This document shows positions 1 to 64,000 of a stretch of 64,000 nucleotides of DNA, in pieces. The notes below the pieces were generated by a model. That model ran no database searches. It saw only the letters and a program-made list of their open reading frames with translations, and had not been told where the DNA came from. Source of the DNA: Escherichia coli (GTDB lineage: Bacteria; Pseudomonadota; Gammaproteobacteria; Enterobacterales; Enterobacteriaceae); NCBI RefSeq assembly GCF_046105845.1, contig NZ_CP151004.1; one strand, given 5' to 3'. Positions within the stretch are counted from its first letter, which is position 1, and the number at the start of each line of letters is the position of its first letter. The translations under genes were made by a program, and so were the position numbers.

Positions 1-22
1 TTTCCCCCAAAAGATGAAACAT

Positions 23-326
23 TTGGGGCCATTTTGACTCATAGAGGAAAGCATCGCGCACAAACTTTTTCAGTTTATTTGTTGGCTTAATATTCTATTG
101 TTATCTTTATTTATATTGCATGAGGTGGTTTTTGGAGAGAAGAATGAGGAAGATGCGTCGAGCCACAGAAACGTTAGCTTTACATATAGCGGAGGTGATG
201 TGAAATTAATTTGCAAGAGAAATAATTTACATATCAAACAGTTAGATGCTTTTTGTCGTTTTTTAATATTTTTATGCTTGAGAAAAAATACGTAACTTAT
301 TTATGATATGGACAGTTTGGCCCCAA
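23..326. promoter_or_regulatory. fimS: fim switch (fimS) invertible element bounded by 9-bp inverted repeats; contains a sigma70-like promoter
   Basis: TTGGGGCCA at 23-31 and its reverse complement TGGCCCCAA at 318-326, directly beside fimE; TTGAGA (278-283) - 18 bp - TATGAT (302-307) on the + strand inside the element. Confidence 0.6.
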
Positions 327-373
327 TTGTCTTGTGTTTATTTGTTTTTTAACTTTATTATCAATAAGTTAAA

Positions 374-970
374 TCAAACCTCTTCTCTTTTTAATTTTTC
401 GTTTATGAGATTATTTCTTTCCCATAATCCGGCAAAACGAGCAGCATTACTGGCGGTATAACGCACAGTATGGCGAATATTTCGATGCCCGAGATAATCC
501 TGAATTAAACGGGTATCTGCACCACGCTCCGCCAGTTCATAACCGCAAGCATGCCTTAACATATGAGGATGAGTCTGCGTTACGGTTCCAGCTTCAATAC
601 CGGCATCGCGAATAATGCGATAGGCCTGCTGGCGAGAAAGCCGACTCCCGCGGCGAGAAATAAATATAGCGTCGGTCCGGTCAGCGCCTTTCCAGTTAGC
701 ACGTTCCTGGGTCCAGCGTTCCACGGCTTCACGCTCATCAAAACGTAACGGGTGAACGGTAGAAAATCCGTTCTTCAGTCGGCGAATATTTATTCGACCT
801 TCATTAAGGTCAAGATCCTGATAATGCAGATCAAGCAGTTCACTAATACGCATCCCATGCCGATATGCCAACAGAATAAGACAATAATCTCTGGCTCCCG
901 TTGCCCCGTAACAAACCGCCTGCATCATGGCCTGAACTTCTTTACCGGTAAGATAACGACGTTTACTCAC
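374..970 (-). CDS. fimE: type 1 fimbriae tyrosine recombinase FimE (198 aa)
   Basis: Full-length ORF; translation recognised as FimE with the tyrosine-recombinase C-terminal HxxR...Y region (HPHMLRHACGYELAERG...LGHRNIRHTVRYT). Confidence 0.93.
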   Translation of the reverse strand: MSKRRYLTGKEVQAMMQAVCYGATGARDYCLILLAYRHGMRISELLDLHYQDLDLNEGRINIRRLKNGFSTVHPLRFDEREAVERWTQERANWKGADRTDAIFISRRGSRLSRQQAYRIIRDAGIEAGTVTQTHPHMLRHACGYELAERGADTRLIQDYLGHRNIRHTVRYTASNAARFAGLWERNNLINEKLKREEV

Positions 971-1447
971 AATAGTAGTACTCCTAACTGAGATATATTT
1001 GAATGAATACCTATAGGAAACCTCAATCGGTCAAAATTAGCCCAATAGATAAAAAGATAACCACACACGAAGTGATGTGGCTATCAGTCAATTACATTAA
1101 ATATCATACAAAAATAAAATATCACCGATGTGACAACATCTATTTTCATTGATTTGATTCAATATAACAATAGATTGCAGAAGATTAACTTCCAGTTGCT
1201 TAAAAAATAAAGAAAAAAGTGTGGAAACAGGAGAATTTAAGTGATGTGTAAATTTATGAATGATTTTGTTTATTTATTTTGAAGAACATAAACCATTGGA
1301 TTTTGTATGGGTATGGTTAACTTAATGTTTATTATGATAATTAAGAATCACACTTACAATAACATCAATTAATAAATGGTTAATCATTTTTGATATATCG
1401 TAAGAATAATGTGTTTTTTAACACCATCCCTGGTATCCCATCCATCT

Positions 1448-2050
1448 CTATAAAACAGCGTGACGCTGTCTCCCTCTGGCTCTATCCCAGATGCCGTAAA
1501 AACGCCCTGCATTACTGGCGGTATACCAGACAGTATGACGAATATTGCGATGCCCAAGATAATCCTGGATAAGTCGCGTATCTATTCCCATATTCGCCAA
1601 AGCAAAACCACACGAATGGCGTAACATGTGCGGATGAATCTCCAGTGACAACCCGGCATTACCACCGGAAGTCGAGATAATATGGTAAAACTGTTGCCGA
1701 GAAAGCGGATTCCCCTTACGTGATAAAAATACCCACTCGCTCTCAGCATGCGGGTACGAAGTACGGATACTCAACCAGTTTTTTAAAGCCTGAACTTCTT
1801 TGTTCAATAGCGGGTGCGTTGTTGAAAAGCCTTTTTTTAATCGATGGATATATATACACTTTGCCTTAAGATCAATATCCGAAATCCTCAATCGACAAAT
1901 TTCACTCGCCCGGAAACCATGAATAAAAAAAAGCAAAGTCAGACAATAATTACGTGCTGCATGAGGCCCGGTATTTGCTGCTTTAAGGAGTGATTCGATT
2001 TCACTATGGGTCAGGAAGTTCCTTTTTTTGTTATCAGCCTTATTCTTCAT
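1448..2050 (-). CDS. fimB: type 1 fimbriae tyrosine recombinase FimB (200 aa; start taken at the internal Met MKNKADNKK)
   Basis: ORF paralogous to FimE (HPHMLRHSCGF...LGHRNIRHTVWYT); the 10-codon N-terminal extension in the ORF track is rejected. Confidence 0.92.
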   Translation of the reverse strand: MKNKADNKKRNFLTHSEIESLLKAANTGPHAARNYCLTLLFFIHGFRASEICRLRISDIDLKAKCIYIHRLKKGFSTTHPLLNKEVQALKNWLSIRTSYPHAESEWVFLSRKGNPLSRQQFYHIISTSGGNAGLSLEIHPHMLRHSCGFALANMGIDTRLIQDYLGHRNIRHTVWYTASNAGRFYGIWDRARGRQRHAVL

Positions 2051-3064
2051 CGTTTTTCCCTTATAATTACAGACGTGCACTAGCTGTGCTGGGTTAGCAA
2101 TAATCCAACATTTTTATCCTGATTATGTTTATAAAAGCGAACGTTTGCTTAATAACTAACGTAAGTGGACCAGTTCTTCTGAGTGAACTTAAATAGAGTA
2201 GCAACAGTTAATTATAATAACGTTGCCATACAAACGCTATGCTCTTGCATGCTATGTACCTTTATATATTTATCAATCTGATACGAATCTAATAATAACC
2301 CTCATCATTAATGCAACTAATCTTATCTATATATCATGTGATATGTTCTGTAACAAGTAAAATCAACATAAAAAATTCAGCAAAATTTAATATTCGTTCA
2401 ACTAGCCGTCTCACATATGACATTATTAGTCAACTGCATTTGCCACAAAATGGCTATTTCATGGAACGCAGTAATTTCTTAGTGGCTATTATCAAGCTAA
2501 TGCTTAGGTCCCTAGCTATTATTCCTACCTGGTTCGTCAGCTTAGGCCATGAGATTGTTACATTCCTTTTTATCCTGGAGATATGGGGGAACGCAGGCGA
2601 CGCTTTTTCATCTACATCCGTTGGTAAATATGGCTTTGGTCACTACGACTTAAACCTTCCTCAATCACAGCTATTCGCCGGGCGATACGGCAAACAAACT
2701 AAGTGAAACATCATCCTGAAAACACCAACATCAACAAGCCTCTCCAGATCGACTTCAGAAGCGACCAGTTACAAACCACAAATCAGGAAACATATTTCAT
2801 GGTGAGAATTATGCTCAACCTGATGGCGGGTAAACACTTGTTTTCACCACGCTCACTGAGTTAGCTTGCAAAGCTTCCCTTGTTTAGACCCTAAATAAAT
2901 TTTTTATAAAACAAACAGTTAAAAGAAAACCTTTAGTTTTTGAAGACCACCTCAAGTGTTCGTCTGGCTTCACATGGCATCTGCCTCTTAGAAAAAGATC
3001 GACATATTTTGTGACACGAATTGCAAATCTGGTTTTGTTGTATGGATTGCGTGATTTTTGATCT

Positions 3065-3086
3065 GGTATAACAGGTATAAAGGTGC
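3065..3086. promoter_or_regulatory. NanR operator-like GGTATA repeat in the fimB-nanC intergenic region
   Basis: GGTATAACAGGTATAAAGGTGCA, about 430 bp upstream of nanC; matches the GGTATA-repeat operator type known for NanR. Confidence 0.5.
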
Positions 3087-3502
3087 ACCACAATAGTCAA
3101 TGAGACAGGGCATCTCGCAATCTATGGCAAACATCACTTCAGTTCTTTCTCATCGGGTGATGAAAACGCACTTCTGTCTGAAAGGAATATGAAAATGAGA
3201 TCAACAGACACTCTATTTTATGACTCTGGGTAAAATGGATTGAGTAAGTGATATAGCTTACGAACATTCAAATCAATTAAACATCAGAAGAGATTTTATA
3301 CTCAGGTATTTAATCTGGTTCTCTGTTTATTTAAATAATGTGGAAAGAGAATTTTCACAGGAGACCTTATACAAAAAATATAAAATAAGCTACCCGTTGC
3401 CAAAGACACTATAAGCCTGGCAAAAAATATTACACAACATAAATGCTAATTGTTTATGCGGGCTTTGTATTGCTTTCTGTATCCTACAAATGAGTGAAAT
3501 AT

Positions 3503-4219
3503 ATGAAAAAGGCTAAAATACTTTCTGGCGTATTATTACTGTGCTTTTCGTTACCACTAATTTCTCAAGCTGCGACACTGGACGTACGTGGTGGATATCG
3601 TAGTGGAAGCCACGCCTATGAGACTCGACTCAAAGTCAGTGAGGGATGGCAAAATGGATGGTGGGCAAGTATGGAAAGTAATACCTGGAATACCATTCAT
3701 GATAATAAAAAGGAAAATGCCGCACTCAATGATGTTCAGGTTGAAGTTAATTACGCGATTAAACTTGATGATCAATGGACGGTGCGCCCGGGAATGTTAA
3801 CGCATTTTAGCAGCAACGGCACACGCTACGGACCCTACGTAAAACTGTCCTGGGACGCGACAAAAGATCTTAATTTTGGCATTCGCTATCGTTACGACTG
3901 GAAAGCTTACCGACAACAAGACTTATCCGGTGATATGTCTCGTGATAACGTTCATCGTTGGGATGGATATGTCACTTACCATATTAATAGTGATTTCACC
4001 TTCGCATGGCAAACGACGCTATACAGCAAACAGAACGATTATCGCTATGCAAACCACAAGAAATGGGCGACGGAAAATGCATTTGTTCTACAATACCATA
4101 TGACGCCCGATATTACGCCATACATAGAATATGACTACCTGGACCGTCAGGGTGTTTACAACGGCAGAGATAATTTATCGGAAAACAGTTATCGCATTGG
4201 TGTGTCATTTAAACTGTAG
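3503..4219 (+). CDS. nanC: N-acetylneuraminic acid outer-membrane channel NanC (KdgM-family porin, 238 aa)
   Basis: Signal peptide followed by beta-barrel-like sequence; conserved position upstream of nanM and nanS. Confidence 0.9.
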   Translation: MKKAKILSGVLLLCFSLPLISQAATLDVRGGYRSGSHAYETRLKVSEGWQNGWWASMESNTWNTIHDNKKENAALNDVQVEVNYAIKLDDQWTVRPGMLTHFSSNGTRYGPYVKLSWDATKDLNFGIRYRYDWKAYRQQDLSGDMSRDNVHRWDGYVTYHINSDFTFAWQTTLYSKQNDYRYANHKKWATENAFVLQYHMTPDITPYIEYDYLDRQGVYNGRDNLSENSYRIGVSFKL

Positions 4220-4238
4220 TAGACAGGAGACAGTCACA

Positions 4239-5345
4239 ATGAATAAAACAATAACGGCGCTTGCGATCATGATGGCTTCATTTGCCGCAAACGCGTCTGT
4301 ATTACCGGAAACTCCTGTGCCATTTAAAAGTGGTACCGGAGCAATTGATAACGACACTGTCTACATTGGTTTAGGTAGCGCAGGTACGGCATGGTACAAG
4401 CTGGATACACAGGCCAAAGATAAAAAATGGACAGCGTTAGCTGCATTCCCTGGCGGACCAAGAGATCAAGCAACCTCGGCATTTATTGATGGCAATCTGT
4501 ATGTGTTTGGCGGCATTGGCAAAAACAGCGAGGGCTTGACTCAGGTATTTAATGACGTACACAAATACAACCCCAAAACCAATAGCTGGGTTAAATTGAT
4601 GTCGCACGCGCCGATGGGCATGGCGGGCCATGTGACTTTTGTACACAACGGCAAGGCTTATGTTACTGGCGGTGTTAACCAGAATATCTTCAATGGCTAT
4701 TTTGAAGATCTCAACGAGGCTGGAAAAGATTCAACCGCTATAGATAAAATCAACGCCCACTATTTTGACAAAAAAGCAGAAGATTATTTCTTCAATAAGT
4801 TTCTGTTGTCTTTTGATCCCTCAACACAGCAATGGAGTTACGCTGGCGAATCTCCCTGGTACGGAACGGCTGGTGCGGCGGTTGTGAATAAAGGTGATAA
4901 AACCTGGCTTATTAATGGCGAAGCCAAACCAGGATTGCGAACGGATGCCGTATTTGAACTTGACTTCACCGGTAATAATTTAAAATGGAATAAGCTTGCT
5001 CCCGTCGCATCACCAGATGGCGTCGCTGGCGGTTTTGCGGGGATAAGCAATGATTCTCTTATATTTGCCGGAGGGGCCGGATTCAAAGGTTCACGAGAAA
5101 ATTACCAGAACGGTAAGAACTATGCGCATGAAGGCCTGAAAAAATCATATAGCACTGATATTCATCTTTGGCATAACGGGAAATGGGATAAATCGGGTGA
5201 ATTATCGCAAGGTCGGGCCTACGGAGTATCATTGCCCTGGAATAATAGTTTATTAATTATTGGCGGTGAAACTGCAGGTGGCAAAGCGGTGACGGATTCA
5301 GTTTTGATCTCTGTGAAGGATAATAAAGTCACAGTACAAAACTAA
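4239..5345 (+). CDS. nanM: N-acetylneuraminate mutarotase NanM (Kelch-repeat protein, 368 aa)
   Basis: Start at MNKTITALA with signal peptide and GGAGA-type RBS; repeated G-rich Kelch-like blades. Confidence 0.9.
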   Translation: MNKTITALAIMMASFAANASVLPETPVPFKSGTGAIDNDTVYIGLGSAGTAWYKLDTQAKDKKWTALAAFPGGPRDQATSAFIDGNLYVFGGIGKNSEGLTQVFNDVHKYNPKTNSWVKLMSHAPMGMAGHVTFVHNGKAYVTGGVNQNIFNGYFEDLNEAGKDSTAIDKINAHYFDKKAEDYFFNKFLLSFDPSTQQWSYAGESPWYGTAGAAVVNKGDKTWLINGEAKPGLRTDAVFELDFTGNNLKWNKLAPVASPDGVAGGFAGISNDSLIFAGGAGFKGSRENYQNGKNYAHEGLKKSYSTDIHLWHNGKWDKSGELSQGRAYGVSLPWNNSLLIIGGETAGGKAVTDSVLISVKDNKVTVQN

Positions 5346-5409
5346 TGCTTCAGGGCCCCAGTAAAGGGGCCCTGCTATCAATTTGTCATTTGTATTACGC
5401 GAAAATTAT

Positions 5410-6390
5410 ATGAACGCAATAATATCGCCCGATTATTACTATGTTCTTACCGTTGCTGGTCAGTCTAATGCCATGGCGTATGGCGAAGGACTGCCATTAC
5501 CGGACAGGGAAGATGCGCCTCATTCCAGAATTAAACAATTAGCGAGATTTGCGCATACGCATCCCGGAGGCCCGTCATGTCACTTTAACGACATTATTCC
5601 ACTGACTCACTGCCCACACGATGTTCAGGATATGCAGGGTTATCACCATCCTCTGGCAACGAATCATCAAACACAGTACGGCACCGTTGGCCAGGCACTG
5701 CATATTGCACGGAAATTACTGCCCTTTATTCCTGATAACGCAGGGGTTCTCATCGTTCCGTGTTGCCGTGGCGGATCGGCTTTTACCGCGGGCAGCGAAG
5801 GGACATATTCAGAACGGCACGGAGCCAGCCATGATGCTTGTCGTTGGGGAACGGATACTCCGCTATACCAGGATTTAGTCAGCAGAACGCGAGCCGCACT
5901 GGCAAAAAATCCGCAGAACAAATTCCTCGGCGTATGCTGGATGCAAGGCGAATTTGACTTAATGACCAGTGACTACGCGTCACACCCTCAACACTTTAAT
6001 CATATGGTTGAAGCCTTTCGTAGGGAGCTAAAACAATACCATTCTCAGCTTAATAATATTACTGACGCACCGTGGTTTTGCGGCGATACCACCTGGTACT
6101 GGAAAGAAAATTTCCCTCATGCGTATGAAGCTATTTATGGCAATTATCAAAATAATGTTTTAGCCAATATTATTTTCGTCGACTTCCAGCAACAAGGTGC
6201 AAGAGGACTGACGAACGCGCCTGATGAAGATCCAGACGATTTAAGCACGGGATATTACGGTTCAGCGTACCGGTCACCGGAGAACTGGACGACGGTACTG
6301 CGAAGCAGTCATTTCAGCGCGGCAGCCCGTCGGGGGATTATTTCTGACAGGTTTGTAGAAGCAATTTTGCAGTTTTGGCGCGAAAGGTGA
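5410..6390 (+). CDS. nanS: 9-O-acetyl-N-acetylneuraminate esterase NanS (326 aa)
   Basis: Start at MNAIISPDYYYVLTVAGQSNA with GQSN esterase motif; synteny with nanC and nanM. Confidence 0.88.
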   Translation: MNAIISPDYYYVLTVAGQSNAMAYGEGLPLPDREDAPHSRIKQLARFAHTHPGGPSCHFNDIIPLTHCPHDVQDMQGYHHPLATNHQTQYGTVGQALHIARKLLPFIPDNAGVLIVPCCRGGSAFTAGSEGTYSERHGASHDACRWGTDTPLYQDLVSRTRAALAKNPQNKFLGVCWMQGEFDLMTSDYASHPQHFNHMVEAFRRELKQYHSQLNNITDAPWFCGDTTWYWKENFPHAYEAIYGNYQNNVLANIIFVDFQQQGARGLTNAPDEDPDDLSTGYYGSAYRSPENWTTVLRSSHFSAAARRGIISDRFVEAILQFWRER

Positions 6391-6601
6391 GCGTTCATTA
6401 ATTTGATTTATTTGCATCCATTAGCGCTTTTAACTGCTCCGGCGTAAACGGTGGTTTGCGTCGGTGCAGCATCGCATGGCAATTAGGGCACACAGGAAGT
6501 AAAAAAACAAATGAGATCAAGGTAATATATCTTCACTTGCAGGCTTGAACAGCAGAAAATTTGCGAGCATGATCGCAATTATTTCACTGCCAGGGATATC
6601 A

Positions 6602-7474
6602 ATGGCTTCCAGTAAATCGCTACAGCAGGCAATTGCCAACATAAAAATCTGGCACAAGGGTGAACAGCGCGCGCCGCATAAGCCATTGTTATTGCTATAC
6701 GTATTAGCGGGATACCTGCATGGACATCCGCGCCTTTTCGATTATGGCTCGGAAATCTACGAACCTCTGCACAGTTTACTGGAACGTTTTGGGCCACAGC
6801 GTTCACAGTACCGACCTGATATGCCGTTCTGGCGATTACAAGGCGACGGATTCTGGCAATTACACAATGCCGAGCTTTGCTCAACAGCAGGGAGCAGCCG
6901 ACAACCGCCAGTGAAGGAACTGAACGAATACCACGTTGCAGGCGGTTTCGATGAACAGCACTACGCCCTGGTAACCGGCAATAAAAAACTCATCAATACT
7001 CTGGCGCAACAGATACTCGAAGCGCACTTCACCGAGAGTATTCAGGAAGAAATTGCTGACGAGCTGGGTTTTGATCTCCAGCAAATCCGTAAACAGCGCG
7101 ACCCGTTATTTCGCAAAAATGTATTACGCGCTTATAACTACCAGTGCGCGATATGTGGCTTTAATATGCGCCACGACGACACCACCGTCGCGCTTGAAGC
7201 GGCGCATATAAAATGGAAACAGCACGGCGGTCCTTGTGAAATTCCTAATGGCCTGGCGCTTTGCGCAATTCACCATAAAGCCTTTGATAAAGGATCGATT
7301 GGCCTGGATGAAAATATGCGGGTACTGGTCTCGGATGCGGTAAACGGCGGAGGGATCGTTGAGAAACTATTCTGGGATTTTGACGGGAAAACTATTGCGT
7401 TACCACAGGTGCGTAAAAATTACCCTTTTGAGGGGTTTGTAGAGTGGCATCGGAAAGAGGTTTTTAGGGGGTGA
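6602..7474 (+). CDS. HNH-endonuclease-domain protein with an uncharacterised N-terminal domain (about 290 aa)
   Basis: C-terminal CxxC...HIKW...NGLALCAIHH HNH-like motif; start chosen at ATG 6602 with an AGGGA RBS (the ORF track begins at TTG 6545). Confidence 0.65.
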   Translation: MASSKSLQQAIANIKIWHKGEQRAPHKPLLLLYVLAGYLHGHPRLFDYGSEIYEPLHSLLERFGPQRSQYRPDMPFWRLQGDGFWQLHNAELCSTAGSSRQPPVKELNEYHVAGGFDEQHYALVTGNKKLINTLAQQILEAHFTESIQEEIADELGFDLQQIRKQRDPLFRKNVLRAYNYQCAICGFNMRHDDTTVALEAAHIKWKQHGGPCEIPNGLALCAIHHKAFDKGSIGLDENMRVLVSDAVNGGGIVEKLFWDFDGKTIALPQVRKNYPFEGFVEWHRKEVFRG

Positions 7475-7784
7475 GGTAATACTTATTTTGCTGATTTAAC
7501 GTCTCTATCTGATTCAATTCGGCATCATGAACAGCCATGATATGCTTAATATGGGGCGAAGAAATTAGACCGTTATGATTGGTTTAGATTTCCGTTATTA
7601 CTTGCATTCGCTTTAGTTCCTAAAAGCCCCTGCCGTTAATGCCAGGCGCATTACGCAAAGGAGAATGATTAGTAAACAATAAGATTGAAAATCAGGAAGG
7701 CGACTCGCAATAAATCTGAAAGTCGCTTTCACATTGTTAAAATATATCCCTTACCACTCCTGTGTTGTGAACTGTTCATCACAC

Positions 7785-10700
7785 TTATAGCTGACGTTGA
7801 TCCAGACTGCTATATATCGCCTTTATTTCATTTTTTACGCCTTCGCCACGGTACACCAAAGACGTATCGTATCGTTGATATTTATCTTCTCGCGCAGCGC
7901 TGAACCAGTTAAAAGATCCAACGCACAACAACTCTTCATCCCTAATCACAATTTTGCTGTGAACGCGATTCACCAATTTTGTAGCAATGCCCATATTATT
8001 GAGCTTTTCGACTGCATCATTTAGAAGATGCAGTTTCTCCTGGCGCTTATCATCATCGATATGCGCAATATTGCAGTTTTTATCCGTTACCACGGTAATA
8101 TCAATACCTCGGGAGCGGGCCAGAGCCATTGACGTCAGAAACCCCGTTTGCTCCACTTTTTGCCAGGATAACCAGGGGGAAATAATCGTGATCTTCTGTT
8201 GAGCTGCGGCCAGAGCATTATTCAAGAATTCATCATGCTGCTCCACACCATGCAACGTTGAAATATGTGTCTGTGCGGAAATTAAATCCTGTCGTTTCTG
8301 AAACTCAAATTGCAACGCATTATTATCTGAAGCAAACAGAAATTTTGCCAATAACCCTCGTGGCGAAGATGCGGGCTGCATCTCAATAAGGTCCATATCG
8401 CCAAAGACCAGAAAACTATCCTTAGCGCGTGAGACAGCAACATTGAGGATACTGCTGTTGCTATCAAGAAACCTGCCATCTTCATGTTTTGAGTAGACTG
8501 GGGAAAAGAGAACAATCGCCCTTTCCGCACCCTGCAAGGAGTGCACAGTCCCCACTGTCAGTGAGCCCTCTTCGTCTTTGTCATTAATCTCCAGCTTACG
8601 CAATGACGTTTTGATGGCATTAACCTGCGCCGAAAATGGCGTCACAACACCAACAACTTTGTACAGAGGTTCCCCGTAATGGCGCTCTATATCATCCTTA
8701 TGTGTCGCCAGCCATGCTGCTATTGTTTCAGCTTCAAGAGGGTTATAACGGCTCCCCCCATTTGGCTTCATGCCTCGGCCATCAATATGCAGATATCCCA
8801 TTGCGGGAAAAATCGTCCCTTTTTCCATCCCTCTTTTAGGCTGCAACTTACCGTTATAGCAAAGTGAGTTACAGTAGCCGATGATGTTATTGAAACAGCG
8901 ACGATGCTCATACAGATACATTCCGCGCTCGAACTTGGGATCATACTGGTAGCGGGAGTTGAACTGGGCAACCTGCATTACGCTGCCAGATGCTGCACTT
9001 TTTCCAGACCTACACACATGGGAATATGTATTTATTAACTCTTCCTGAGTGCCACCAGAAAGAATATTCTCCTCAAGCATATTGCCCATATCAGTAACGG
9101 GTAGACAATTCCAGATTGGAGCTATTTGCTCCGTATCGCCAATCACCAGTGCTTTCTTCGCCAATGCAAAAGAGGCCGCAGCAACCTCCGGGAGTACCTG
9201 CCCTGCTTCATCGACAATCAGTAAATCGGCAAAGTTATATAAATAATTATTATCCGATGTTCTGTCCCCACCAAAAGATTTTCTCCTGTTCATATGGTAA
9301 GGCAACATGTAGCAGGTCATTACCACACAAGGAGTAAGTTTCATTCTTCTTAGCCAACGAGCCTCGGCGATAGTTGTCCCGGTAATTCCTTTTTCTTTTT
9401 GCAGGTTATCAATTGCCGCCATATCCATCAGCCAGCGACCTTCCCAATAATGAGTCGCTAACAAGAACGCTGGAAAACGAATCTGAGTATCGGCAAGCTC
9501 GTCCGCTCCGGCGAGGTTCAGCTCATCGTCTCCCCTGTAGCCCAGAGCATAAGTCAACCCGCGCCATTGTTTTGCTGCTTCCATTTCGCTTCGGGCTATG
9601 TCCTGCGCAAAGTTGATATTCTGTTGGCACGCCGCCTGCTCTTGTTGCGCTTTAGCGATCAAACTATCGATAAATTTATCAATATCTTCGGAACAATTTC
9701 CCTGGAACGCTGTCATTCTTGCGCCGAACGTAGAGTCCAGGAAGAGGTTAATCTGGTAATGGCGTTTAGCACGAACAGCAGGGAGCCATGACAAAAATGC
9801 ATACATAAGCGACTCATCGGCACGGTATTGCTGCCACTGCTTTTTACCTCTGGCTAAAAGTGAAATTTCGTTGCCAATATTGAGAAGAAGTGTGTTTTTG
9901 TCCTGAAGATACTGGTCGAGATTCTCACTGATGACTCGCTGTTCATGGCGGATATCATTGAGTCTGCGCCATGCAGGTTCGATTTGCTGAAGTTGCATAA
10001 CCTGTGAAGTTAAACGTTCATGCAAAAGCGTCACTACATGCTCTGGCGAATTGCACTCTCCAGCTCCAAACGCCGCCTCCGCTTTTTCAAGGTAAAAGGC
10101 CCGGGCTTTTTCCAGATATTCCAGGGATTCAACGCGGTTAAAAAAATCTTCAGTCTGGTATTTCTTCGCTGCCTCAACCTGACGGCTTTTAGACGGAAAA
10201 TAAGCGCCATAGCTTATTACTTCCGGCAACCAACGCCCAGACATTACGCCAAAACCAGTAGAGAAATCTTTTCCAAAGGCTTCAATAATATTGGTGACGG
10301 CCTGATTGTTAGTCGATGTGGCAATAATTACAGGAGGTTCAGTTTGATTAAGTGCGGCTCTTGTCCATTCGGTGGCAATAATAGAAAGCACCAGCGTAGT
10401 TTTACCCGTTCCCGGAGGACCGTTGACAGCGAGCATATCACCCTGCTGTTGAGTCAGATAATGGCTCAGGGCATCGCGCTGCGCCACTGCCAGCGGAAAC
10501 TTATCGCCGGAATGCCCCAGACGTTCGCAGAACATCGCATTCTTAGCGAGAAGTGGCTCCACTGGAGCCATTTCGTTTGAGGCAAAACGCGTTAATAGCG
10601 GAACCTTAACCTGGCTCATCAGAAGATGGTCATACATAGGCAGGATATGAACGCTGGCCCCTACATGCTGGCTAGCTTTAACAATATAACCGTATCCAGC

Positions 10701-11300
10701 CCGTTCGTATGGCTCAGATGTAGCGACCCAATTTCCAGCGACGTTTCTTAAAAGGTTATCTGACTGTTGTAGATAATTTTGCCAATGCTGACGATACCTG
10801 GCATGGCGTTCCGCTTTCTCTTCGTCAGTTTCTTCGTAATGTTCTGGTTCATCTTCATTAATGGTGGCTGTGTTATGCGTGGTTTTGTATTTGTCATATT
10901 GCGCCAACTCACCAATAGAAAAATGACCGGAAGGGAGAGGTTCAAGCAGATCGCGGGGAATAGTGGCTGAAGCGGCAGGAAACAAAAAACCTTCCCTATT
11001 CAGAAGAGCGGAGGTAACCAGTGGCGTGATAATTGCGGGTGCACCTGCCATTTGCTCTTTGCCATGCTTTACTATGCGGTTCCACACTTGGGGCCGTAAC
11101 ACGACTTCAACGGTTTTTACCGACTCCCCTTCACCGTCAAAAAATGCCCGAATAGTCTCGTCATCCAACTGCCCTGCGGTGATATTTATCCATCGAATGA
11201 ATGAATCTGTATCTTTACGTGAAAACGTTCCTTTACCAGATTCGGCGTCAGCTAAGGAGTTGCGCCAGTATGAAGTGAATCCCAATGTATTGCTGTCCAT
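7785..11300 (-). CDS. SF1 (Upf1-like) helicase fused to a C-terminal PLD-family HKD nuclease; Mokosh type II-like architecture
   Basis: Walker A GPPGTGKT (about 10397-10421), Walker B LIVDEAGQ, helicase motif [13 protein letters not shown]-terminal HSKIVIRD...GSFNW (HxKxxxxD...GSxN, near 7960); start taken at MDSNTLGF (11300). Confidence 0.8.
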
Positions 11301-11592
11301 TTTCCATTCCGTGACATAATAGAAATCATTGATTTCATTGATGTAAATATTACTTATGATTAAACATTGTCCACGATGCGAGCACGATCGCAATAAATAT
11401 TGTGCCTGGAGGATGGATTAGATTTTCTGAAAGAGCCGAATCCTTAATAGATAAGCGCAAACATACTTGGTTCGGTATTCTTAAGGGAATTAATATGGAT
11501 TGAACCAGGTGGAAAAAACAGCGGAAAAGATTTGTGTAGCGCGGATTTCAGGCATAAAAAAAGACCTCAGTTGAGGTCTATTTACATACTTT

Positions 11593-11610
11593 TGGTGCCG
11601 AAGGCCGGAC
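11593..11610. repeat. 18-bp direct repeat of the leuX 3' end; distal att-like boundary of the leuX island
   Basis: TGGTGCCGAAGGCCGGAC is identical to the reverse-complemented 3' end of the tRNA at 22703-22720. Confidence 0.7.
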
Positions 11611-11776
11611 CCGAATTTCACACCTAATAGACTGATATCAATATTGTTTATAAACAGGAATGAATAGTTATACCCGAACTTGTACCCACACGTTAAAATC
11701 CGTACAAAAAAATAGACATTGCAAGTGGGTATAAAGCCATACCAGTAGAACACCGATTTGGCTGTCAAAGCAAGAC

Positions 11777-13352
<1,576 letters not shown>

Positions 13353-13648
13353 TTTATTGATCTCAGGCTCACTCTAGCCATGGATAAAGAGCTTCATGAT
13401 CTAAGCTGACCTGCGGCGAACCTATTCTGCTAGCTGTAACTTTAGAGCGGTGCTCTCGGCGGAAACCATCGGCATGTGTACGCAAGAAAATAGCTGATTT
13501 GCTGTATACTTTGGCTATCACTACGCCAACATTCTCTGCGTATTCAAAAATCTGCCTGACAAAGTTCAGTTTTGTACTGTTTACATGACTCGATGGTTGT
13601 TGATGCTGGTTTTGTCATGTGAACGATAGATAGATGTAAGGCTACTTC

Positions 13649-13685
13649 TAGTCACATGTTCACTTGTGACTATGTAAGCTTACAT
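13649..13685. promoter_or_regulatory. Two adjacent perfect palindromes upstream of the methyltransferase operon (candidate operator)
   Basis: TAGTCACA-N8-TGTGACTA (13649-13672), immediately followed by the 14-bp palindrome ATGTAAGCTTACAT (13672-13685); about 245 bp upstream of the operon start. Confidence 0.3.
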
Positions 13686-13927
13686 ATCCCAGTCAGAGAC
13701 AGCTAATTGAAAAAGAGATATCATCATCAGCAATAGAAGTACAGAGATTGAGAGGCTTTATGAGATCCATTGATGTCACGAGCAATATACTAAATCTGTA
13801 AATTAACACCTTTGTGTTGCATGCTAATGAATTGCCCTTTAATGCAAACAAGTCAGTAGACGCCACAAAGAAAAAGCATGTAAATCTCCATTAAAACATA
13901 TAGATAGAAAGTTAAAAACGAGATAAC

Positions 13928-15718
13928 GTGGAATCGATTACCAAACTTTACCAGACCCCGCTGCCATCTACCCGTACTGGCCCTTTGTATAATGCGTTCT
14001 CATATCCAACAAAGATTTCACCAGAAGCTATAGCGGTTTACATTGCTACGCACACCGAGCCCGGTGCAACAGTGTTAGACGCATTTGCTGGTAGTGGTAC
14101 CACAGGCTTAGCCACTCTGCTCTGTGACCGCCCTACACTCGAAATGAAGCGAATGGCGGAAAGCCTCGGCGCATCGCCAAAGTGGGGACCACGTAATGCA
14201 CAACTTTTTGACATTGGAACATTAGGGTCATTCGTATCTCAGACCATGTGCAATCCTCCTGATCCTGACGAATTTGCAGATGCAGTGAAGGAGCTATGTA
14301 AACAAGCTGAGTTACAATTGGGTTGGTTATACAGTATTAAAGATGCCAATGGCCAAGTAGGCATGCTCCGCCATGCTATTTGGTCTGATGTACTAATCTG
14401 CCCTAACTGTAATACTGAGACCTCACTTTGGGATGCCAGTGTGAAAACTAATCCCATCAAAATGGCTGATTCTTTCATTTGTAAGGGTTGCCAGAAGCTC
14501 GTATCTATTGAAGCTTGTGAAAGAGCCACAGAGACAATCTCTGATGTTTTCGGAAGTACACAGTGCACCAAAAAACGAGTGTTAGCTCGCGTGCATGGAC
14601 GTTGCGGAACAACAAAGTGGCAGAGGCCTCCAACTGATGAAGACTATGAGATTTTGGCTCGCATTGCCGAAATGCAGCCTCCAACATCAGCCCCAAACGT
14701 TGAAATTGAATGGGGAGAACTAAGACGCTCAGGCTATCATTTTGGGATAGATAAGCTCCATCATTTCTATACAAAGCGTAATTTCATTGCGATGGCTTTA
14801 CTAATGGAGCTAGTCAATAACTTTAATGAAAGCGTTCGAGAGGCCTTGCGGCTTCTTGTCCTTAGCTACAATGCGAGCCATTCGACACTCATGACTCGTG
14901 TAGTGCTAAAAAAAGGACAAAATGACTTTGTACTTACGGGCGCTCAAAGTGGCGTGCTCTACATCAGCGGATTTCCAGTTGAAAAAAATCTTATAGAGGG
15001 TATTCGTCGCAAATCTAATTCGTTCATAAACTCGTTCCGGCTTTTATACGGTAGTCAAAGTCAGGTAACTGTTCATAATGTTAGCAGTGAAACTATGCCA
15101 CTCAAGGACAATTCCGTGGATTACGCTTTCACTGACCCTCCTTTCGGCGATTATATCCCATACGCTGAGCTCAATCAGCTCAATGAGCTTTGGCTAGGGC
15201 GTTCCACTGATCGTAAACGTGAAGTCATTGTGAGCCCTTCTCAAGCTAAGGGAGTGAAAGAATACGGCAGTATGATGGGTACAGTATTCAAAGAAATGTC
15301 TAGGGTACTGAAGCATGACGCATTAGCTACCGTAGTATTTCACTCCGCACATTCGGAGATATGGAGAGCTCTAGTTCAAGCTTATACCGAAGCAGGATTC
15401 GCAGTGGAAGCAACAAGCGTACTTGATAAAATTCAGGCAAGTTTTAAACAAGTAGTTTCGAATGTTTCTGTTAAGGGTGACCCTCTATTATTGTTATCTA
15501 AGCGCAGCCAAGAACGTTCAGAGTCTAAGACTTGTGATTTAATCGCCGCTGAGATAATCAATAATGCTAAAAATGATTTGAAACCCGATCCACAGCGTCT
15601 CTATTCACAATTTGTGGGAAGATGTCTCGAGCTGGGCAGCAACGTTACTATGGATGCAAAAACCTTTTATGCACTTGCTCAAACCAACGGTTTATGTGTT
15701 AAAGGAACCAATACGTGA
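13928..15718 (+). CDS. DNA methyltransferase-like protein (N4/N6 beta-class-like core with permuted motif order and a Cys4 zinc-ribbon insert), 596 aa
   Basis: SAM motif I VLDAFAGSGTTG at residues 48-60, preceded by a YPTK context; CPNC...CKGC cysteine cluster; motif IV FTDPPFGDY at residues 401-409 (about 15134); GTG start; stop overlaps the next gene. Confidence 0.8.
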   Translation: MESITKLYQTPLPSTRTGPLYNAFSYPTKISPEAIAVYIATHTEPGATVLDAFAGSGTTGLATLLCDRPTLEMKRMAESLGASPKWGPRNAQLFDIGTLGSFVSQTMCNPPDPDEFADAVKELCKQAELQLGWLYSIKDANGQVGMLRHAIWSDVLICPNCNTETSLWDASVKTNPIKMADSFICKGCQKLVSIEACERATETISDVFGSTQCTKKRVLARVHGRCGTTKWQRPPTDEDYEILARIAEMQPPTSAPNVEIEWGELRRSGYHFGIDKLHHFYTKRNFIAMALLMELVNNFNESVREALRLLVLSYNASHSTLMTRVVLKKGQNDFVLTGAQSGVLYISGFPVEKNLIEGIRRKSNSFINSFRLLYGSQSQVTVHNVSSETMPLKDNSVDYAFTDPPFGDYIPYAELNQLNELWLGRSTDRKREVIVSPSQAKGVKEYGSMMGTVFKEMSRVLKHDALATVVFHSAHSEIWRALVQAYTEAGFAVEATSVLDKIQASFKQVVSNVSVKGDPLLLLSKRSQERSESKTCDLIAAEIINNAKNDLKPDPQRLYSQFVGRCLELGSNVTMDAKTFYALAQTNGLCVKGTNT

Positions 15719-17763
15719 TGAGTAAGCATGATGATAATCATATCGAGATTAGCTGCCCTATAGACTTTGAACGGCGAAAACGGCTGGGGCAGTACTTCAC
15801 GGGTACCGGCCTTGGTCGTTTGCTTGCAGCCCTTGCTCAAGCCGAAAAGGCTGACAGCATCATAGATCCTATGGTGGGATCTGGAGACCTACTTGCCTCT
15901 TGTATAGAGATTGATGCTAAACCTGCTGTAATGGCAGGTATCGAGATAGATATGAAAGTACATAAGGCTTGTTCAAAGCGATTGCCACATGCACATTGTT
16001 TACTTGGTAATGCTTTCGATCCCAGGGTTATTGCACAGTTGCCCGTAAAATCATGGGATTTAGTAATCGCAAATCCCCCTTATGTTCGCTATCAATCCCT
16101 TCGGGATAAAGATCACAATTCAAGCGCATTTCCTTCCGCAATGCAAATTCGAAAAATGTTGCTTCGATCGTTAGAGTTGATAGATACACTCGATAAAGAA
16201 GATAAGCGACTTTTTGCCGAACTCATCCACGGTTATTCTGGTCTATCCGATTTGGCAGTGCCTGCATGGATTCTCTGCGCTGCTTTGGTTGAGAAAGGAG
16301 GACGTTTAGCTCTAATTGTACCTGAGTCGTGGCTTAGCCGAGACTATGCAACAATAGTGAATTACCTTCTGTTTAGATGGTTCGACATAGAATTTGTTGT
16401 AGAGGACGAACATGCGTCATGGTTTGAAGAAGCTCAGATCAAGACAACATTGATCATCGCCAAGAGAATTCAACGTCGCTCTTCCAAACTCTCAATTCCT
16501 GCTGAATATCACTATTGTCACATAGCACTTGCAGCCGCAGCAGCTAACAACAGAAGTCCTATAGGTGGTATTAACTTACCGGTAAAAGAGGCTGAAAAGC
16601 TCTTCGCAAAACAGGCTCAAATCTGGCTCCGAGATGCGTCTAAACATGAAACGGGCCTTGTTAGCACTCGTCCAATTTCTCTAAATCACTCTTGCAAAAA
16701 TATGATCGCGTCAGCTTCCCGCCAAAAGTGGTTTGCCACTATGAGTAAAGCTGATGATGTTTTCAGCAACGAAGACTATATACCTCATGAGATCCACGAA
16801 TGGATTAAAAGGAATACACTTACCCCTTCGTTCGATAGTTTTGAATCTATAGGCATCGCTGTTGGCCAAGGACTTAGGACAGGTGCTAATAATTTTTTTT
16901 ACGCTAGCGGAGAATTAAAAGACGGACACGTCGAGCTATCTTTTTTAGGCCCGTTATCAGGATTGAAAGCTAGAAGCTCAATCAACATCGTTAAGCCCAC
17001 ATTACGCCGCCAATCAGAGCTGCCTAATGGTTTTGTAATTTCTCCTTCTGATGCCAAAAGTTGGACGTTAGACTTAAGAAACTATGTACTGCCCGAAGAT
17101 ATTGGCGATAATGATATATCTTGCACATCATATGAGCTTATGCCAAATGAACTTGTTAAGGTCGTTAGAGCTGCACAAGAAGCAAACTTTGGCACAAGCG
17201 AGAGGCCGCTAAAAATTTGGGAGCTGACGGCGGTCGCACCTAATATCCGACCTGCAACACCTCAGACTCCCGCTCGTCATTGGTATATGTTGCCAAATTT
17301 TACACCTCGCCATCAACCAGATGTATTCTTAGCACGTGTAAATACGCTAACCCCTAAGGCTTATCTAAATCAAGATAGAGCATGCCTTATCGATGCTAAT
17401 TTTTCGACAATGTGGTTATTAGATGATTCAAAATGGTCAGCAACTACAATCCTCGCTTTTATGAATTCTACATGGGTTCAAGCTGTAATCGAGTGTCTGG
17501 GGTCGGTTATGGGCGGCGGGGCGTTGAAAGTTGAGGCCACTCACCTACGCAAAATTCCTGTTCCAAAGTTTAATGATGAGCAAAGAAAAATTCTTTCCGA
17601 TCTTGGAAAAAAACTTGTAAAAGGCACACAGGAAAAACTAGTTATTTTAGAGATAGATAGGATAATAGCTGAAGCTTTGGGCTGTAATGACATGAATATT
17701 GATGAACTTAAACAGATTACGCATTTAGGTCAAACTCGGCGGGCTAAACACAAAGGAAGGTAG
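15715..17763 (+). CDS. N6-adenine DNA methyltransferase, gamma-class (Eco57I/TaqI-like) with a C-terminal TaqI_C-like domain, about 682 aa
   Basis: GQYFTG (motif X), DPMVGSGDLL (motif I), NPPYV (motif IV, about 16072), GLRTGANNFFY (TaqI_C-like GxxTGxNxxF); start overlaps the upstream stop (GTGATGA). Confidence 0.8.
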   Translation: MMSKHDDNHIEISCPIDFERRKRLGQYFTGTGLGRLLAALAQAEKADSIIDPMVGSGDLLASCIEIDAKPAVMAGIEIDMKVHKACSKRLPHAHCLLGNAFDPRVIAQLPVKSWDLVIANPPYVRYQSLRDKDHNSSAFPSAMQIRKMLLRSLELIDTLDKEDKRLFAELIHGYSGLSDLAVPAWILCAALVEKGGRLALIVPESWLSRDYATIVNYLLFRWFDIEFVVEDEHASWFEEAQIKTTLIIAKRIQRRSSKLSIPAEYHYCHIALAAAAANNRSPIGGINLPVKEAEKLFAKQAQIWLRDASKHETGLVSTRPISLNHSCKNMIASASRQKWFATMSKADDVFSNEDYIPHEIHEWIKRNTLTPSFDSFESIGIAVGQGLRTGANNFFYASGELKDGHVELSFLGPLSGLKARSSINIVKPTLRRQSELPNGFVISPSDAKSWTLDLRNYVLPEDIGDNDISCTSYELMPNELVKVVRAAQEANFGTSERPLKIWELTAVAPNIRPATPQTPARHWYMLPNFTPRHQPDVFLARVNTLTPKAYLNQDRACLIDANFSTMWLLDDSKWSATTILAFMNSTWVQAVIECLGSVMGGGALKVEATHLRKIPVPKFNDEQRKILSDLGKKLVKGTQEKLVILEIDRIIAEALGCNDMNIDELKQITHLGQTRRAKHKGR

Positions 17764-17772
17764 CAGAATTTT

Positions 17773-20700
17773 ATGGGAACAATTTACAATGAAACTCAAG
17801 GCTTAGCATTTCTGAAAGAAGCTGTAGCACTTATGGCTGATGGAAAAGCTGAGGATGTTCTGCGACATGCGCTATCTGCCAAACTGCCGCTCATGTTCCC
17901 TAAACAGCCATGGTGGATAAAAGCACATGTTACAGGTACAGAGTCGCTTGCTAAATTTCATGAATTTGGTTCGAAAAAGTATGGATTCGTGGATGTATTA
18001 GTAGGTTCAACTGTTATTGAATATGAAAGAAATTTACAAACACAGGGTTCATTCACACATGGGCTCCATCAGTTAAAACAATATTGTGCTTCTCTTCTTA
18101 ACAGCCACACGCCTTCAGATCTTTTAGTTGGGGTACTATCAGACACGATTCGCTGGTATGCCTTTCGTGTTTCAGACGTAAAAGATATTTCGGCTGTTCC
18201 CGGTGCGACAAGCTACGGCCCTGAACATATTGATTTAGCTGAAATTGAATCCTATGACCTGTCGGCAGCTGGGAGCATTGAGGCCAAAAAGCTTGGTAAA
18301 TTCTTGGTTCGATATCTGGGCCGAGAAGGTGGACGAACTTTAGCAGCATCCATGCTAGCAAAGGATTTAGGCTTTGAAAGCTCATTTTGCGAAACACATC
18401 TCCAGCAAATAGAAAAACTAGTTGATGTAGCTTTTGTAAGCGATCCATCCTACGCTGGGTTAATCACCAAACTCTGGATGGATTTTGTTTCTTACTTGGG
18501 TGGTGAATCTGCTACAGGTAAATTTGATAAAACTTCATATATTGGAGAATTGTACATATTAACGTTAGCCAAGCTTATTTGCGCTAACGTACTTAGCGGT
18601 AAAGGACTTGTTAGCGACGATACGGAACTATTATCAATTCTAGATGGTACATTTTTCAAAGCGAAAGGACTTCCGAATCTTGTAGAATACGACTACTTCG
18701 GTTGGCTTAATAATAGCCCTTATGTTTCCCCCCTTGCCAAAGTAGCACGCGACATTCAGAACGATCTATTAGCTTATGACTTTGAGTCTGCTCCAGCTGA
18801 AGACCTATTTGGTTCTCTAATGGCTCAGCTTGCAACACGCGCTCAACGTCTTCTCCTCGGTCAAGAATGGACACCAGCATGGCTAGCTGCGAAAGTAGTA
18901 AATGAAGCCATCAACAAACTGCCATTAAACCAGCAACCAAGATTCATCGATATGTGTTGCGGTTCAGGCACTATAGTTGTGGAGACAGTAAAAGCGGTCC
19001 AACAACGGTTACTTGCAGCAGGCTCTAAGCCAGGAGAACCTGCTGCGTTAAGCTCATTAGCCACTGCAATTACGGCTTTCGATATAGATCCGCTCGCCGT
19101 AATGTTAGCAAAAGTGGGCTGGGTACTGGCTTGCAAGGACTGGCTTATACCTGGCCATGAAGCCTTAATTCCTGTGTATCACGCAGACTCACTATTTGCC
19201 AATACTCCGGTCACCAAGGTGTTTAGTACAACAGGCGAAGAGCAACGCAAGCTAAAGCTTGACACAGAAGAGGTTGACCTACCACAATTTTTGGTCGAAT
19301 CGAAACATCAATCTCTATTTGATGCACTTTTATCACGTGGTTATGATATGGCCATGAGTAGTGCTGCAGAAGCCAAATCAACGTTAAATAATGATGATAT
19401 TGAGATAATGGTTGATTCGGTAGCTTTGCATTTAGACTGTGTGCTGTCAGCTGAAGAACGCACATCTACATTATTCTTTTGCTGCCAACTGTTACGCGCA
19501 CTTGAAGCATTGCAACGTGCTGGTCGAAACGGCATTTGGTCATTCGTTCTGAAAAATAGCTTTCGCCCAGCCTTAGTGGCGGGCCGTTTTAATGGAATTG
19601 TTACTAACCCACCATGGCTATCGCTAAGCCGCATTGGTAGCAACCCTTATCGTAATGCGTTAAAAGCAAAAGCGGATAAATATGGAATTAAGCCATCTGG
19701 CGCTTCACACCTGCATGTTGAAATCGCGACGACCTTCTTGCTACATGCTATCGATCATTATCTTACATCAGATGGGGTTGTTGCATGTATCTTACCCGAA
19801 ACAGTTCTGAACGGTTCTCATCATGAACCATTCCGGTCATCCAAGTATCTATCAGCTAATAGTCCAGCAGCATTCAATCCACAAGAAATTTGGAAAGTGG
19901 CCAGCCAAACATTTAAAAATGAGGCCATTGTTCTATTCGGTTATAAATCTAAGCCAACATTTCCAGTAGTAAGCCTCTTGGGCCGAAAAGTTAGCAGTTC
20001 ATTTGAAGAATTCTGCGAGTTTCACATCGTTAATTCTGGAGGGAAGTCTGCTTGGGCATTAGACCGCCCTGTAACAGAAGTGTTGAAAGTGGAAACTAAA
20101 GATTCAATTGGACCTCTGTTTAGACAAGGAGCCGATATAATGCCCCGCGGAATTATTTTTCATGATATCAAAAAAAACGGAATATCATGGGATCTTGGTC
20201 CCATTCATCCCGGCTCATCACTATATTTTTTGCGTTCTGAGGGTAAAATTCTTAAGGACTTTTCTTTAAGCGCCTGTGGGGTGAACGATGGAGTGATATA
20301 TGATGTGCTTCTTTCAAAACATTTAGCCCCTTGGGAATTATCTGTAGGTTCAAAGGCCTTATTACCATTCCAGCGTAGTGACGATAAGTGGCTCGCTCGT
20401 ACTGGATCAAATATTGCAGCCCTAGGAGCTTCTACTGCCTCAGCAATCAAAGCTATGTTGACGGCAACCGGTGAAAACATAGAAGATTTCTTTTTACGAA
20501 TCGATACTGATCGCAAGAAATTAACCACCCAGAGTTGGAGCTCAGAAGACTGGGTTGTATTCGGGTCTGCTGGAGGTAAATGGCCATGCGCCGCTTACAC
20601 ACGCGGAGAGCAGATTCCCTGCTCTAAAACGATAATAGACCAAACGCTCTATTGGGGCGTAGTCAAAAGTGAGGATGAAGCGATATACATTACTGCACTA

Positions 20701-21018
20701 ATTAATAGTCCTGCGGTAATGAATGTGATTGTATCCCATCAACCTAGAGGATCCTTTGGGGAACGACACATACACAAGTTGGCTTTCGACCGGACACCTT
20801 CTTATGACCAAACCTCAGCTAAACATCTCGACGTTGTTCGCTCGGCGAAGGATTTGATGAATCAGTGGGCTAATCGTCGCATGGAAGCTGACATATCTCC
20901 CATGCTATCTCCTAGTGTTCACTTAATTACTCGCAGAAAAAAGATTCGTAATGCATTAGAGTCATTGCCTGCATGGGAGCCGTACGTGGCAGCCACTCAA
21001 GCTATATATGAAATTTAA
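17773..21018 (+). CDS. Large multidomain protein (1081 aa): HsdR/MmeI-like N-terminal domain, central gamma-class SAM-methyltransferase core, large C-terminal domain; Type IIG/IIL-like
   Basis: N-terminal D74...E83-x-E85...Q100xxxY104 pattern; GQEWTPAW (motif X-like); FIDMCCGSGT (motif I, about 18943); DIDPLAVMLAKV; NPPW (motif IV, about 19606); RBS AAGGAAGG upstream of ATG 17773. Confidence 0.8.
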   Translation: MGTIYNETQGLAFLKEAVALMADGKAEDVLRHALSAKLPLMFPKQPWWIKAHVTGTESLAKFHEFGSKKYGFVDVLVGSTVIEYERNLQTQGSFTHGLHQLKQYCASLLNSHTPSDLLVGVLSDTIRWYAFRVSDVKDISAVPGATSYGPEHIDLAEIESYDLSAAGSIEAKKLGKFLVRYLGREGGRTLAASMLAKDLGFESSFCETHLQQIEKLVDVAFVSDPSYAGLITKLWMDFVSYLGGESATGKFDKTSYIGELYILTLAKLICANVLSGKGLVSDDTELLSILDGTFFKAKGLPNLVEYDYFGWLNNSPYVSPLAKVARDIQNDLLAYDFESAPAEDLFGSLMAQLATRAQRLLLGQEWTPAWLAAKVVNEAINKLPLNQQPRFIDMCCGSGTIVVETVKAVQQRLLAAGSKPGEPAALSSLATAITAFDIDPLAVMLAKVGWVLACKDWLIPGHEALIPVYHADSLFANTPVTKVFSTTGEEQRKLKLDTEEVDLPQFLVESKHQSLFDALLSRGYDMAMSSAAEAKSTLNNDDIEIMVDSVALHLDCVLSAEERTSTLFFCCQLLRALEALQRAGRNGIWSFVLKNSFRPALVAGRFNGIVTNPPWLSLSRIGSNPYRNALKAKADKYGIKPSGASHLHVEIATTFLLHAIDHYLTSDGVVACILPETVLNGSHHEPFRSSKYLSANSPAAFNPQEIWKVASQTFKNEAIVLFGYKSKPTFPVVSLLGRKVSSSFEEFCEFHIVNSGGKSAWALDRPVTEVLKVETKDSIGPLFRQGADIMPRGIIFHDIKKNGISWDLGPIHPGSSLYFLRSEGKILKDFSLSACGVNDGVIYDVLLSKHLAPWELSVGSKALLPFQRSDDKWLARTGSNIAALGASTASAIKAMLTATGENIEDFFLRIDTDRKKLTTQSWSSEDWVVFGSAGGKWPCAAYTRGEQIPCSKTIIDQTLYWGVVKSEDEAIYITALINSPAVMNVIVSHQPRGSFGERHIHKLAFDRTPSYDQTSAKHLDVVRSAKDLMNQWANRRMEADISPMLSPSVHLITRRKKIRNALESLPAWEPYVAATQAIYEI

Positions 21019-21053
21019 TATAATATTTAGCTTGAAATTTTTTTAAATATTAA

Positions 21054-21088
21054 ATGATGGGAAATTTGTATAATTACCCCATCATTTT
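21054..21088 (+). terminator. Putative rho-independent terminator of the methyltransferase operon
   Basis: Stem ATGATGGG / CCCATCAT with a 16-nt loop, followed by TTTT, 36 bp after the gene-3 stop. Confidence 0.4.
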
Positions 21089-21266
21089 CTCTATAAGTTA
21101 ACTTAATGAAATTCTATTATCTAATAATGTAATGGCATCTCTAATGCTTGTCAGCTTATCCTAATTGAGTAGAGGTTTATGGTATAGACTTGTAGTAACA
21201 GGATAAGATTAATACACGATTGTTATAATTAGTTTGAACAAATCATTATAAGAATCATCAATTTAC

Positions 21267-22512
21267 CTACCCAAACTCAAACGGACTTACTCCTTTCTCC
21301 CGATTCGCATCAAGGTAATCAGCCCACCACTGCAGCATCAACCTCCTCTCCCCCAGATGCTCCGCCTTATGGATGTAGGCAGCCCTAGCAGAGCTACGCT
21401 CCTGATGGCTCATCTGCCGCGACACCGCATTCCTCGACCACAATCCCGATTCAATCAATGAGCTACACGCCATCGTTCTGAAACCATGTCCACATACTTC
21501 CGTTTTCGTGTCATAGCCCATCACTCGCAGAGCCTTGTTAACCGTATTCTCACTCATCGGCTTACGCGGATCGTGATTACCAACGGAGATCAGCTCTCGG
21601 TTTCCATTCATGCTTTTGATCTTTTCCAAAATAGCTAAGGCCTGACGCGACAAGGGAACAAGATGTGGAGTCCTCATCTTCGAACCACGTTGAGAATGCT
21701 TAACACCTTCCAGCGGTTCACGCTCTCCCGGAATCGTCCACATAGCCGTTTTAAAAATCCACTTCTGACCAGCGAGCAAAACGCAACTCGCTTGAACGGA
21801 TGAAAACCAGCAAAGTGAGTTCAACCGCCAGTCGTGTTAACGGCCTGCCAGAATAGTGATCAATGCGGTGAAGTAATTCAGTAATACGGTTAAGTTCCAG
21901 AGCTGCACGGTGCTGTCGTTTTGCCGTAGCAACCGCACCGGCAATCTCTTGTGCTGGGTTATAATCGATTAAGCCGCTCTGAACGGCAAACCGCATAATC
22001 GCAGTAGTTCGCTGTTGCAAACGAGCCGCAACTTCTAGTCGTCCGGAAGATTCCACCGCTTTGACGGGTACAAGAAGATCCCACGTCTTCAATTCAGCAA
22101 TGTTCCGCTTACCGATAGTAGTAAAGAGATTATCTTCGAAACTTTTCAATACACGAGCGCTATGCGATGCAGACCACTTCTGATTGCTGGCGTGCCAGTC
22201 TCTGGCAACCACTTCAAACGTTATCGCCTCTTGATCCTGCTCTATTTTAACTGCTTTCTTGTTCTCACTGGGAGCGACGCCATTAGCTAACAATTTACGG
22301 GCTTCATCCCGGCGTGTCCGGGCATCTGCCAGCGACTCTTGAGGGTATTTCCCCAGCGCCAGTATCTTCTCGTTGCCACCAAAGCGGTAACGTAGACTCC
22401 AGTATTTTGAATCGTTAGGGTGAACCAGCAACACCATGCCTTCGCCATCAGCCAGCTTATAGACTTTTATTTCAGGCTGGGCAGCACGAACCTTCACATA
22501 ACTAAGAGCCAT
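21267..22512 (-). pseudogene. P4-type (tyrosine recombinase) integrase next to leuX, reading frame split by a frameshift
   Basis: Two overlapping ORFs (22512-21751 and 21824-21267) together give an integrase of about 415 aa (N-terminal MALSYVKVRAAQ..., C-terminal catalytic region GHGFRTM...); overlap at 21751-21824. Confidence 0.7.
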
Positions 22513-22702
22513 GATGAGTGTCCTTTCAAAGGTTCTGTGTGGTACAAACATTATCGAACCGGGATATACCCACAGTTGTACCCACATCAGTAAGTTGATG
22601 TAGATTGAATTAGGTTGAGTGAAAAAGTGAGGAAGGCATTGCGGATACTGGATTTCAGACACAAAAAAAGCCGCCCTTGAGCGACTCGATTTGCATACGA
22701 TG

Positions 22703-22787
22703 TGGTGCCGAAGGCCGGACTCGAACCGGCACGTATTTCTACGGTTGATTTTGAATCAACTGCGTCTACCGATTTCGCCACTTCGGC
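22703..22787 (-). tRNA. leuX: tRNA-Leu (CAA), leuX
   Basis: Reverse complement reads GCCGAAGTGGCGAAATCGGTAGACGCAGTTGATTCAAAATCAACCGTAGAAATACGTGCCGGTTCGAGTCCGGCCTTCGGCACCA: cloverleaf with long variable arm, CAA anticodon, CCA end. Confidence 0.95.
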
Positions 22788-22982
22788 ACTGAAGAGGTAT
22801 GCGGAAAACGTTGTGGATTATACCTGTCGCACGCCACCATGCAAGCGCCAGCTTGCTCGCACCTCGCTAAGTGCTGAAATTTTCAGCATTGCATACAGCG
22901 ATGTGTAACCTTTGTCACACTCCAGGCACCCCGCCCTGCCATGCTCTACACTTCCCAGACAACACCAGAGAAGGACCAAAAA

Positions 22983-24002
22983 ATGTCGATGATAAAAAGC
23001 TATGCCGCAAAAGAAGCGGGTGGAGAACTGGAAGTTTATGAGTACGATCCCGGTGAACTGAAGCCACAAGATGTTGAAGTGCAGGTGGATTACTGCGGGA
23101 TCTGTCATTCCGATCTGTCAATGATCGATAACGAATGGGGATTTTCACAATATCCACTGGTTGCCGGGCATGAGGTGATTGGGCGCGTGGTGGCGCTCGG
23201 GAGCGCCGCGCAGGATAAAGGTTTGCAGGTCGGTCAGCGTGTCGGGATTGGCTGGACGGCGCGTAGCTGCGGGCATTGCGATGCCTGTATTAGCGGTAAT
23301 CAGATCAACTGCGAGCAAGGTGCGGTGCCAACAATTATGAATCGCGGCGGTTTTGCCGAGAAGTTGCGTGCAGACTGGCAATGGGTGATCCCACTGCCGG
23401 AAAATATCGACATTGAATCTGCCGGGCCGCTGCTGTGTGGTGGTATCACGGTCTTTAAGCCATTGTTAATGCACCATATCACTGCTACCAGCCGCGTTGG
23501 GGTAATTGGTATTGGCGGGCTGGGGCATATCGCTATAAAACTTCTGCACGCAATGGGATGCGAGGTGACAGCCTTTAGTTCTAATCCGGCGAAAGAGCAG
23601 GAAGTACTGGCGATGGGTGCCGATAAAGTGGTGAATAGCCGCGATCCGCAGGCACTGAAAACTCTGGCGGGGCAGTTTGATCTCATTATCAATACTGTGA
23701 ACGTCAGCCTCGACTGGCAGCCTTATTTTGAGGCGCTGACCTATGGCGGTAATTTCCATACGGTCGGTGCGGTTCTCACGCCGCTGTCTGTTCCGGCCTT
23801 TACGTTAATTGCGGGCGACCGCAGCGTCTCTGGTTCAGCAACCGGCACACCTTATGAGCTGCGTAAGCTGATGCGCTTTGCCGCCCGCAGCAAGGTTGCG
23901 CCGACCACCGAACTGTTCCCGATGTCGAAAATAAACGACGCCATCCAGCATGTGCGCAACGGTAAGGCGCGTTACCGCGTGGTGTTGAAAGCCGATTTTT
24001 GA
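22983..24002 (+). CDS. ahr: NADPH-dependent aldehyde reductase Ahr (YjgB), zinc-type alcohol dehydrogenase, 339 aa
   Basis: GHEVIG and CGICHSD zinc-ADH motifs and GIGGLGH Rossmann motif; start at MSMIKSYAA. Confidence 0.9.
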
Positions 24003-24005
24003 AAA

Positions 24006-24569
24006 TCATTCGCAGCGCTGATCTGAGGCGCTGCCCCCTTTCGCACATATTCTGTCTTGTCGTATCGCCAGCACGGCCTGCCGACATTGTTCGGTGACAT
24101 TGGCAATATCATGGTTGATATCAATGCGCACAATATCCTGTTCATCTGCTTGTGGACGCTCCAGCGCCTCAAACTGACTTTTTAGTAACGCTACCGGCAT
24201 AAAATGCCCAGCCCGCCGCTGCATTCGCGCGAGAATAGTTTCATAGTCGCCATCTAACCAGAGGAAATGAACATGGGGGCTACCCTTGCGTAAAATATCA
24301 CGATACTGTTTTTTTAATGATGAACAGACAATAAATCCTGTTTCATTCTTTTTATAAAGACTGTATGAAGCATCATTTAAGCGTTCCAGCCAGGGAAGTC
24401 GATCTTCATCAGATAATGGAATACCCTGCGACATTTTATCTATATTTTTGGCTGGATGAAGATCGTCACCATCAATAAATTTAGCAGATAATAACGCGGC
24501 AACCTTGCTACCAATTAATGTTTTACCACTCCCTGAAACGCCCATCAAAATAAAGCTTTCACCCGCCAT
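24006..24569 (-). CDS. idnK: Gluconokinase (thermosensitive) IdnK, 187 aa
   Basis: P-loop GVSGSGKT; conserved position before idnD. Confidence 0.9.
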   Translation of the reverse strand: MAGESFILMGVSGSGKTLIGSKVAALLSAKFIDGDDLHPAKNIDKMSQGIPLSDEDRLPWLERLNDASYSLYKKNETGFIVCSSLKKQYRDILRKGSPHVHFLWLDGDYETILARMQRRAGHFMPVALLKSQFEALERPQADEQDIVRIDINHDIANVTEQCRQAVLAIRQDRICAKGGSASDQRCE

Positions 24570-24785
24570 TTAAAATCTCCTGAATCATCTTACCTACTGC
24601 GATACTACGCCTGGTGGCATAATAATTTCACGTTTTTTTATTTCTGCTGATAAGAATTACAAGGCACATCACGTTATGCGTAACATAGTAATGTAACAAT
24701 TTTCTGACGTGATCTTCATCACAAATAATGACAATTAAAACCGCTTAAATGCTTCCGAGGTGTCTACCTGACCAGTGAGGAATTT

Positions 24786-25817
24786 ATGCAAGTGAAAACA
24801 CAGTCCTGCGTTGTTGCGGGCAAGAAAACTGTTGCCGTTACCGAGCAGACGATAGATTGGAATAATAATGGAACATTAGTAAAAATAACCCGAGGTGGAA
24901 TTTGCGGTTCCGATTTACATTATTATCAGGAAGGAAAAGTAGGTAATTTCATGATAAAGGCACCGATGGTGTTAGGTCATGAAGTTATCGGTAAAGTTAT
25001 TCATAGCGACTCATCAGAATTACATGAAGGGCAAACGGTAGCCATTAATCCGTCTAAACCGTGCGGTCACTGCAAATACTGCATTGAACATAACGAGAAT
25101 CAGTGTACAGATATGCGTTTTTTTGGCAGTGCCATGTATTTCCCTCATGTTGATGGTGGTTTTACCCGTTATAAAATGGTCGAAACGTCGCAATGTGTCC
25201 CTTATCCGGCCAAAGCTGACGAAAAGGTTATGGCTTTTGCCGAACCTTTAGCCGTCGCGATTCATGCCGCACATCAGGCCGGCGAGTTACAGGGCAAGCG
25301 AGTATTTGTTTCCGGTGTTGGGCCCATTGGCTGCCTGATTGTCAGTGCTGTGAAAACACTGGGGGCCGCGGAAATTGTCTGTGCCGATGTGAGTCCCCGT
25401 TCCCTTTCGCTGGCCAAAGAGATGGGTGCGGATGTGCTCGTAAACCCACAAAACGACGACATGGATCACTGGAAAGCGGAAAAAGGCCATTTCGATGTCA
25501 GCTTTGAAGTGTCCGGTCATCCTTCATCAGTGAATACCTGTCTGGAGGTCACTCGTGCACGCGGCGTAATGGTGCAGGTAGGTATGGGAGGCGCGATGGC
25601 AGAATTCCCAATGATGACATTGATTGGTAAGGAGATTTCACTCAAAGGCTCTTTCCGTTTTACCAGCGAATTTAATACCGCAGTGTCATGGCTGGCGAAT
25701 GGCGTTATCAATCCACTGCCTTTACTGAGTGCTGAATATCCCTTCACTGACCTGGAAGAGGCGCTACGTTTCGCCGGTGATAAAACCCAGGCAGCAAAAG
25801 TCCAGCTTGTTTTCTAA
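24786..25817 (+). CDS. idnD: L-idonate 5-dehydrogenase IdnD, 343 aa
   Basis: Zinc-ADH family (GICGSDLHYY, GHEVIG). Confidence 0.9.
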   Translation: MQVKTQSCVVAGKKTVAVTEQTIDWNNNGTLVKITRGGICGSDLHYYQEGKVGNFMIKAPMVLGHEVIGKVIHSDSSELHEGQTVAINPSKPCGHCKYCIEHNENQCTDMRFFGSAMYFPHVDGGFTRYKMVETSQCVPYPAKADEKVMAFAEPLAVAIHAAHQAGELQGKRVFVSGVGPIGCLIVSAVKTLGAAEIVCADVSPRSLSLAKEMGADVLVNPQNDDMDHWKAEKGHFDVSFEVSGHPSSVNTCLEVTRARGVMVQVGMGGAMAEFPMMTLIGKEISLKGSFRFTSEFNTAVSWLANGVINPLPLLSAEYPFTDLEEALRFAGDKTQAAKVQLVF

Positions 25818-25840
25818 GAGATAAATAAAGGAATAATACA

Positions 25841-26605
25841 ATGAACGATCTATTTTCACTGGCAGGAAAAAATATCTTGATTACCGGTTCAGCACAGGGC
25901 ATTGGCTTTTTACTGGCAACCGGCCTGGGTAAATATGGCGCACAAATAATTATTAATGATATTACTGCCGAACGCGCAGAACTTGCTGTAGAAAAACTCC
26001 ACCAGGAGGGTATTCAGGCCGTTGCCGCACCTTTTAATGTTACTCATAAACATGAAATTGATGCCGCCGTTGAACATATCGAAAAGAACATCGGCCCCAT
26101 TGATGTGCTGGTGAATAACGCCGGTATCCAGCGCCGTCATCCTTTTACTGAGTTCCCTGAACAAGAGTGGAATGATGTGATCGCAGTAAACCAGACCGCC
26201 GTGTTCCTGGTATCGCAAGCGGTAACTCGTCACATGGTTGAACGCAAGGCAGGTAAAGTTATTAATATTTGCTCGATGCAAAGCGAACTGGGACGTGACA
26301 CCATCACCCCTTATGCCGCATCGAAAGGGGCGGTAAAAATGCTCACCCGCGGCATGTGCGTCGAGCTGGCGCGCCACAATATTCAGGTCAACGGTATTGC
26401 GCCGGGCTATTTCAAAACAGAAATGACTAAAGCACTGGTTGAGGACGAAGCCTTCACCGCCTGGTTGTGCAAACGGACCCCCGCCGCACGCTGGGGAGAT
26501 CCGCAGGAACTGATTGGTGCTGCGGTGTTCCTTTCTTCAAAAGCCTCTGATTTCGTAAACGGCCACCTGTTGTTTGTTGATGGCGGCATGTTAGTGGCTG
26601 TTTAA
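25841..26605 (+). CDS. idnO: 5-keto-D-gluconate 5-reductase IdnO (SDR family), 254 aa
   Basis: TGSAQGIG Rossmann motif; YAASKGA catalytic motif. Confidence 0.9.
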   Translation: MNDLFSLAGKNILITGSAQGIGFLLATGLGKYGAQIIINDITAERAELAVEKLHQEGIQAVAAPFNVTHKHEIDAAVEHIEKNIGPIDVLVNNAGIQRRHPFTEFPEQEWNDVIAVNQTAVFLVSQAVTRHMVERKAGKVINICSMQSELGRDTITPYAASKGAVKMLTRGMCVELARHNIQVNGIAPGYFKTEMTKALVEDEAFTAWLCKRTPAARWGDPQELIGAAVFLSSKASDFVNGHLLFVDGGMLVAV

Positions 26606-26669
26606 CAGCCACCACCCTACGTGCAGCGCGAAAGCGCTGCTTTTCTGGCACTAATAAGAGATAAAGACT

Positions 26670-27989
26670 ATGCCATTAATCATTATTGCGGCAGGCGTCG
26701 CGCTGCTTCTTATCCTGATGATCGGCTTTAAAGTTAACGGCTTTATTGCCCTCGTTCTGGTAGCTGCCGTCGTCGGATTTGCCGAAGGGATGGATGCACA
26801 GGCCGTCCTGCACTCTATACAAAATGGTATCGGCAGCACGCTCGGCGGGCTGGCAATGATCCTCGGTTTCGGGGCCATGTTAGGCAAGCTGATTTCTGAT
26901 ACGGGTGCGGCACAACGTATCGCCACTACGCTGATTGCTACTTTTGGTAAAAAACGCGTGCAATGGGCGCTAGTGATCACCGGTCTAGTTGTGGGCCTCG
27001 CCATGTTTTTTGAAGTGGGTTTTGTCCTGCTGTTGCCGTTGGTATTTACCATCGTAGCATCATCAGGATTACCCCTGTTGTATGTTGGCGTACCAATGGT
27101 AGCAGCGCTCTCTGTAACCCACTGTTTTCTGCCGCCACATCCAGGGCCTACTGCCATCGCGACTATCTTTGAGGCTAATCTCGGAACGACTTTACTGTAT
27201 GGATTTATCATTACCATTCCGACAGTTATTGTCGCAGGACCGCTGTTTTCTAAACTGCTAACTCGCTTTGAGAAAGCACCACCGGAAGGCTTATTTAATC
27301 CTCATCTGTTTAGCGAAGAGGAGATGCCCTCCTTCTGGAACAGTATTTTTGCTGCAGTGATCCCGGTCATCCTGATGGCTATCGCCGCCGTTTGTGAAAT
27401 TACGTTACCGAAAACTAACACCGTGCGCCTCTTCTTTGAATTTGTCGGTAACCCTGCCGTTGCGCTGTTTATTGCCATTGTTATTGCGATTTCCACACTG
27501 GGCCGACGTAATGGACGCACCATCGAGCAAATCATGGATATCATTGGGGATTCTATAGGCGCTATCGCGATGATTGTGTTTATTATCGCTGGCGGCGGCG
27601 CGTTTAAGCAGGTATTAGTAGATAGCGGTGTCGGGCAGTATATTTCACACTTAATGACCGGAACTACACTTTCGCCGTTATTGATGTGCTGGACTGTTGC
27701 GGCGCTGTTGCGTATCGCTCTGGGCTCTGCCACCGTCGCGGCCATTACCACCGCGGGTGTGGTGTTGCCGATTATCAACGTTACCCATGCCGATCCCGCT
27801 TTAATGGTACTGGCAACCGGTGCGGGCAGCGTGATCGCGTCACACGTAAACGACCCTGGCTTCTGGCTATTTAAAGGGTATTTTAATCTGACGGTTGGTG
27901 AAACGTTGCGTACCTGGACGGTGATGGAAACCCTTATTTCTATTATGGGTTTGCTGGGCGTGTTAGCCATTAACGCCGTATTGCACTGA
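26670..27989 (+). CDS. idnT: L-idonate/5-ketogluconate/gluconate transporter IdnT (GntP family), 439 aa
   Basis: Polytopic membrane protein; synteny. Confidence 0.9.
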   Translation: MPLIIIAAGVALLLILMIGFKVNGFIALVLVAAVVGFAEGMDAQAVLHSIQNGIGSTLGGLAMILGFGAMLGKLISDTGAAQRIATTLIATFGKKRVQWALVITGLVVGLAMFFEVGFVLLLPLVFTIVASSGLPLLYVGVPMVAALSVTHCFLPPHPGPTAIATIFEANLGTTLLYGFIITIPTVIVAGPLFSKLLTRFEKAPPEGLFNPHLFSEEEMPSFWNSIFAAVIPVILMAIAAVCEITLPKTNTVRLFFEFVGNPAVALFIAIVIAISTLGRRNGRTIEQIMDIIGDSIGAIAMIVFIIAGGGAFKQVLVDSGVGQYISHLMTGTTLSPLLMCWTVAALLRIALGSATVAAITTAGVVLPIINVTHADPALMVLATGAGSVIASHVNDPGFWLFKGYFNLTVGETLRTWTVMETLISIMGLLGVLAINAVLH

Positions 27990-28055
27990 AAGAATAAAAT
28001 ATTGTGATGTAGTTTCGGGGGAAGATTGAAGATTCCCCCGACGTTGGGAGAAGTT

Positions 28056-29054
28056 ATGCGCAATCACAGAATTTCTTTACAGGATATCGCTACGCTGGCT
28101 GGCGTAACAAAAATGACCGTGAGTCGTTATATCCGCTCGCCGAAAAAGGTGGCAAAGGAAACAGGCGAGCGCATCGCCAAAATTATGGAAGAGATCAATT
28201 ATATCCCTAATCGCGCTCCCGGCATGTTGTTGAATGCACAAAGTTATACCCTCGGTATCTTGATTCCGTCATTTCAAAATCAACTCTTCGCTGACATTCT
28301 CGCGGGAATAGAATCCGTCACCTCTGAGCATAATTATCAGACCCTTATTGCTAATTACAATTACGATCGCGATTCCGAAGAAGAGTCGGTGATTAACCTG
28401 CTCTCTTATAACATTGACGGGATTATACTTTCGGAAAAATATCACACCATCAGGACGGTGAAATTTCTGCGTTCAGCCACCATTCCGGTCGTGGAATTGA
28501 TGGATGTACAGGGAGAACGGCTGGATATGGAGGTCGGTTTTGATAATCGGCAGGCCGCTTTTGACATGGTGTGTACCATGCTGGAGAAGCGAGTCAGGCA
28601 CAAAATTCTGTATCTCGGTTCCAAAGATGACACCCGCGATGAACAGCGTTATCAGGGGTATTGCGATGCGATGATGCTGCATAATCTTTCCCCATTACGC
28701 ATGAATCCACGCGCCATCTCATCCATTCATTTAGGAATGCAGTTAATGCGTGATGCCCTTAGCGCAAACCCGGATTTAGACGGTGTATTTTGCACCAATG
28801 ACGATATTGCGATGGGTGCGCTTCTGCTGTGCCGCGAGCGAAACCTCGCCGTGCCAGAACAAATTTCCATTGCGGGTTTTCATGGGCTGGAGATTGGCAG
28901 GCAAATGATCCCAAGCCTCGCCAGCGTAATTACTCCCCGTTTTGATATTGGTCGGATGGCCGCCCAAATGTTGCTGAGCAAAATTAAGAATAACGATCAC
29001 AACCACAACACTGTTGACCTCGGGTATCAGATTTATCACGGTAACACGCTTTAG
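28056..29054 (+). CDS. idnR: LacI-family transcriptional regulator IdnR, 332 aa
   Basis: N-terminal HTH ([21 protein letters not shown]); start at MRNHRIS. Confidence 0.85.
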
Positions 29055-29131
29055 GTTATTTTCTCTGCATTACACATATTCTCTTTGCCGGACGTTGCCT
29101 ATACTCCAGGCAGGAAACTGGAGGATATCTC

Positions 29132-30634
29132 ATGAGCGAACCCCTGTTAATTGCCCGCACGCCAGACACAGAACTGTTTTTACTACCCGCTATGGCTAAC
29201 CGTCACGGGCTGATTACTGGCGCAACGGGGACGGGTAAAACCGTTACGCTGCAAAAGCTGGCGGAGTCATTGTCGGAAATCGGTGTTCCGGTGTTTATGG
29301 CCGATGTGAAAGGCGATCTGACCGGCGTCGCGCAGGCAGGAACGGCGTCGGAAAAACTGCTCGCAAGGCTTAAAAATATCGGCGTAAATGACTGGCAACC
29401 TCATGCTAATCCGGTGGTGGTGTGGGATATCTTTGGCGAGAAAGGCCATCCGGTGCGGGCGACGGTTTCGGATCTGGGGCCGCTGTTGCTGGCGCGACTG
29501 TTGAATCTCAACGATGTGCAATCTGGCGTGCTGAATATTATCTTTCGTATTGCTGATGATCAGGGGCTGTTACTGCTCGACTTTAAAGATTTGCGGGCGA
29601 TTACCCAGTACATCGGCGATAACGCCAAATCCTTCCAGAATCAGTACGGTAATATCAGTAGCGCATCGGTTGGTGCCATCCAGCGCGGGCTGTTATCGCT
29701 GGAACAGCAAGGCGCGGCGCACTTTTTTGGTGAGCCGATGCTGGATATCAAAGACTGGATGCGTACCGATACCAACGGTAAAGGCGTTATCAATATCCTC
29801 AGCGCCGAGAAGCTTTATCAGATGCCGAAACTGTACGCCGCCAGTCTGCTGTGGATGCTTTCAGAGTTGTATGAACAATTGCCTGAAGCGGGCGATCTGG
29901 AGAAACCAAAACTGGTGTTTTTCTTCGACGAAGCACATCTGCTGTTTAACGATGCGCCACAGGTACTACTGGATAAGATTGAGCAGGTGATAAGGCTTAT
30001 TCGCTCAAAAGGCGTGGGCGTCTGGTTCGTTTCGCAAAACCCGTCAGATATTCCGGATAATGTGCTCGGGCAGCTAGGTAATCGCGTTCAACACGCTTTA
30101 CGGGCTTTTACGCCCAAAGATCAGAAAGCAGTAAAAGCTGCGGCGCAAACCATGCGGGCCAATCCGGCGTTTGATACCGAAAAGGCAATCCAGGAACTGG
30201 GGACCGGCGAGGCGTTAATCTCGTTTCTCGATGCGAAAGGAAGCCCTTCAGTGGTGGAACGGGCGATGGTGATTGCCCCCTGTTCACGAATGGGGCCGGT
30301 GACGGAAGATGAGCGTAATGGCTTGATTAATCACTCTCCGGTGTATGGCAAGTACGAGGATGACGTGGACCGGGAATCCGCCTATGAGATGTTGCAAAAA
30401 GGCTTTCAGGCCAGTACCGAGCAGCAAAATAATCCTCCCGCGAAAGGGAAAGAGGTGGCGGTGGATGACGGTATTCTTGGTGGATTGAAGGATATTTTGT
30501 TTGGCACTACCGGACCACGCGGCGGGAAGAAAGATGGTGTGGTGCAAACAATGGCGAAAAGCGCCGCCCGCCAGGTGACGAATCAGATTGTACGCGGGAT
30601 GTTGGGGAGTTTGCTGGGGGGGAGAAAAAGATAA
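29132..30634 (+). CDS. yjgR: Conserved P-loop NTPase YjgR (DUF853), 500 aa
   Basis: Walker A GATGTGKT; Walker B FFFDEAH. Confidence 0.9.
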
Positions 30635-30651
30635 GTCAGACGTGATCTGTG

Positions 30652-30690
30652 CCCCTCACCCTAACCCTCTCCCCAAAGGGGCGAGGGGAC
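30652..30690. repeat. GC-rich hairpin intergenic repeat (CCCTCACCCTAACCCTCTCCC...GGG), copy 1
   Basis: Between the convergent yjgR and lptG; near-identical copies at 34736-34768 and 58622-58656. Confidence 0.6.
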
Positions 30691-30752
30691 CGTTCGAACT
30701 CGTATTTGACTTTGTCAACAATAATAAAGGGAGCTTTCGCTCCCTTGTTAGA

Positions 30753-31835
30753 TTACGATTTTCTCATTAACAGCCACAGGCTGATTAAGAAGAAGCTGGC
30801 GCTTGGCAACAGTGCGCCGATAATCGGCGGGATGCCGTAAACCAACGTCAGCGGGCCGAAGATCTGGTCCAGTACGTAGAAGACAAAACCGAAGCTGATA
30901 CCGGTGACCACACGCACGCCCATCGGTACGCTACGCAGTGGGCCAAAGATAAACGACAGCGCCATCAGCATCATCACCGCCACGGATAGCGGCTGGAAGA
31001 TTTTGCTCCACATGTTGAGCTGATAACGTCCAGCGTCCTGACCACTCGACTTCAGATACTTCACATAGTTGTGCAAACCACTGATGGAGAGTGCATCCGG
31101 GTCCAGCGCCACCACGCCCAGTTTGTCTGGCGTGAGGTTGGTTTTCCAGGTGCCGCTCACCGTCTGCGAACCGGTGATCTGTTTCGGATTGGTCAGATCA
31201 GATTCATCAACCTGCGACAGACGCCAGACTTTATGTTCCGGGTCAAACTTCGCAGTAGCGGCATAGCGTACGGATTGCAGACGACGATTCTCGTTAAAGG
31301 CATAAATACTGATGCCACCTAACTCTTCGTCACCTTTAACCCGCTCAATGTAGACGAAGTTGTTGCCATCTTTCGCCCATAAGCCTTGCTGAGTAGAGAG
31401 CAACGAGCCGCCGTACATCGCCTGCGCACGGTAGTTACGCGCCATCTGTTCGCCCTGCGGCGCGACCCATTCGCCAATCGCCATCGTCAGCAAGACCAGC
31501 GGAATGGCGGTTTTCATCACCGACAGCGCTACCTGCATACGGGTAAAACCAGAAGCCTGCATCACCACCAGTTCGCTGCGCTGCGCCAGCATCCCAAGAC
31601 CAAGCAACGCCCCAAGCAGAGCCGCCATCGGGAAGAAGATTTGCACATCTTTCGGCACGCTCAGCAAGGTATACATTCCTGCGCCTAACGCGTCGTAACT
31701 CCCCTGCCCGGCTTTTTTCAGCTGATCGACAAACTTGATAATGCCCGACAGCGACACCAGCATGAACAGCGTCATCATGATGGTGGTGAAAATAGTTTTA
31801 CCGATATAGCGGTCAAGTACGCCAAAAGGTTGCAT
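30753..31835 (-). CDS. lptG: LPS export ABC permease LptG, 360 aa
   Basis: Recognised membrane protein; start codon overlaps the lptF stop. Confidence 0.9.
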   Translation of the reverse strand: MQPFGVLDRYIGKTIFTTIMMTLFMLVSLSGIIKFVDQLKKAGQGSYDALGAGMYTLLSVPKDVQIFFPMAALLGALLGLGMLAQRSELVVMQASGFTRMQVALSVMKTAIPLVLLTMAIGEWVAPQGEQMARNYRAQAMYGGSLLSTQQGLWAKDGNNFVYIERVKGDEELGGISIYAFNENRRLQSVRYAATAKFDPEHKVWRLSQVDESDLTNPKQITGSQTVSGTWKTNLTPDKLGVVALDPDALSISGLHNYVKYLKSSGQDAGRYQLNMWSKIFQPLSVAVMMLMALSFIFGPLRSVPMGVRVVTGISFGFVFYVLDQIFGPLTLVYGIPPIIGALLPSASFFLISLWLLMRKS

Positions 31836-32935
31836 CACACCGCTCCTTTACGCGAAAAACTGGCGCGCAGGCGGCGGACCGGCACGGTGTCCCAAAGGTT
31901 GAGAACAATCGCCAAAGCCAGATAAATCAGGTTAACGGTCCACATCCACAGCGTCGGGTCCAGCTTACCTTTACCGCCGTTCGATTTCAGGGAGGTCTGG
32001 ATCAGGAAGAAAAGTAGATACAGCAGCATGGCTGGCAGCATCGACAGTACGCGTCCCTGACGTGGGTTAACCACGCTCAGCGGTACGACCATAAGTGCCA
32101 TCATAAACACGGTGAATACCAACGTGATACGCCAGTTCAGTTCTGCGCGAGCACGATCGGTGTCAGTGTTCAACAATGTGCGCATGTCCATCTGGTCGGT
32201 ATCGTTCGGGTCGAGCGCCACCGCCTGGTGACCAATGATCGCCTGATAATCCTGGAAGTCCGTAATGCGGAAATCACGTAACAGTGCAGTGCCTTCGAAG
32301 CGCGTTCCCTGGTTGAGAGTGACGACCTGGGAGCCGTCGCGCAGCTGGGTTAAATGTCCGGAATCGGCCACCACCACAGAAGGACGTGCATTACCTTTTG
32401 GTCGAATTTGCGCGAGGAACACATCTTTGAAATCGCTGCCGTCAACGCTTTCGATGAACAGCACCGAGCTGCCATTAGTCGCTTGCTGGAATTGCCCTTG
32501 CGCCAGCGCCGCCATGCCAGGGTTCGCTTTCGCTTCTGCTAACACTTCATCCTGATGACGCGATGACCACGGTCCCGCCCACATCACGTTAACCGCCGCG
32601 ACGATTGCCGTGAATACCGCAAGGATCATTGCCGCTTTCACCAGAACCGCTTTGCTCAGGCCGCAGGCATGCATTACCGTAATTTCACTTTCGGTATACA
32701 GTTTGCCCAGCGTCATCAGCAGCCCGAGGAACAGGCTTAATGGCAGGATAAGCTGCGCCATTTCCGGCACGCCCAACCCGAGAAGGGAGAGCACCAGATT
32801 CGCCGGAATATCGCCGTCAACCGCTGCGCCGAGGATCCTCACTAACTTTTGACAGAAGAAGATCAAAAGCAAGATGAAGAGTATCGCCAGCTGGCTTTTG
32901 AGCGTCTCCCGCACCAGATATCTTATGATTATCAC
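31835..32935 (-). CDS. lptF: LPS export ABC permease LptF, 366 aa
   Basis: Recognised; divergent from pepA. Confidence 0.9.
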   Translation of the reverse strand: MIIIRYLVRETLKSQLAILFILLLIFFCQKLVRILGAAVDGDIPANLVLSLLGLGVPEMAQLILPLSLFLGLLMTLGKLYTESEITVMHACGLSKAVLVKAAMILAVFTAIVAAVNVMWAGPWSSRHQDEVLAEAKANPGMAALAQGQFQQATNGSSVLFIESVDGSDFKDVFLAQIRPKGNARPSVVVADSGHLTQLRDGSQVVTLNQGTRFEGTALLRDFRITDFQDYQAIIGHQAVALDPNDTDQMDMRTLLNTDTDRARAELNWRITLVFTVFMMALMVVPLSVVNPRQGRVLSMLPAMLLYLLFFLIQTSLKSNGGKGKLDPTLWMWTVNLIYLALAIVLNLWDTVPVRRLRASFSRKGAV

Positions 32936-46740: not shown

Positions 46741-47676
46741 ATGGCTAATCCGCTATATCAGAAACATATCATTTCCATAAACGACCTTAGTCGCGATGAC
46801 CTTAATCTGGTGCTGGCGACAGCGGCGAAACTGAAAGCAAACCCGCAACCAGAGCTGTTGAAGCACAAAGTCATTGCCAGCTGTTTCTTCGAAGCCTCTA
46901 CCCGTACCCGCCTCTCTTTCGAAACTTCCATGCACCGCCTGGGTGCCAGCGTGGTGGGCTTCTCCGACAGCGCCAATACATCACTGGGTAAAAAAGGCGA
47001 AACGCTGGCCGATACCATTTCGGTTATCAGCACTTACGTCGATGCGATAGTGATGCGTCATCCGCAGGAAGGTGCGGCGCGCCTGGCCACCGAATTTTCC
47101 GGCAATGTACCGGTACTGAATGCCGGTGATGGCTCCAACCAACATCCGACGCAAACCTTGCTGGACTTATTCACCATTCAGGAAACCCAGGGGCGTCTGG
47201 ACAATCTCCACGTCGCAATGGTTGGTGACCTGAAATATGGCCGCACCGTTCACTCCCTGACTCAGGCGTTAGCGAAGTTCGACGGCAACCGTTTTTACTT
47301 CATCGCGCCGGACGCGCTGGCAATGCCGCAATACATTCTGGATATGCTCGATGAAAAAGGGATCGCCTGGAGTCTGCACAGCTCTATTGAAGAAGTGATG
47401 GCGGAAGTAGACATCCTGTACATGACTCGCGTGCAAAAAGAGCGTCTGGACCCGTCCGAGTACGCCAACGTGAAAGCGCAGTTTGTTCTTCGCGCCAGCG
47501 ATCTCCACAACGCCAAAGCCAATATGAAAGTGCTGCATCCGCTGCCGCGTGTTGATGAGATTGCCACCGATGTTGATAAAACGCCGCACGCCTGGTACTT
47601 CCAGCAGGCAGGCAACGGGATTTTCGCTCGCCAGGCGTTACTGGCACTGGTTCTGAATCGCGATCTGGTACTGTAA
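46741..47676 (+). CDS. pyrB: Aspartate carbamoyltransferase catalytic subunit PyrB, 311 aa
   Basis: STRTR and HPLP motifs. Confidence 0.97.
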
Positions 47677-47688
47677 GGGGAAATAGAG

Positions 47689-48150
47689 ATGACACACGAT
47701 AATAAATTGCAGGTTGAAGCTATTAAACGCGGCACGGTAATTGACCATATCCCCGCCCAGATCGGTTTTAAGCTGTTGAGTCTGTTCAAGCTGACCGAAA
47801 CGGATCAGCGCATCACCATTGGCCTGAACCTGCCTTCTGGCGAGATGGGCCGCAAAGATCTGATCAAAATTGAAAATACCTTTTTGAGTGAAGATCAGGT
47901 AGATCAACTGGCATTGTATGCGCCGCAAGCCACGGTAAATCGTATCGACAACTATGAAGTGGTTGGCAAATCGCGCCCCAGTCTGCCGGAGCGCATCGAC
48001 AATGTGCTGGTCTGCCCGAACAGCAACTGTATCAGCCATGCCGAACCGGTTTCTTCCAGCTTTGCCGTGCGAAAACGCGCCAATGACATCGCGCTCAAAT
48101 GCAAATACTGTGAAAAAGAGTTTTCCCATAATGTGGTGCTGGCCAATTAA
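47689..48150 (+). CDS. pyrI: Aspartate carbamoyltransferase regulatory subunit PyrI, 153 aa
   Basis: C-terminal zinc domain (CPNSNCISH...CKYCEKEF). Confidence 0.97.
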
Positions 48151-48222
48151 TTGCGGTTGGTAATAAAAGTCTGGCTCCCTATAATGAGCCAGACTTTTTA
48201 CCGCTGTAATAAAGGAGAAATC

Positions 48223-48609
48223 ATGAGCAAAACTATCGCGACGGAAAATGCACCGGCAGCTATCGGTCCTTACGTACAGGGCGTTGATCTGGGCAATATG
48301 ATCATCACCTCCGGTCAGATCCCGGTAAATCCGAAAACGGGCGAAGTACCGGCAGACGTCGCTGCACAGGCTCGTCAGTCGCTGGATAACGTAAAAGCGA
48401 TCGTCGAAGCCGCAGGCCTGAAAGTGGGCGACATCGTTAAAACCACCGTGTTTGTGAAAGATCTGAACGACTTCGCAACCGTTAATGCTACCTACGAAGC
48501 CTTCTTCACCGAACACAACGCCACCTTCCCGGCACGTTCTTGCGTTGAAGTTGCCCGTCTGCCGAAAGACGTGAAGATTGAGATCGAAGCGATCGCTGTT
48601 CGTCGCTAA
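48223..48609 (+). CDS. ridA: Enamine/imine deaminase RidA (YjgF), 128 aa
   Basis: Start at MSKTIATENAPAAIGPY; the ORF-track N-terminal extension is rejected. Confidence 0.9.
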   Translation: MSKTIATENAPAAIGPYVQGVDLGNMIITSGQIPVNPKTGEVPADVAAQARQSLDNVKAIVEAAGLKVGDIVKTTVFVKDLNDFATVNATYEAFFTEHNATFPARSCVEVARLPKDVKIEIEAIAVRR

Positions 48610-48667
48610 TCTTGATGGAAATCCGGGCTATCATGCCCGGATTAAGTCTGATGACAAACGCAAAATC

Positions 48668-48766
48668 GCCTGATGCGCTACGCTTATCAGGCCTACGTGA
48701 TTCCTGCAATTTATTGAATTTGTAGGCCGGATTGGGCGTTTACGCCGCATCCGGCATGAACAAAGC
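48668..48766. repeat. REP elements (BIME) between ridA and mgtA
   Basis: GCCTGATGCGCTACGCTTATCAGGCCTAC and GCCGGATTGGGCGTTTACGCCGCATCCGGC palindromic units in inverted orientation. Confidence 0.7.
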
Positions 48767-48814
48767 TCACTTTGTCTGCAATCTGAATCCGGGCCACCAT
48801 GCCCAGTTTATTCT

Positions 48815-51511
48815 TTACTGCCAGCCGTAACGACGGCTATAGAACCCTTTCACCAACTGGGTTAACGTCATATACCCTGCCAGAATCGCAACCAGCCACG
48901 GGAAATAGCTTAACGGCAGCGCCTGCAGCTGCAGATAACTGGCCAGCGGTGAAAACGGCAATGCGATCCCGACAATCATCACGATCACGGTCATGATCAT
49001 TAACGGCCACGATGCACAGCTCTGAATAAACGGTACACGACGGGTGCGGATCATATGCACAATCAGCGTTTGCGACAGTAAGCCCACCACAAACCAGCCC
49101 GACTGGAACAGCGTTTGCGTTTCCGGCGTGTTGGCATGGAATACCCACCACATCAGGCAAAACGTCAGAATATCGAAGATCGAGCTGATCGGTCCGAAGA
49201 AGATCATAAAGCGCCCCAGATCCGCCGGATTCCAACGCTGCGGCTTTTGAATTTGCTCGTCGTCGACGTTATCAAACGGGATCGCCACCTGTGACACATC
49301 GTACAGCAGGTTCTGAATAAGCAAGTGTAACGGCAACATCGGCAGGAAGGGCAAGAAAGCACTCGCCACCAGCACGCTGAACACATTACCGAAGTTAGAG
49401 CTCGCCGTCATTTTGATGTATTTCAGCATGTTGGCGAAAGTGCGACGTCCCTCAATAACCCCCTCTTCCAGCACCATCAGGCTTTTTTCCAGCAGGATGA
49501 TATCAGCCGCTTCACGGGCAATATCTACCGCGCCGTCCACAGAAATGCCGATATCCGCAGCACGTAAGGCGGGCGCATCATTTATACCATCGCCCATAAA
49601 GCCAACCACATGCCCTTCGCGCTTCAGTAAGGTCACAATGCGTTCTTTATGCATCGGCGTCAGGCGAGCAAACAGCGTGGTGCGCTGTGCGAGATTTGCC
49701 AGTTCATCGTCAGATAGCGTTTCAATATCACTACCAATGACCACCTCTCCCGCGTCCAGCCCCACTTCATGGCACACTTTCGCTGCAACTAACTCACTGT
49801 CGCCAGTAAGGATTTTTACGGTAATGCCACTCGCTTTTAATGCCTTCAGTGCCGGAGCAGTTGTCTCTTTTGGCGGATCAAGGAAAGCAATATATCCTTC
49901 GAGGATCAGGTCGGATTCATCCGCTCGCTGGTAATCGCCTTCACGCGCTGGCAGGTATTTCGTCGCCACCGCAACCACGCGCAGCCCCTGACGATTCAGC
50001 GTATCGGTAACCCGCTTAATCTTACGCAGCATGGTGTCATCGAGTGGTACAATCTCGCCATTGTGACGCACCTGCGAACACACATTGAGGATTTCCTGCA
50101 ATGCGCCTTTGCAAACCAGCTGATGGTGTTCGGTATTTTCTGCCACTACCACCGACATCCGGCGACGCTCGAAATCAAACGGAATCTCATCAATTTTTTG
50201 CCAACGGCTGGCCAGCGAGCGCGCTGACTCTTCATCCGTACCTTCGAGCACCGCTGTATCAAGCAGGTTTTTAAGCCCGGTCTGGTAATGACTGTTCAAC
50301 CACGCGCTATGCAGCACGCGTTCGCTGGTTTTACCGGAGATATCGGTATGATTCTCCAGCACAATTTTATCCTGTGTCAGGGTGCCGGTTTTATCAGTGC
50401 ACAGAATATCCATTGCGCCAAAGTTCTGAATGGCATCCAGATGCTTGACGATCACTTTCTGTTTCGACAGCTTTACTGCGCCGCGCGCCAGCGTCGAGGT
50501 AACAATCATCGGCAACATTTCTGGCGTTAAGCCTACCGCGACCGAAAGCGCAAACAGCGCCGCTTCCCACCAGTCGCCTTTGGTGTAACCATTGATTAAC
50601 AGCACCACCGGTGCCATCACCAGCATAAAGCGAATCAGCAGCATACTGACGCGGCTGATCCCTTGCTGAAAGGCATTCGGCTCGCTTTCCTGCTCACTAA
50701 CACGCCCCGCCAGTTGACCAAACCAGGTGTTGGCTCCTGTAGCAATCACCATTGCTTGTGCCGTGCCGCTCACCACGGTGGTGCCCATAAAACACAGGGT
50801 GTCGCACTCCAGTGGATTGCTGTGCTCCGGCTGGCGAGTAGTAGCGGCTTTTTCCACGGGCAGAGACTCACCGGTTAACGACGCCTGAGCGACGAACAGA
50901 TCCCGCGCCTGCAAGATACGTAAATCTGCCGGGATCATATCCCCTGCCGCCAGTTTTATAATATCGCCGGGCACCAGCTGGTCGATCGGGATCTCCAGCC
51001 AGCCATTTTCGCCTTTGTCGTTAATTACGCGCAGCACCGTCGCGGTATTGCTGACCATCGCTTTCAGGGCATCTGCCGCTTTAGTGGAACGTGCTTCCTG
51101 AATAAAGTTCAGCAACGTAGAAATAGCGACCATTAGCGCGATAACGCCCGCGGCAAATAAATCTTCCGTGGCGTAAGAAATAGCGCCGAGAATGGTGAGT
51201 AAAATATTAAAGGGGTTGCGATAGCAGACCCATAAATGTACCCACCACGGCGACGGTTGTTGTGCGGGTAATTTATTATCACCATGTTGTTCGCGGGCAG
51301 ATTCCACTTCCGCCTGATTTAATCCTTCCGGATGGGTGTCGAACGTTTTCCACAATTCTTCTTCGGGCATCACCGCCATTTTCAGGCAATGCGCACTTAA
51401 GGACGGCGGGACCGCCGTATTCACTGTCTGCTGCGCGCCAGGCAATGGATCGCGATGAACCAGACGGGAAGGTAAATGGCGAATGAACCGGGTAAAAATT
51501 TCTTTAAACAT
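48815..51511 (-). CDS. mgtA: Mg2+-importing P-type ATPase MgtA, 898 aa
   Basis: DKTGTLT phosphorylation motif and GDGINDAPAL. Confidence 0.97.
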   Translation of the reverse strand: MFKEIFTRFIRHLPSRLVHRDPLPGAQQTVNTAVPPSLSAHCLKMAVMPEEELWKTFDTHPEGLNQAEVESAREQHGDNKLPAQQPSPWWVHLWVCYRNPFNILLTILGAISYATEDLFAAGVIALMVAISTLLNFIQEARSTKAADALKAMVSNTATVLRVINDKGENGWLEIPIDQLVPGDIIKLAAGDMIPADLRILQARDLFVAQASLTGESLPVEKAATTRQPEHSNPLECDTLCFMGTTVVSGTAQAMVIATGANTWFGQLAGRVSEQESEPNAFQQGISRVSMLLIRFMLVMAPVVLLINGYTKGDWWEAALFALSVAVGLTPEMLPMIVTSTLARGAVKLSKQKVIVKHLDAIQNFGAMDILCTDKTGTLTQDKIVLENHTDISGKTSERVLHSAWLNSHYQTGLKNLLDTAVLEGTDEESARSLASRWQKIDEIPFDFERRRMSVVVAENTEHHQLVCKGALQEILNVCSQVRHNGEIVPLDDTMLRKIKRVTDTLNRQGLRVVAVATKYLPAREGDYQRADESDLILEGYIAFLDPPKETTAPALKALKASGITVKILTGDSELVAAKVCHEVGLDAGEVVIGSDIETLSDDELANLAQRTTLFARLTPMHKERIVTLLKREGHVVGFMGDGINDAPALRAADIGISVDGAVDIAREAADIILLEKSLMVLEEGVIEGRRTFANMLKYIKMTASSNFGNVFSVLVASAFLPFLPMLPLHLLIQNLLYDVSQVAIPFDNVDDEQIQKPQRWNPADLGRFMIFFGPISSIFDILTFCLMWWVFHANTPETQTLFQSGWFVVGLLSQTLIVHMIRTRRVPFIQSCASWPLMIMTVIVMIVGIALPFSPLASYLQLQALPLSYFPWLVAILAGYMTLTQLVKGFYSRRYGWQ

Positions 51512-51780
51512 AAGGAGTCCCTCCGTACTGTCTGAAACAGTACAGAAATGTCTTCAGGCGTGGCGAAGCCTTACCTGAAGGTAATAAAGCTGAGCAGGGA
51601 CGTTAAAACGTCACGGCCTTACGCATCCGGTAACGCCGTGAAAAGACGGGCTTACCGGAAAAGTTTTAATCTCCGTCGAGGGAGAGGCGTGGGATCAGGT
51701 TCCATATAACCTCCGGTAAGTGAAAAAAGCGCCGCAAATAATAAGGAGAATCCAATAATATTCGTAGCATCTATGGCGAT
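51512..51780 (-). promoter_or_regulatory. mgtA 5' leader region (Mg2+- and proline-responsive), containing mgtL
   Basis: Long untranslated region between the promoter and mgtA that contains the proline-rich leader ORF. Confidence 0.5.
51652..51705 (-). CDS. mgtL: mgtA leader peptide MgtL, 17 aa
   Basis: [17 protein letters not shown] encoded immediately upstream of mgtA. Confidence 0.75.
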
Positions 51781-51889
51781 ATAATACCTGCTGGCAACTA
51801 AACCAACGATAAACCAGACTTTACCCATTGCTGAATGCACGGGTAAAGTTAGGCTCAAATAATTAAACAACACGTTACGGGACAACAGG

Positions 51890-52837
51890 ATGCAAAATCG
51901 GCTGACCATCAAAGACATCGCGCGCTTAAGCGGCGTGGGGAAATCTACGGTTTCCCGGGTGCTGAATAACGAAAGCGGCGTGAGCCAGCGCACGCGCGAG
52001 CGTGTTGAAGCAGTGATGAATCAGCATGGATTTTCCCCTTCCCGCTCTGCGCGCGCTATGCGTGGTCAAAGCGATAAAGTGGTCGCCATCATTGTTACCC
52101 GTCTGGATTCGTTGTCAGAAAATCTCGCCGTTCAAACCATGCTGCCAGCGTTCTATGAACAAGGTTACGACCCAATCATGATGGAAAGTCAGTTTTCCCC
52201 GCAATTAGTTGCCGAACATTTGGGGGTGCTGAAACGGCGTAATATCGACGGCGTAGTGCTGTTCGGTTTTACCGGCATAACAGAAGAAATGTTAGCCCAC
52301 TGGCAGTCATCGCTGGTTCTGCTGGCGCGTGACGCAAAAGGCTTTGCTTCGGTCTGTTATGACGACGAAGGGGCAATCAAGATCCTGATGCAACGGCTGT
52401 ATGACCAGGGACATCGTAATATCAGTTATCTCGGCGTGCCGCACAGTGACGTGACGACCGGTAAGCGACGTCACGAAGCCTACCTGGCGTTCTGCAAAGC
52501 GCATAAACTGCATCCCGTTGCCGCCCTGCCAGGCCTTGCTATGAAGCAAGGCTATGAGAACGTAGCAAAAGTGATTACGCCTGAAACTACCGCCTTACTG
52601 TGCGCAACCGACACGCTGGCACTTGGTGCAAGTAAATACCTGCAAGAGCAACGCATCGACACCTTGCAACTGGCGAGCGTCGGTAATACGCCGTTAATGA
52701 AATTCCTCCATCCGGAGATCGTCACCGTAGATCCCGGTTACGCCGAAGCTGGACGCCAGGCGGCCTGCCAGTTGATCGCGCAGGTAACCGGGCGCAGCGA
52801 ACCGCAACAAATCATCATCCCCGCCACCCTGTCCTGA
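51890..52837 (+). CDS. treR: Trehalose operon repressor TreR (LacI family), 315 aa
   Basis: N-terminal HTH (IKDIARLSGVGKSTVSRVLN). Confidence 0.95.
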   Translation: MQNRLTIKDIARLSGVGKSTVSRVLNNESGVSQRTRERVEAVMNQHGFSPSRSARAMRGQSDKVVAIIVTRLDSLSENLAVQTMLPAFYEQGYDPIMMESQFSPQLVAEHLGVLKRRNIDGVVLFGFTGITEEMLAHWQSSLVLLARDAKGFASVCYDDEGAIKILMQRLYDQGHRNISYLGVPHSDVTTGKRRHEAYLAFCKAHKLHPVAALPGLAMKQGYENVAKVITPETTALLCATDTLALGASKYLQEQRIDTLQLASVGNTPLMKFLHPEIVTVDPGYAEAGRQAACQLIAQVTGRSEPQQIIIPATLS

Positions 52838-52955
52838 TCGTTTCCTGAACGATAAATTGTGATCTTCGCTGCGTTTCGGGAACGTTCCCGTTTTTAAATT
52901 TTTCCGCGCAATATATTCTGCAGCCAACCAAAAATGTCATCTGCCATGGGGCTTT

Positions 52956-54377
52956 ATGATGAGCAAAATAAACCAAACGGATATCGATCGGTTGATTGAA
53001 CTGGTCGGCGGGCGCGGCAATATTGCGACGGTGAGCCACTGTATAACTCGCCTGCGCTTTGTCCTCAACCAACCGGCCAATGCCAGACCGAAAGAAATTG
53101 AGCAACTCCCCATGGTGAAAGGCTGTTTCACCAATGCCGGGCAATTTCAGGTGGTAATTGGCACCAACGTGGGTGATTACTATCAAGCACTGATAGCGTC
53201 AACCGGACAGGCGCAGGTTGATAAAGAGCAGGTAAAAAAAGCCGCCCGGCAGAATATGAAATGGCATGAGCAGTTGATCTCTCATTTCGCGGAGATTTTC
53301 TTCCCGTTGCTGCCCGCGTTGATTAGCGGCGGTTTGATCCTCGGTTTTCGCAATGTGATCGGCGATTTGCCCATGAGCAACGGTCAGACGCTGGCGCAAA
53401 TGTACCCTTCCCTGCAAACGATCTACGATTTTCTGTGGTTGATCGGTGAAGCGATCTTCTTCTACCTACCGGTCGGGATTTGCTGGTCAGCGGTGAAAAA
53501 AATGGGCGGTACACCGATCCTCGGTATCGTGCTTGGCGTAACGCTGGTTTCTCCACAGCTGATGAACGCTTATCTGCTCGGGCAGCAGCTGCCGGAAGTA
53601 TGGGACTTTGGCATGTTCAGCATCGCCAAAGTGGGCTATCAGGCGCAGGTGATCCCGGCACTGTTAGCCGGGCTGGCGCTGGGCGTTATTGAAACTCGCC
53701 TTAAACGCATCGTGCCGGATTACCTCTATCTGGTGGTGGTGCCCGTCTGTTCGCTGATCCTCGCGGTGTTCCTCGCCCATGCGCTGATTGGTCCGTTTGG
53801 TCGCATGATTGGCGATGGCGTTGCCTTTGCGGTACGTCACCTGATGACCGGCAGCTTTGCTCCGATTGGCGCGGCATTGTTTGGCTTCCTGTACGCCCCG
53901 CTGGTGATCACCGGCGTACATCAGACCACGCTTGCTATTGATTTGCAGATGATTCAAAGCATGGGTGGTACGCCAGTGTGGCCGCTGATTGCGCTGTCGA
54001 ATATCGCTCAGGGTTCCGCCGTGATAGGCATTATCATTTCCAGCCGCAAGCACAATGAACGCGAGATCTCCGTGCCTGCCGCTATCTCCGCCTGGCTTGG
54101 AGTCACTGAGCCTGCTATGTACGGCATCAACCTGAAATATCGCTTCCCGATGCTGTGCGCGATGGTTGGTTCTGGTCTGGCAGGATTGCTATGCGGCCTG
54201 AACGGCGTTATGGCGAATGGCATCGGCGTAGGCGGCCTGCCGGGAATTCTCTCGATTCAACCGAGCTACTGGCAGGTGTTTGCGCTGGCAATGGCTATCG
54301 CCATCATCATCCCGATTGTACTCACCTCGTTTATCTATCAGCGGAAATACCGCCTGGGCACGCTGGACATTGTTTAA
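52956..54377 (+). CDS. treB: PTS trehalose-specific EIIBC component TreB, 473 aa
   Basis: EIIB cysteine motif (VSHCITRLR) followed by a polytopic EIIC domain. Confidence 0.95.
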   Translation: MMSKINQTDIDRLIELVGGRGNIATVSHCITRLRFVLNQPANARPKEIEQLPMVKGCFTNAGQFQVVIGTNVGDYYQALIASTGQAQVDKEQVKKAARQNMKWHEQLISHFAEIFFPLLPALISGGLILGFRNVIGDLPMSNGQTLAQMYPSLQTIYDFLWLIGEAIFFYLPVGICWSAVKKMGGTPILGIVLGVTLVSPQLMNAYLLGQQLPEVWDFGMFSIAKVGYQAQVIPALLAGLALGVIETRLKRIVPDYLYLVVVPVCSLILAVFLAHALIGPFGRMIGDGVAFAVRHLMTGSFAPIGAALFGFLYAPLVITGVHQTTLAIDLQMIQSMGGTPVWPLIALSNIAQGSAVIGIIISSRKHNEREISVPAAISAWLGVTEPAMYGINLKYRFPMLCAMVGSGLAGLLCGLNGVMANGIGVGGLPGILSIQPSYWQVFALAMAIAIIIPIVLTSFIYQRKYRLGTLDIV

Positions 54378-54426
54378 TTTTCTTCGGGGCGCAATTGCGC
54401 CCCCTCGCATTTGCAGGAATAACGTA

Positions 54427-56082
54427 ATGACTCATCTTCCCCACTGGTGGCAAAACGGCGTTATCTACCAGATTTATCCAAAGAGTTTTCAGGACACCAC
54501 GGGTAGCGGCACCGGCGATTTACGTGGCGTTATCCAGCGCCTGGACTATCTGCATAAACTGGGCGTTGATGCCATCTGGCTAACCCCCTTTTATGTCTCT
54601 CCCCAGGTCGATAACGGTTACGACGTAGCGAACTATACAGCGATTGATCCCACCTACGGCACGCTGGACGATTTTGACGAACTGGTGACACAGGCAAAAT
54701 CGCGCGGGATTCATATCATTCTCGATATGGTGTTTAACCATACCTCTACCCAACATGCCTGGTTTCGCGAGGCGCTGAACAAAGCAAGCCCTTACCGCCA
54801 GTTTTATATCTGGCGCGATGGAGAACCAGAAACGCCACCGAACAACTGGCGTTCAAAATTTGGTGGTAGCGCGTGGCGCTGGCATGCGGAAAGCGAACAG
54901 TACTATTTGCATCTCTTTGCACCAGAACAGGCGGATCTCAACTGGGAGAATCCAGCGGTACGCGCAGAGCTGAAAAAAGTCTGTGAGTTCTGGGCCGATC
55001 GTGGGGTCGACGGGTTGCGCCTGGATGTGGTGAATCTGATCTCCAAAGACCCGCGTTTCCCTGATGACCTGGATGGCGACGGGCGTCGCTTCTACACCGA
55101 CGGGCCACGAGCACACGAGTTTTTGCACGAGATGAACCGCGATGTGTTTACGCCACGCGGGTTAATGACCGTAGGTGAAATGTCCTCCACCAGCCTTGAG
55201 CATTGCCAGCGATACGCGGCACTGACAGGCAGTGAATTGTCGATGACCTTTAATTTTCATCACCTGAAAGTCGATTATCCCGGTGGTGAAAAATGGACGC
55301 TGGCTAAACCTGACTTTGTAGCGTTGAAAACATTGTTCCGCCACTGGCAACAAGGAATGCACAACGTGGCATGGAATGCCTTGTTCTGGTGTAACCACGA
55401 TCAGCCGCGCATTGTTTCTCGCTTTGGTGATGAAGGTGAATACCGCGTGCCTGCGGCAAAAATGCTGGCGATGGTGCTGCATGGCATGCAGGGAACGCCA
55501 TATATCTACCAGGGCGAAGAGATTGGCATGACTAACCCACATTTCACGCGCATTACTGACTATCGCGACGTGGAGAGCCTCAATATGTTTGCCGAGCTGC
55601 GCAACGATGGGCGTGATGCCGACGAGTTATTGGCAATCCTCGCCAGTAAATCCCGTGACAACAGCCGCACGCCCATGCAATGGAGCAACGGCGATAATGC
55701 CGGGTTTACGGCTGGCGAACCGTGGATTGGCCTGGGCGATAACTATCAGGAAATCAACGTAGAAGCCGCGCTGACCGATGAGTCCTCGGTGTTTTACACC
55801 TACCAAAAGTTAATCGCACTGCGTAAGCAAGAAGCCGTTCTGACATGGGGCGATTACCAGGATCTGCTGCCAAACAGCCCTGTATTGTGGTGCTATCGCC
55901 GTGAATGGAAGGGGCAAACCTTGTTGGTCATTGCCAACCTTAGCCGTGAGATCCAACCCTGGCAGCCAGGGAAAATGCTCGGCAACTGGCAGCTTGTGAT
56001 GCATAACTACGAAGAAGCCTCACCACAACCCTGTGCCATGACTTTACGGCCTTTTGAGGCTGTCTGGTGGTTACAGAAGTAA
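54427..56082 (+). CDS. treC: Trehalose-6-phosphate hydrolase TreC (GH13), 551 aa
   Basis: GH13 catalytic motifs (DMVFNHTS, GLRLDVVN); start at MTHLPHWW. Confidence 0.95.
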   Translation: MTHLPHWWQNGVIYQIYPKSFQDTTGSGTGDLRGVIQRLDYLHKLGVDAIWLTPFYVSPQVDNGYDVANYTAIDPTYGTLDDFDELVTQAKSRGIHIILDMVFNHTSTQHAWFREALNKASPYRQFYIWRDGEPETPPNNWRSKFGGSAWRWHAESEQYYLHLFAPEQADLNWENPAVRAELKKVCEFWADRGVDGLRLDVVNLISKDPRFPDDLDGDGRRFYTDGPRAHEFLHEMNRDVFTPRGLMTVGEMSSTSLEHCQRYAALTGSELSMTFNFHHLKVDYPGGEKWTLAKPDFVALKTLFRHWQQGMHNVAWNALFWCNHDQPRIVSRFGDEGEYRVPAAKMLAMVLHGMQGTPYIYQGEEIGMTNPHFTRITDYRDVESLNMFAELRNDGRDADELLAILASKSRDNSRTPMQWSNGDNAGFTAGEPWIGLGDNYQEINVEAALTDESSVFYTYQKLIALRKQEAVLTWGDYQDLLPNSPVLWCYRREWKGQTLLVIANLSREIQPWQPGKMLGNWQLVMHNYEEASPQPCAMTLRPFEAVWWLQK

Positions 56083-56475
56083 ATCTTCCCTAAGCCCCGG
56101 TAATGCCGATCATTCCGGGGTTTTGTCTGTCAGCATGTTGTTTTTGTTGATTTTTCAACCAGCAAATTCATTAAAAAATTTACATATCGCTGTAGCGCCC
56201 GTCATCCGTACGCTCTGCTTTTTACTTTGAGCTACATCAAAAAAAGTTCAAACATCCTTGATGCAAAGCACTATATATAGACTTTAAAATGCGTCCCAAC
56301 CCAATATGTTGTATTAATCGACTATAATTGCTACTACAGCTCCCCACGAAAAACGTGCGGCGTTGTGGATAAGCGGATGGCGATTGCGGAAAGCACCGGA
56401 AAACGAAACGAAAAAACCGGAAAACGCCTTTCCCAATTTCTGTGGATAACCTGTTCTTAAAAATATGGAGCGATC

Positions 56476-64000: not shown

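What the first reader, a model, noticed from the sequence alone, without database searches (positions are those of the whole stretch)
3065..3086. NanR operator-like GGTATA repeats in the long fimB-nanC intergenic region
GGTATAACAGGTATAAAGGTGCA lies about 430 bp upstream of nanC and about 1 kb upstream of fimB, in a ~1.45 kb intergenic region. This fits the known sialic-acid-responsive control of nanCMS and fimB. It is expected biology, recorded because the third repeat is degenerate (GGTGCA).
Basis: established knowledge. Interest (0 to 1): 0.2.

Follow-up and report, generated by a model that had tools for sequence, protein, structure and literature searches.

The report
Known NanR operator between nanC and fimB
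This is the well-known binding site of the sialic-acid repressor NanR between the E. coli nanC and fimB genes; its imperfect third repeat is the normal species-wide form, so the finding is correct but ordinary.

Summary
The sequence GGTATAACAGGTATAAAGGTGCA is present at window 3065-3087 on the + strand, so the stated end is one base short. It lies in the 1452-bp fimB-nanC intergenic region, 415 nt before the nanC ATG and about 1 kb from the fimB ATG. It is not a chance match: 0 of 100 shuffles gave one. It is base-for-base identical to E. coli K-12, including the "degenerate" GGTGCA. Counted from the published fimB start site it spans -744 to -766, matching the published NanR operator O_NR at about -760. 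Two NagC-type sites, 212 bp apart, fall where O_NC1 and O_NC2 are reported. GGTGCA is the species norm. An exact word of at least 28 nt that includes it occurs in 4745 of 5426 complete E. coli genomes. Nine genomes have GGTACA there, and none has a perfect GGTATA in nanC context. In a divergent Escherichia lineage, an 87-nt block running from the CRP/NagC site to the GGT of the third hexamer is almost invariant, while its flanks diverge. This is already known biology of low interest. Side observations are that the nanC and nanX promoter-leader regions are paralogous, and that a defence island sits at leuX.

The parts
3065..3087 (+). NanR operator O_NR: GGTATA (3065-3070), ACA, GGTATA (3074-3079), AA, GGTGCA (3082-3087)
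   Evidence: Searches show the sequence and its uniqueness. It is identical to K-12 and matches the K-12 nanA and nanX operators at 21 of 23 positions. Its position, -744 to -766 from the fimB start site, agrees with PMC3173223.
3060..3063 (.). GATC (Dam) site 1 bp upstream of the operator
   Evidence: The same GATCT precedes the K-12 nanA and nanX operators and 54 of 98 operator instances across Enterobacterales. PMC5155068 states that NanR binds within 5 bp of GATC sites at nanA, nanC and yjhB.
3004..3024 (+). Candidate NagC operator O_NC1 (ATATTTT-GTGACAC-GAATTGC), with GATC at 2997-3000 beside it
   Evidence: CATATTT-N8-GAATT occurs only twice in 64 kb, 212 bp apart; 0 of 100 shuffles gave 2 or more matches. 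The site maps to -683 to -703 from the fimB start site. It is identical in K-12 and lies inside the 87-nt conserved island.
3010..3025 (+). CRP-like site TGTGA-N6-TTGCA overlapping O_NC1
   Evidence: Read from the sequence. The homologous positions in K-12 are TGTGA-N6-TAACA at nanX and AGTGA-N6-TCGCA at nanA. CRP control of the nan operon is stated in PMC10334811. This is an inference; binding was not tested.
3067..3072 (+). -10-like hexamer TATAAC of the presumed nanC promoter, formed by repeat 1 plus its spacer
   Evidence: Inference from the sequence. A start site near 3079 would place the CRP-like site centre (3017.5) at -61.5. PMC8012715 says the NanR operators lie in the promoter region. 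The simple sigma-70 consensus scan found nothing here on the + strand, as would be expected for an activator-dependent promoter.
2998..3084 (+). Phylogenetic footprint: an 87-nt island with 1 mismatch between this window and the divergent Escherichia genome CP089930 (strain E69)
   Evidence: The 68-nt perfect run 3017-3084 is the longest in the 1.08-kb alignment, longer than any run within the nanC coding sequence. It ends at the GGT of the third hexamer.
2792..2812 (+). Candidate NagC operator O_NC2 (ATATTTC-ATGGTGA-GAATTAT, a near-palindrome)
   Evidence: It maps to -471 to -491 from the fimB start site, against 'around 470' in PMC3173223. It forms a locally conserved block in E69.
2894..2921 (.). 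A/T-rich stretch with IHF-consensus-like matches (for example AAACAAACAGTTA at 2909-2921) at the midpoint of the two NagC sites
   Evidence: One search lists one-mismatch matches, but the motif is not enriched over chance (89 found against 72 expected). This is positional inference only.
3503..4219 (+). nanC (sialic-acid outer-membrane channel), first gene of nanCMS; nanM is 4239-5345 and nanS is 5410-6390
   Evidence: 238 of 239 translated positions (238 residues plus the stop) are identical to K-12 NanC. NanM is identical at 367 of 369 positions and NanS at 318 of 327.
1448..2050 (-). fimB recombinase gene, with its start site inferred at window 2321 (-). SlyA operators O_SA1 and O_SA2 lie at 2489-2500 and 2504-2515
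   Evidence: FimB is identical to K-12 at 200 of 201 positions. O_SA2, CTAGGGACCTAA at -194 to -183, comes from PMC3173223 and is located.

Best explanation
This is O_NR, the characterised NanR operator of the E. coli nanC-fimB intergenic region. Without sialic acid, NanR dimers bind cooperatively to the direct GGTATA repeats. Two perfect repeats are enough for nanomolar binding. The operator overlaps the -10 and start region of the CRP-dependent nanC promoter, so bound NanR represses nanCMS. [quoted passage not shown] NagC, bound at two sites 212 bp apart, acts alongside it. Neu5Ac releases or alters NanR, inducing nanCMS and lowering fimB. The GGTGCA third hexamer is the fixed E. coli form of this operator. 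It most likely acts as a weak third position that is filled cooperatively, or as the non-consensus contact of the second dimer. Shown here: sequence identity, position, non-randomness and conservation. Taken from the literature on K-12: NanR binding and its regulatory effects. Inferred: promoter geometry and how the third hexamer is occupied.
For: The 23-mer is unique in the window and not expected by chance.

It is identical to K-12 at the orthologous place. It matches the K-12 nanA and nanX operators at 21 of 23 positions and shares their GATCT prefix.

Its coordinates relative to the fimB start site (-744 to -766), and those of O_NC2 (-471 to -491), match the published range of about 760 to 470 (PMC3173223).

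Two NagC-type sites occur only here in the window, 212 bp apart.

Genomic SELEX found a NanR peak in the nanC/fimB spacer (PMC5934670). NanR binds within 5 bp of the GATC at nanC (PMC5155068).

Binding studies show that two or more repeats at fixed spacing are required. Two repeats give a Kd of 25 nM, similar to three, but only two complexes form. Each dimer contacts one consensus hexamer plus adjacent non-consensus DNA (PMC8012715).

Conservation is strong. The 68-mer 3020-3087 is exact in 4066 of 5098 genomes. An exact word of at least 28 nt from the 30-mer 3060-3089, which necessarily includes GGTGCA, is found in 4745 genomes. The 87-nt island is nearly invariant in a lineage whose flanks are only about 60-85% identical.

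nanC, nanM, nanS, fimB and fimE are all intact.
Against: There are no binding or expression data for this particular strain.

The primary footprinting papers (Sohanpal 2004 and 2007, Kalivoda 2003 and 2013, Condemine 2005) are not in the held library. The operator assignment therefore rests on sequence identity, published coordinates quoted in later papers, and my recollection of the abstracts.

nanR itself is not in the window, so the regulator's presence is assumed.

The third hexamer departs from consensus at 2 of 6 positions, and its G at position 4 occurs in no operator other than E. coli nanC among the 98 instances examined, so a third dimer may not bind.

The SELEX study reports that NanR stays on this site with Neu5Ac present, which does not fit a simple release model.

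How a site about 750 bp away activates fimB remains unresolved in the literature.
Confidence: 0.93

Rival explanations
1. The site is a NanR operator that serves only the adjacent nanCMS promoter. In this strain it has no influence on fimB, whose distant control would be a K-12 peculiarity.
For: The operator sits on the presumed nanC promoter and is 744 bp or more from the fimB start site. The mechanism of long-range activation is unresolved. The intergenic region is only about 96% identical to K-12, with changes in O_SA1 and between the sites.
Against: All the mapped elements that K-12 needs for the fimB response are retained with the same spacing: O_NR, both NagC-type sites 212 bp apart, and the A/T-rich midpoint. 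PMC3173223 reports fimB activation by NanR from this operator.
Confidence: 0.05
2. The two perfect repeats form a two-dimer operator, and GGTGCA is not a NanR contact at all. Its conservation would reflect the nanC start site or initially transcribed region.
For: (GGTATA)2 binds as tightly as (GGTATA)3 but forms only two complexes (PMC8012715). The perfect conservation run ends at GGT. GGTGCA is the most divergent third hexamer among 98 operators. A start site near 3079 is implied by the TATAAC at 3067-3072.
Against: Five of six bases of the hexamer are kept (GGTGCA against GGTACA) in a lineage where the next 27 nt are only about 50% identical. GGTGCA is almost invariant in E. coli. Cooperative binding could fill a weak site. 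This rival changes only the stoichiometry, not the identity of the element.
Confidence: 0.3
3. It is a chance cluster of GGTATA-like hexamers in AT-rich intergenic DNA with no function.
For: None beyond the AT-richness of the region.
Against: 0 of 100 shuffles gave a match. The site is identical to characterised operators and shows extreme conservation.
Confidence: 0.01

Closest known systems
O_NR, the NanR operator of the nanC(yjhA)-fimB intergenic region of E. coli K-12 (Sohanpal et al. 2004; Kalivoda et al. 2013; Horne et al. 2021, Fig. 1b)
   Same: The 23-mer is identical, including GGTGCA, as are the GATC prefix and the flanks across 2998-3091. The distances to nanC and fimB are the same, and so are the neighbouring NagC-type sites.
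   Different: Nothing differs in the operator itself. The surrounding intergenic region differs from K-12 by about 4%, for example 1 nt in the SlyA site O_SA1, 1 nt in the O_NC2 spacer, and CA against AG just after the operator.
nanA (nanATEK-yhcH) operator of K-12, the (GGTATA)3 site used for NanR footprinting, AUC and cryo-EM
   Same: GATCT, then GGTATA-ACA-GGTATA-AA-GGT, is identical. A CRP-like site sits at the same distance upstream.
   Different: The third hexamer is GGTATA at nanA and GGTGCA here. The nanA operator is about 45 nt from its ATG, whereas here a 415-nt leader follows. The nanA site has no known activating role on a divergent gene.
nanX/yjhB (nanXY) operator and promoter of K-12
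   Same: The two are about 90% identical from the CRP-like site through the operator. The leaders are of similar length (412 against 415 nt) and weakly homologous along their whole length (z = 5).
   Different: The third hexamer at nanX is a perfect GGTATA. nanXY is absent from this 64-kb window, and most E. coli genomes have only one place matching the 68-mer query, which is consistent with nanXY being absent from most strains.

Membership tests
NanR (GntR/FadR-type) GGTATA-repeat operator of the E. coli sialoregulon | Two or more direct GGTATA hexamers separated by 2-3 nt (period 8-9) | tested here: met
   Two exact hexamers plus a third matching at 4 of 6 positions, with periods of 9 and 8. 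[quoted passage not shown]
NanR (GntR/FadR-type) GGTATA-repeat operator of the E. coli sialoregulon | Three consensus repeats, (GGTATA)3 | tested here: not met
   The third hexamer is GGTGCA. The same is true of the K-12 nanC operator that the family already includes, so three perfect repeats are not a strict requirement of the family.
NanR (GntR/FadR-type) GGTATA-repeat operator of the E. coli sialoregulon | Location at the promoter of a sialic-acid gene cluster (nanA, nanC or nanX) | tested here: met
   It lies upstream of intact nanC-nanM-nanS and is orthologous to the K-12 locus.
NanR (GntR/FadR-type) GGTATA-repeat operator of the E. coli sialoregulon | Bound by NanR protein and relieved by Neu5Ac | not testable with these tools
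   Literature on the identical K-12 sequence only: PMC5934670 (SELEX peak at nanC/fimB), PMC8012715 and PMC5155068.
NanR (GntR/FadR-type) GGTATA-repeat operator of the E. coli sialoregulon | nanR gene present in the same genome | not testable with these tools
   In K-12, nanR lies about 1.17 Mb away. It is not within this window.
NanR (GntR/FadR-type) GGTATA-repeat operator of the E. coli sialoregulon | Adjacent Dam GATC site within 5 bp | tested here: met
   GATC at 3060-3063, 1 bp from the first hexamer. PMC5155068.
NagC operator pair of the fimB upstream region (O_NC1, O_NC2) | Two roughly 21-23-bp A/T-armed sites (TTATTTY-N7-RAAATAA type) spaced for looping, at about -690 and -480 from the fimB start site | tested here: inconclusive
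   Two sites sharing CATATTT-N8-GAATT, 212 bp apart, occur only here in 64 kb, and their positions agree with PMC3173223. The consensus and the 212-bp figure come from my memory of the Plumbridge and Sohanpal papers, and the footprint data could not be accessed.

The most novel reading that the evidence does not exclude
The fixed 'two perfect repeats plus GGTGCA' layout may be a functionally distinct class of NanR site. No complete E. coli genome shows a perfect third repeat in nanC context. Such a site might hold two dimers, or a weakly held third, and so have a different induction threshold or keep residual occupancy under Neu5Ac, as the SELEX study reported for this site alone. That could underlie its dual role as nanC repressor and long-range fimB activator. 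A related reading is that the whole nanC promoter-plus-leader cassette is a duplicate of the nanX and nanA cassette, which would show how the sialoregulon grew by copying a regulatory module.
Probability: 0.15. Interest if true: 0.35.

Novelty: already known. Interest (0 to 1): 0.1.

Why it matters
The site links host sialic acid, an inflammation signal, to both sialic-acid uptake (nanCMS) and phase-variable type 1 fimbriation (fimB). That link is established biology in K-12. The value of this check is confirmatory. The whole regulatory layout is intact in a non-K-12 E. coli, and the 'degenerate' third repeat is the species-wide wild type rather than a strain-specific lesion. The only open question it raises is the stoichiometry and role of the third hexamer.

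Tried and rejected
- **Primary papers.** I tried to read Sohanpal 2004 and 2007, Kalivoda 2013 and Condemine 2005. None is held. A full-text search for the operator string found nothing. Positions were instead anchored through O_SA2 in PMC3173223.
- **Rfam.** The scan found no known RNA family in 2000-3600. A riboswitch or sRNA explanation for the long nanC leader is therefore unsupported.
- **Promoter scan.** The consensus sigma-70 scan found no + strand promoter at the operator. The promoter assignment rests on homology to nanA and nanX and on CRP-site geometry.
- **IHF motif.** The scan was not above chance (89 matches against 72 expected). The IHF site is placed only by its midpoint position.
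- **Leader ORF.** A 12-14-codon ORF in the nanC leader (3189/3195-3233) is kept in K-12 and E69. It shows 4 nonsynonymous changes against 1 synonymous, so I rejected it as a conserved peptide.
- **Strain-specific mutation.** I rejected the idea that the degenerate third repeat is specific to this strain.
- **Duplication boundary.** I rejected the idea that the third repeat marks the edge of the nanC/nanX duplication, because weak homology continues through the leader.

Full report
**Observation.** Window 3065-3087 (+) reads GGTATA-ACA-GGTATA-AA-GGTGCA; the finding's end coordinate is one base short. The nanA-type 23-mer, allowed up to 3 mismatches, matches only here in 64 kb, and no match appeared in 100 dinucleotide-preserving shuffles. 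The exact GGTATA-N3-GGTATA core is also unique.

The flanking genes are fimB at 1448-2050 (-) and nanC at 3503-4219 (+), followed by nanM and nanS. All are intact and close to K-12: 200 of 201 positions for FimB, 238 of 239 for NanC, 367 of 369 for NanM, and 99.2% nucleotide identity for fimE. The intergenic region is 1452 bp. The operator ends 415 nt before the nanC ATG and starts 1015 nt from the fimB ATG.

**Identity with the characterised operator.** I aligned the window with K-12 MG1655, whose intergenic region is about 96% identical. The 23-mer is identical, including GGTGCA, and so are the surrounding bases across 2998-3091. The K-12 nanA and nanX (yjhB) operators read GATCT-GGTATA-ACA-GGTATA-AA-GGTATA. 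The window site shares 21 of 23 positions with them and the same GATCT prefix.

The primary footprinting papers are not held, so I anchored coordinates another way. PMC3173223 gives the SlyA operator O_SA2 (CTAGGGACCTAA) as -194 to -183 from the fimB start site. That sequence lies at window 2515-2504, which puts +1 at window 2321 (- strand). On this scale the 23-mer is at -744 to -766.

Independent literature on the identical K-12 sequence agrees:
- Genomic SELEX gives a NanR peak in the nanC/fimB spacer (PMC5934670).
- NanR binds within 5 bp of the GATC sites upstream of nanA, nanC and yjhB (PMC5155068).
- Horne et al. align the operators of the three operons (PMC8012715).

The pattern CATATTT-N8-GAATT occurs exactly twice in 64 kb, at 2791-2810 and 3003-3022; 0 of 100 shuffles gave two matches. 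The two copies are 212 bp apart, the spacing I recall from the Sohanpal 2007 abstract for O_NC1 and O_NC2. The proximal copy maps to -471 to -491, in agreement with 'around 470'.
- O_NC1 overlaps a CRP-like TGTGA-N6-TTGCA at 3010-3025. This element is shared in position with nanX and nanA.
- A GATC lies beside each distal site, at 2997 and 3060.
- IHF-like matches cluster at the midpoint of the two NagC sites (2894-2921), but that motif is not above chance.
- TATAAC at 3067-3072, formed by repeat 1 and its spacer, is a plausible -10 element. A start site near 3079 would put the CRP-like site at -61.5. This is an inference; the simple consensus scan sees no promoter here.

**The third hexamer.** It is not a strain-specific defect.
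- The 68-mer 3020-3087 is exact in 4066 of 5098 E. coli genomes that carry the region.
- An exact word of at least 28 nt from the 30-mer 3060-3089, which necessarily includes GGTGCA, occurs in 4745 of 5426 complete genomes.
- A nanC-context query carrying GGTATA finds no genome, and one carrying GGTACA finds nine.
- The four variant genomes I sampled differ in repeat 2 or in the flanks, never in GGTGCA.

I then scanned about 100,000 species-representative genomes for the exact string GGTATAACAGGTATAAAGGT. It hit 90 loci, mostly nanA-type operators across Enterobacterales. Tallied together with the E. coli loci fetched earlier (98 operator instances), the third hexamer reads GGTATA in 47, GGTATG in 21, GGTACA in 16, GGTGCA in 4 (all E. 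coli nanC), GGTCTA in 3 and GGTAGG in 2. Degeneracy at the third position is therefore common, and GGTGCA is its most divergent form.

**Phylogenetic footprint.** A divergent Escherichia genome, CP089930 strain E69, has the orthologous nanC upstream region. Positions 2998-3084 differ at a single base, while the flanks fall to about 50-80% identity. The 68-nt perfect run 3017-3084 is the longest in the whole 1.08-kb alignment, longer than any run in the nanC coding sequence. It stops at the GGT of the third hexamer, which reads GGTACA in E69. O_NC2 is also a locally conserved block. This is strong evidence of selection on the module formed by the CRP/NagC site, the promoter and the NanR operator.

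**Mechanism.** According to PMC8012715:
- NanR dimers bind cooperatively through their N-terminal extensions.
- One hexamer alone is not bound.
- Two hexamers give a Kd of about 25 nM, like three, but form only two complexes.
- Each dimer contacts one consensus hexamer and adjacent non-consensus DNA.
- Neu5Ac weakens binding.

The two perfect repeats here therefore suffice for tight binding over the nanC -10 and start region, which represses nanCMS. GGTGCA is either a weak third position filled cooperatively or the non-consensus contact of the second dimer; this is unresolved. Activation of fimB from about 750 bp away, together with NagC, is documented for K-12, but its mechanism remains open. 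The SELEX report that NanR stays bound with Neu5Ac does not fit a simple release model.

**Verdict.** This is already known biology, so interest is low.

**Seen in passing.**
- The nanC and nanX regulatory regions are paralogous. They are about 90% identical from the CRP-like site to the operator, and their leaders (415 and 412 nt) are weakly homologous along the whole length (z = 5, 0 of 500 shuffles).
- A short leader ORF is kept in length across lineages but not in sequence.
- The window has no second NanR operator, so nanXY is absent from these 64 kb.
- Between nanS and leuX (tRNA-Leu CAA, 22703-22787) lies a defence island. It carries a Mokosh MkoC-like gene, restriction-modification-like genes and a truncated integrase. 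K-12 carries KpLE2 at this position (from established knowledge of K-12; only part of that stretch was fetched here).

Noticed in passing
window 3006-3502, compared with K-12 L003 3566-4058: The nanC and nanX (yjhB) promoter-plus-leader regions are paralogous. They are about 90% identical from the CRP-like site through the NanR operator. The leaders are of nearly equal length (415 and 412 nt) and align weakly along their whole length (z = 5.0, 0 of 500 shuffles). nanA shares the promoter part and a CATCACTTCAG motif in its leader.
   Followed up: partly
window 3189-3233 (+): There is a 14-codon ORF (12 codons from the second ATG), MKMRSTDTLFYDSG*, with an AAGGA Shine-Dalgarno-like sequence in the nanC leader. 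Its length is kept in K-12 and in the divergent E69 lineage, but there are 4 nonsynonymous changes against 1 synonymous. The homologous position in nanX opens a 43-codon ORF. It is probably not a conserved peptide; a uORF role was not tested.
   Followed up: partly
window 6545-22787: An integrative island lies at leuX (tRNA-Leu CAA, 22703-22787, - strand), between nanS and leuX. It contains an HNH/type IV-like endonuclease (6545-7474), a full-length Mokosh MkoC-like helicase-PLD protein (7785-11393, 1471 bits), an IS transposase (12298-13344), a PglX-like methyltransferase and two further methyltransferase/type IIG-like proteins (13928-21018), and a truncated P4-type integrase (21751-22662). 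An isrC sRNA match lies at 12163-12285. K-12 carries KpLE2, which includes nanXY, at this position.
   Followed up: partly
window 2489-2500: The SlyA operator O_SA1 differs from K-12 by one base. On the + strand it reads TTATCAAGCTAA against TTATCATGCTAA in K-12, which brings it to 11 of 12 matches with the SlyA consensus TTAGCAAGCTAA. O_SA2 (2504-2515) is unchanged.
   Followed up: no
window 2051-3502 as a whole: The intergenic region is at most 97.7% identical to any of 5426 complete RefSeq E. coli genomes and about 96% identical to K-12, while the flanking genes are about 99% identical to K-12. This non-coding region is therefore more polymorphic than its neighbours, apart from the near-invariant island at 2998-3084.
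   Followed up: partly
window 33760-33954 (-) and 51605-51720 (-): There are Rfam matches to Ysr276 (185.8 bits) and to the Mg2+ riboswitch (125.8 bits, presumably the mgtA leader). These are consistent with the K-12 neighbourhood of leuX and mgtA.
   Followed up: no
L013 and L079 (genome contigs): E. coli nanC-type and nanX-type operator sequences turn up on short contigs of a 'Bacteroides' MAG and a Methylobacterium assembly. This is most likely E. coli contamination in those public assemblies.
   Followed up: no

What the first reader, a model, noticed from the sequence alone, without database searches (positions are those of the whole stretch)
6602..7474. Stand-alone HNH nuclease with an uncharacterised Trp-rich N-terminal domain, convergent with the helicase-PLD gene
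The C-terminal third carries an HNH-type motif (CAICGF...AHIKW...NGLALCAIHH). The N-terminal ~170 residues (for example HKPLLLLYVLAGY, FWRLQGDGFW) have no motif I can assign. Size and layout (sensor-like N-domain plus HNH) resemble modification-dependent Type IV enzymes such as McrA-like proteins, but this is conjecture. The gene is inserted directly after nanS in a region that differs from K-12.
Basis: partly seen in the sequence, partly recalled or inferred. Interest (0 to 1): 0.6.

Follow-up and report, generated by a model that had tools for sequence, protein, structure and literature searches.

The report
Known phosphorothioate-dependent restriction enzyme (EcoWI-type)
This gene encodes a well-known kind of restriction enzyme that cuts foreign DNA carrying sulfur in its backbone; it is 98% identical to the matching E. 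coli W gene, the presumed source of the characterised enzyme EcoWI, so it is real but ordinary.

Summary
The ORF at 6602-7474 (+), 290 aa, is real and intact. Its N-terminal domain is already characterised. It is the DNA sulfur-binding domain (SBD) first solved in ScoMcrA. This rests on a sequence match to PDB 5ZMO (E=6e-8) and on a fold match of a pLDDT 95.6 AlphaFold model (TM 0.78 to 5ZMO, 0.70-0.75 to SprMcrA SBD). Homologues carry Pfam PF26340 DNA-SBD_ScoMcrA. The C-terminal part is a zinc-ribbon HNH nuclease (Pfam HNH_2). The whole protein scores 438 bits against NCBIfam NF045808, 'phosphorothioated DNA-binding restriction endonuclease' (cut-off 180). It is 98% identical to the E. coli W gene at the same nanS locus, which is presumably EcoWI. 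EcoWI is the published Mg2+-dependent enzyme that cuts GpsAAC/GpsTTC at N7/N6 and restricts dnd+ plasmids. Three details are wrong: 'uncharacterised', 'Trp-rich' and 'inserted relative to K-12'. K-12 carries a decayed remnant of the same gene at that spot. About 31% of complete E. coli genomes hold at least 80% of the gene. Already known; low interest. One side observation: the remnant of a divergent ScoMcrA_N-HNH partner gene lies just upstream.

The parts
6602..7474 (+). CDS of the SBD-HNH phosphorothioate-dependent restriction endonuclease (290 aa plus stop), an EcoWI-type allele
   Evidence: ORF and translation. NCBIfam NF045808 at 438 bits against a cut-off of 180, covering profile positions 2-284 of 284. 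284/290 identical to E. coli W WP_000168572.1 and 287/290 to WP_024009496.1.
6592..6596 (+). Shine-Dalgarno-like AGGGA, 5 nt before ATG 6602
   Evidence: Read directly from the sequence. Not tested further.
6614..7081 (+). DNA sulfur-binding domain (SBD), about residues 5-160. Pocket residues are H26, K27, M74, P75 and R78. The putative base-contact loop is around residues 96-102.
   Evidence: phmmer to ScoMcrA SBD 5ZMO, E=6e-8, residues 5-142. AlphaFold model pLDDT 95.6. Foldseek gives 5ZMO TMt 0.78 over 157 columns, SprMcrA SBD 0.70-0.75 and Hga SBD 0.66. P75 is invariant; H26, K27, P28, F76 and W85 are at least 90% conserved in 105 diverse homologues. PF26340 DNA-SBD_ScoMcrA is recorded on the orthologues.
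7109..7471 (+). Zinc-ribbon HNH nuclease domain, about residues 170-290. Catalytic H202, N216, H224/H225; zinc ligands C182-x-x-C185 and C221-x-x-H224.
   Evidence: Pfam HNH_2, residues 182-236, E=1e-9. TagI 6GHS E=9e-6. C182, H202, N216 and H224 are invariant; C185, C221 and H225 are at least 90% conserved. The published EcoWI alignment describes CxxC and CxxH zinc sites and H-N-H residues (PMC7461809 supplement).
6398..6502 (-). Remnant (last 34 codons plus stop) of a divergently transcribed 216-aa ScoMcrA_N-HNH endonuclease gene. The rest was removed by a 583-bp deletion whose junction lies at about 6493/6494.
   Evidence: Alignment with strain TUM1886. Translation ...LLPVCPNCHAMLHRRKPPFTPEQLKALMDANKSN*. 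tblastn aa 183-216 at 97% identity. The same remnant is present in E. coli W.

Best explanation
The gene encodes a stand-alone, modification-dependent restriction endonuclease of the SBD-HNH class. It is an allele of the EcoWI type. The proposed mechanism has five steps.

1. The N-terminal sulfur-binding domain reads the Rp sulfur of a phosphorothioate (PT) link in double-stranded DNA. The sulfur sits in a small non-polar surface pocket. Its floor is P75 and its walls are H26, the K27 methylenes and M74. K27 makes the salt bridge.

2. A neighbouring loop (about residues 96-102) and backbone contacts restrict binding to a short sequence context. The loop is identical to that of the E. coli W protein, so the expected context is GpsAAC/GpsTTC.

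3. The protein probably acts as a dimer.

4. The C-terminal zinc-ribbon HNH domain (H202, N216, H224) then cuts both strands a few base pairs to one side. For EcoWI this is N7/N6, leaving a 1-nt 3' overhang, with Mg2+.

5. In the cell this destroys incoming DNA made in Dnd+ hosts (PT-modified phages and plasmids). The host's own unmodified DNA is spared, so no cognate methylase or immunity gene is needed.

Shown here: the domain identities, the fold, conservation of the pocket and catalytic residues, family membership, and near-identity to the E. coli W orthologue. Taken from the literature: the pocket chemistry (ScoMcrA, SprMcrA) and the enzymology and in vivo restriction (EcoWI). Inferred: that this allele keeps EcoWI's activity and specificity, and that EcoWI is the E. 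coli W ORF.
For: - NCBIfam NF045808 at 438 bits against a cut-off of 180, full length.
- Sequence match of residues 5-142 to the ScoMcrA SBD crystal structures 5ZMO/5ZMN/5ZMM, and of the HNH to TagI.
- A high-confidence model (pLDDT 95.6, pTM 0.89) whose best PDB matches are all SBD-PT-DNA complexes: 5ZMO TMt 0.78, then 7CC9/7CCD/7CCJ and 8H0L. Next come the HNH domains of the modification-dependent enzymes TagI, VcaM4I and EcoKMcrA.
- P75, C182, H202, N216 and H224 are invariant, and H26, K27, P28, F76, W85, C185, C221 and H225 are at least 90% conserved, in 105 homologues of 33-61% identity.
- These positions correspond to ScoMcrA H116, R117 (Lys in most homologues) and P165, which mutagenesis showed to be essential for PT binding (PMC6224610).
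- 284/290 identity to the E. coli W protein at the same locus. None of the six differences falls at a conserved position or in the 96-102 loop.
- The E. coli W protein is 290 aa and 33.3 kDa. The published EcoWI size is 33.4 kDa. The published EcoWI motif KPzzLL...PF-L-W is present.
- EcoWI alone, cloned in pACYC184, abolishes transformation by GpsAAC-modified dnd+ plasmids (PMC7461809).
- The neighbours of the gene vary between strains and genera (YjhR, McrBC-like genes, T6SS genes, toxin-antitoxin genes), which fits a self-sufficient one-gene system.
Against: - There is no assay on this allele.
- The 'lid' tyrosine of the ScoMcrA pocket (Y164) is Met here. Across the alignment the position is Y in 56, L in 10 and M in 6 of 105 sequences. 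The E. coli W protein has the same Met.
- The texts I could read give no accession number for EcoWI. Equating it with the E. coli W ORF rests on the REBASE-style name, the size, the motifs and the distribution.
- A 583-bp deletion ends about 108 bp upstream of the start codon and might affect the promoter. E. coli W carries the same 34-codon remnant of the upstream gene.
- The promoter scan found no consensus sigma-70 site upstream.
- Whether the host genome carries a dnd cluster elsewhere cannot be seen from a 64-kb window.
Confidence: 0.9

Rival explanations
1. The gene is an intact-looking but functionally silent relic. It would be unexpressed, or inactive on PT-DNA, and on the way to the pseudogene state seen in K-12.
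For: The locus decays often. 4872 of 5426 complete E. coli genomes have at least a fragment, but only 1706 have at least 80% of the gene. K-12 and ESBL_DR28 carry truncated copies. The upstream partner gene is already deleted in the window. No consensus promoter was found.
Against: The reading frame is complete and every invariant family position is kept. Identity to other full-length alleles is 97-99% with no frameshift. E. coli W, the presumed source of active EcoWI, carries the same remnant of the upstream gene.
Confidence: 0.07
2. It is a base-modification (5mC, 5hmC or 6mA) dependent Type IV enzyme like EcoKMcrA, TagI or VcaM4I. The N-domain would read a modified base rather than the backbone.
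For: The HNH domain is closest to those of TagI and VcaM4I. ScoMcrA itself also cuts 5mC/5hmC DNA, but it does so through a separate SRA domain (PMC7461809).
Against: No SRA, PUA, EVE or YTH domain was detected by Pfam or by fold search. The whole N-terminal 160 residues are accounted for by the SBD fold. EcoKMcrA gave no sequence hit at E<=10. EcoWI showed only low nicking on Dcm+ pBR322 in Mg2+ buffer, whereas it cut dnd+ plasmid.
Confidence: 0.02
3. In its native form it is one half of a two-gene system with the divergent ScoMcrA_N-HNH gene. It would be crippled, or changed in behaviour, in this window because that partner is deleted.
For: The divergent pair is intact in E. coli TUM1886 and N1420. 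It is also intact at an unrelated locus in Citrobacter farmeri, where the partner is 70% identical. The partner's N-terminus matches the head domain of ScoMcrA (5ZMM, E=2.5e-5).
Against: The partner is missing or broken in E. coli W, in three Salmonella contigs and in some Citrobacter, while the SBD-HNH gene stays intact. EcoWI expressed alone restricts PT plasmids and forms a homodimer.
Confidence: 0.05

Closest known systems
EcoWI (SBD-HNH phosphorothioate-dependent restriction endonuclease; Lutz et al. 2020, PMC7461809; used for EcoWI-seq, PMC9521924)
   Same: Same architecture, same length and the same chromosomal locus. 98% identical to the E. coli W orthologue. The motifs KPzzLL...PF-L-W, CxxC/CxxH and H-N-H are all present. 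The putative base-contact loop is identical.
   Different: There are six substitutions relative to the E. coli W protein: H40N, G156R, H208Q, K255R, F275Y and G277V (window residue first). None is at a conserved position. Downstream, the neighbour here is YjhR/MkoC; in E. coli W it is a McrBC-like pair. That EcoWI is the E. coli W ORF is inferred, not documented in the texts I could read.
ScoMcrA (Streptomyces coelicolor; PDB 5ZMM/5ZMN/5ZMO; PMC6224610)
   Same: The SBD is homologous (E=6e-8; fold TM 0.78), with the His-Lys/Arg...Pro sulfur pocket. There is a C-terminal HNH. It restricts PT-DNA.
   Different: ScoMcrA is 561 aa and has an extra N-terminal head domain and an SRA domain that reads 5mC/5hmC. 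It cuts at variable distance, prefers GpsGCC, and is reported as non-specific in Mn2+ buffer. The window protein has only SBD plus HNH. It has Met where ScoMcrA has Tyr164, and about 20% identity over the SBD.
SprMcrA (Streptomyces pristinaespiralis; SBD structures 7CC9/7CCD/7CCJ; PMC7470945)
   Same: The same two-domain SBD-HNH layout and the same SBD fold (TM 0.70-0.75).
   Different: About 18-20% identity in the fold-search alignment. SprMcrA is Mn2+-dependent, has weak activity and an H-N-R catalytic variant, and cuts at variable distances of N11-13/N10-12. The window protein has the canonical H-N-H.
EcoKMcrA (E. coli K-12 McrA, PDB 6GHC), with TagI (6GHS) and VcaM4I (6YEX)
   Same: Modification-dependent enzymes with a reader domain in front of an HNH nuclease of similar size.
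   Different: Their reader domains recognise modified cytosines. TagI's reader is described as an SRA domain, VcaM4I's as PUA-type and McrA's as a fold of its own; these domain types are from my own knowledge and were not tested here. None of these readers is related to the SBD. EcoKMcrA is not detectable by sequence.

Membership tests
NCBIfam NF045808 PT-DNA_restrict (phosphorothioated DNA-binding restriction endonuclease) | Whole-protein HMM score above the curated cut-off (180 bits) with full-length coverage | tested here: met
   438.2 bits, E=1e-131, protein residues 6-289 on profile positions 2-284 of 284
SBD-HNH PT-dependent restriction endonucleases (EcoWI / SprMcrA class) | N-terminal domain with the ScoMcrA sulfur-binding-domain fold | tested here: met
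   phmmer to 5ZMO, E=6e-8. AlphaFold model pLDDT 95.6. Foldseek top 8 hits are all SBD structures; TMt 0.78 and rmsd 3.0 over 157 columns to 5ZMO. PF26340 DNA-SBD_ScoMcrA is recorded on the orthologues.
SBD-HNH PT-dependent restriction endonucleases (EcoWI / SprMcrA class) | Sulfur-pocket residues equivalent to ScoMcrA H116, R117(K), Y164, P165 | tested here: inconclusive
   H26, K27 and P75 are present. Across 105 homologues P75 is invariant and H26 and K27 are at least 95% conserved. The Y164 equivalent is M74 (Y in 56, L in 10, M in 6 of 105). The E. coli W protein has the same Met, so this is probably tolerated, but I did not test that.
SBD-HNH PT-dependent restriction endonucleases (EcoWI / SprMcrA class) | C-terminal HNH nuclease with catalytic His-Asn-His and CxxC/CxxH zinc sites | tested here: met
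   Pfam HNH_2, E=1e-9. H202, N216, H224 and C182 are invariant; C185, C221 and H225 are at least 90% conserved.
SBD-HNH PT-dependent restriction endonucleases (EcoWI / SprMcrA class) | Preferential cleavage of Rp-phosphorothioate DNA and restriction of dnd+ DNA in vivo | not testable with these tools
   Shown for EcoWI in PMC7461809. For this allele it is only inferred, from 98% identity to the presumed source gene.
SBD-HNH PT-dependent restriction endonucleases (EcoWI / SprMcrA class) | No cognate dndABCDE modification cluster alongside (fewer than 3.6% of family members have one nearby) | tested here: inconclusive
   Neighbours within about 15 kb are nanCMS, YjhR/MkoC, IS3, methyltransferases, an integrase remnant and leuX. 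No dnd genes are among them. The rest of the genome is not visible.
EcoWI itself (same enzyme, allelic) | Near-identity to the protein that was characterised | tested here: inconclusive
   284/290 identical to the only such gene seen at this locus in E. coli W. No accession number for EcoWI was found in the papers or the supplement. The link rests on the name, 33.3 against 33.4 kDa, and the motifs.
EcoKMcrA family (E. coli McrA) | McrA-type N-terminal 5mC-reading domain | tested here: not met
   No sequence match to 6GHC even at E<=10. The fold match to 6GHC is weak overall (TM 0.27, E=4e-4).
SRA/PUA/EVE/YTH-HNH modified-base readers (TagI, VcaM4I and similar) | An SRA or PUA-superfamily reader domain | tested here: not met
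   Pfam finds only HNH_2. The sequence match to TagI covers only the HNH part, query residues 170-249. The fold matches to TagI and VcaM4I are weak overall (TM about 0.3). The N-terminal 160 residues match the SBD.

The most novel reading that the evidence does not exclude
The ancestral unit at this locus may be a two-gene cassette and not a single gene. It would consist of a ScoMcrA_N(head)-HNH gene and an SBD-HNH gene, divergently transcribed. Together they look like ScoMcrA split into two polypeptides. The pair moves as a unit between E. coli and Citrobacter. The head-HNH partner might add a second specificity or modulate the SBD-HNH enzyme. The window, like E. coli W, would then hold a reduced, partner-less version whose behaviour differs from the complete cassette.
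Probability: 0.15. Interest if true: 0.35.

Novelty: already known. Interest (0 to 1): 0.1.

Why it matters
It matters little as a discovery. The domain, the family, the mechanism and a near-identical E. coli enzyme have been published since 2018-2020, and NCBI's pipeline already gives the gene its specific name.

The result is still useful as annotation. It shows that this strain carries an apparently intact anti-phosphorothioate restriction gene. The gene sits in the nanS-leuX defence island, next to an intact Mokosh type II gene (YjhR) and a methyltransferase/Type IIG-like cluster. It also shows that K-12's unannotated nanS-yjhR gap holds the dead remnant of the same gene.

In practice, such a strain should resist transformation or infection by DNA prepared in Dnd+ hosts such as E. 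coli B7A or Salmonella Cerro 87.

Tried and rejected
- Pfam-A scan of the protein found only HNH_2. The SBD family PF26340 seems to be missing from that Pfam copy. The domain was recovered through PDB sequence search, NCBIfam, the precomputed Pfam on homologues, and the fold search.
- I looked for an accession number or sequence for EcoWI in PMC7461809 (main text and supplement), PMC9521924, PMC10602919 and PMC12707154, and searched the library for WP_000168572. Nothing was found, so the EcoWI = E. coli W ORF link stays an inference.
- I asked whether the 'E. coli SBD homolog' of Liu et al. 2018 is this protein. I rejected that: its critical proline is P482, so it is a much longer protein.
- I considered a functional operon or partnership with the convergent YjhR helicase-PLD gene and rejected it. 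YjhR matches the stand-alone Mokosh type II model MkoC over its full length. E. coli W has McrBC-like genes in that position instead. Orthologues in Salmonella and Citrobacter have unrelated neighbours.
- The promoter/terminator scan of 6300-7900 gave nothing above the shuffled expectation.
- The 'insertion relative to K-12' reading is rejected.

Full report
OBSERVATION

The + strand carries an ORF that ends at 7474. An AGGGA Shine-Dalgarno-like element lies 5 nt upstream. RefSeq uses the same 873-bp CDS in other strains. Homologues from other taxa begin to align at residues 4-10, so ATG 6602 is the better start, not the upstream TTG 6545.

Pfam finds an HNH_2 domain at residues 182-236, E=1e-9. 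The gene follows nanS and is convergent with a 1202-aa helicase gene at 7785-11393(-).

The label 'Trp-rich' does not hold. There are 6 Trp in 290 residues and 3 in the first 170. The Trp that are present (W77, W85) are conserved core residues of the domain (PMC6224610).

WHAT IT IS

The protein scores 438 bits, full length, against NCBIfam NF045808 'phosphorothioated DNA-binding restriction endonuclease', whose cut-off is 180. Residues 5-142 match the sulfur-binding domain (SBD) of ScoMcrA in three crystal structures (5ZMO, E=6e-8). The C-terminal part matches the HNH of TagI. The SprMcrA SBD appears at E about 5e-3. E. coli K-12 McrA does not appear even at E<=10.

I collected diverse relatives from the 50%-clustered library. 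6594 representatives had E<=1e-3 and 500 had E<=1e-30, most of them 280-320 aa and matching end to end. I aligned 104 of them with the query (33-61% identity) and predicted the structure, which gave pLDDT 95.6 and pTM 0.89.

Foldseek against the PDB returns the SBD-PT-DNA complexes first. 5ZMO has TMt 0.78 and rmsd 3.0 over 157 columns. The SprMcrA SBD has TMt 0.70-0.75 and the Hga SBD 0.66. After these come the modification-dependent HNH enzymes TagI, VcaM4I and EcoKMcrA, each with a low overall TM of about 0.3. No SRA, PUA, EVE or YTH structure appears except as part of these HNH enzymes. Orthologues in the protein collection carry the precomputed Pfam pair PF26340 DNA-SBD_ScoMcrA plus PF13391 HNH_2.

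RESIDUES

In the 105-sequence alignment P75, C182, H202, G210, N216, H224, G231 and W282 are invariant. A24, P25, H26, K27, P28, L29, L30, L32, F76, L79, W85, C185, C221, H225 and D229 are at least 90% conserved.

From the pairwise alignment with ScoMcrA, H26, K27 and P75 correspond to H116, R117 and P165. In ScoMcrA these form the non-polar sulfur pocket and the salt bridge. P165N and R117A/G abolish PT-DNA binding, and Lys replaces R117 in most homologues (PMC6224610). The lid residue Y164 corresponds to M74 here. The family mostly has Tyr at this position (56 of 105) but also Leu, Phe and Met. The HNH carries H202, N216 and H224 plus the CxxC (182-185) and CxxH (221-224) zinc sites, as described for EcoWI and its homologues.

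RELATION TO EcoWI

E. coli W has a 290-aa gene (WP_000168572.1) at the same nanS-proximal position, annotated with the same name. The window protein is 284/290 identical to it and 287/290 identical to WP_024009496.1 of strain TUM1886. The six differences from the W protein are H40N, G156R, H208Q, K255R, F275Y and G277V. None is at a conserved position, and none is in the loop (about 96-102) that aligns with ScoMcrA's base-contacting S187-R191 loop.

EcoWI is the SBD-HNH enzyme characterised by Lutz et al. 2020. Its published properties are as follows (PMC7461809):
- It depends on Mg2+ and is a dimer in solution.
- It recognises GpsAAC/GpsTTC and cuts at N7/N6, leaving a 1-nt 3' overhang.
- It is active on fully and hemi-modified sites and is stimulated by two sites.
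- Expressed alone from pACYC184, it abolishes transformation by GpsAAC-modified dnd+ plasmids.

It is now a reagent for mapping PT sites (PMC9521924).

I could not find an accession number for EcoWI in any text available to me. Equating EcoWI with the E. coli W ORF is therefore an inference. It rests on the REBASE-style name, the size (33.3 kDa computed, against 33.4 kDa published), the published motif KPzzLL...PF-L-W, and the published distribution of close homologues in E. coli, Salmonella, Klebsiella, Enterobacter and Citrobacter. That distribution matches what I found. The family assignment does not depend on this inference.

LOCUS AND DISTRIBUTION

Of 5426 complete E. coli genomes, 1706 (31%) hold at least 80% of the gene; the sampled rows show 97-99% identity. 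4872 hold at least a fragment, nearly always on the chromosome.

K-12 MG1655 has a remnant covering aa 8-88, with a frameshift and an in-frame stop, in the unannotated gap between the yjhR pseudogene and nanS. The 3' two-thirds of the gene, including the HNH, are deleted. So the gene is an old resident of this locus that has decayed repeatedly. It is not an insertion peculiar to this strain.

The window's surroundings are a variable, defence-rich stretch that ends at tRNA-Leu(CAA) leuX (22703-22787). It contains:
- YjhR, which matches PADLOC MkoC (Mokosh type II) over its full length with 1471 bits.
- An IS3 transposase gene.
- Two DNA methyltransferases and a 1081-aa Type IIG-like protein.
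- A decayed integrase.

No dnd genes are in view.

The gene's neighbours differ between strains and genera. E. coli W has McrBC-like genes, Citrobacter has T6SS genes, and Salmonella has toxin-antitoxin and integrase genes. Together with EcoWI's activity when cloned alone, this argues that the gene is a self-contained one-gene system with no functional tie to the convergent helicase.

SIDE OBSERVATION

Directly upstream, on the minus strand (6398-6502), lie the last 34 codons of another HNH gene. Compared with strains TUM1886 and N1420, a 583-bp deletion has removed the rest. The intact 216-aa protein (WP_024009497.1) has an N-terminus matching the head domain of ScoMcrA (5ZMM residues 29-93, E=2.5e-5) and an EcoKMcrA-like HNH.

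The same divergent pair occurs at an unrelated locus in Citrobacter farmeri. There the partner is 70% identical and carries Pfam ScoMcrA_N plus HNH. It is frameshifted in one Citrobacter contig and absent in another and in three Salmonella contigs. E. coli W carries the same 34-codon remnant as the window.

So the two genes seem to travel as a cassette that resembles a split ScoMcrA, but the partner is evidently dispensable for keeping the SBD-HNH gene. I did not establish whether this pairing has been described or has a function.

VERDICT

The thing itself is already known: an EcoWI-type, SBD-HNH, phosphorothioate-dependent restriction endonuclease that NCBI's pipeline already names specifically.

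My confidence in this mechanism is about 0.9. The remaining doubt concerns whether this particular allele is expressed and active, which only an experiment can settle. Interest is low.

Noticed in passing
window 6398-6502 (-), deletion junction about 6493/6494; L001 7999-8649; L005 1416-2066; L011 4224-4859: This is the 34-codon remnant of a divergent 216-aa ScoMcrA_N(head)-HNH endonuclease gene; a 583-bp deletion removed the rest. The intact pair (head-HNH plus SBD-HNH) occurs in other E. coli strains and, at a different locus, in Citrobacter farmeri. It looks like ScoMcrA split into two genes. E. coli W has the same remnant.
   Followed up: partly
window 7785-11393 (-): The convergent 'helicase-PLD' gene is an intact YjhR of 1202 aa. 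It matches the PADLOC model MkoC (Mokosh type II) over its full length with 1471 bits. In K-12, yjhR is a truncated pseudogene.
   Followed up: partly
L012 (K-12 MG1655) 6269-6515 = NC_000913.3 4,536,268-4,536,514: The unannotated gap between the yjhR pseudogene and nanS in MG1655 holds a dead remnant of the SBD-HNH gene (aa 8-88, with a frameshift and an in-frame stop). PGAP annotates it as a pseudogene in the K-12-like strain 9FA.
   Followed up: yes
window 13928-21018 (+): Three co-oriented large genes lie here: a PglX-like DNA methyltransferase (596 aa), an N-6 DNA methylase (682 aa) and a 1081-aa protein with Type IIG restriction-methyltransferase-like regions. RefSeq annotates the last as 'hypothetical protein'. 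This may be a restriction-modification or BREX-like module. Only 2 complete E. coli genomes share at least 80% of window 7400-30000.
   Followed up: no
window 11490-13344 and 21267-22787: The first stretch holds a decayed restriction-endonuclease fragment and an IS3-family transposase (12298-13344). The second holds a frameshifted tyrosine integrase next to tRNA-Leu(CAA) leuX (22703-22787). Together they mark nanS-leuX as a decayed integrative island.
   Followed up: partly
window 6561-6578: A perfect 6-bp inverted repeat, TTGCGA-gcatga-TCGCAA, lies 24 bp upstream of the start codon and is conserved in strain TUM1886. It was flagged as terminator-like on both strands, but such sites are no more frequent here than in shuffled sequence. 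It could be an operator.
   Followed up: no
window 5383-6390 (+): The nanS ORF is full length here and runs to within 8 bp of the HNH-gene remnant. PGAP annotates nanS as 'incomplete, missing C-terminus' in several strains (TUM1886, W, 9FA) but as intact in N1420 and in K-12 MG1655. This suggests variable 3' ends or inconsistent annotation at this junction.
   Followed up: no

Follow-up and report, generated by a model that had tools for sequence, protein, structure and literature searches.

The stretch of Escherichia coli DNA analysed here (the window; 64,000 nucleotides) very probably encodes a stand-alone anti-phage defence protein of the Mokosh type II family, MkoC/YjhR, that acts by the mechanism proposed below. 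The gene lies on the minus strand, where the open reading frame list gives a single open frame at 7785..11393. Translation from the ATG at 11300 yields the mkoC/yjhR coding sequence (7785..11300), which specifies 1171 amino acids plus a stop and a product with a computed mass of 131,978 Da. The start and the length of the product agree with those of its homologues, which share the N-terminus and the length of 1171 residues, and the identical protein (100%) is present in RefSeq as 'helicase YjhR' (WP_033555724.1) from strain N1420. An earlier sequence-only reading had placed one protein of about 1170 residues at 7785-11300, and this is what we found. The upstream region that is private to mkoC (11301..11592, minus strand) has a Shine-Dalgarno-like sequence, GGAATGG, ahead of the ATG and a weak sigma-70-like match with its -35 element at 11373 and its -10 element ending at 11346. 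A convincing promoter was not found in 11301..11592: shuffled sequence is expected to give a match as good as this one, which is a candidate only.

The protein joins a helicase to a nuclease in one chain, and Pfam finds AAA_11 (residues 273-344), AAA_12 (795-969) and PLDc_2 (1028-1141) in that order; all of the segments that follow are encoded on the minus strand. The chain begins with a family-specific domain (residues 1-265; 10506..11300) marked by the invariant signatures YWRNSLAD and IPRDLLEP and presumed to be sensory or regulatory in role. The N-terminal half of the helicase RecA1 domain (residues 266-370; 10191..10505) carries motif Ia and the Walker A motif GPPGTGKT (residues 294-301; 10398-10421), and is interrupted by an insertion within RecA1 (residues 371-653; 9342..10190) that is all-helical in the AlphaFold model (pLDDT mostly > 85), with long helices at 419-457, 461-494, 507-529, 537-585 and 596-629. 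In the family alignment, conservation within the protein is lowest in this insertion. The rest of RecA1 and RecA2 (residues 654-975; 8376..9341) are identified by Pfam AAA_12 (E=3.4e-20), by an Upf1-like fold and by their motifs: Walker B DEAGQ (residues 697-701; 9198-9212), motif III GDTEQ, motif V HSLQGAE (8523-8543, in the segment VHSLQGAER at residues 919-927) and motif VI NVAVSRA (8424-8444). Walker A and Walker B are separated by 395 residues, about 280 of them in the helical insertion (371-653), close to the 400-residue insertion that had been estimated from the letters. The C-terminal PLD-family nuclease domain (residues 1021-1171; 7788..8240) matches Pfam PLDc_2 (E=3.6e-10) and PLDc (E=6.8e-5) and, in part, the PADLOC MkoB and DrmC profiles. 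It has a single copy of the HKD motif (residues 1114-1131; 7908-7961), in which the active site is intact and fits HxK(x)4D(x)6GSxN. Every helicase and HKD motif quoted in the sequence-only reading was recovered.

Across 64 homologues with 28-75% identity the helicase motifs are near-invariant, and H1114, K1116, D1121, G1128, S1129 and N1131 of the nuclease are invariant or nearly so. The protein is predicted to be catalytically competent because both sets of motifs are intact and conserved in this way. The AlphaFold model (pLDDT 90, pTM 0.85) shows contiguous, folded domains, and a Foldseek search places senataxin/Sen1, Upf1, Aquarius, IGHMBP2, DNA2, ZNFX1 and nsp13 as the top neighbours in the PDB, with probability 1.0 and E values down to 9e-17 against Upf1-like helicases. 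On this high-confidence model, the helicase part is predicted to adopt the Upf1-like SF1B fold, in agreement with the initial assignment, and with its ATP-binding site intact it answers to the description of a COG1112/Upf1-like SF1 helicase. A housekeeping or conjugative SF1 helicase was considered and rejected: the RecD and RecD2 profile scores lie far below their cut-offs (24 bits against 310 and 20.5 against 500), the UvrD Pfam match has E=0.22, and the UvrD/Rep, RecD/RecD2 and TraI families are absent from the top 50 fold matches.

Assignment to Mokosh type II, also anticipated from the sequence, is carried by the PADLOC MkoC profile PDLC03924 (E=0, 1471.6 bits), which aligns end to end (residues 1-1169 with profile positions 1-1135 of 1136). 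It is carried too by WP_000344089.1, which shows 63% identity and 78% positives with two gaps over 1171 amino acids. The first 399 residues of that protein match 'SG150 Mokosh type II' of E. coli 5-366-08_S1_C1, a system listed as verified in Table S2 of 10.1101/2022.05.11.491447. The window protein and EcMokosh II/SG150 (the type of WP_000344089.1, from PCN033) are colinear, both 1171 residues long, with the same domain order, identical helicase and HKD motifs and shared N-terminal signatures; the reported mass of EcMokosh II is 132 kDa, and N994-A995-L996 of the window protein falls at the A995/L996 truncation point used for it (10.1101/2025.07.10.664194). Identity to the verified homologue is 58% in the N-terminal domain, 52% in the helical insertion and 72-82% in the RecA cores. 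The two genes differ in location and abundance: the SG150-type gene is found elsewhere on the chromosome, with a type I R-M/CP4-like region as its neighbour and not between nanS and leuX, and about 143 of 5426 complete genomes have it, whereas 12 have an intact allele at the yjhR locus.

Mokosh type I (the MkoA kinase-helicase with the MkoB HTH-PLD protein) also combines a PLD nuclease with an Upf1-like helicase core that is homologous to this one, and its profiles do find their counterparts in the window protein, MkoA at residues ~690-990 and MkoB at 1003-1139. However, type I has a Ser/Thr kinase and a separate PLD gene, whereas the window protein has its nuclease fused to its helicase and carries an N-terminal domain and a helical insertion that are distinct from type I. 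Membership of type I was rejected: Pfam finds no kinase domain, MkoA covers only the C-terminal part of the helicase and the PLD domain is fused. The helicase fold and the single-HKD chemistry are also shared with eukaryotic proteins, namely Upf1, senataxin/Sen1, IGHMBP2 and MOV10L1 with PLD6/Zucchini, and MOV10L1-PLD6 likewise pairs such a helicase with a PLD nuclease. The sequence-only reading had named MOV10 and Zucchini as counterparts; Zucchini/PLD6 stands, but the helicase in the published analogy is MOV10L1 (Cury et al.). Identity to the eukaryotic Upf1-like helicases is only 11-14%, and the window protein lacks the CH domain and the Upf1-type 1B/1C domains, in place of which it has the insertion of about 280 residues. 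PLD6/Zucchini, in contrast to the fused nuclease of the window protein, is a separate, membrane-anchored protein.

As stated in the sequence-only reading, K-12 has only a pseudogene at this position. Beside nanS it retains yjhR, a frameshifted 3' fragment that lacks the N-terminus: some 1240 nucleotides with one frameshift, the 3' third of mkoC, in which homology stops inside the gene at window position 9010. The 338-amino-acid YjhR (UniProt-style) belongs to the same family and includes motifs IV-VI together with the PLD domain. The description of the window gene as the intact version of K-12 yjhR was right as to its integrity and its locus; as to descent it needs amendment, for the K-12 remnant shares 97.8% identity with the intact allele of 2017-02-2CC and only 90-93% with the window. 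On these identities the K-12 remnant comes from the sister allele lineage, and the window gene is a cousin allele of the intact gene behind it and not that gene itself. Among 5426 complete E. coli genomes, 12 have an intact copy at the yjhR locus and about 1700 have the remnant alone, a distribution which suggests that the gene is often dispensable or costly. Breakpoints of the truncated alleles lie at query positions 1226 and 1100-1103. Between the window gene and the sister intact E. coli allele, dN/dS is 0.13 and is low in each domain; such a value between two intact lineages points to a gene that is still under selection.

On one side of the gene is nanS (5383-6390) and on the other the distal repeat of the leuX island. 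That repeat, an exact 17-bp copy of the 3' end of leuX (TCCGGCCTTCGGCACCA; 11593..11609, minus strand), has an expected number of 0 by chance and never arose in shuffled controls; the leuX tRNA-Leu(CAA) gene itself, the integration site of the island, was located by ARAGORN at 22703..22787 on the minus strand. The present island thus occupies 11593-22787, while mkoC ends at 11300. Homology with a strain that has a different island, a P4-like element at leuX, runs to the repeat and ends at window position 11613; past this point different strains have different islands. These boundaries confirm the original placement outside the island, and they rule out mkoC as cargo of the present leuX island. 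No older repeat was found between nanS and mkoC, and the leuX repeat was not found in the 17-kb K-12 locus. Directly downstream of the leuX repeat is a terminator-like hairpin (AGACCTCAACTGAGGTCT followed by T7; 11562..11579, minus strand) that would insulate mkoC from read-through from the island.

The leuX locus is known as defence 'hotspot 37' (PMC12707154), and mkoC has three defence-related neighbours there: a phosphorothioate-dependent HNH restriction endonuclease (6602-7474), which adjoins mkoC both here and in N1420, the remnant of an Mrr-like endonuclease (11777-12013) that was destroyed by an IS element, and an R-M island. The Mrr-like neighbour recurs, in that the fragment in the window is 91% identical to the endonuclease directly downstream of mkoC in PCN033. 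The genes around mkoC differ among PCN033, 2017-02-2CC, the window, Serratia and two metagenomic contexts, a small sample, and its five unrelated genomic settings have no neighbour in common, which speaks for a gene that acts alone. Homologues of MkoC were found on plasmids of many genera.

Mokosh type II was defined as one gene with an N-terminal helicase and a C-terminal PLD domain; what was cloned and verified was a lone gene, and mutants of the Mokosh ATP site or PLD site lose defence (Millman et al., 10.1101/2022.05.11.491447). EcMokosh II is a 132-kDa monomer in solution. The purified protein cleaves only single-stranded DNA (M13, SECphi17) and nicks plasmid, in a reaction that depends on the PLD site and is independent of the Walker motif, and the monomer is active in vitro at 1 uM; in cells it defends only against the ssDNA phage SECphi17, one of 11 phages (10.1101/2025.07.10.664194). 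By analogy with this 63%-identical homologue, we propose that the Upf1-like SF1B helicase of the window protein would load on single-stranded nucleic acid that an invader exposes, for instance the genome of an ssDNA phage or an intermediate of replication, and, as its family membership suggests, would spend ATP to translocate or to license the response, while the C-terminal PLD domain would cut the strand through HxK(x)4D(x)6GSxN. PLD nucleases work by phosphohistidine chemistry. With one HKD motif per chain and a monomeric homologue, a complete PLD active site would need two chains, and we infer that their meeting on the substrate may be the licensing step; the activity of the monomeric homologue in vitro counts against this step. 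What is sensed is most likely set by the N-terminal domain and the helical insertion, because they are the family-specific and most variable parts of the protein. The window protein is 37% diverged from the tested one, and most strongly in these two regions, so the range of targets may differ or be nil.

The same family assignment would hold if the target were RNA or RNA/DNA hybrids, with phage transcripts or R-loops as the substrate and the PLD domain cleaving RNA in the manner of Zucchini/PLD6-MOV10L1 in the piRNA pathway. An RNA target was the first hypothesis of Millman et al. (10.1101/2022.05.11.491447), Cury et al. note structural similarity to MOV10L1 and PLD6, and the nearest solved folds (Upf1, senataxin, IGHMBP2, Aquarius) are RNA or RNA/DNA helicases. 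The substrate panel used in vitro in 2025 contained no RNA (10.1101/2025.07.10.664194), so the physiological target may be other than ssDNA. However, Upf1-like helicases, including DNA2 and IGHMBP2, act on ssDNA too, and the homologue cuts ssDNA in an HKD-dependent fashion and gives protection that is specific to an ssDNA phage; we regard an RNA target as rather improbable.

The endonuclease neighbours raise the question of whether mkoC is part of a multi-gene system with the HNH enzyme or with the Mrr-like enzyme, given that the former adjoins it in two strains and the latter recurs beside the PCN033 gene. Yet the Mrr-like gene lies across the boundary repeat, in another gene order and disrupted by the IS element, and the MkoC proteins are 63% identical where the endonucleases are 91% identical, which argues that they were not inherited together. 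Moreover, the sister intact allele is accompanied by a truncated phosphorothioate-dependent endonuclease, distant MkoC homologues stand among unrelated genes and the cloned, verified system consisted of one gene, making a multi-gene system very hard to sustain. It is scarcely credible that mkoC has no role in defence, whether as a relic in decay or as a helicase-nuclease of the DNA2 or RecD kind that serves housekeeping or repair. Most E. coli do have a truncated remnant or nothing, the RefSeq name is simply 'helicase YjhR' and DNA2 is among the neighbours in fold and in sequence, but the frame of 1171 codons is intact with all catalytic residues conserved, the low dN/dS is that of a selected gene, the RecD and RecD2 models fall far under their cut-offs and a close homologue has demonstrated anti-phage activity. 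Its patchy distribution, its presence on plasmids of many genera and its location at a defence hotspot are also unlike those of a housekeeping gene.

The reading of mkoC as a stand-alone Mokosh type II gene can be extended, in a form that we consider unlikely as a whole. MkoC from the yjhR locus might guard against ssDNA invaders, by which we mean microviruses, filamentous phages, incoming conjugative strands and rolling-circle replicons, with its specificity set by two fast-evolving parts, the N-terminal domain and the helical stalk, while substrate-induced pairing of two single-HKD chains would license its activity. The N-terminal domain, helicase and stalk might more broadly form a chassis, a modular sensor to which alternative effectors could be joined, an idea suggested by the observation that relatives without the PLD domain adjoin an ART-PolyVal ADP-ribosyltransferase gene. 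Were this guarding role to be true, a fitness cost such as interference with conjugation or self-targeting would explain why the gene is truncated almost universally in E. coli.

As a discovery the gene is of little weight, since the family, its architecture, its role in defence and the link between yjhR and Mokosh are already published (a 2022 preprint equates yjhR with fused Mokosh) and defence-finder pipelines would label it automatically. What the window offers is an allele, intact and maintained by selection, of a gene that is familiar in work with K-12 only as a pseudogene. Since it differs by 37% from the sole Mokosh type II protein to have been studied biochemically, it can usefully serve as a natural variant for mapping the regions that determine target specificity. 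The locus also shows that, beyond the island bounded by the integrase, the flanking part of the leuX hotspot has defence genes of its own that have decayed in most E. coli.

The gene at window positions 7785-11300, on the minus strand, is a genuine mkoC encoding the Mokosh type II protein MkoC. The sequence-only reading interpreted it correctly, but the finding is already known, because the family and its architecture were published in 2022 (10.1101/2022.05.11.491447), a preprint from that year identifies yjhR as a fused form of Mokosh, RefSeq names the protein and PADLOC detects it at maximal significance. The ORF list contains a single long minus-strand open frame, 7785..11393, in which we take the ATG at 11300 as the start because homologues of equal length share its opening residues, [15 protein letters not shown]. 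Translation from that codon gives 1171 residues and a stop, exactly the coordinates and the one ORF of about 1170 aa that had been proposed. The product has a computed mass of 131,978 Da and the Pfam domains AAA_11, AAA_12 and PLDc_2. A motif search located Walker A GPPGTGKT (residues 294-301), DEAGQ (697-701), HSLQGAE (920-926), NVAVSRA (953-959) and one copy of the PLD motif [18 protein letters not shown] (1114-1131), and recovered every motif quoted in the earlier reading.

The type II assignment was put to both PADLOC and the published protein, and was borne out by each. The PADLOC MkoC profile aligned along its whole length with E=0 and 1471.6 bits, its positions 1-1135 of 1136 pairing with residues 1-1169, while the type I profiles MkoA and MkoB matched only the C-terminal part of the helicase and the PLD part. 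The verified 'Mokosh type II' construct, SG150, is a 1171-aa protein from E. coli 5-366-08_S1_C1 (Millman et al. preprint supplement, 10.1101/2022.05.11.491447), and window MkoC matches the 399 N-terminal residues stored for it at 66% identity. A query with the SG150 DNA fragment located this gene in complete genomes, among them that of PCN033, whose MkoC shares 63% identity and 78% positives with the window protein over the full length (2 gaps in 1171 residues) and keeps all the catalytic motifs. An identical protein in strain N1420, WP_033555724.1, is annotated 'helicase YjhR' in RefSeq.

The family comprises 1099 clusters (50% identity) at E<=1e-30, many of them colinear along the full length at 28-48% identity, with nearer relatives (69-75%) throughout the Enterobacterales. 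Across a 64-sequence alignment the helicase motifs, the PLD residues H1114, K1116, D1121, G1128, S1129 and N1131, and the N-terminal signatures YWRNSLAD and IPRDLLEP show no or almost no variation. The AlphaFold2 model built on 64 aligned sequences is confident (mean pLDDT 90, pTM 0.85) and predicts an N-terminal mixed alpha/beta domain (residues 1-265), a RecA1 domain interrupted by an all-helical insertion of about 280 residues (371-653), RecA2, a short linker and a C-terminal PLD fold. The literature holds as yet no solved structure or detailed mechanism for MkoC, a gap that is family-wide and not specific to this locus. Some relatives of about 990-1005 aa align to MkoC residues 1-996 only (L012 3322-6982 and L010 143-5726, in loci of such relatives) and therefore lack the PLD domain. 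One is preceded, in the same orientation, by a gene for an ART-PolyVal ADP-ribosyltransferase, and another is followed by an unannotated 683-aa gene, neighbours that hint at a helicase chassis pairing with alternative effectors.

In the window, the fim switch, nanC, nanM and nanS (ending at 6390) are followed by an intact gene, convergent with mkoC, for a phosphorothioated-DNA-binding restriction endonuclease of the SBD-HNH type (6602-7474, plus strand); its NCBIfam NF045808 score of 438 bits exceeds the cut-off of 180. A 3'-end remnant of another HNH endonuclease gene lies at about 6398-6503 (minus strand); N1420 keeps this 651-bp gene in full between nanS and the phosphorothioate (PT)-dependent endonuclease gene, of which about 571 bp (L001 14137-14707) are missing from the window. 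The tRNA-Leu(CAA) gene leuX lies at 22703-22787 (minus strand). Its 3' end is repeated exactly over 17 bp at 11593-11609, in the same orientation, where chance predicts no such match, and a terminator-like hairpin comes next when reading along the minus strand. The stretch from this repeat to leuX contains an Mrr-like fragment, an IS3-family element, genes for two DNA methyltransferases and for a type IIG-like restriction-methylase, and a broken integrase gene. In strain 2017-02-2CC a P4-like satellite takes the place of this island at leuX, yet the homology of that strain with the window spans mkoC and ends at 11613, at the repeat; mkoC therefore belongs to the conserved flank, outside the integrase-bounded island, where the sequence-only reading had placed it. 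A search for an older repeat between nanS and mkoC showed that none exists there.

Published work lists the leuX region as defence 'hotspot 37' of E. coli (PMC12707154). The cargo of the leuX island here is a three-gene block (13928-21018, plus strand) that is probably an R-M-type defence system: its products are a 596-aa PglX-like DNA methyltransferase, a 682-aa N6 methylase and the 1081-aa type IIG-like restriction-methylase, the last a 'hypothetical protein' in RefSeq. The leuX-adjacent tyrosine integrase gene (21267-22662, minus strand) is split into two overlapping ORFs of 185 and 303 aa, in agreement with its 'frameshifted' annotation in N1420, so the island is probably immobile. The IS3-family element (12131-13344, plus strand; orfA and orfB frames) is inserted in the Mrr-like gene, and at the position corresponding to 12174-12687 N1420 has a further insertion, an IS110-family one of some 2 kb.

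Matches to mkoC were found by megablast in 1729 of 5426 complete E. coli genomes, but at least 80% of the gene is present in only 12, with identity >=99.9% in five of them and about 94% in the other seven. Most of the others keep only query positions 1-1226 or 1-1100, the 3' third. K-12 yjhR is indeed a pseudogene, as the sequence-only reading had it: it is annotated as frameshifted with its N-terminus missing, its translation covers the last ~408 codons with one frameshift, and homology to the window ends at 9010, within mkoC. The leuX repeat was not found in the 17-kb K-12 locus, a pattern that fits a deletion taking the 5' two-thirds of yjhR along with the island boundary. The view of the window gene as K-12's own intact version needs refining. 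The remnant in K-12 shares 97.8% identity with the ~94% intact allele of 2017-02-2CC but only 90-93% with the window allele, and K-12 and 2017-02-2CC have in common a deletion in the PT-dependent endonuclease gene (window 6869-7537 absent, a remnant of about 250 bp left); by sequence comparison, these features place window mkoC as a sister allele. Between the window and 2017-02-2CC lineages dN/dS is 0.13, and low in every domain, so both intact lineages have been maintained by selection. Along the gene (7785-11300 against L004 9001-12516) dS rises from 0.10 in the N-terminal domain through 0.19 in the helicase to 0.46 in the PLD domain, which suggests a mosaic or recombinant history.

Purifying selection and an intact frame contradict the view of mkoC as a relic or housekeeping gene, as do its patchy distribution and its presence on plasmids of many genera. 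That mkoC works in a multi-gene system with a neighbouring nuclease finds support in one observation: the Mrr-like fragment at 11777-12013 shares 91% identity with the endonuclease adjoining the verified-type MkoC in PCN033. However, gene order differs between the two, the fragment is broken by an IS element and lies across the island boundary from mkoC, and distant MkoC homologues have no neighbours in common. The fragment itself (minus strand) is a 78-aa C-terminal piece, PADLOC candidate PDC-S02, cut off by the IS3-family element; its PCN033 counterpart (L003 15970-16959) is directly downstream of MkoC, and this pair is 91% identical whereas the two MkoCs are only 63% identical. The neighbourhood may reflect a recurrent pairing or a chance association among the cargo of defence islands.

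Mutations in the ATP site or the PLD site abolish Mokosh defence (Millman et al., 10.1101/2022.05.11.491447). EcMokosh II is a monomer of about 132 kDa that protects against only one of 11 phages, the ssDNA phage SECphi17; in vitro, ssDNA is the only DNA that it cuts, plasmid is nicked, and M13 DNA cleavage depends on the nuclease site and not on the Walker motifs (10.1101/2025.07.10.664194). Its truncation point, A995/L996 (10.1101/2025.07.10.664194), corresponds to N994-A995-L996 in PCN033 MkoC and window MkoC alike. The steps demonstrated so far come from homologues, and by analogy the helicase module of window MkoC would sense or track single-stranded nucleic acid, in an ATP-dependent manner in vivo, while specificity would probably be set by the variable N-terminal domain and helical stalk. 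The PLD domain would cut the strand by phosphohistidine chemistry, which is established for PLD nucleases. One HKD motif is half of a canonical PLD active site (Nuc, Zucchini, BfiI), and because MkoC has a single motif, a complete site would probably require two chains to come together on the substrate. The main rival holds that the target is RNA or an R-loop; this was the original hypothesis, and such a target is compatible with the EcMokosh II data, the substrate panel being DNA-only.

The value that remains in this locus is that window mkoC is a diverged natural allele, with a function predicted from its homologues, and that the locus documents the decay of defence genes in the leuX hotspot's flank.

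Follow-up and report, generated by a model that had tools for sequence, protein, structure and literature searches.

Known systems of the Eco57I type make do with a single methylase beside a bifunctional enzyme. PglX of the BREX systems is not known to have a nuclease domain and requires PglZ, BrxC and other partners. Among the described arrangements closest to the locus analysed here is that of BpuSI, in which two methylases (M1 and M2) and a fusion of restriction enzyme and methylase (R-M) are encoded in one operon. The methylase of the BpuSI fusion gives incomplete protection by itself, and cloning of the R-M gene failed unless M1 and M2 were present (PMC3185434). BpuSI, BsmFI and BspLU11III are Type IIG (IIS/IIC) systems (PDB 3S1S). 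I found the BpuSI layout of two methylase genes linked to an RM fusion gene in a 64,000-nucleotide stretch of Escherichia coli DNA (the window), while no sequence similarity to these enzymes was detected outside the methylase core. A preliminary description had called the three-gene operon a candidate atypical or undescribed system. That was an overstatement, since the operon layout has already been described for BpuSI. Most likely, the triad is uncharacterised with a layout already familiar from BpuSI and like enzymes; no paper was found in the literature for the WP accessions of the three proteins, and a literature search for Type IIG or anti-phage systems of three methyltransferases gave nothing relevant among the titles and abstracts listed. 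The analogy to a Type IIS/IIG system with two methylases and a bifunctional enzyme, drawn in the same description, is supported by the evidence given below, and the operon probably encodes a Type IIG/IIS-like R-M system in which, as with BpuSI, two further methylases accompany the fusion enzyme.

As listed in Table 1, three closely spaced and coupled ORFs, encoding 596, 682 and 1081 residues, lie on the plus strand between positions 13928 and 21018. The ORF list and a reading of the junctions bear out the co-directional arrangement claimed earlier. The first junction reads ACG-TGA-TG, where the stop codon TGA of gene 1 occupies 15716-15718. Gene 2 may start at GTG 15715, overlapping gene 1 by four nucleotides, or at ATG 15718, overlapping by one, which is the choice of RefSeq; an AAGGA sequence lies 9-13 nt upstream. 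Between gene 2 and gene 3, the stop codon TAG (17761-17763) is separated by 9 nt from ATG 17773, which is preceded by AAAGGAAGG. Each of the three proteins has more than 1200 database homologues at E <= 1e-5, and all three genes are real. The motifs of SAM-methyltransferases are intact in each protein, and motifs I and IV of all three genes are intact in 14 of the 14 loci compared. Thus, all three methylases look active as far as motifs can tell. A scan for promoters and terminators gave fewer sites than shuffled sequence and hence carries no information. Upstream of the operon, the E. coli sequence consists of an IS3 remnant and non-coding DNA. An upstream controller (C) protein was considered and rejected, as the small upstream ORFs of three related loci are mutually unrelated.

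Table 1. Coordinates of features at the three-gene locus, numbered from the first nucleotide of the window.
Feature	Position (nt)	Residues (aa)	Strand	Remarks
Gene 1 (M1)	13928..15718	596	+	predicted amino-methyltransferase, BrxXI/PglXI type; GTG start
Gene 1 motif I, FAGSGTT	14084-14104	53-59	+	motif scan
Gene 1 zinc ribbon, CPNC	14399-14410	158-161	+	motif scan
Gene 1 zinc ribbon, CKGC	14480-14491	185-188	+	motif scan
Gene 1 motif IV, DPPF	15134-15145	403-406	+	motif scan
Gene 2 (M2)	15715..17763	682	+	predicted gamma-class N6-adenine methyltransferase, M.Eco57I-like; RefSeq start ATG 15718
Gene 2 motif X, GQYFTG	15787-15804		+	motif scan
Gene 2 motif I, DPMVGSG	15865-15885		+	motif scan
Gene 2 motif IV, NPPY	16072-16083		+	motif scan
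Gene 3 (RM)	17773..21018	1081	+	predicted nuclease / helical connector / N6A methyltransferase / recognition domain fusion
Gene 3 N-terminal PD-(D/E)xK nuclease domain	17773..18267	1-165	+	
Gene 3 catalytic-motif region, GFVD74-x8-E83-Y-E85-R	17983-18030		+	
Gene 3 nuclease domain, Q100xxxY104	18070-18084		+	
Gene 3 nuclease domain, S-D124-T	18136-18147		+	
Gene 3 helical connector	18268..18852	166-360	+	all-helical in AlphaFold model
Gene 3 gamma-class N6A methyltransferase core	18853..19872	361-700	+	
Gene 3 motif I, DMCCGSG	18949-18969	393-399	+	motif scan
Gene 3 motif IV, NPPW	19606-19617	612-615	+	motif scan
Gene 3 C-terminal target-recognition domain	19873..21015	701-1081	+	
Island tyrosine integrase, frameshifted	21267..22662		-	two overlapping ORFs, 21267-21824 and 21751-22662
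leuX, tRNA-Leu(CAA)	22703-22787		-	island attachment site (anchor); ARAGORN

In its domain order (nuclease, helical connector, gamma-class N6A methylase, recognition domain), gene 3 has the build of a Type IIG/IIL enzyme. The AlphaFold model (pLDDT 82) was compared with known structures by Foldseek, which matched BseCI and CamA over the methylase and recognition domain, and PglX, MmeI, BpuSI and DrdV in alignments of about 940-1200 columns, with E values of about 1e-12 to 1e-10. The helical connector has a counterpart in BpuSI (PMC3185434). In sequence searches, the PADLOC model REase_MTase_IIG matched residues 286-689 of gene 3 (2e-48) and Pfam Eco57I matched residues 433-690, while the N-terminus of the E. 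coli protein has no Pfam match; among 34 relatives, MmeI_N was found in one at E <= 0.001 and in three at E <= 0.1. A single-sequence phmmer search of PDB sequences with gene 3 gave no match at E <= 1. The gene-3 family profile found CamA (7e-17), BsaXI (3e-12), StySJI M (1e-10), MmeI (3e-8) and BrxX (1e-6), and the matches of family profiles to PDB sequences are confined to the methylase core, with none in the N-terminal domain. Within that core, DMCCGSG and NPPW are invariant in the family alignments. The recognition domain combines a conserved scaffold (FRQGADIMPR, DQTLYW, GERHIHK) with variable patches, the most variable 30-residue windows being at residues 721-780, 811-840 and 871-900, and the C-terminal part superposes on BseCI and CamA with a TM score of about 0.6 normalised to the target.

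The nuclease domain deserves a closer look. Residues E57, D74 and E83 are invariant among 34 homologues with identities as low as 21%. The canonical D-x8-E-x-K is retained in distant gene-3 clades, and the E. coli clade has Glu in place of the catalytic Lys (E83-Y-E85), giving D-x8-E-x-E as against PD-x15-ExK in BpuSI. No invariant basic residue replacing the Lys was found: position 86 is R, K, S or A, R127 was another candidate, and two alignments showed no consistent covariation. Active nuclease sites of the E-x-E and E-x-Q kinds exist elsewhere, namely in BamHI and BglII; thus, cleavage by gene 3 is a plausible prediction. A whole clade of nuclease domains with a Lys-to-Glu change at the catalytic position poses a clean biochemical question of cleavage.

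The replacement of the Lys throughout the E. coli clade could instead mean that the nuclease domain is dead and has a structural or DNA-binding role. The triad would then mark DNA in a BREX-like manner, and exclusion would occur without cleavage or via an unlinked effector. It is in keeping with this that gene 3 matches the fold of BREX type 1 PglX/BrxX (PDB 8C45 and 9EWZ) over about 940-1080 columns (E about 1e-12 to 1e-9) and that PglX is the best match, though a weak one, of the close-family profile against the PDB. Gene 3 differs from PglX in having a PD-(D/E)xK domain and in lacking the PglX partners. Against the alternative, the neighbourhood of the triad shows no conserved partner of the PglZ, BrxC or helicase kind. 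In addition, E57, D74, E83 and E85 are strictly kept within the E. coli clade, which is unexpected for a decayed site, and sister clades with the same triad (L006 and L020) retain E-x-K. This non-cutting alternative is considered unlikely.

Gene 2 was described earlier as a gamma-class methylase with a TaqI_C-like domain, and the Pfam matches (N6_Mtase, Eco57I and, weakly, TaqI_C) agree with this. M_Eco57I_C (PF22837) is assigned to a database protein identical to gene 2 and likewise to homologues, one of which is named "Modification methylase Eco57IB" by one source. The C-terminal domain is thereby predicted to be a recognition domain of the M.Eco57I/TaqI type. The gene 2 motifs are kept in all 14 loci. 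Membership in the Alw26I/Eco31I/Esp3I methylase family was rejected (47.7 bits, the cut-off being 353.5). By BLASTP, genes 2 and 3 show no similarity to each other, and hence no sign of a common recognition domain.

Like the triad, the Eco57I systems have a bifunctional enzyme and a separate methylase, with Eco57I and M_Eco57I_C matches in gene 2 and a Pfam Eco57I match in gene 3. In contrast to them, the triad includes gene 1, and its scores lie far below the NCBIfam family cut-offs. The Eco57I-type matches, together with the sufficiency of such pairs, speak for two functions side by side, where genes 2 and 3 would form an Eco57I-like pair and gene 1, with another specificity, would have a separate role such as shielding DNA from another restriction system or regulating genes epigenetically. 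A Hymenobacter plasmid carries a frameshifted gene 1 next to genes 2 and 3 that look intact, which either indicates that gene 1 is dispensable or reflects a sequencing error. This locus counts against the Type IIG-like reading. It agrees with the two-function alternative and, as gene 3 stays intact beside a broken gene 1, also with BREX-like exclusion. Nevertheless, in each complete triad gene 1 directly precedes gene 2, whichever of three arrangements is adopted. Gene 1 is also the most conserved of the three: the E. coli protein shares 46-50% identity with those of the Bacillota, Mycobacterium and Alphaproteobacteria loci, as compared with 27-41% for gene 3, and the divergence of gene 1 runs parallel to that of the other two genes (r 0.93-0.94). 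A separate role for gene 1 is therefore judged quite improbable.

What is gene 1? The motif and Pfam scans confirmed that each protein has methylase motifs and that gene 1 is permuted with a zinc ribbon: the C-terminal part of the Pfam N6_N4_Mtase model matches residues 24-67, while the N-terminal part matches residues 397-534. The nested insert of about 330 residues bears a four-Cys zinc ribbon (zinc finger). The earlier view that this permuted methylase fits no textbook family does not hold, as the sequence points to the known BrxXI/PglXI-type architecture. The PADLOC PglX|PglXI model matches gene 1 with 1.8e-116 and 388 bits over profile positions 110-616 of 919. As in BrxXI/PglXI of BREX type 3, a large insert with a four-Cys zinc finger lies between the methylase motifs, and the architecture agrees with the published description of BrxXI except for the C-terminal HTH domains; gene 1 is devoid of this region of about 300 residues, and profile positions 616-919 are unmatched. 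The motifs of gene 1 are kept in 14 of 14 syntenic loci. A BrxXI/PglXI-type methylase is a further point for the BREX-like alternative. However, membership in BREX itself was rejected because PglZ, BrxC, BrxHII and BrxA/BrxF were all missing from the related islands in RefSeq, from the neighbours scanned with PADLOC and from related loci; the RefSeq annotations and the PADLOC scan showed no other BREX gene either. MADS was also rejected (14.5-19 bits with NCBIfam MAD2 against a cut-off of 720, and weak matches to PADLOC mad2), as was Hma/DUF1156 (40 bits for gene 1 against a cut-off of 1000, with no conserved ATPase or helicase partner). If the Type IIG-like reading holds, a methylase with this insert and zinc finger occurs outside BREX in a classical-looking R-M module, which bears on the origin of the BREX type 3 methylase. 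According to a 2026 survey, the insert domain of BrxXI has no homologues outside BREX. On the rather unlikely view, set out below, that the triad is a distinct defence family, the BREX type 3 methylase could have evolved from it.

Is the triad inherited as a unit? It was found in Gamma-, Beta- and Alphaproteobacteria, Bacillota, Mycobacterium and Bacteroidota. Across four phyla, genes 1 and 2 adjoin gene 3 in 17 of the 19 informative loci, defined as those whose gene-3 homologue has at least 27% identity, and the gene orders are of three kinds (g1-g2-g3, g3-g1-g2 and divergent). The Type IIL enzymes MmeI and DrdV (PDB 5HR4 and 7LO5) have the same overall architecture and fold as gene 3. They are solo enzymes modifying one strand, in contrast to the E. 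coli gene-3 clade with its two linked methylases. Gene-3 relatives with 26% identity or less have no gene-1 or gene-2 neighbour in the flanks examined, and these distant relatives look like the MmeI/DrdV type. The pairwise identity of any one of the three genes correlates with that of the others (r 0.90-0.94). On these comparisons, the triad is a single inherited module. A chance cluster of orphan methyltransferases without joint function, for which nothing speaks beyond all three being methylases, is extremely improbable. It is already contradicted by synteny across four phyla in three gene orders with correlated divergence, and translational coupling and the nuclease domain fused in gene 3 count against it as well. 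In 50,697 phage records, neither gene 1 nor gene 3 had a match.

The one locus that has lost its methylases is that of Massiliimalia (L010), where a recombinase-bearing element truncates gene 2. Its gene 3 has an in-frame stop codon, an outcome to be expected were gene 3 toxic in the absence of the methylases. Such a nonsense mutation also argues against BREX-like exclusion without cleavage.

The Type IIG-like reading can be put as follows. The recognition and N6-adenine methylase domains of gene 3 would bind a specific DNA site, which is probably asymmetric, and DNA lacking the modification would be cut by the N-terminal PD-(D/E)xK domain, probably some way from the site and with the aid of SAM as cofactor, so that phages or plasmids may be restricted. 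Genes 1 and 2 would encode stand-alone amino-methyltransferases marking the host copies of the site, probably on one strand each, while the methylase of gene 3 alone would not give full protection, as found for BpuSI. Translational coupling in the order M1-M2-RM may keep modification ahead of restriction. The chemistry differs from that of BpuSI, whose companions are an amino-methylase and a C5-methylase; those of the triad are BrxXI-type and M.Eco57I-type amino-methylases (DPPF and NPPY), and neither matched a C5-methylase family in PADLOC, NCBIfam or Pfam. With three sets of amino-methylase motifs, strand chemistry leaves a third methylase unaccounted for, unlike in BpuSI. The triad might go beyond another Type IIG system and represent a distinct multi-phylum defence family with a BrxXI-type methylase as its obligatory and slowest-evolving part and a nuclease with a conserved E-x-E site, which I regard as rather unlikely; this includes the similarly doubtful options that restriction occurs only when two or three independent marks are missing, or that the three proteins form a complex. 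If the Type IIG-like reading is true, a widely distributed, uncharacterised family is added to such enzymes, which may be of use as a source of new restriction specificities and in foreseeing obstacles to transformation and phage therapy in strains that carry it.

In E. coli, the operon adjoins the integrase at leuX, which is known as defence hotspot #37 of this species, and the claim of a leuX defence-island setting is further upheld by the neighbours found in a PADLOC scan, Mokosh type II (YjhR/MkoC) and an HNH-type restriction enzyme. RefSeq likewise annotates the integrase of strain N1420 as frameshifted. In records sharing the operon, a frameshifted and N-terminally truncated "restriction endonuclease" pseudogene lies beside yjhR. 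The GC content of the operon is 43.5% as compared with 50.3% in the core flank. The operon is carried by four of 5426 complete E. coli genomes and is, for this species, a rare cargo of the leuX hotspot.

Every methyltransferase motif that a preliminary description had placed in the three co-directional ORFs was found at its position, and Pfam agrees. Each protein has more than 1000 database homologues, and genes 1 to 3 are real genes. The gene 1/gene 2 junction reads ACG-TGA-TG, where the gene 1 stop codon overlaps a GTG start codon by 4 nt or an ATG start codon by 1 nt, and AAGGA lies just 5′ of this junction. Gene 2 ends with TAG, which is followed by 9 nt and the ATG of gene 3; AAAGGAAGG precedes this ATG. 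Both junctions fit translational coupling. The GC content of the operon is 43.5%, as against 50.3% in the core flank.

Features of the three-gene operon and its surroundings (positions in the window)
Feature	Position	Strand or orientation	Basis
Gene 1 ORF (596 aa)	13928-15718	co-directional with genes 2 and 3	ORF listing
Gene 2 ORF (682 aa)	15715-17763	co-directional with genes 1 and 3	ORF listing
Gene 3 ORF (1081 aa)	17773-21018	co-directional with genes 1 and 2	ORF listing
Tyrosine integrase, leuX side	21267-22662	-	two overlapping ORFs, frameshift
YjhR helicase (RefSeq), 1202 aa	7785-11393	-	PADLOC MkoC match, 1471 bits, full length
HNH-type restriction enzyme, 309 aa	6545-7474	+	HNH restriction-enzyme and Type IV methyl-directed enzyme models

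The preliminary description had seen no nuclease in the operon, but a PD-(D/E)xK domain was found in gene 3 through a structural model, its fold matches and invariant residues. The full-length AlphaFold model (pLDDT 82) matches PglX, MmeI, BpuSI, and DrdV in alignments of about 940-1200 columns (E about 1e-12 to 1e-10), as well as BseCI and CamA, which are enzymes with a methylase and a recognition domain. Further matches are mostly PD-(D/E)xK nucleases: Cas4, Dna2, HsdR, NucC, McrC, RecB, and several Type II enzymes. E57, D74, E83, Y104, and D124 are invariant in 34 gene 3 homologues with identities down to 21%. The methylase core has the motifs DMCCGSG and NPPW, and the gene 3 family profile finds this core in CamA (7e-17), BsaXI, Type I M subunits, MmeI (3e-8), BrxX, and DrdV. 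The Pfam model MmeI_N matches a few family members and leaves the E. coli protein unmatched. Gene 3 thus has a Type IIG/IIL architecture, in which a nuclease domain, a helical connector, a gamma-class N6A methylase, and a recognition domain follow one another. The nuclease motif is GFVD74-x8-E83-Y-E85; Glu always occupies the Lys position in the clade containing the E. coli protein, and the canonical D-x8-E-x-K is found in distant clades. BamHI and BglII are examples of nucleases with active E-x-E and E-x-Q sites. With its Lys-to-Glu site, gene 3 is a putative nuclease whose activity is inferred; a cleavage-free system centred on modification is improbable.

Gene 2 has Eco57I and M_Eco57I_C/TaqI_C domains and is an N6A methylase of the gamma class. 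Gene 1 matches the PADLOC PglX|PglXI model (1.8e-116, profile positions 110-616 of 919), and its motif I is followed by an insert of about 330 aa, which bears a 4-Cys zinc ribbon, and then by DPPF. This is the layout of the BrxXI methylase of BREX type 3 as set out in a 2026 BREX survey (PMC12839542), but the C-terminal HTH domains are missing in gene 1. For the insert recognition domain of BrxXI, which includes the 4-Cys zinc finger, that survey reports no homologues beyond BREX (PMC12839542). Gene 1 has more than 2000 relatives; it and these relatives match the PglXI model across the insert and are found in non-BREX loci. They appear to be homologues of the BrxXI insert outside BREX.

Is the triad inherited as a unit? 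Loci encoding gene 3 relatives were taken from metagenomes and 100,044 species genomes, and each fetched locus was searched with tblastn for all three proteins. Genes 1 and 2 lie beside gene 3 in 17 of the 19 informative loci (gene 3 identity of at least 27% and enough flank), and the hosts of triads span Gamma-, Beta-, and Alphaproteobacteria, Bacillota, Mycobacterium, and Bacteroidota. No relatives of gene 1 or gene 2 were found in the fetched flanks of gene 3 homologues of 26% identity or less. Besides the usual order of genes 1, 2, and 3, gene 3 precedes genes 1 and 2 in a metagenomic locus (L006), and genes 1 and 2 are divergent from gene 3 in Pontibacillus (L020); in all arrangements, gene 2 directly follows gene 1. 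Pairwise identities correlate among the three genes (r 0.90-0.94), of which gene 1 is the slowest to evolve. Motifs I and IV of the three methylases are kept in all 14 compared loci. Variability is greatest in the recognition-domain regions. The three genes are a module; a chance cluster is hardly credible.

The two rearranged triads are also those whose gene 3 has the canonical D-x8-E-x-K. In P. chungwhensis, gene 1 is 50%, gene 2 36%, and gene 3 27% identical to the E. coli versions. This sequence pattern hints that the restriction gene may have been exchanged between modules.

Two loci are exceptional. Massiliimalia massiliensis (L010, 1262-6597) has a decayed triad, in which gene 2 is reduced to its C-terminal end by an element whose serine recombinase gene adjoins the remnant. 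Gene 1 has no match in the short stored upstream flank, and gene 3 has an in-frame stop codon (…IYGK*RNQ…), as expected if gene 3 does harm once the methylases are lost. In a Hymenobacter cellulosilyticus plasmid (CP095047.1; L002, 6122-7904), gene 1 is frameshifted near codon 335, and genes 2 and 3 appear intact. Either this is a sequencing error or gene 1 is dispensable; that gene 1 has a role separate from the other two is doubtful.

The operon is probably a Type IIG-like restriction-modification system with two companion methylases. The BpuSI operon likewise encodes M1, M2, and an R-M fusion, whose own methylase is insufficient for full host protection and whose gene resisted cloning unless M1 and M2 were present (PMC3185434). 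By analogy, gene 3 would bind an asymmetric site and cut unmodified DNA, and genes 1 and 2 would methylate the host copies of the site, probably one strand apiece. The triad would work like the BpuSI and Eco57I types, yet by sequence it is outside both families. An unlikely reading makes the triad a family of its own, in which a BrxXI-type methylase would be obligatory and licensing would follow a non-classical mechanism. Tests of membership in BREX, MADS, Hma, and the single-gene MmeI type were negative, and neither the island nor related loci contain any other BREX component. No paper on the three proteins was found, and the triad is rated as an uncharacterised representative of an already known system type.

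The operon is present in 4 of 5426 complete E. coli genomes, with all three genes annotated intact in each. It adjoins a frameshifted tyrosine integrase gene and tRNA-Leu(CAA), leuX, at which E. coli defence hotspot #37 is anchored. In E. coli, the island has probably lost its mobility. In strain AF16 (L001, 23768-26971), the integrase gene is further broken by an IS100 (istA/istB) insertion. Since YjhR matches MkoC, the protein that alone makes up the Mokosh type II defence system, the leuX island stacks several defence systems. The location in hotspot #37 with Mokosh type II and an HNH-type enzyme supports a defence role of the operon. Neither gene 1 nor gene 3 was found in 50,697 phage records, and the only plasmid-borne close relative is that of Hymenobacter.

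RefSeq names the 309-aa HNH ORF 'phosphorothioated DNA-binding restriction endonuclease' in related strains. AF16 and N1420 have an additional stand-alone HNH gene beside it; the matching gap of the window has no ORF of at least 150 aa. The nan-HNH-yjhR part occurs without the three-gene operon in other E. coli. Two complete genomes (NZ_CP176489.1 and NZ_OZ547176.1) share the operon region with 100% identity; the upstream flank (positions 1-13500) differs from theirs, aligning with 97.6% identity and 94% coverage in three pieces instead of one. The lowest GC content of the window (34%) lies at 42001-44000 in the yjgL-yjgN region, which is matched in 5425 of 5426 E. coli genomes. With a best identity of only 98.2% there, the strain of the window is outside this set of complete genomes; the region itself appears ordinary.

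What the first reader, a model, noticed from the sequence alone, without database searches (positions are those of the whole stretch)
13928..15718. Gene 1: beta-class-like DNA methyltransferase with permuted motif order and an embedded Cys4 zinc ribbon
The protein opens with the sequence context that normally ends beta-class N4/N6 methyltransferases (YPTK...VLDAFAGSGTTG, residues 26-60). The DPPF catalytic motif lies about 350 residues downstream (FTDPPFGDY). Between them is a cysteine cluster (CPNC...CKGC, residues 158-188). This motif order and insertion are unusual for the PF01555-type family, and the gene uses a GTG start with a weak RBS.
Basis: seen in the sequence. Interest (0 to 1): 0.6.

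Follow-up and report, generated by a model that had tools for sequence, protein, structure and literature searches.

The report
Zinc-finger DNA methylase of a restriction operon
Gene 1 is an intact DNA methyltransferase whose "swapped" motif order and embedded four-cysteine zinc finger are the known signature of the BREX type-3 (PglXI) methylase clade; here a shortened version is the first of two companion methylases in a three-gene restriction-modification operon on an E. coli genomic island, which is fairly ordinary.

Summary
ORF 13928-15718 (+, 596 aa, GTG start) carries YPTK...FAGSGTTG at residues 26-60, CPNC...CKGC at 158-188 and DPPF at 403-406. Pfam splits PF01555 accordingly: model 160-203 at aa 24-67, model 1-111 at aa 397-534.

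The architecture is not a one-off. A published analysis describes the same order, a ~250-aa recognition insert between core strands 2 and 3, and a 4-Cys zinc finger for type-3 BREX methylases (PglXI/BrxXI) and DUF1156 methylases (PMC12839542). Gene 1 hits the PADLOC PglXI profile at E=1.8e-116. A genuine PglXI next to PglZ shows the same Pfam split. The four cysteines are invariant down to 27% identity.

Gene 1 is not a PglXI proper. It lacks the N-terminal prelude, most of the C-terminal HTH region and any BREX neighbours.

In 79 of 79 related loci from many phyla that retain downstream sequence, a gamma-class N6-methylase (gene 2) follows it directly. In 60 of them a 1081-aa type IIG-like nuclease-methylase fusion (gene 3) comes next. 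Others carry PLD-type or other nucleases. Gene1-gene2 fusions exist.

Best reading: an M1-M2-RM operon like BpuSI, with gene 1 protecting one strand of an asymmetric site. Interest is low to moderate.

The parts
13928..15718 (+). Gene 1 CDS (596 aa, GTG start, TGA stop): short-form PglXI-like DNA amino-methyltransferase, M1 of the operon
   Evidence: ORF. Same CDS in RefSeq. PADLOC PglXI E=1.8e-116. Pfam PF01555 in two permuted pieces. AF2 pLDDT 88.9.
13997..14128 (+). aa 24-67: YPTK element, helix 32-42, strand beta1 (48-51) and FAGSGTTG AdoMet loop (motif X/I region)
   Evidence: PF01555 model 160-203, E=6.2e-7. Aligns to the C-terminal ends of DpnA, CcrM and RsrI. T28, D51, G55, T59 invariant in both alignments; Y26 and G46 invariant in A1 and >=90% in A2.
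14195..14212 (+). aa 90-95: strand beta2 ending in D95 (motif II acidic residue, inferred AdoMet ribose contact)
   Evidence: Strand E90-94 in the model. D95 invariant in A2. The role is inferred from general MTase knowledge.
14264..15052 (+). aa 113-375: ~260-residue alpha+beta insert between beta2/alphaB and beta3, the predicted target-recognition domain
   Evidence: Secondary structure of the model. Corresponds to the insert-TRD described for BrxXI (PMC12839542). No solved structure matches it.
14399..14491 (+). aa 158-188: CPNC-x23-CKGC four-cysteine zinc ribbon inside the insert
   Evidence: C158, C161, C185, C188 invariant in A1 and A2. Each CxxC follows a beta-strand in the model (E144-157, E182-184). 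Weak Pfam zinc-ribbon hits.
15062..15499 (+). aa 379-524: catalytic half of the Rossmann fold. beta3 (379-383), beta4 (397-402), DPPF motif IV (403-406; nt 15134-15145), beta5-beta7
   Evidence: PF01555 model 1-111 at aa 397-534. D403 P404 P405 invariant, F406 invariant or nearly so. Aligns to the CcrM N-terminus IHGDC...ADPPY. Strands.
15533..15697 (+). aa 536-590: small C-terminal helical domain, equivalent to only the first part of the PglXI C-terminal region
   Evidence: Helices 536-547, 555-568, 577-586. Alignment A2 shows the long forms continue for about 300 further residues that gene 1 lacks.
15715..17763 (+). Gene 2 (682 aa from GTG 15715; RefSeq starts at ATG 15718, overlapping the gene 1 stop as TGATG): gamma-class N6-adenine methyltransferase (NPPY) with Eco57I-type and TaqI_C-like regions, M2 of the operon
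   Evidence: Pfam N6_Mtase and Eco57I. Same strand and immediately downstream of the gene 1 homologue in 79/79 loci. Fused to gene 1 in P0122.
17773..21018 (+). Gene 3 (1081 aa): type IIG/IIL-like restriction-modification fusion. N-terminal PD-(D/E)xK-fold nuclease plus connector (aa 1-~330; D74, E83, E85 at nt 17992-18027) and gamma-class N6-MTase (NPPW, Eco57I domain aa 433-690)

Best explanation
Gene 1 encodes an active, AdoMet-dependent DNA amino-methyltransferase, most likely N6-adenine. It belongs to the PglXI/BrxXI-like structural clade.

Its Rossmann fold is written in the ordinary linear order:
- helix X, then beta1 with the FAGSG AdoMet loop, then beta2 with D95;
- a ~260-residue alpha+beta insert (aa ~113-375);
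- beta3, then beta4 with the DPPF catalytic loop, then beta5-7.

The insert is the target-recognition domain. A structural CxxC-x23-CxxC zinc ribbon braces it. The insert is inferred to read the DNA sequence while the target base is flipped into the DPPF pocket.

The protein is a shortened paralogue of the BREX methylase, without its N-terminal prelude and without most of its C-terminal HTH region. It does not work in BREX.

It is the first gene of a translationally coupled three-gene operon: M1 (gene 1), M2 (gene 2, gamma-class N6A methylase) and RM (gene 3, type IIG-like nuclease-methylase fusion). This is the organisation known from BpuSI and BspLU11III.

Inferred mechanism: gene 3 recognises an asymmetric site and cuts unmodified DNA. 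M1 and M2 each modify one strand of that site to protect the host, because the RM enzyme's own methylase is insufficient.

Shown here: sequence and fold anatomy, conservation, synteny, gene fusion.
Inferred: enzymatic activity, base and strand specificity, zinc binding, restriction.
For: Anatomy:
- Pfam split of PF01555.
- AF2 model pLDDT 88.9 with beta1 48-51, beta2 90-94, insert, beta3 379-383, beta4 397-402.

Clade:
- PADLOC PglXI E=1.8e-116 over profile positions 110-616 of 919.
- Collinear alignment with nine long forms (eight scored >1000 bits and one 878 bits on the PglXI profile), with the same four invariant Cys.
- A PglXI encoded next to PglZ has the same Pfam split.
- The published description of this architecture is in PMC12839542.

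Activity: D51, G55, T59, D95 and D403-P404-P405 are invariant (D95 in A2).

Operon:
- TGATG stop/start overlap with gene 2 and a 9-nt gap to gene 3.
- Gene 2 homologue directly downstream in 79/79 loci from Proteobacteria, Firmicutes, Bacteroidota, Actinobacteria, Chloroflexi, Planctomycetes and others.
- Gene 3 homologue follows in 60 of them.
- Identities of the three proteins co-vary, r = 0.94-0.96.
- M1-M2 fusion proteins P0122 and P0123, with P0122 followed by a 1080-aa gene (inferred from its length and position to be the gene 3 homologue; not aligned).

Restriction partner:
- Where gene 3 is absent, the partner is a ~360-aa HKD/PLD-type protein or a type II REase-like protein.

[quoted passage not shown] BpuSI has M1, M2 and the RM fusion, and could not be cloned without M1 and M2 (PMC3185434).
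Against: - No experiment or methylome was available. Activity, target base, recognition sequence and strand assignment are all inferred.
- DPPF favours adenine, but some N4-cytosine enzymes also carry D/S-PP-Y/F.
- Zinc binding is inferred from cysteine invariance and predicted hairpins only. I could not inspect model coordinates.
- Gene 3's nuclease has E-x-E rather than E-x-K at the third catalytic position. BamHI-like variants are active, but activity here is not shown.
- The GTG start with a weak Shine-Dalgarno may mean low expression in E. coli.
- The island is rare (4 of 5426 complete E. coli genomes) and partly IS-ridden upstream.
- Three N6A-type methylase domains for one site are more than strictly needed. 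The division of labour between M1, M2 and the RM methylase is therefore open.
Confidence: 0.7

Rival explanations
1. Gene 1 and gene 2 are not two independent strand-specific methylases. They form one obligate heteromeric modification enzyme, in which the zinc-finger insert of gene 1 supplies or shares the sequence specificity for both catalytic centres.
For: Strict adjacency in 79/79 loci and co-varying divergence. Natural single-chain fusions P0122 and P0123. Stop/start overlap TGATG. The pair stays together while the nuclease partner changes.
Against: Gene 2 has its own TaqI_C-like or M_Eco57I_C specificity region. Fused type IIS methylases generally act as two independent domains (established knowledge of the FokI and Alw26I families). 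No interaction data exist.
Confidence: 0.2
2. Gene 1 is an N4-cytosine rather than an N6-adenine methyltransferase, giving the operon mixed m4C/m6A protection as in several type IIS systems.
For: The only Pfam family hit is the mixed N6/N4 family PF01555. A weak PDB sequence hit to an N4-cytosine MTase, 8s9n. BpuSI-type operons combine methylases of different base specificity.
Against: Motif IV is DPPF with an invariant Asp, whereas N4C enzymes typically have SPP(Y/F) (established motif knowledge). The nearest relatives, PglXI/BrxXI, are described as N6-adenine enzymes. The best PDB sequence hits are adenine enzymes, DpnA and CcrM.
Confidence: 0.12
3. The gene is a truncated remnant of a type-3 BREX system (a decayed PglXI), or a Mod-like subunit working with the nearby YjhR helicase (7785-11393, minus strand).
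For: Strong PglXI profile hit. COG1743 methylases have been proposed as Mod-like partners of helicase-nucleases (PMC1874659; PMC7641849). A large SF1 helicase lies 2.5 kb upstream.
Against: The 596-aa length and both termini are conserved in 80 loci across phyla, so this is not a local truncation. No PglZ, BrxC or BrxHII is annotated in the island. In E. coli W284 the same cassette sits next to AlpA and the integrase, without the helicase. An IS3 element and a pseudogene separate the helicase from gene 1.
Confidence: 0.03
4. Annotation artefact: a wrong start codon, or two decayed ORFs read through, creating a false permuted order.
For: GTG start with a weak Shine-Dalgarno. Many homologues are called about 27 aa longer.
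Against: In-frame stop at 13913-13915. The extra N-terminal residues of the 623-aa homologues are not conserved, and conservation begins at residue ~6. The same order appears in all homologues and in bona fide PglXI. Confident single-chain fold.
Confidence: 0.01

Closest known systems
PglXI / BrxXI, the methyltransferase of type-3 BREX (PADLOC PDLC02541; described in PMC12839542)
   Same: Collinear over aa 15-519 at roughly 27-37% identity to long-form relatives. Same order: motif X/I, beta2, ~250-aa insert-TRD, beta3, DPP(F/Y). Same four invariant cysteines. Same split match to PF01555.
   Different: Gene 1 scores 388 bits on the profile against 878 to >1400 for the long forms tested. It lacks the ~100-aa N-terminal prelude and about 300 aa of C-terminal HTH region. 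It is never next to PglZ or other BREX genes in the loci examined, but next to a gamma-class methylase and a nuclease.
[quoted passage not shown]
   Same: Homologous catalytic half and insert (NF042963 E=1.2e-10 over aa 245-543; PDLC02189 E=2e-10). A Zn-finger-bearing nested TRD according to PMC12839542.
   Different: No DUF1156 N-terminal domain was detected. The score of 40 bits is far below the curated cutoff of 1000. No DUF499 or SNF2 helicase-nuclease partners.
Beta-class N6/N4 methyltransferases (PF01555: RsrI, CcrM, DpnA, type III Mod)
   Same: The only Pfam family matched. The YPTK...FxGSGTT and DPP(Y/F) blocks are recognisably of this type.
   Different: The two blocks are in the opposite order, and the TRD is a different, Zn-containing insert. 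No beta-class PDB entry aligns over both halves.
Alpha-class amino-methyltransferases (Dam, DpnM, T4 Dam type)
   Same: Same topological order: AdoMet region, TRD, catalytic region. PMC12839542 draws the same parallel.
   Different: No sequence match to the alpha-class Pfam family was reported. The insert has no match among solved structures.
M1-M2-RM operons of type IIG enzymes (BpuSI, BsmFI, BspLU11III; also Eco57I with M.Eco57I)
   Same: Same gene logic: two companion methylases plus a nuclease-methylase-TRD fusion in one operon. The gene 3 N-terminus is structurally closest to BpuSI and DrdV. Gene 2 carries Eco57I-type domains.
   Different: BpuSI's companions are an amino-MTase and a C5-MTase of ordinary architecture. 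Here M1 is PglXI-like with a Zn-finger TRD, and all three methylase domains look adenine-specific. The gene 3 nuclease has D-x8-E-x-E rather than PD-x15-ExK.

Membership tests
PF01555 N6_N4_Mtase (beta class) | Significant match to the family HMM | tested here: met
   Two partial matches: model 160-203 (E=6.2e-7) and model 1-111 (E=0.013). Homologues carry a precomputed PF01555 annotation.
PF01555 N6_N4_Mtase (beta class) | Beta-class order: catalytic motif IV first, AdoMet motif I last, TRD between | tested here: not met
   Motif I region at aa 24-67, motif IV at aa 403-406. Strand order beta1, beta2, insert, beta3, beta4 in the model.
PglXI/BrxXI (type-3 BREX methyltransferase) | Significant match to the PglXI profile | tested here: met
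   PDLC02541 E=1.8e-116, 388 bits, but only profile positions 110-616 of 919. The long forms tested score 878 to >1400 bits.
PglXI/BrxXI (type-3 BREX methyltransferase) | ~250-aa insert-TRD between core strands 2 and 3 with a conserved 4-Cys Zn finger | tested here: met
   Insert at aa ~113-375. C158, C161, C185, C188 invariant and aligned with the PglXI cysteines. Feature as defined in PMC12839542.
PglXI/BrxXI (type-3 BREX methyltransferase) | C-terminal ~280-300-aa triad of HTH-like domains | tested here: not met
   The protein ends at aa 596. Only about 60 aa of helices follow the core. Long forms extend about 300 aa further in A2.
PglXI/BrxXI (type-3 BREX methyltransferase) | N-terminal alpha+beta prelude before the MTase core | tested here: not met
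   The gene 1 core starts at residue ~6. Long forms have about 100 extra residues with a conserved LSDPPYYTACPNP block. An in-frame stop excludes an upstream extension.
PglXI/BrxXI (type-3 BREX methyltransferase) | Encoded with BREX core genes (PglZ, BrxC, BrxHII ...) | tested here: not met
   No such genes in the island annotation. 79/79 related loci have the gene 2 type neighbour instead. As a control, PglXI P0175 is next to PglZ.
DUF1156 / COG1743 anti-phage methylase | N-terminal DUF1156 domain and a score above the curated cutoff | tested here: not met
   NF042963 scores 40.2 bits against a cutoff of 1000. No DUF1156 hit in Pfam.
Alpha-class amino-methyltransferases | Order: AdoMet-binding region, TRD, catalytic region | tested here: met
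   The same parallel is drawn in PMC12839542.
Alpha-class amino-methyltransferases | Sequence membership of the Dam/DpnM family (PF02086) | tested here: not met
   PF02086 is not among the Pfam hits, even at E<=10.
Type IIG R-M system with companion methylases (BpuSI type) | Operon of one or two methylases plus a nuclease-methylase-TRD fusion | tested here: met
   Gene order and coupling. The gene 3 nuclease/connector resembles BpuSI and DrdV, with an Eco57I methylase domain. Definition from PMC3185434.
Type IIG R-M system with companion methylases (BpuSI type) | Demonstrated site-specific cleavage blocked by the companion methylation | not testable with these tools
   Needs enzymology or methylome data.
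Zinc ribbon | Two CxxC knuckles on beta-hairpins coordinating one Zn | tested here: inconclusive
   Invariant CxxC-x23-CxxC. Predicted strands flank both knuckles. Pfam zinc-ribbon hits are only weak, E 0.2-0.7. Metal binding is not testable here.

The most novel reading that the evidence does not exclude
The short-form, Zn-finger methylase and its gamma-class partner form a fixed two-methylase 'modification cassette'. This cassette has been combined with at least three or four unrelated nuclease types: a type IIG-like RM fusion, an HKD/PLD nuclease, a type II REase-like protein plus a second gene, and ~1166-aa proteins of unknown family.

If so, the nested Zn-finger TRD that was reported to have no homologues outside BREX is in fact shared between BREX-3 and classical restriction-modification. 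That would point to recruitment of the BREX-3 methylase from (or into) type IIS/IIG R-M systems. The pair might also act as one heteromeric enzyme with a recognition mode not yet seen in any solved methyltransferase structure.
Probability: 0.4. Interest if true: 0.45.

Novelty: new variant of a known kind. Interest (0 to 1): 0.3.

Why it matters
The practical value is modest.

First, it corrects a tempting misreading. The "permuted" order is a clade signature, not a local oddity.

Second, it shows that the PglXI-type methylase core with its zinc-finger recognition insert is not confined to BREX and BREX-related systems, contrary to what the one published structural analysis found. It also serves as a companion methylase in a widespread but uncharacterised R-M family with interchangeable nucleases.

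Third, no solved structure covers this insert. A short, 596-aa, stand-alone version may therefore be a more tractable subject than the 900-aa BREX enzyme for learning how this recognition domain reads DNA.

Fourth, the system is a candidate source of a new asymmetric-site restriction enzyme and methylase specificities.

Tried and rejected
1. PDB sequence search with gene 1. It found only weak matches of aa 25-80 to the C-terminal ends of beta-class enzymes and no full-length relative.

3. The idea that the conserved 'LSDPPYYTACPNP' block at the N-terminus of long-form PglXI is a vestigial motif IV left by a duplication-and-truncation permutation. Pfam aligns that region to PF01555 model positions ~96 onward, not to motif IV (positions 1-10). 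The idea is not supported.

4. Promoter and terminator scan of 13300-21400. It found fewer sites than in shuffled sequence and is uninformative.

5. PDB sequence search with gene 3 gave no hit. The nuclease assignment had to come from structure prediction.

6. YjhR helicase as a Res-like partner. Rejected because the cassette occurs without it in E. coli W284 and in other phyla.

7. Plasmid search. Only 12 plasmid records hold a relative, and only one is above 31% identity (58%, Hymenobacter). The family is mainly chromosomal or island-borne in that collection.

8. Literature search for a characterised short-form enzyme. The terms PglXI, DUF1156, COG1743 and 'methylase containing a Zn-ribbon' found none.
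Full report
**1. Where the window is**

The window is E. coli chromosome. Flanking genes are fimB/fimE-type invertases, nanC/nanM, ahr and the idn genes. tRNA-Leu(CAA), leuX, lies at 22703-22787 on the minus strand, next to a split P4-type integrase (21267-22662).

The finding therefore sits in a leuX-integrated island. G+C is 42-45% over genes 1-3, against about 50% in the core genes on the ahr/idn side beyond leuX.

Megablast finds the 7.6-kb cassette in only 4 of 5426 complete E. coli genomes. In strain W284 the same three genes lie directly between an AlpA regulator and an intact integrase, without the IS elements and helicase seen here.

**2. The observation**

ORF 13928-15718 (+) encodes 596 aa from a GTG. 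RefSeq annotates the identical CDS as 'DNA methyltransferase'. An in-frame TAA at 13913-13915 leaves GTG 13928 as the only canonical start. The upstream GAGA is a weak Shine-Dalgarno.

Pfam matches PF01555 twice, in reversed order:
- model 160-203 at aa 24-67 (E=6.2e-7);
- model 1-111 at aa 397-534 (E=0.013).

PDB sequence hits show the same thing. Residues 25-80 align with the C-terminal ends of DpnA, CcrM and RsrI, and residues 382-407 align with the N-terminus of CcrM.

Many homologues are annotated at 623 aa, but their extra ~27 N-terminal residues are not conserved. Conservation begins at residue ~6.

**3. Conservation and fold**

The family is large:
- 2293 proteins at E<=1e-5 in the word-indexed search;
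- 2842 cluster representatives (clusters at 50% identity) at E<=1e-3 in the exhaustive search.

In 20 short-form sequences down to 30% identity, C158, C161, C185 and C188 are invariant. So are Y26, T28, G46, D51, G55, T59 and D403-P404-P405. The other nine cysteines of the protein vary.

AlphaFold2 on this alignment gives a confident single chain, pLDDT 88.9 and pTM 0.88. Its elements in order are:
- helix 32-42;
- beta1 48-51, followed by the FAGSGTTG loop;
- beta2 90-94 (D95);
- an alpha+beta insert spanning about 113-375, in which each CxxC follows a strand;
- beta3 379-383;
- beta4 397-402, followed by DPPF;
- the remaining strands, and a small helical tail at 536-586.

**4. It is a known architecture**

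The best library hit is PADLOC PglXI, the type-3 BREX methylase: E=1.8e-116 over aa 15-519 against profile positions 110-616 of 919. There are weaker hits to DUF1156 anti-phage methylases.

PMC12839542 (NAR 2026) describes BrxXI/PglXI and the DUF1156 'BR-MTases' as follows:
- a ~250-residue insert between core strands 2 and 3;
[quoted passage not shown] - a C-terminal triad of HTH domains.

I verified this independently. Long relatives of 803-997 aa score 878 to >1400 bits on the PglXI profile. They align collinearly with gene 1 and share the four invariant cysteines. One of them, P0175, is encoded next to PglZ and shows the same split Pfam match: model 96-201 at aa 56-158 and model 1-110 at aa 513-645.

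[quoted passage not shown] From my own knowledge it is the name of COG1743. COG1743 is cited as a methyltransferase partner of helicase-nucleases.

**5. It is not a PglXI proper**

Gene 1 lacks the ~100-aa N-terminal prelude and about 300 aa of the C-terminal region. It scores 388 bits on the PglXI profile, against 878 to >1400 for the long forms tested. It has no BREX neighbours.

The short form is a family in its own right. A scan of one genome per species returned 80 loci with full-length ~580-aa matches. They come from Proteobacteria, Firmicutes, Bacteroidota, Actinobacteria, Chloroflexi, Planctomycetes, Elusimicrobia and others.

**6. Context and mechanism**

The gene 1 stop overlaps the RefSeq start of gene 2 (TGATG at 15716-15720). 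Gene 3 starts 9 nt after gene 2.

Gene 2 (682 aa) is a gamma-class N6A methylase. It has NPPY, Pfam N6_Mtase and Eco57I domains, and a weak TaqI_C hit. The Piscinibacter orthologue carries M_Eco57I_C.

Across the fetched loci:
- the gene 2 homologue is on the same strand, immediately downstream, in 79 of 79;
- the gene 3 homologue follows in 60;
- the identities of the three proteins to the E. coli ones correlate at r = 0.94-0.96.

Where gene 3 is missing, the neighbour is one of the following:
- a ~355-375-aa protein with an HPK...GSANLT (HKD/PLD) motif;
- a type II REase-like 556-aa protein plus a 492-aa protein;
- a ~1166-aa protein of unknown family.

Two cluster representatives, P0122 and P0123, are single-chain gene1-gene2 fusions. 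P0122 is followed by a 1080-aa gene, inferred from length and position to be the gene 3 homologue.

[quoted passage not shown] BpuSI has M1, M2 and the RM fusion, and the fusion could not be cloned without M1 and M2 (PMC3185434).

I therefore read the locus as an M1-M2-RM restriction-modification operon. Gene 1 is M1 and most likely methylates adenine (DPPF; adenine-specific relatives) on one strand of an asymmetric site. Its zinc-braced insert is the recognition module.

Shown: anatomy, conservation, synteny and fusion. Inferred: catalysis, base, strand, zinc binding and restriction.

**7. Rivals**

- An obligate M1-M2 heteromer. This is plausible given the fusions and strict adjacency (0.2).
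- N4-cytosine specificity (0.12).
- A decayed BREX remnant or a Mod partner of YjhR (0.03).
- An annotation artefact (0.01).

**8. Novelty and verdict**

What is not in the literature I could search is the short form itself. It lacks both terminal extensions, is strictly paired with a gamma-class methylase, and works with interchangeable nucleases outside BREX. This contradicts the statement in PMC12839542 that the insert-TRD has no homologues outside BREX systems.

That makes it a new variant of a known kind, of low to moderate interest (0.3). It may be useful as a compact model for a recognition domain that has no solved structure, and as a candidate new R-M specificity.

Noticed in passing
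window 17773-21018 (gene 3), catalytic residues at 17992-18027: The type IIG-like RM fusion has an invariant D74-x8-E83-Y-E85 nuclease motif (E-x-E, not E-x-K). The residue after E85 varies (K/R/S/A/T/G) among 21 homologues. Its N-terminal fold is closest to BpuSI and DrdV.
   Followed up: yes
L010 6187-7317; L050 7274-8353; L067 13741-14844; L047 4716-5777(-); L054 7480-8553(-); L064 13926-15014(-): In loci that lack a gene 3 homologue, the gene1-gene2 pair is followed by a ~355-375-aa protein with an HPK...GSANLT (HKD/PLD-nuclease) motif, reminiscent of BfiI-type type IIS endonucleases. Other loci have a type II REase-like 556-aa plus 492-aa pair (L060, L074, L079) or a ~1166-aa protein with no family hit (L031, L038).
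   Followed up: partly
P0122 (L084 7001-10846) and P0123: Natural single-chain fusions of the gene 1 type and gene 2 type methylases (1281 and 1263 aa). P0122 is followed by a 1080-aa gene that is presumably the gene 3 homologue. P0146-P0148 (~1300-1346 aa) appear to carry two tandem copies of the permuted methylase (PADLOC PDLC03312).
   Followed up: partly
Alignment A2, N-termini of PglXI long forms (e.g. P0175 aa ~56-70): A conserved 'LSDPPYYTACPNP' block, a DPPY-like string about 450 residues before the real catalytic DPPF. Pfam aligns this region to PF01555 model positions ~96+, not to motif IV, so a 'vestigial motif IV' reading is not supported. Its role is unexplained.
   Followed up: partly
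window 6545-7474 (+) and 7785-11393 (-): Other defence-type genes lie in the same leuX island: a phosphorothioated-DNA-binding HNH restriction endonuclease (NF045808, E=1.4e-131) and the 1202-aa SF1 helicase YjhR. The matching RefSeq record also has an HNH endonuclease just upstream.
   Followed up: no
window 11777-12195 (-) and 12131-13344 (+): A truncated, frameshifted restriction-endonuclease pseudogene (Mrr-like C-terminus) abuts an IS3-family element (orfA 12131-12478, orfB to 13344). The IS separates the helicase block from the methylase operon. The nearly identical island in strain AF16 carries additional IS110 and IS100 copies.
   Followed up: no
window 21267-22662 (-) and 22703-22787 (-): The P4-type integrase next to tRNA-Leu(CAA) leuX is split into two overlapping ORFs (frameshift), so the island is probably immobilised here. 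It is intact in E. coli W284 (L002 16768-18012).
   Followed up: no
L003 17242-20350 (Piscinibacter sakaiensis): An AAA_21 ATPase plus UvrD-helicase gene pair (Gabija-like) lies directly after the three-gene cassette. The cassette therefore sits in a defence island there too.
   Followed up: no

What the first reader, a model, noticed from the sequence alone, without database searches (positions are those of the whole stretch)
17773..21018. Gene 3: methyltransferase core with NPPW motif and an HsdR/MmeI-like N-terminal pattern in which the canonical lysine is replaced
The N-terminal 110 residues contain D74...E83-Y-E85...Q100-L-K-Q-Y104. This resembles the D...ExK...QxxxY motif set of HsdR and MmeI-type PD-(D/E)xK nuclease domains, but glutamate stands where the lysine is expected, so the domain may be a variant or inactivated nuclease. 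Motif I and motif IV are about 215 residues apart, implying an inserted domain, and about 460 residues follow motif IV (possible target-recognition domain). This is Type IIG/IIL-like architecture, yet such enzymes normally need no companion methylases, and this one has two.
Basis: partly seen in the sequence, partly recalled or inferred. Interest (0 to 1): 0.75.

Follow-up and report, generated by a model that had tools for sequence, protein, structure and literature searches.

The report
BseRI-type restriction enzyme with two methylases
Gene 3 is an uncharacterised E. coli relative of the commercial restriction enzyme BseRI, a single protein that both cuts and methylates DNA, and its glutamate-for-lysine nuclease motif and two helper methylases are already-published hallmarks of that family, so the finding is real but ordinary.

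Summary
D74, E83-Y-E85, Q100…Y104, motif I (393-399) and NPPW (612-615) are all present.

E85 does sit at the canonical lysine position, because 18 family members read ExK in the same local context.

This is not a new or dead variant. Gene 3 is 42% identical over its full length to the 1114-aa protein of Bacillus sp. R, the source of BseRI, which carries the same D-x8-E-Y-E motif. Genes 1 and 2 match the two halves of the fused methylase encoded next to it. BseRI's "BamHI-like ExE" motif was published in 2011, and its R~M~TRD plus M1~M2 organisation in 2014.

Companion methylases are normal for Type IIG enzymes such as BpuSI, BseRI and Eco57I; only the MmeI type lacks them.

Verdict: a new, probably functional member of a known family (Type IIG, BseRI-like), lying in the leuX defence island. 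Its recognition sequence is unknown. Interest is low.

The parts
13928..15718 (+). Gene 1 (596 aa): companion methyltransferase M1. It is a permuted N6_N4 (beta-type, m4C/m6A) MTase with motif I 'FAGSGTT' near the N-terminus, 'DPPF' near residue 402, and a Cys4 zinc-ribbon insert.
   Evidence: Pfam N6_N4_Mtase. PADLOC PglXI-like model, 1.8e-116. 51% identical to residues 19-605 of the 1309-aa fused MTase encoded next to the Bacillus sp. R (BseRI) gene. Conserved next to gene 3 homologues in Variovorax, Lysobacter, Xanthomonas and others.
15718..17763 (+). Gene 2 (681 aa from the ATG at 15718): companion methyltransferase M2. It is a gamma-class N6-adenine MTase ('DPMVGSGD', 'NPPY') with a TaqI-like or Eco57I-like C-terminal TRD. 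Its ATG overlaps the gene 1 stop codon (TGATG).
   Evidence: Pfam N6_Mtase, Eco57I and a weak TaqI_C hit. 38% identical to residues 626-1283 of the fused MTase next to the Bacillus sp. R gene. The overlap is visible in the sequence.
17773..21018 (+). Gene 3 (1081 aa): Type IIG R~M~TRD fusion enzyme of the BseRI family.
   Evidence: 42% identical over residues 17-1081 to P0296, the 1114-aa protein of Bacillus sp. R. Foldseek matches MmeI, DrdV, BpuSI, PglX, M.BseCI and CamA at E 1e-11 to 1e-13. PADLOC REase_MTase_IIG, 2e-48.
17773..18336 (+). Nuclease domain (aa 1-188), PD-(D/E)xK fold. The boundary is approximate.
17851..17853 (+). E27, a conserved glutamate in the helix at residues 27-41 (second helix of the model). 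Assigned as the counterpart of BpuSI E21 and DrdV E25 by its place in the motif order, since no structure-based residue alignment was available.
   Evidence: 100% conserved in both the ExE and ExK clades. BpuSI and DrdV residues are taken from PMC3185434 and bioRxiv 10.1101/2021.01.06.425610.
17992..18027 (+). Catalytic hairpin D74-x8-E83-Y84-E85 (motifs II and III), with E85 at the canonical lysine position.
   Evidence: D74 and E83 are conserved in 232 of 232 sequences. Position 85 is E in 214 and K in 18. Local alignments are shown. BseRI-source orthologue: D75, E84, E86.
18070..18084 (+). Q100-L-K-Q-Y104 (QxxxY) in the helix that follows the catalytic strand.
   Evidence: Q100 is invariant in the ExE clade and Q or E in most of the ExK clade. 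Y104 is Y in 214 of 232, otherwise mostly H. Helix 93-110 is seen in the models.
18337..18807 (+). Helical spacer (aa ~189-345), analogous to the MmeI and BpuSI helical connector.
   Evidence: All-helical in the AF2 model. MmeI domain map from PMC4833311.
18808..19857 (+). Gamma-class MTase domain (aa ~346-695). Motif I is at 18949-18969 (DMCCGSG) and motif IV at 19606-19617 (NPPW). An insert of beta-hairpins and helices lies between them.
   Evidence: Invariant motifs. Pfam Eco57I. PADLOC Type IIG models align over 286-689. AF2 secondary structure.
19858..20667 (+). Target-recognition domain (aa ~696-965). It is the most divergent part relative to BseRI (35% identity).
   Evidence: Per-domain identities. 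The Foldseek matches cover M.BseCI, CamA and MmeI, all gamma-class MTases with a following TRD.
20668..21018 (+). C-terminal helical bundle (aa ~966-1081) plus the stop codon.
   Evidence: AF2 secondary structure. Comparable to the MmeI C-terminal helical bundle (PMC4833311).

Best explanation
Genes 1-3 (13928-21018) form a Type IIG restriction-modification operon of the BseRI family.

Gene 3 is a single-chain R~M~TRD enzyme. Its C-terminal TRD together with its gamma-class MTase domain should recognise a short asymmetric DNA sequence. Its N-terminal PD-(D/E)xK nuclease, held on a helical spacer, should cut a fixed short distance to one side (inferred from BseRI, which cuts GAGGAG at 10/8).

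The nuclease uses an acidic active site: E27, D74, E83 and E85. The canonical lysine is replaced by glutamate, as in BamHI.

Gene 1 (an N4C/N6A beta-type MTase) and gene 2 (a gamma-type N6A MTase with its own TRD) are the host-protecting methylases, one for each strand of the asymmetric site. They correspond to the two halves of the fused M.BseRI.

Shown here: homology, fold, motif conservation and operon conservation.
Inferred: catalytic activity, which strand each MTase modifies, cleavage geometry, and that the E. coli copy is expressed.
For: - Gene 3 is 42% identical over its full length to the Bacillus sp. R (taxid 243902) 1114-aa protein P0296, which has the same motifs: E28, D75, E84, E86, Q101, Y105 and NPPW. 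The same protein is AFDB Q6UQ57, hit by the N-terminal model at 44% identity.
- NCBI names the homologues P0280 and P0346 'BseRI endonuclease'.
- The gene upstream of P0296 is a 1309-aa N6_N4_Mtase~gamma-MTase fusion. Gene 1 matches its N-terminal half at 51% and gene 2 its C-terminal half at 38%.
- The literature gives RM.BseRI as R~gammaM~[GAGGAG] & M1~M2, and M.BseRI as m4C-MTase~gammaM (PMC3874165). [quoted passage not shown]
- Constraint: E27, D74, E83, D124 and W128 are conserved in both clades.
- The three-gene set is conserved across Proteobacteria, Bacteroidota and Firmicutes, in several gene orders.
- Genes 1 and 2 overlap (TGATG), and gene 3 follows gene 2 after 9 nt with a Shine-Dalgarno-like sequence.
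- All three ORFs are full length relative to their homologues.
Against: - No biochemical data exist for the E. coli proteins.
- That P0296 is BseRI itself rests on the organism name, the length and the match to the published architecture. It was not checked against a REBASE record.
- In the E. coli island, the region upstream of gene 1 is an IS3 remnant (12298-13344), and the promoter scan found nothing above background, so expression is unproven.
- The cassette is rare, present in 4 of 5426 complete E. coli genomes.
- AF2 coordinates could not be inspected, so the side-chain geometry of E85 was not measured.
Confidence: 0.85

Rival explanations
1. The glutamate substitution has inactivated the nuclease. 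Gene 3 then acts only as a third methyltransferase or DNA-binding specificity factor, making the cassette a three-methylase epigenetic module without restriction.
For: The canonical lysine is absent. Position 86 (K/R/S/P/A...) is too variable to compensate. Loenen et al. note that where the companion MTases already methylate both strands, the methylation activity intrinsic to the R-M enzyme may serve a role other than protection (PMC3874165).
Against: - E27, D74, E83 and E85 are invariant across sequences only 40-50% identical. Dead nuclease domains normally degenerate.
- The BseRI-source orthologue has the identical motif, and BseRI is an active commercial endonuclease (own knowledge; recognition and cut site in PMC2731913 and PMC3874165).
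- ExE is the active BamHI configuration (PMC4081073, PMC3045609).
- Two protective MTases would be pointless without a nuclease.
Confidence: 0.07
2. It is an MmeI-type (Type IIL) or HsdR-related enzyme. The two methylases would then be unrelated neighbours.
Against: - No MmeI_N, MmeI_hel, MmeI_Mtase, MmeI_TRD or MmeI_C Pfam matches.
- No helicase or translocase domain.
- Sequence searches of the PDB give nothing for MmeI or HsdR.
- The two MTases are syntenic with gene 3 homologues in every well-covered locus examined, and are fused to each other in the BseRI locus.
Confidence: 0.03
3. It is a BREX-like or PglX-like non-canonical defence module. Gene 1 resembles PglXI and gene 3 resembles PglX. 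Such a module would block phage replication without classical cleavage.
For: Gene 1 hits the PADLOC PglXI model at 1.8e-116. Gene 3 matches PglX/BrxX structures, and with the profile it gives a weak sequence hit to 8c45 (E 0.036).
Confidence: 0.03

Closest known systems
BseRI restriction-modification system (Bacillus sp. R; Type IIG/IIS, GAGGAG 10/8)
   Same: - Full-length homology of the R~M~TRD protein (42% identity).
- The same E...D-x8-ExE...QxxxY nuclease motifs and the same NPPW MTase motif.
- The same pair of accompanying methylases, in the same order: an N6_N4/m4C-type MTase followed by a gamma-MTase with a TRD (PMC3874165; PMC3045609).
   Different: M1 and M2 are separate, translationally coupled genes here, not one 1309-aa fusion. 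The TRD is only 35% identical, so the recognition sequence is probably different. The host is E. coli, and the cassette was acquired horizontally into the leuX island.
BpuSI (Type IIG, PDB 3s1s) and its M1/M2 companions
   Different: BpuSI has the canonical PD-x15-ExK site (E21, D60, E76, K78). Its companions are an amino-MTase and a C5-MTase. No sequence similarity is detectable.
MmeI and DrdV (Type IIL)
   Different: MmeI and DrdV have no companion MTases and protect the host by single-strand modification. They have the canonical lysine (MmeI K82, DrdV K81). No MmeI Pfam domains are detected here.
BamHI active site (D94, E111, E113)
   Same: A glutamate replaces the motif-III lysine in an active PD-(D/E)xK restriction enzyme (PMC4081073). 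The BseRI motif has been explicitly called BamHI-like (PMC3045609).
   Different: BamHI is a small homodimeric Type IIP enzyme with no MTase fusion. The resemblance is confined to the catalytic motif.

Membership tests
Type IIG restriction-modification enzymes | Endonuclease and methyltransferase domains in one polypeptide | tested here: met
   The N-terminal PD-(D/E)xK fold and a gamma-MTase domain with motif I and NPPW lie in a single 1081-aa ORF.
Type IIG restriction-modification enzymes | Shared C-terminal target-recognition domain following a gamma-class MTase (motif I before motif IV) | tested here: met
   Motif I is at 393-399 and motif IV at 612-615, with about 466 residues after that. 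The fold matches M.BseCI, CamA, MmeI, BpuSI and DrdV across the MTase and TRD.
Type IIG restriction-modification enzymes | Site-specific cleavage at a fixed distance from the site; AdoMet effect on cleavage | not testable with these tools
   Needs purified protein and cleavage mapping.
BseRI family | Full-length sequence homology to RM.BseRI | tested here: met
   42% identity over residues 17-1081 to P0296 of Bacillus sp. R. Identifying P0296 as BseRI rests on the organism, the 1114-aa length, the neighbouring fused MTase and the published architecture (PMC3874165). It was not checked against REBASE.
BseRI family | BamHI-like motif III (ExE) in the nuclease domain | tested here: met
   E83-Y-E85 here and E84-Y-E86 in P0296. 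Described for BseRI in PMC3045609.
BseRI family | Accompanying m4C-type MTase plus gamma-MTase (fused as M1~M2 in BseRI) | tested here: met
   Gene 1 and gene 2 match the two halves of the 1309-aa fusion at 51% and 38%. Here they are separate genes. The base modified (m4C or m6A) was not tested.
BseRI family | Recognition of GAGGAG with cleavage at 10/8 | not testable with these tools
   The TRD is only 35% identical, so a different specificity is likely.
MmeI family (Type IIL) | MmeI-specific domains (Pfam MmeI_N, MmeI_hel, MmeI_Mtase, MmeI_TRD, MmeI_C) and a D-x9-ExK nuclease motif | tested here: not met
   Pfam scan of the whole protein finds only a weak Eco57I hit. The motif is D-x8-ExE.
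MmeI family (Type IIL) | Stand-alone enzyme with no companion methyltransferase | tested here: not met
   Two MTase genes are syntenic in all well-covered loci.
Type I HsdR / Type ISP | SF2 helicase/translocase domain following the nuclease domain | tested here: not met
   No helicase family appears in Pfam, NCBIfam or PADLOC. The model shows a helical spacer followed by the MTase.
BREX (PglX/PglXI) | Co-occurrence with pglZ, brxC and other BREX genes | tested here: not met
   None is present in the window neighbourhood or in ten homologous loci.

The most novel reading that the evidence does not exclude
Within this one enzyme family, the third catalytic residue has flipped between glutamate and lysine several times. 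Close pairs differ at that position in an otherwise near-identical local motif, for example '...TAIEYEKNL' versus '...TAIEYKKNL'. ExK members sit inside the ExE clade and ExE members inside the ExK clade.

If both states are active, the family is a natural experiment on what the 'K' of PD-(D/E)xK actually does, for example one-metal versus two-metal chemistry. Separately, the E. coli enzyme would very likely have a new recognition specificity.
Probability: 0.4. Interest if true: 0.35.

Novelty: new member of a known kind. Interest (0 to 1): 0.15.

Why it matters
The practical value is modest.

- It gives a correct annotation for three E. coli genes that RefSeq labels only as 'DNA methyltransferase', 'N-6 DNA methylase' and 'DNA methyltransferase family protein'.
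- It predicts an active restriction barrier in a few clinical E. coli lineages, in the leuX defence island.
- It offers a possible new Type IIG/IIS specificity, because the TRD is only 35% identical to BseRI.

The glutamate-for-lysine motif and the companion methylases, which made the finding look unusual, are published features of BseRI-type and BpuSI-type systems.

The one point that may be new is the repeated E/K interchange at the catalytic position within the family. Mutagenesis could test it.

Tried and rejected
- **Sequence searches of the PDB.** Neither the protein nor the family profiles found any nuclease or Type IIG relative. The only hit was PglX at E 0.036 on motif I. Fold comparison was therefore needed.
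- **Pfam, NCBIfam and PADLOC.** None gave a hit on residues 1-285.
- **A lysine 'migrated' to position 86 (ExEK).** Rejected, because position 86 is R, K, S, P, A, N and others.
- **Another conserved basic residue specific to the ExE clade.** None was found. R/K31 and K/R102 are conserved in both clades, so they do not explain the switch.
- **Literature search for 'three methyltransferases' defence systems, and the 2026 BREX survey.** Nothing relevant.
- **MmeI, HsdR and BREX membership.** Considered and rejected (see the membership tests).
- **A conserved upstream regulator.** A small ribbon-helix-helix-like ORF precedes gene 1 in the Variovorax and Xanthomonas loci. It is absent in the E. 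coli and Lysobacter loci and not adjacent in the Bacillus locus, so it is not a core part.
Full report
**Observation**

The ORF at 17773-21018 (+) encodes 1081 residues.
- D74, E83-Y84-E85 and Q100-L-K-Q-Y104;
- motif I 'DMCCGSG' at 393-399;
- NPPW at 612-615, which is 215 residues after motif I and is followed by 466 residues.

The protein belongs to a large family of about 1050-1120 residues, with 1248 hits. In 30 members down to 47% identity, all six named residues are invariant.

**Fold**

Sequence methods see nothing in the first 285 residues (Pfam, NCBIfam and PADLOC; PDB sequence searches).

An AlphaFold2 model of residues 1-200 is confident, with pLDDT 91.5 and pTM 0.87. It has the alpha-beta-beta-beta-alpha-beta core of a PD-(D/E)xK nuclease. 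D74 and E83 lie on adjacent hairpin strands. Q100 and Y104 lie in the following helix.

- among the lower matches, other PD-(D/E)xK nucleases: McrC, NucC, HsdR, Cas4, Dna2, NucS and several Type II REases.

The full-length model (pLDDT 81) matches M.BseCI, MmeI, CamA, BrxX/PglX, DrdV and BpuSI at E 1e-11 to 1e-13. Its layout parallels the published MmeI map (PMC4833311):
- nuclease, about residues 1-188;
- helical spacer, about 189-345;
- gamma-MTase, about 346-695;
- TRD, about 696-965;
- C-terminal helices.

That condition is not met.

**Is E85 really at the lysine position?**

Yes. A profile of the N-terminal domain searched against 1.84 billion representative proteins finds 236 proteins. 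The full-length hits are almost all about 1050-1120 residues, and most of the rest appear to be fragments.

Across 232 aligned N-termini:
- D74 and E83 are 100% conserved;
- position 85 is E in 214 sequences and K in 18;
- position 86 is variable.

The local context is otherwise the same, for example 'TAIEYEKNL' versus 'TAIEYKKNL' and 'TAIEYEADL' versus 'TAIEYKSDL'.

A rough neighbour-joining tree puts most ExK members in a basal clade. It also places two ExK members inside the ExE clade and two ExE members beside the ExK clade. The residue has therefore switched more than once.

E27, R/K31, E57, D124 and W128 are conserved in both groups. By its place in the motif order, E27 corresponds to the helix glutamate of BpuSI (E21) and DrdV (E25). 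The published active sites are:
- BpuSI: E21, D60, E76, K78 (PMC3185434);
- DrdV: E25, D64, E79, K81 (bioRxiv 10.1101/2021.01.06.425610).

**Identity of the family**

A Foldseek search of the AlphaFold database with the N-terminal model returned Q6UQ57 from 'Bacillus sp. R', 1114 aa, at 44% identity. A profile search recovered the same protein as P0296, from Bacillus sp. R (taxid 243902). It also recovered two homologues that NCBI names 'BseRI endonuclease'. From my own knowledge, Bacillus species R is the source of BseRI.

Evidence that the E. coli cassette is a BseRI-type system:
- Gene 3 is 42% identical to P0296 over residues 17-1081.
- P0296 carries E28, D75, E84-Y-E86, Q101, Y105 and NPPW.
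- The gene upstream of P0296 encodes a 1309-aa fusion of an N6_N4 MTase and a gamma-MTase.
- Gene 1 is 51% identical to the N-terminal half of that fusion, and gene 2 is 38% identical to its C-terminal half.

This matches the published descriptions. RM.BseRI is given as R~gammaM~[GAGGAG] & M1~M2, cutting at 10/8, and M.BseRI as m4C-MTase~gammaM (PMC3874165, Tables 3 and 4).

The nuclease fold of the BseRI family was listed as 'unknown superfamily' in 2008 (PMC2441816). [quoted passage not shown] Replacement of the lysine by E (BamHI), Q (BglII, NotI) or N (MspI) in active enzymes is textbook knowledge (PMC4081073).

**The two companion methylases**

They are not.

[quoted passage not shown] It also reports that RM.BpuSI could not be cloned without M1 and M2 (PMC3185434). 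Only the MmeI type lacks companions.

The three-gene set recurs in many loci:
- Variovorax, Lysobacter and Xanthomonas;
- a Hymenobacter plasmid, where gene 1 is split;
- an NCBI draft-genome contig (GCA_000770675.1) and metagenome contigs carrying ExK members;
- the Bacillus locus, where the two MTases are fused.

Gene order varies among these loci.

In the window, gene 2's ATG overlaps gene 1's stop codon (TGATG). Gene 3 starts 9 nt after gene 2's stop, behind a Shine-Dalgarno-like 'AAGGAAGG'.

**Context in E. coli**

The cassette lies in the leuX-tRNA island, between IS remnants and a broken P4-type integrase. Its GC content is 42-45%, compared with about 52% for the flanking core genes. 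It occurs in only 4 of 5426 complete E. coli genomes, at 99-100% identity.

All three ORFs are full length relative to their homologues. The native upstream region has been replaced by an IS3 fragment, and no promoter-like site stands out above background. Expression is therefore unproven.

**Conclusion**

The structural reading is right: this is a PD-(D/E)xK nuclease with E at the K position, in a Type IIG architecture.

It is not a new or inactivated variant, and it is not MmeI-like or HsdR-like in the family sense. It is an uncharacterised member of the BseRI family with unfused M1 and M2. Its TRD is only 35% identical to that of BseRI, so its specificity is probably different.

The mechanism is inferred from BseRI and BpuSI, not shown here. 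The only aspect that may be unreported is the repeated E/K interchange at the catalytic position within the family.

Noticed in passing
window 7785-11393 (-): A 1202-aa SF1 helicase with a C-terminal PLD-type nuclease domain. It matches the PADLOC MkoC model (Mokosh type II) end to end at 1471 bits. RefSeq calls the homologue 'helicase YjhR'.
   Followed up: partly
window 6545-7474 (+): A 309-aa ORF that matches NCBIfam 'phosphorothioated DNA-binding restriction endonuclease' (1.4e-131), a Type IV-like enzyme. With MkoC and the BseRI-like operon, it makes the leuX island a defence island.
   Followed up: partly
window 12298-13344 (+) and 21267-22662 (-): An IS3-family transposase remnant lies directly upstream of gene 1. 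A frameshifted P4-type integrase (two ORFs) lies directly downstream of gene 3, next to ahr/idn core genes. In strain AF16 the same integrase is additionally interrupted by IS100, so the window comes from a different strain.
   Followed up: partly
L003 5742-6083; L005 5850-6077: A small ORF directly upstream of gene 1 homologues in Variovorax and Xanthomonas shares the sequence '...LNLRV.P.FK.ALKAAADHEQRSMVNMLEVLV...'. It looks like a ribbon-helix-helix regulator and may be a controller protein. It is absent from the E. coli and Lysobacter loci, and no such ORF lies next to the MTase gene in the Bacillus locus.
   Followed up: partly
proteins P0162, P0170, P0220 (family members, not in the window): Some relatives have a degenerate MTase motif IV: NTPW in P0162 and P0170, NLPW in P0220. 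This hints that the MTase of the R~M fusion may be catalytically dispensable where companion MTases exist. P0162 (1221 aa) also carries a C-terminal extension that looks like an S24/LexA-type peptidase ('GDSMEP...').
   Followed up: no
L010 3474-5332: One basal ExE family member (P0222) is followed by AAA_21 ATPase and RloB genes instead of the two MTases. The contig starts only 98 bp upstream of the gene, so the MTases may lie off-contig.
   Followed up: no

What the first reader, a model, noticed from the sequence alone, without database searches (positions are those of the whole stretch)
21267..22512. leuX-adjacent P4-type integrase is split by a frameshift
The integrase is encoded by two overlapping ORFs (303 and 185 aa; overlap at 21751-21824) that together give a normal-length (~415 aa) tyrosine recombinase. 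If real, the frameshift would immobilise the island, as often seen for fixed tRNA islands; it could also be a sequencing error in a homopolymer.
Basis: seen in the sequence. Interest (0 to 1): 0.3.

Follow-up and report, generated by a model that had tools for sequence, protein, structure and literature searches.

The report
Dead integrase gene beside leuX tRNA
The recombinase gene that once moved an 11-kb restriction-modification island into the leuX tRNA gene of this E. coli is truly broken by a one-base frameshift with a stop codon, and it is still decaying; this is a common, already annotated fate of such genes.

Summary
A P4-family tyrosine integrase gene (minus strand, 22512 to 21267) lies 190 nt downstream of tRNA-Leu(CAA) leuX. 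It is split at GAT TTT TAA AAC (T5 = 21757-21753, A4 = 21752-21749), where intact relatives read GAT TTT GAA ACG. This leaves a 253-aa N-terminal product carrying catalytic Arg239. The remaining catalytic residues (K278, H342, R345, H369, Y379) are stranded in the +1 frame.

It is not a sequencing error. The identical lesion is in two complete RefSeq genomes (PGAP marks it "frameshifted" in N1420), nine further assemblies and three of four metagenome contigs (the fourth ends before the site). The exact 253-aa product is recorded on 104 contigs.

The gene is decaying:
- Sub-lineages add a second frameshift, an IS100 insertion and a nonsense codon.
- One contig with the lesion still has the consensus G34 and D80, so the window's G34D and D80A arose after the break.
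- The repaired protein departs from 15 near-invariant columns, against a mean of 1.5 in 133 intact homologues.

The island (11593-22702) keeps its 23-bp att repeat, but IS debris sits where a related island (W284) carries alpA and further genes.

A "shifty-stop" +1 recoding at UUU_UAA_A is formally possible but unsupported. Verdict: an ordinary, already known kind of pseudogene, of low interest.

The parts
22703..22787 (-). tRNA-Leu(CAA), leuX; its 3' end (22703-22725) is the proximal att core
   Evidence: ARAGORN. The 23-mer repeat search found exactly two copies in the window, with 0 expected by chance.
21267..22512 (-). P4-family tyrosine integrase pseudogene (1246 nt; intact relatives are 1245 nt, 414 aa)
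   Evidence: PGAP annotates the orthologue in N1420 as 'tyrosine-type recombinase/integrase, frameshifted'.
21751..22512 (-). N-terminal reading frame: 253 codons plus a TAA stop. It holds the arm-binding domain (22503-22252), the central domain (22218-21934) and the start of the catalytic domain with Arg239 (21798-21796).
   Evidence: The exact 253-aa product is on 104 contigs.
21749..21757 (-). The lesion: TTTTTAAAA on the gene strand (T5 = 21757-21753, A4 = 21752-21749). The frame-0 codons are GAT TTT TAA, where intact relatives read GAT TTT GAA.
   Evidence: Alignments. The sequence is identical in the 14 sequences outside the window that reach the site.
21267..21752 (-). C-terminal part of the integrase in the +1 frame (K254 to G414 plus stop). 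It holds K278, H342, R345, H369 and Y379.
   Evidence: All six catalytic-motif residues are kept, and they are invariant in the 133 homologues.
21400..21430 (.). Approximate recombination breakpoint inside the 3' end of int. Below it the window is 97-100% identical to the W284 island; above it (int 5' part, spacer, leuX flank) identity is about 87%.
   Evidence: Identity profiles.
13928..21018 (+). Island cargo: three co-oriented genes. They are a 596-aa N6/N4 methyltransferase (PglXI-like), a 682-aa N-6 methylase and a 1081-aa protein resembling a type IIG restriction-methyltransferase.
   Evidence: Pfam and PADLOC scans; RefSeq annotation.
12298..13344 (+). IS3-family transposase ORF (rve domain) within the IS debris at the distal end of the island. 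Homology to the W284 island stops at 13353.
11593..11615 (-). Distal direct repeat of the leuX 3' end (22 of 23 bases match). It marks the island boundary, so the island spans 11593-22702.
   Evidence: Many genomes match the window only up to 11610-11620.

Best explanation
This is a real, clonally inherited pseudogene of the P4-family integrase that once inserted an 11.1-kb restriction-modification island into the 3' end of leuX.

The mutation at codons 253/254 turned GAT TTT GAA ACG into GAT TTT TAA AAC G. That is a net +1 base plus a substitution, and it creates an in-frame TAA. Translation therefore ends after Phe253. The product has the arm-binding and core-binding domains and catalytic Arg239, but it lacks K278, H342, R345, H369 and the nucleophile Tyr379. 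It cannot cleave or rejoin DNA.

Shown here: the lesion, its inheritance, and continuing neutral decay of the gene.

Inferred: the island can no longer excise or integrate by itself. It persists as a fixed chromosomal segment carried by vertical descent and by homologous recombination across the leuX hotspot. Its retention is probably due to the methyltransferase / type IIG cargo.
For: 1. Anatomy. The two ORFs are halves of one gene, and deleting one T restores the full three-domain architecture. The six catalytic-motif residues lie on both sides of the break.

2. The lesion is real. It is identical in N1420 and AF16, in L007-L015 and in L019-L021. The exact 253-aa product is on 104 contigs. 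PGAP flags the gene as frameshifted.

3. Decay continued after the lesion:
- a further -1 frameshift at gene position 153 in N1420, AF16 and L020;
- an IS100 insertion in AF16;
- Gln274 changed to a stop in L008;
- L021 carries the lesion but keeps the consensus G34 and D80, so the window's G34D and D80A are later changes.

4. Relaxed constraint. The repaired protein departs from 15 columns that are at least 97% conserved, against a mean of 1.5 (median 1) in 133 intact homologues. Lineage-specific codon changes are 19 nonsynonymous to 38 synonymous, against 5:46 and 6:42 in two intact relatives (Fisher p = 0.0013).

5. No intact near-identical allele was found. Among 5,426 complete E. coli genomes the next best match is 88%. 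Among listed protein cluster representatives the best is 90%.

6. The island is degraded elsewhere too. The W284 version has an intact int plus alpA and further genes, whereas the window version ends in IS3 debris.

7. Precedent. intB at leuX in K-12 is also an annotated pseudogene.
Against: - Loss of mobility was not tested. The att repeats are still present (22 of 23 bases), so another P4-type integrase in the genome could act in trans.
- All six catalytic-motif residues are still intact in the downstream frame.
- The site UUU_UAA_A is an ideal +1 re-pairing site, so a trace of full-length protein cannot be excluded.
- The nonsynonymous-to-synonymous ratio on the window lineage (0.5) is raised but not neutral. 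Most of that branch therefore predates inactivation.
Confidence: 0.93

Rival explanations
1. Sequencing or assembly artefact: a homopolymer miscount in the T5/A4 run of an otherwise intact gene.
For: The lesion lies in short homopolymers. The N1420 assembly shows many small indels relative to the window (20 gap openings in 10 kb).
Against: The sequence is identical in the 14 sequences outside the window that reach the site, from different projects: complete genomes, NCBI drafts, ENA and JGI metagenome assemblies, and Logan. The exact truncated product is on 104 contigs. Removing a T yields Lys at a position that is E or D in 133 of 133 homologues, and removing an A leaves a TAA stop, so the lesion is not a simple run-length error.
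Confidence: 0.01
2. Adventitious or programmed +1 ribosomal frameshifting at a 'shifty stop'. Peptidyl-tRNAPhe on UUU re-pairs to the overlapping UUU while the A site holds UAA. A small fraction of ribosomes would then make full-length integrase (with an F253-K254 junction), and the island would stay weakly mobile.
For: The site is GAU UUU UAA A with perfect +1 re-pairing, and the downstream frame runs open to the normal stop with all catalytic residues kept. A slow-to-decode stop next to a re-pairable P-site codon is described as especially shift-prone, with about 2% or less for CCC_UGA without stimulators (PMC3082878; PMC5009743).
Against: - There is no Shine-Dalgarno-like stimulator: -5.2 kcal/mol, which 30% of 15-mers in the gene equal or beat, against -10.7 for the prfB element.
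- All 133 homologues are single ORFs.
- The allele is confined to one near-identical clade, which then gains upstream frameshift, IS and downstream nonsense lesions.
- Replacements arose at invariant residues after the lesion.
- Together these show no selection to keep either frame.
Confidence: 0.04
3. Reversible phase-variable switch, or a retained function for the fragments. Either the short tract toggles the integrase ON and OFF by slipped-strand mispairing, or the 253-aa arm- and core-binding fragment is kept as a DNA-binding regulator.
For: The lesion is in a T5A4 tract. The N-terminal fragment keeps two complete DNA-binding domains, and the identical 253-aa product is widespread.
Against: The tract length is the same in the window and in all 14 other sequences that reach the site, and no ON variant of this allele was found. 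Tracts of 4-5 nt are far shorter than known contingency tracts (established knowledge). The N-terminal fragment itself is destroyed by the -1 frameshift at codon 51 and by IS100 in sub-lineages, and it accumulates replacements at invariant arm-domain residues.
Confidence: 0.02

Closest known systems
intB (b4271) of E. coli K-12, at leuX (RefSeq feature 'cryptic prophage PR-Y'; called the KpLE2 element from my own knowledge)
   Same: Same chromosomal position directly downstream of leuX, same P4-family integrase architecture, and also an annotated pseudogene.
   Different: Only about 68% nucleotide identity. The K-12 lesion is a TAG nonsense codon at codon 19, not the codon 253/254 frameshift with stop. 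The cargo differs: IS2 and yjgX follow in K-12, against the methyltransferase and type IIG genes here.
Phage P4 integrase (Int, 440 aa), the founding member of the family; by my own knowledge (not checked here) it integrates at leuX
   Same: 54.7% amino-acid identity over 99% of the repaired protein. Arm-type N-terminal domain, with the att core in the 3' end of the tRNA gene.
   Different: P4 Int is intact and sits in a satellite phage with its own excision functions. The gene here is broken, and no P4 replication or regulatory genes were seen in the island.
Intact leuX-island integrase of E. coli W284 / CD09 (WP_096861309.1, 414 aa)
   Same: Same island type. The cargo is 98-100% identical and the last ~150 nt of int about 95% identical. 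The position beside leuX is the same.
   Different: W284 has a single open frame (GAT TTT GAA ACG). The 5' ~1,090 nt of int are only about 87% identical, which points to a recombination breakpoint inside int. The W284 island also retains alpA, an inovirus Gp2-like gene and a GTPase gene, which the window lacks.
prfB (RF2) programmed +1 frameshift, and 'shifty stop' sites such as pheL CCC_UGA
   Same: A re-pairable P-site codon lies directly before an in-frame stop, and the product continues in the +1 frame.
   Different: No upstream Shine-Dalgarno-like stimulator, no conservation among homologues, and secondary inactivating mutations in the clade. It resembles these sites in sequence only.

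Membership tests
P4-family tyrosine integrase (tRNA-island integrase) | Three-domain architecture: arm-type DNA-binding domain, central (core-binding) domain and C-terminal tyrosine-recombinase catalytic domain | tested here: met
   PF13356, PF22022 and PF00589 are all matched in the repaired protein. The first two lie in the N-terminal ORF and the last is split between the ORFs. PDB hits cover the N-terminal and central domains of related integrases, including a 'CP4-like integrase'.
P4-family tyrosine integrase (tRNA-island integrase) | Sequence relationship to phage P4 Int | tested here: met
   54.7% identity over 99% of the query to P4 Int. 83-90% identity to hundreds of enterobacterial integrases.
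P4-family tyrosine integrase (tRNA-island integrase) | Catalytic residues R, K, H-x-x-R, H/W and Y present | tested here: met
   R239, K278, H342, R345, H369 and Y379 are present and invariant in 133 homologues. Their assignment to catalytic roles rests on motif position and established knowledge, not on a structure.
P4-family tyrosine integrase (tRNA-island integrase) | One uninterrupted reading frame encoding all domains (a functional gene) | tested here: not met
   A TAA stop after codon 253 and a +1 shift. The sequence belongs to the family only as a pseudogene.
P4-family tyrosine integrase (tRNA-island integrase) | Located next to a tRNA gene, with a direct repeat of the tRNA 3' end at the far end of the element | tested here: met
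   leuX lies 190 nt upstream. The 23-bp repeat at 11593-11615 matches 22 of 23 bases, with 0 expected by chance. Comparative boundaries fall at 11610-11620.
P4-family tyrosine integrase (tRNA-island integrase) | Catalyses integration and excision | not testable with these tools
   Needs an excision PCR or recombination assay.
Programmed +1 ribosomal frameshift (prfB-like / shifty stop) | P-site codon able to re-pair in the +1 frame, directly followed by a stop codon | tested here: met
   GAU UUU UAA A; UUU re-pairs to UUU.
Programmed +1 ribosomal frameshift (prfB-like / shifty stop) | Stimulatory element such as an upstream Shine-Dalgarno-like sequence | tested here: not met
   The best duplex with the 16S 3' end is -5.2 kcal/mol, which 30% of 15-mers in the gene equal or beat; the prfB element gives -10.7.
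Programmed +1 ribosomal frameshift (prfB-like / shifty stop) | Frameshift site conserved across homologues, with both frames under purifying selection | tested here: not met
   133 of 133 homologues are single ORFs with E or D at the site. The clade carrying the site gains further frameshift, IS and nonsense lesions and replacements at invariant residues.
Phase-variable contingency locus | Long simple-sequence tract with length polymorphism between isolates | tested here: not met
   The tracts are only T5 and A4, and their lengths are identical in the window and in all 14 other sequences that reach the site.

The most novel reading that the evidence does not exclude
The lesion created, by accident, a textbook shifty stop (UUU_UAA_A). 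A small percentage of ribosomes could slip +1 and make full-length integrase with an F253-K254 junction. The island would then be attenuated rather than dead, a 'savior indel' that lowers excision frequency while keeping rare mobility.
Probability: 0.04. Interest if true: 0.35.

Novelty: already known. Interest (0 to 1): 0.08.

Why it matters
It matters little beyond correct annotation. The locus should be labelled a single integrase pseudogene, not two genes, and the 11-kb leuX restriction-modification island should be treated as a fixed remnant rather than an active mobile element.

The locus is a tidy small example of stepwise pseudogene decay that can be ordered from public assemblies:
1. 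The frameshift with stop came first.
2. Replacements at invariant residues (G34D, D80A) followed.
3. A second frameshift arose in one sub-lineage.
4. An IS100 insertion followed within that sub-lineage.

A further nonsense codon arose in one assembly (L008) that lacks the second frameshift.

It also shows an island being carried across the leuX recombination hotspot, with a crossover inside int itself.

Tried and rejected
- **Sequencing error.** Rejected by the 14 other sequences that reach the site and share the lesion and by the 104 contigs with the exact product.
- **Search for an intact copy of this allele.**
  - Megablast against 5,426 complete E. coli genomes: apart from N1420 (99.9%), the next full-length hit is 88%; AF16 appeared only.
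  - Protein search of 5.8 billion clusters: the best listed representative is 90% identical.
  - Exact 30-mer haplotype scan of GTDB species genomes: 0 hits.
  - The same scan of metagenome contigs: 4 hits, none with an intact site; three carry the lesion and one ends before it.
- **prfB-like stimulator.** None found.
- **Solved structures for the catalytic domain.** Only N-terminal and central domains of relatives are in the PDB. The catalytic residues were therefore assigned by motif and by invariance.
- **Phase variation.** No tract-length polymorphism was seen.
- **Literature search for this specific lesion.** Nothing found. The only paper opened gave general context on leuX as a hotspot of integration and recombination (PMC2617782).
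- One script printed an over-long column dump. It was redone concisely.

Full report
**Observation**

ARAGORN finds a single tRNA in the window, tRNA-Leu(CAA) at 22703-22787 on the same strand. The neighbouring gene is ahr, as at leuX in E. coli K-12.

The upstream ORF matches the Pfam arm DNA-binding domain (PF13356, 1.3e-22) and the phage-integrase central domain (PF22022, 1.7e-25). The downstream ORF matches only profile positions 61-170 of the 172-position catalytic domain PF00589.

Alignment with intact relatives shows that the true start is the ATG at 22512. The N-terminal product is therefore 253 aa, not 303 aa. The reported overlap at 21751-21824 is only an effect of ORF calling.

**The lesion**

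On the gene strand the window reads GAA GTG GAT TTT TAA AAC GGC. The intact integrases of strains W284 and 14EC033 read GAA GTR GAT TTT GAA/GAT AC.. In window coordinates the T5 run is 21757-21753 and the A4 run is 21752-21749.

Deleting one T gives a 414-aa protein with a full catalytic-domain match (profile positions 4-170 of 172, residues 206-384). That protein is 54.7% identical to phage P4 Int over 99% of its length. It is 83-90% identical to hundreds of single-ORF enterobacterial integrases of 411-427 aa.

The break separates Arg239 from K278, H342, R345, H369 and Y379. All six are invariant in 133 homologues. Their catalytic roles are assigned from motif position and established knowledge of tyrosine recombinases, because only N-terminal and central domains of relatives have solved structures. 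Neither fragment can be a recombinase on its own.

The lesion is not a pure run-length change. The residue after Phe253 is E or D in 133 of 133 homologues. Removing a T gives Lys there, and removing an A leaves the TAA stop. At least two mutational steps, or one complex event (G to TA), separate it from the consensus.

**Real mutation or artefact?**

The same sequence is present in two complete RefSeq genomes. One is N1420 from Switzerland, where PGAP labels the gene "frameshifted". The other is AF16 from the UK.

The exact 253-aa product is recorded on 104 contigs, including GenBank SQM61112.1. Nine loci fetched from NCBI drafts, ENA metagenome assemblies and Logan all carry the identical lesion.

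A scan of metagenome contigs with a 30-mer specific to this allele found four more contigs. Three of them reach the site and carry the lesion. A sequencing error is excluded.

**Evidence of decay**

Secondary lesions occur inside the clade:
- N1420, AF16 and metagenome contig L020 share a further -1 deletion at gene position 153 (window 22360).
- AF16 also has IS100 inserted near gene position 177. The int homology of contigs L019 and L022 also breaks off upstream of about position 150, which may be the same insertion; this was not checked.
- L008 (GCA_003291905.1) has Gln274 changed to a stop in the downstream frame.

Contig L021 is 99.2% identical to the window over 9 kb and carries the lesion. 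It still has the family-consensus G34 and D80, where the window and most of the clade have D34 and A80. Those two replacements at invariant positions therefore arose after the gene was already broken.

Overall, the repaired protein departs from 15 of 290 columns that are at least 97% conserved. The mean for 133 intact homologues is 1.5 and the median is 1.

In a three-way codon comparison, window-specific changes are 19 nonsynonymous to 38 synonymous. The two intact relatives show 5:46 and 6:42 (Fisher p = 0.0013).

No intact near-identical copy of this allele was found in four searches:
- 5,426 complete E. coli genomes;
- the listed best matches of a protein search of 5.8 billion clusters;
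- GTDB species representatives;
- metagenome contigs.

**Context**

A 23-bp copy of the leuX 3' end (22 of 23 bases) lies at 11593-11615, with 0 matches expected by chance. Many E. coli genomes match the window only up to 11610-11620 and then carry other elements, for example a P4-like satellite in strain 2017.09.02CC. The island is therefore 11593-22702, about 11.1 kb.

Its cargo is three co-oriented genes (13928-21018):
- a PglXI-like N6/N4 methyltransferase;
- an N-6 methylase;
- a 1081-aa protein resembling a type IIG restriction-methyltransferase.

The distal end of the island is IS3-family debris.

Strains W284 and CD09 carry the same cargo beside an intact integrase. W284, the one examined, also has alpA and further genes beyond the cargo, which the window lacks; its cargo is 98-100% identical to the window's.

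Identity to W284 falls to about 87% from about window 21420 upward. The drop runs through the 5' ~1,090 nt of int, the spacer, leuX and the ahr flank. One crossover of a homologous exchange therefore lies inside int. This fits the description of leuX as a hotspot of both integration and homologous recombination (PMC2617782).

**Mechanism**

Shown: translation of int ends at the TAA after Phe253, the catalytic domain is split, and the gene is evolving without constraint.

Inferred: the island cannot excise or integrate through its own integrase. Compared with W284 it also lacks alpA. It is now inherited vertically or moved by flanking homologous recombination, and it is probably retained for its restriction-modification cargo. 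Rescue in trans by another P4-type integrase cannot be excluded, because the att repeats survive.

**Rivals**

The most interesting alternative is +1 "shifty-stop" recoding. GAU UUU UAA A allows perfect re-pairing of tRNAPhe in the +1 frame next to a stop. This combination is described as shift-prone, with about 2% or less for CCC_UGA without stimulators (PMC3082878; PMC5009743).

The evidence is against it:
- There is no Shine-Dalgarno-like stimulator (-5.2 kcal/mol, which 30% of 15-mers in the gene equal or beat).
- No homologue shares the arrangement.
- The clade keeps accumulating inactivating mutations in both frames.

I give this reading about 4%. Phase variation, or a retained function for the fragments, has no support: tract length is invariant in all the sequences, and the N-terminal ORF is itself destroyed in sub-lineages.

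**Comparison with known cases, and verdict**

The closest known case is intB at leuX in E. coli K-12, also an annotated pseudogene. It has a different lesion, a TAG at codon 19, and is about 68% identical at the nucleotide level.

The gene belongs to the P4 integrase family by architecture, sequence, motif residues and tRNA-linked att repeat. It fails the one criterion of an intact reading frame.

This is an already known kind of feature, and this very locus is already flagged "frameshifted" in RefSeq. Interest is low.

Noticed in passing
window 13928-21018 (+): A three-gene cluster: a 596-aa N6/N4 methyltransferase (best PADLOC hit PglXI, 1.8e-116), a 682-aa N-6 methylase and a 1081-aa protein resembling a type IIG restriction-methyltransferase. 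PGAP calls the last one 'hypothetical protein'. No separate nuclease gene is obvious, so this may be an uncharacterised restriction-modification or defence module. The same cluster is in W284 and CD09.
   Followed up: partly
window ~21400-21430 (inside the 3' end of int): Identity to the W284 island drops sharply from 97-100% to about 87%. The drop continues through leuX into the ahr flank. The integrase is therefore chimeric, and one end of a homologous-recombination tract across the leuX hotspot lies within int.
   Followed up: partly
window 12172-12999, and ~6492-6503: Structural differences from the nearest complete genome, N1420. The window has 828 bp where N1420 has 2,347 bp that include an IS110-family transposase. 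The window also lacks about 570 bp that cover most of an HNH endonuclease gene next to a 'phosphorothioated DNA-binding restriction endonuclease' gene.
   Followed up: partly
window 7785-11393 (-) and 11593-11615: The leuX-derived repeat lies on the leuX side of yjhR. The yjhR region, with the phosphorothioate-dependent endonuclease gene, therefore looks like an older leuX island remnant, with the present island inserted in tandem. No further att copy was found at 3 mismatches or fewer.
   Followed up: no
window ~43170-48420 (by collinearity with N1420, locus L018 20541-25796): An arginine deiminase cluster (arcA, arcC, a second argF, a YfcC-family gene and an arginine repressor) lies between the yjgK-family gene and pyrL. 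It is preceded by a low-GC stretch (GC 0.30-0.38 at 42001-44000). By my recollection it is a strain-variable insertion; this was not examined.
   Followed up: no
L004 / L018 (N1420) versus window 13000-23000: The N1420 assembly shows 20 gap openings in 10 kb relative to the window. This suggests either many small indel errors in that assembly or real indel divergence. Its -1 frameshift in int at gene position 153 is nevertheless shared by AF16 and by a metagenome contig, so that one is real.
   Followed up: partly
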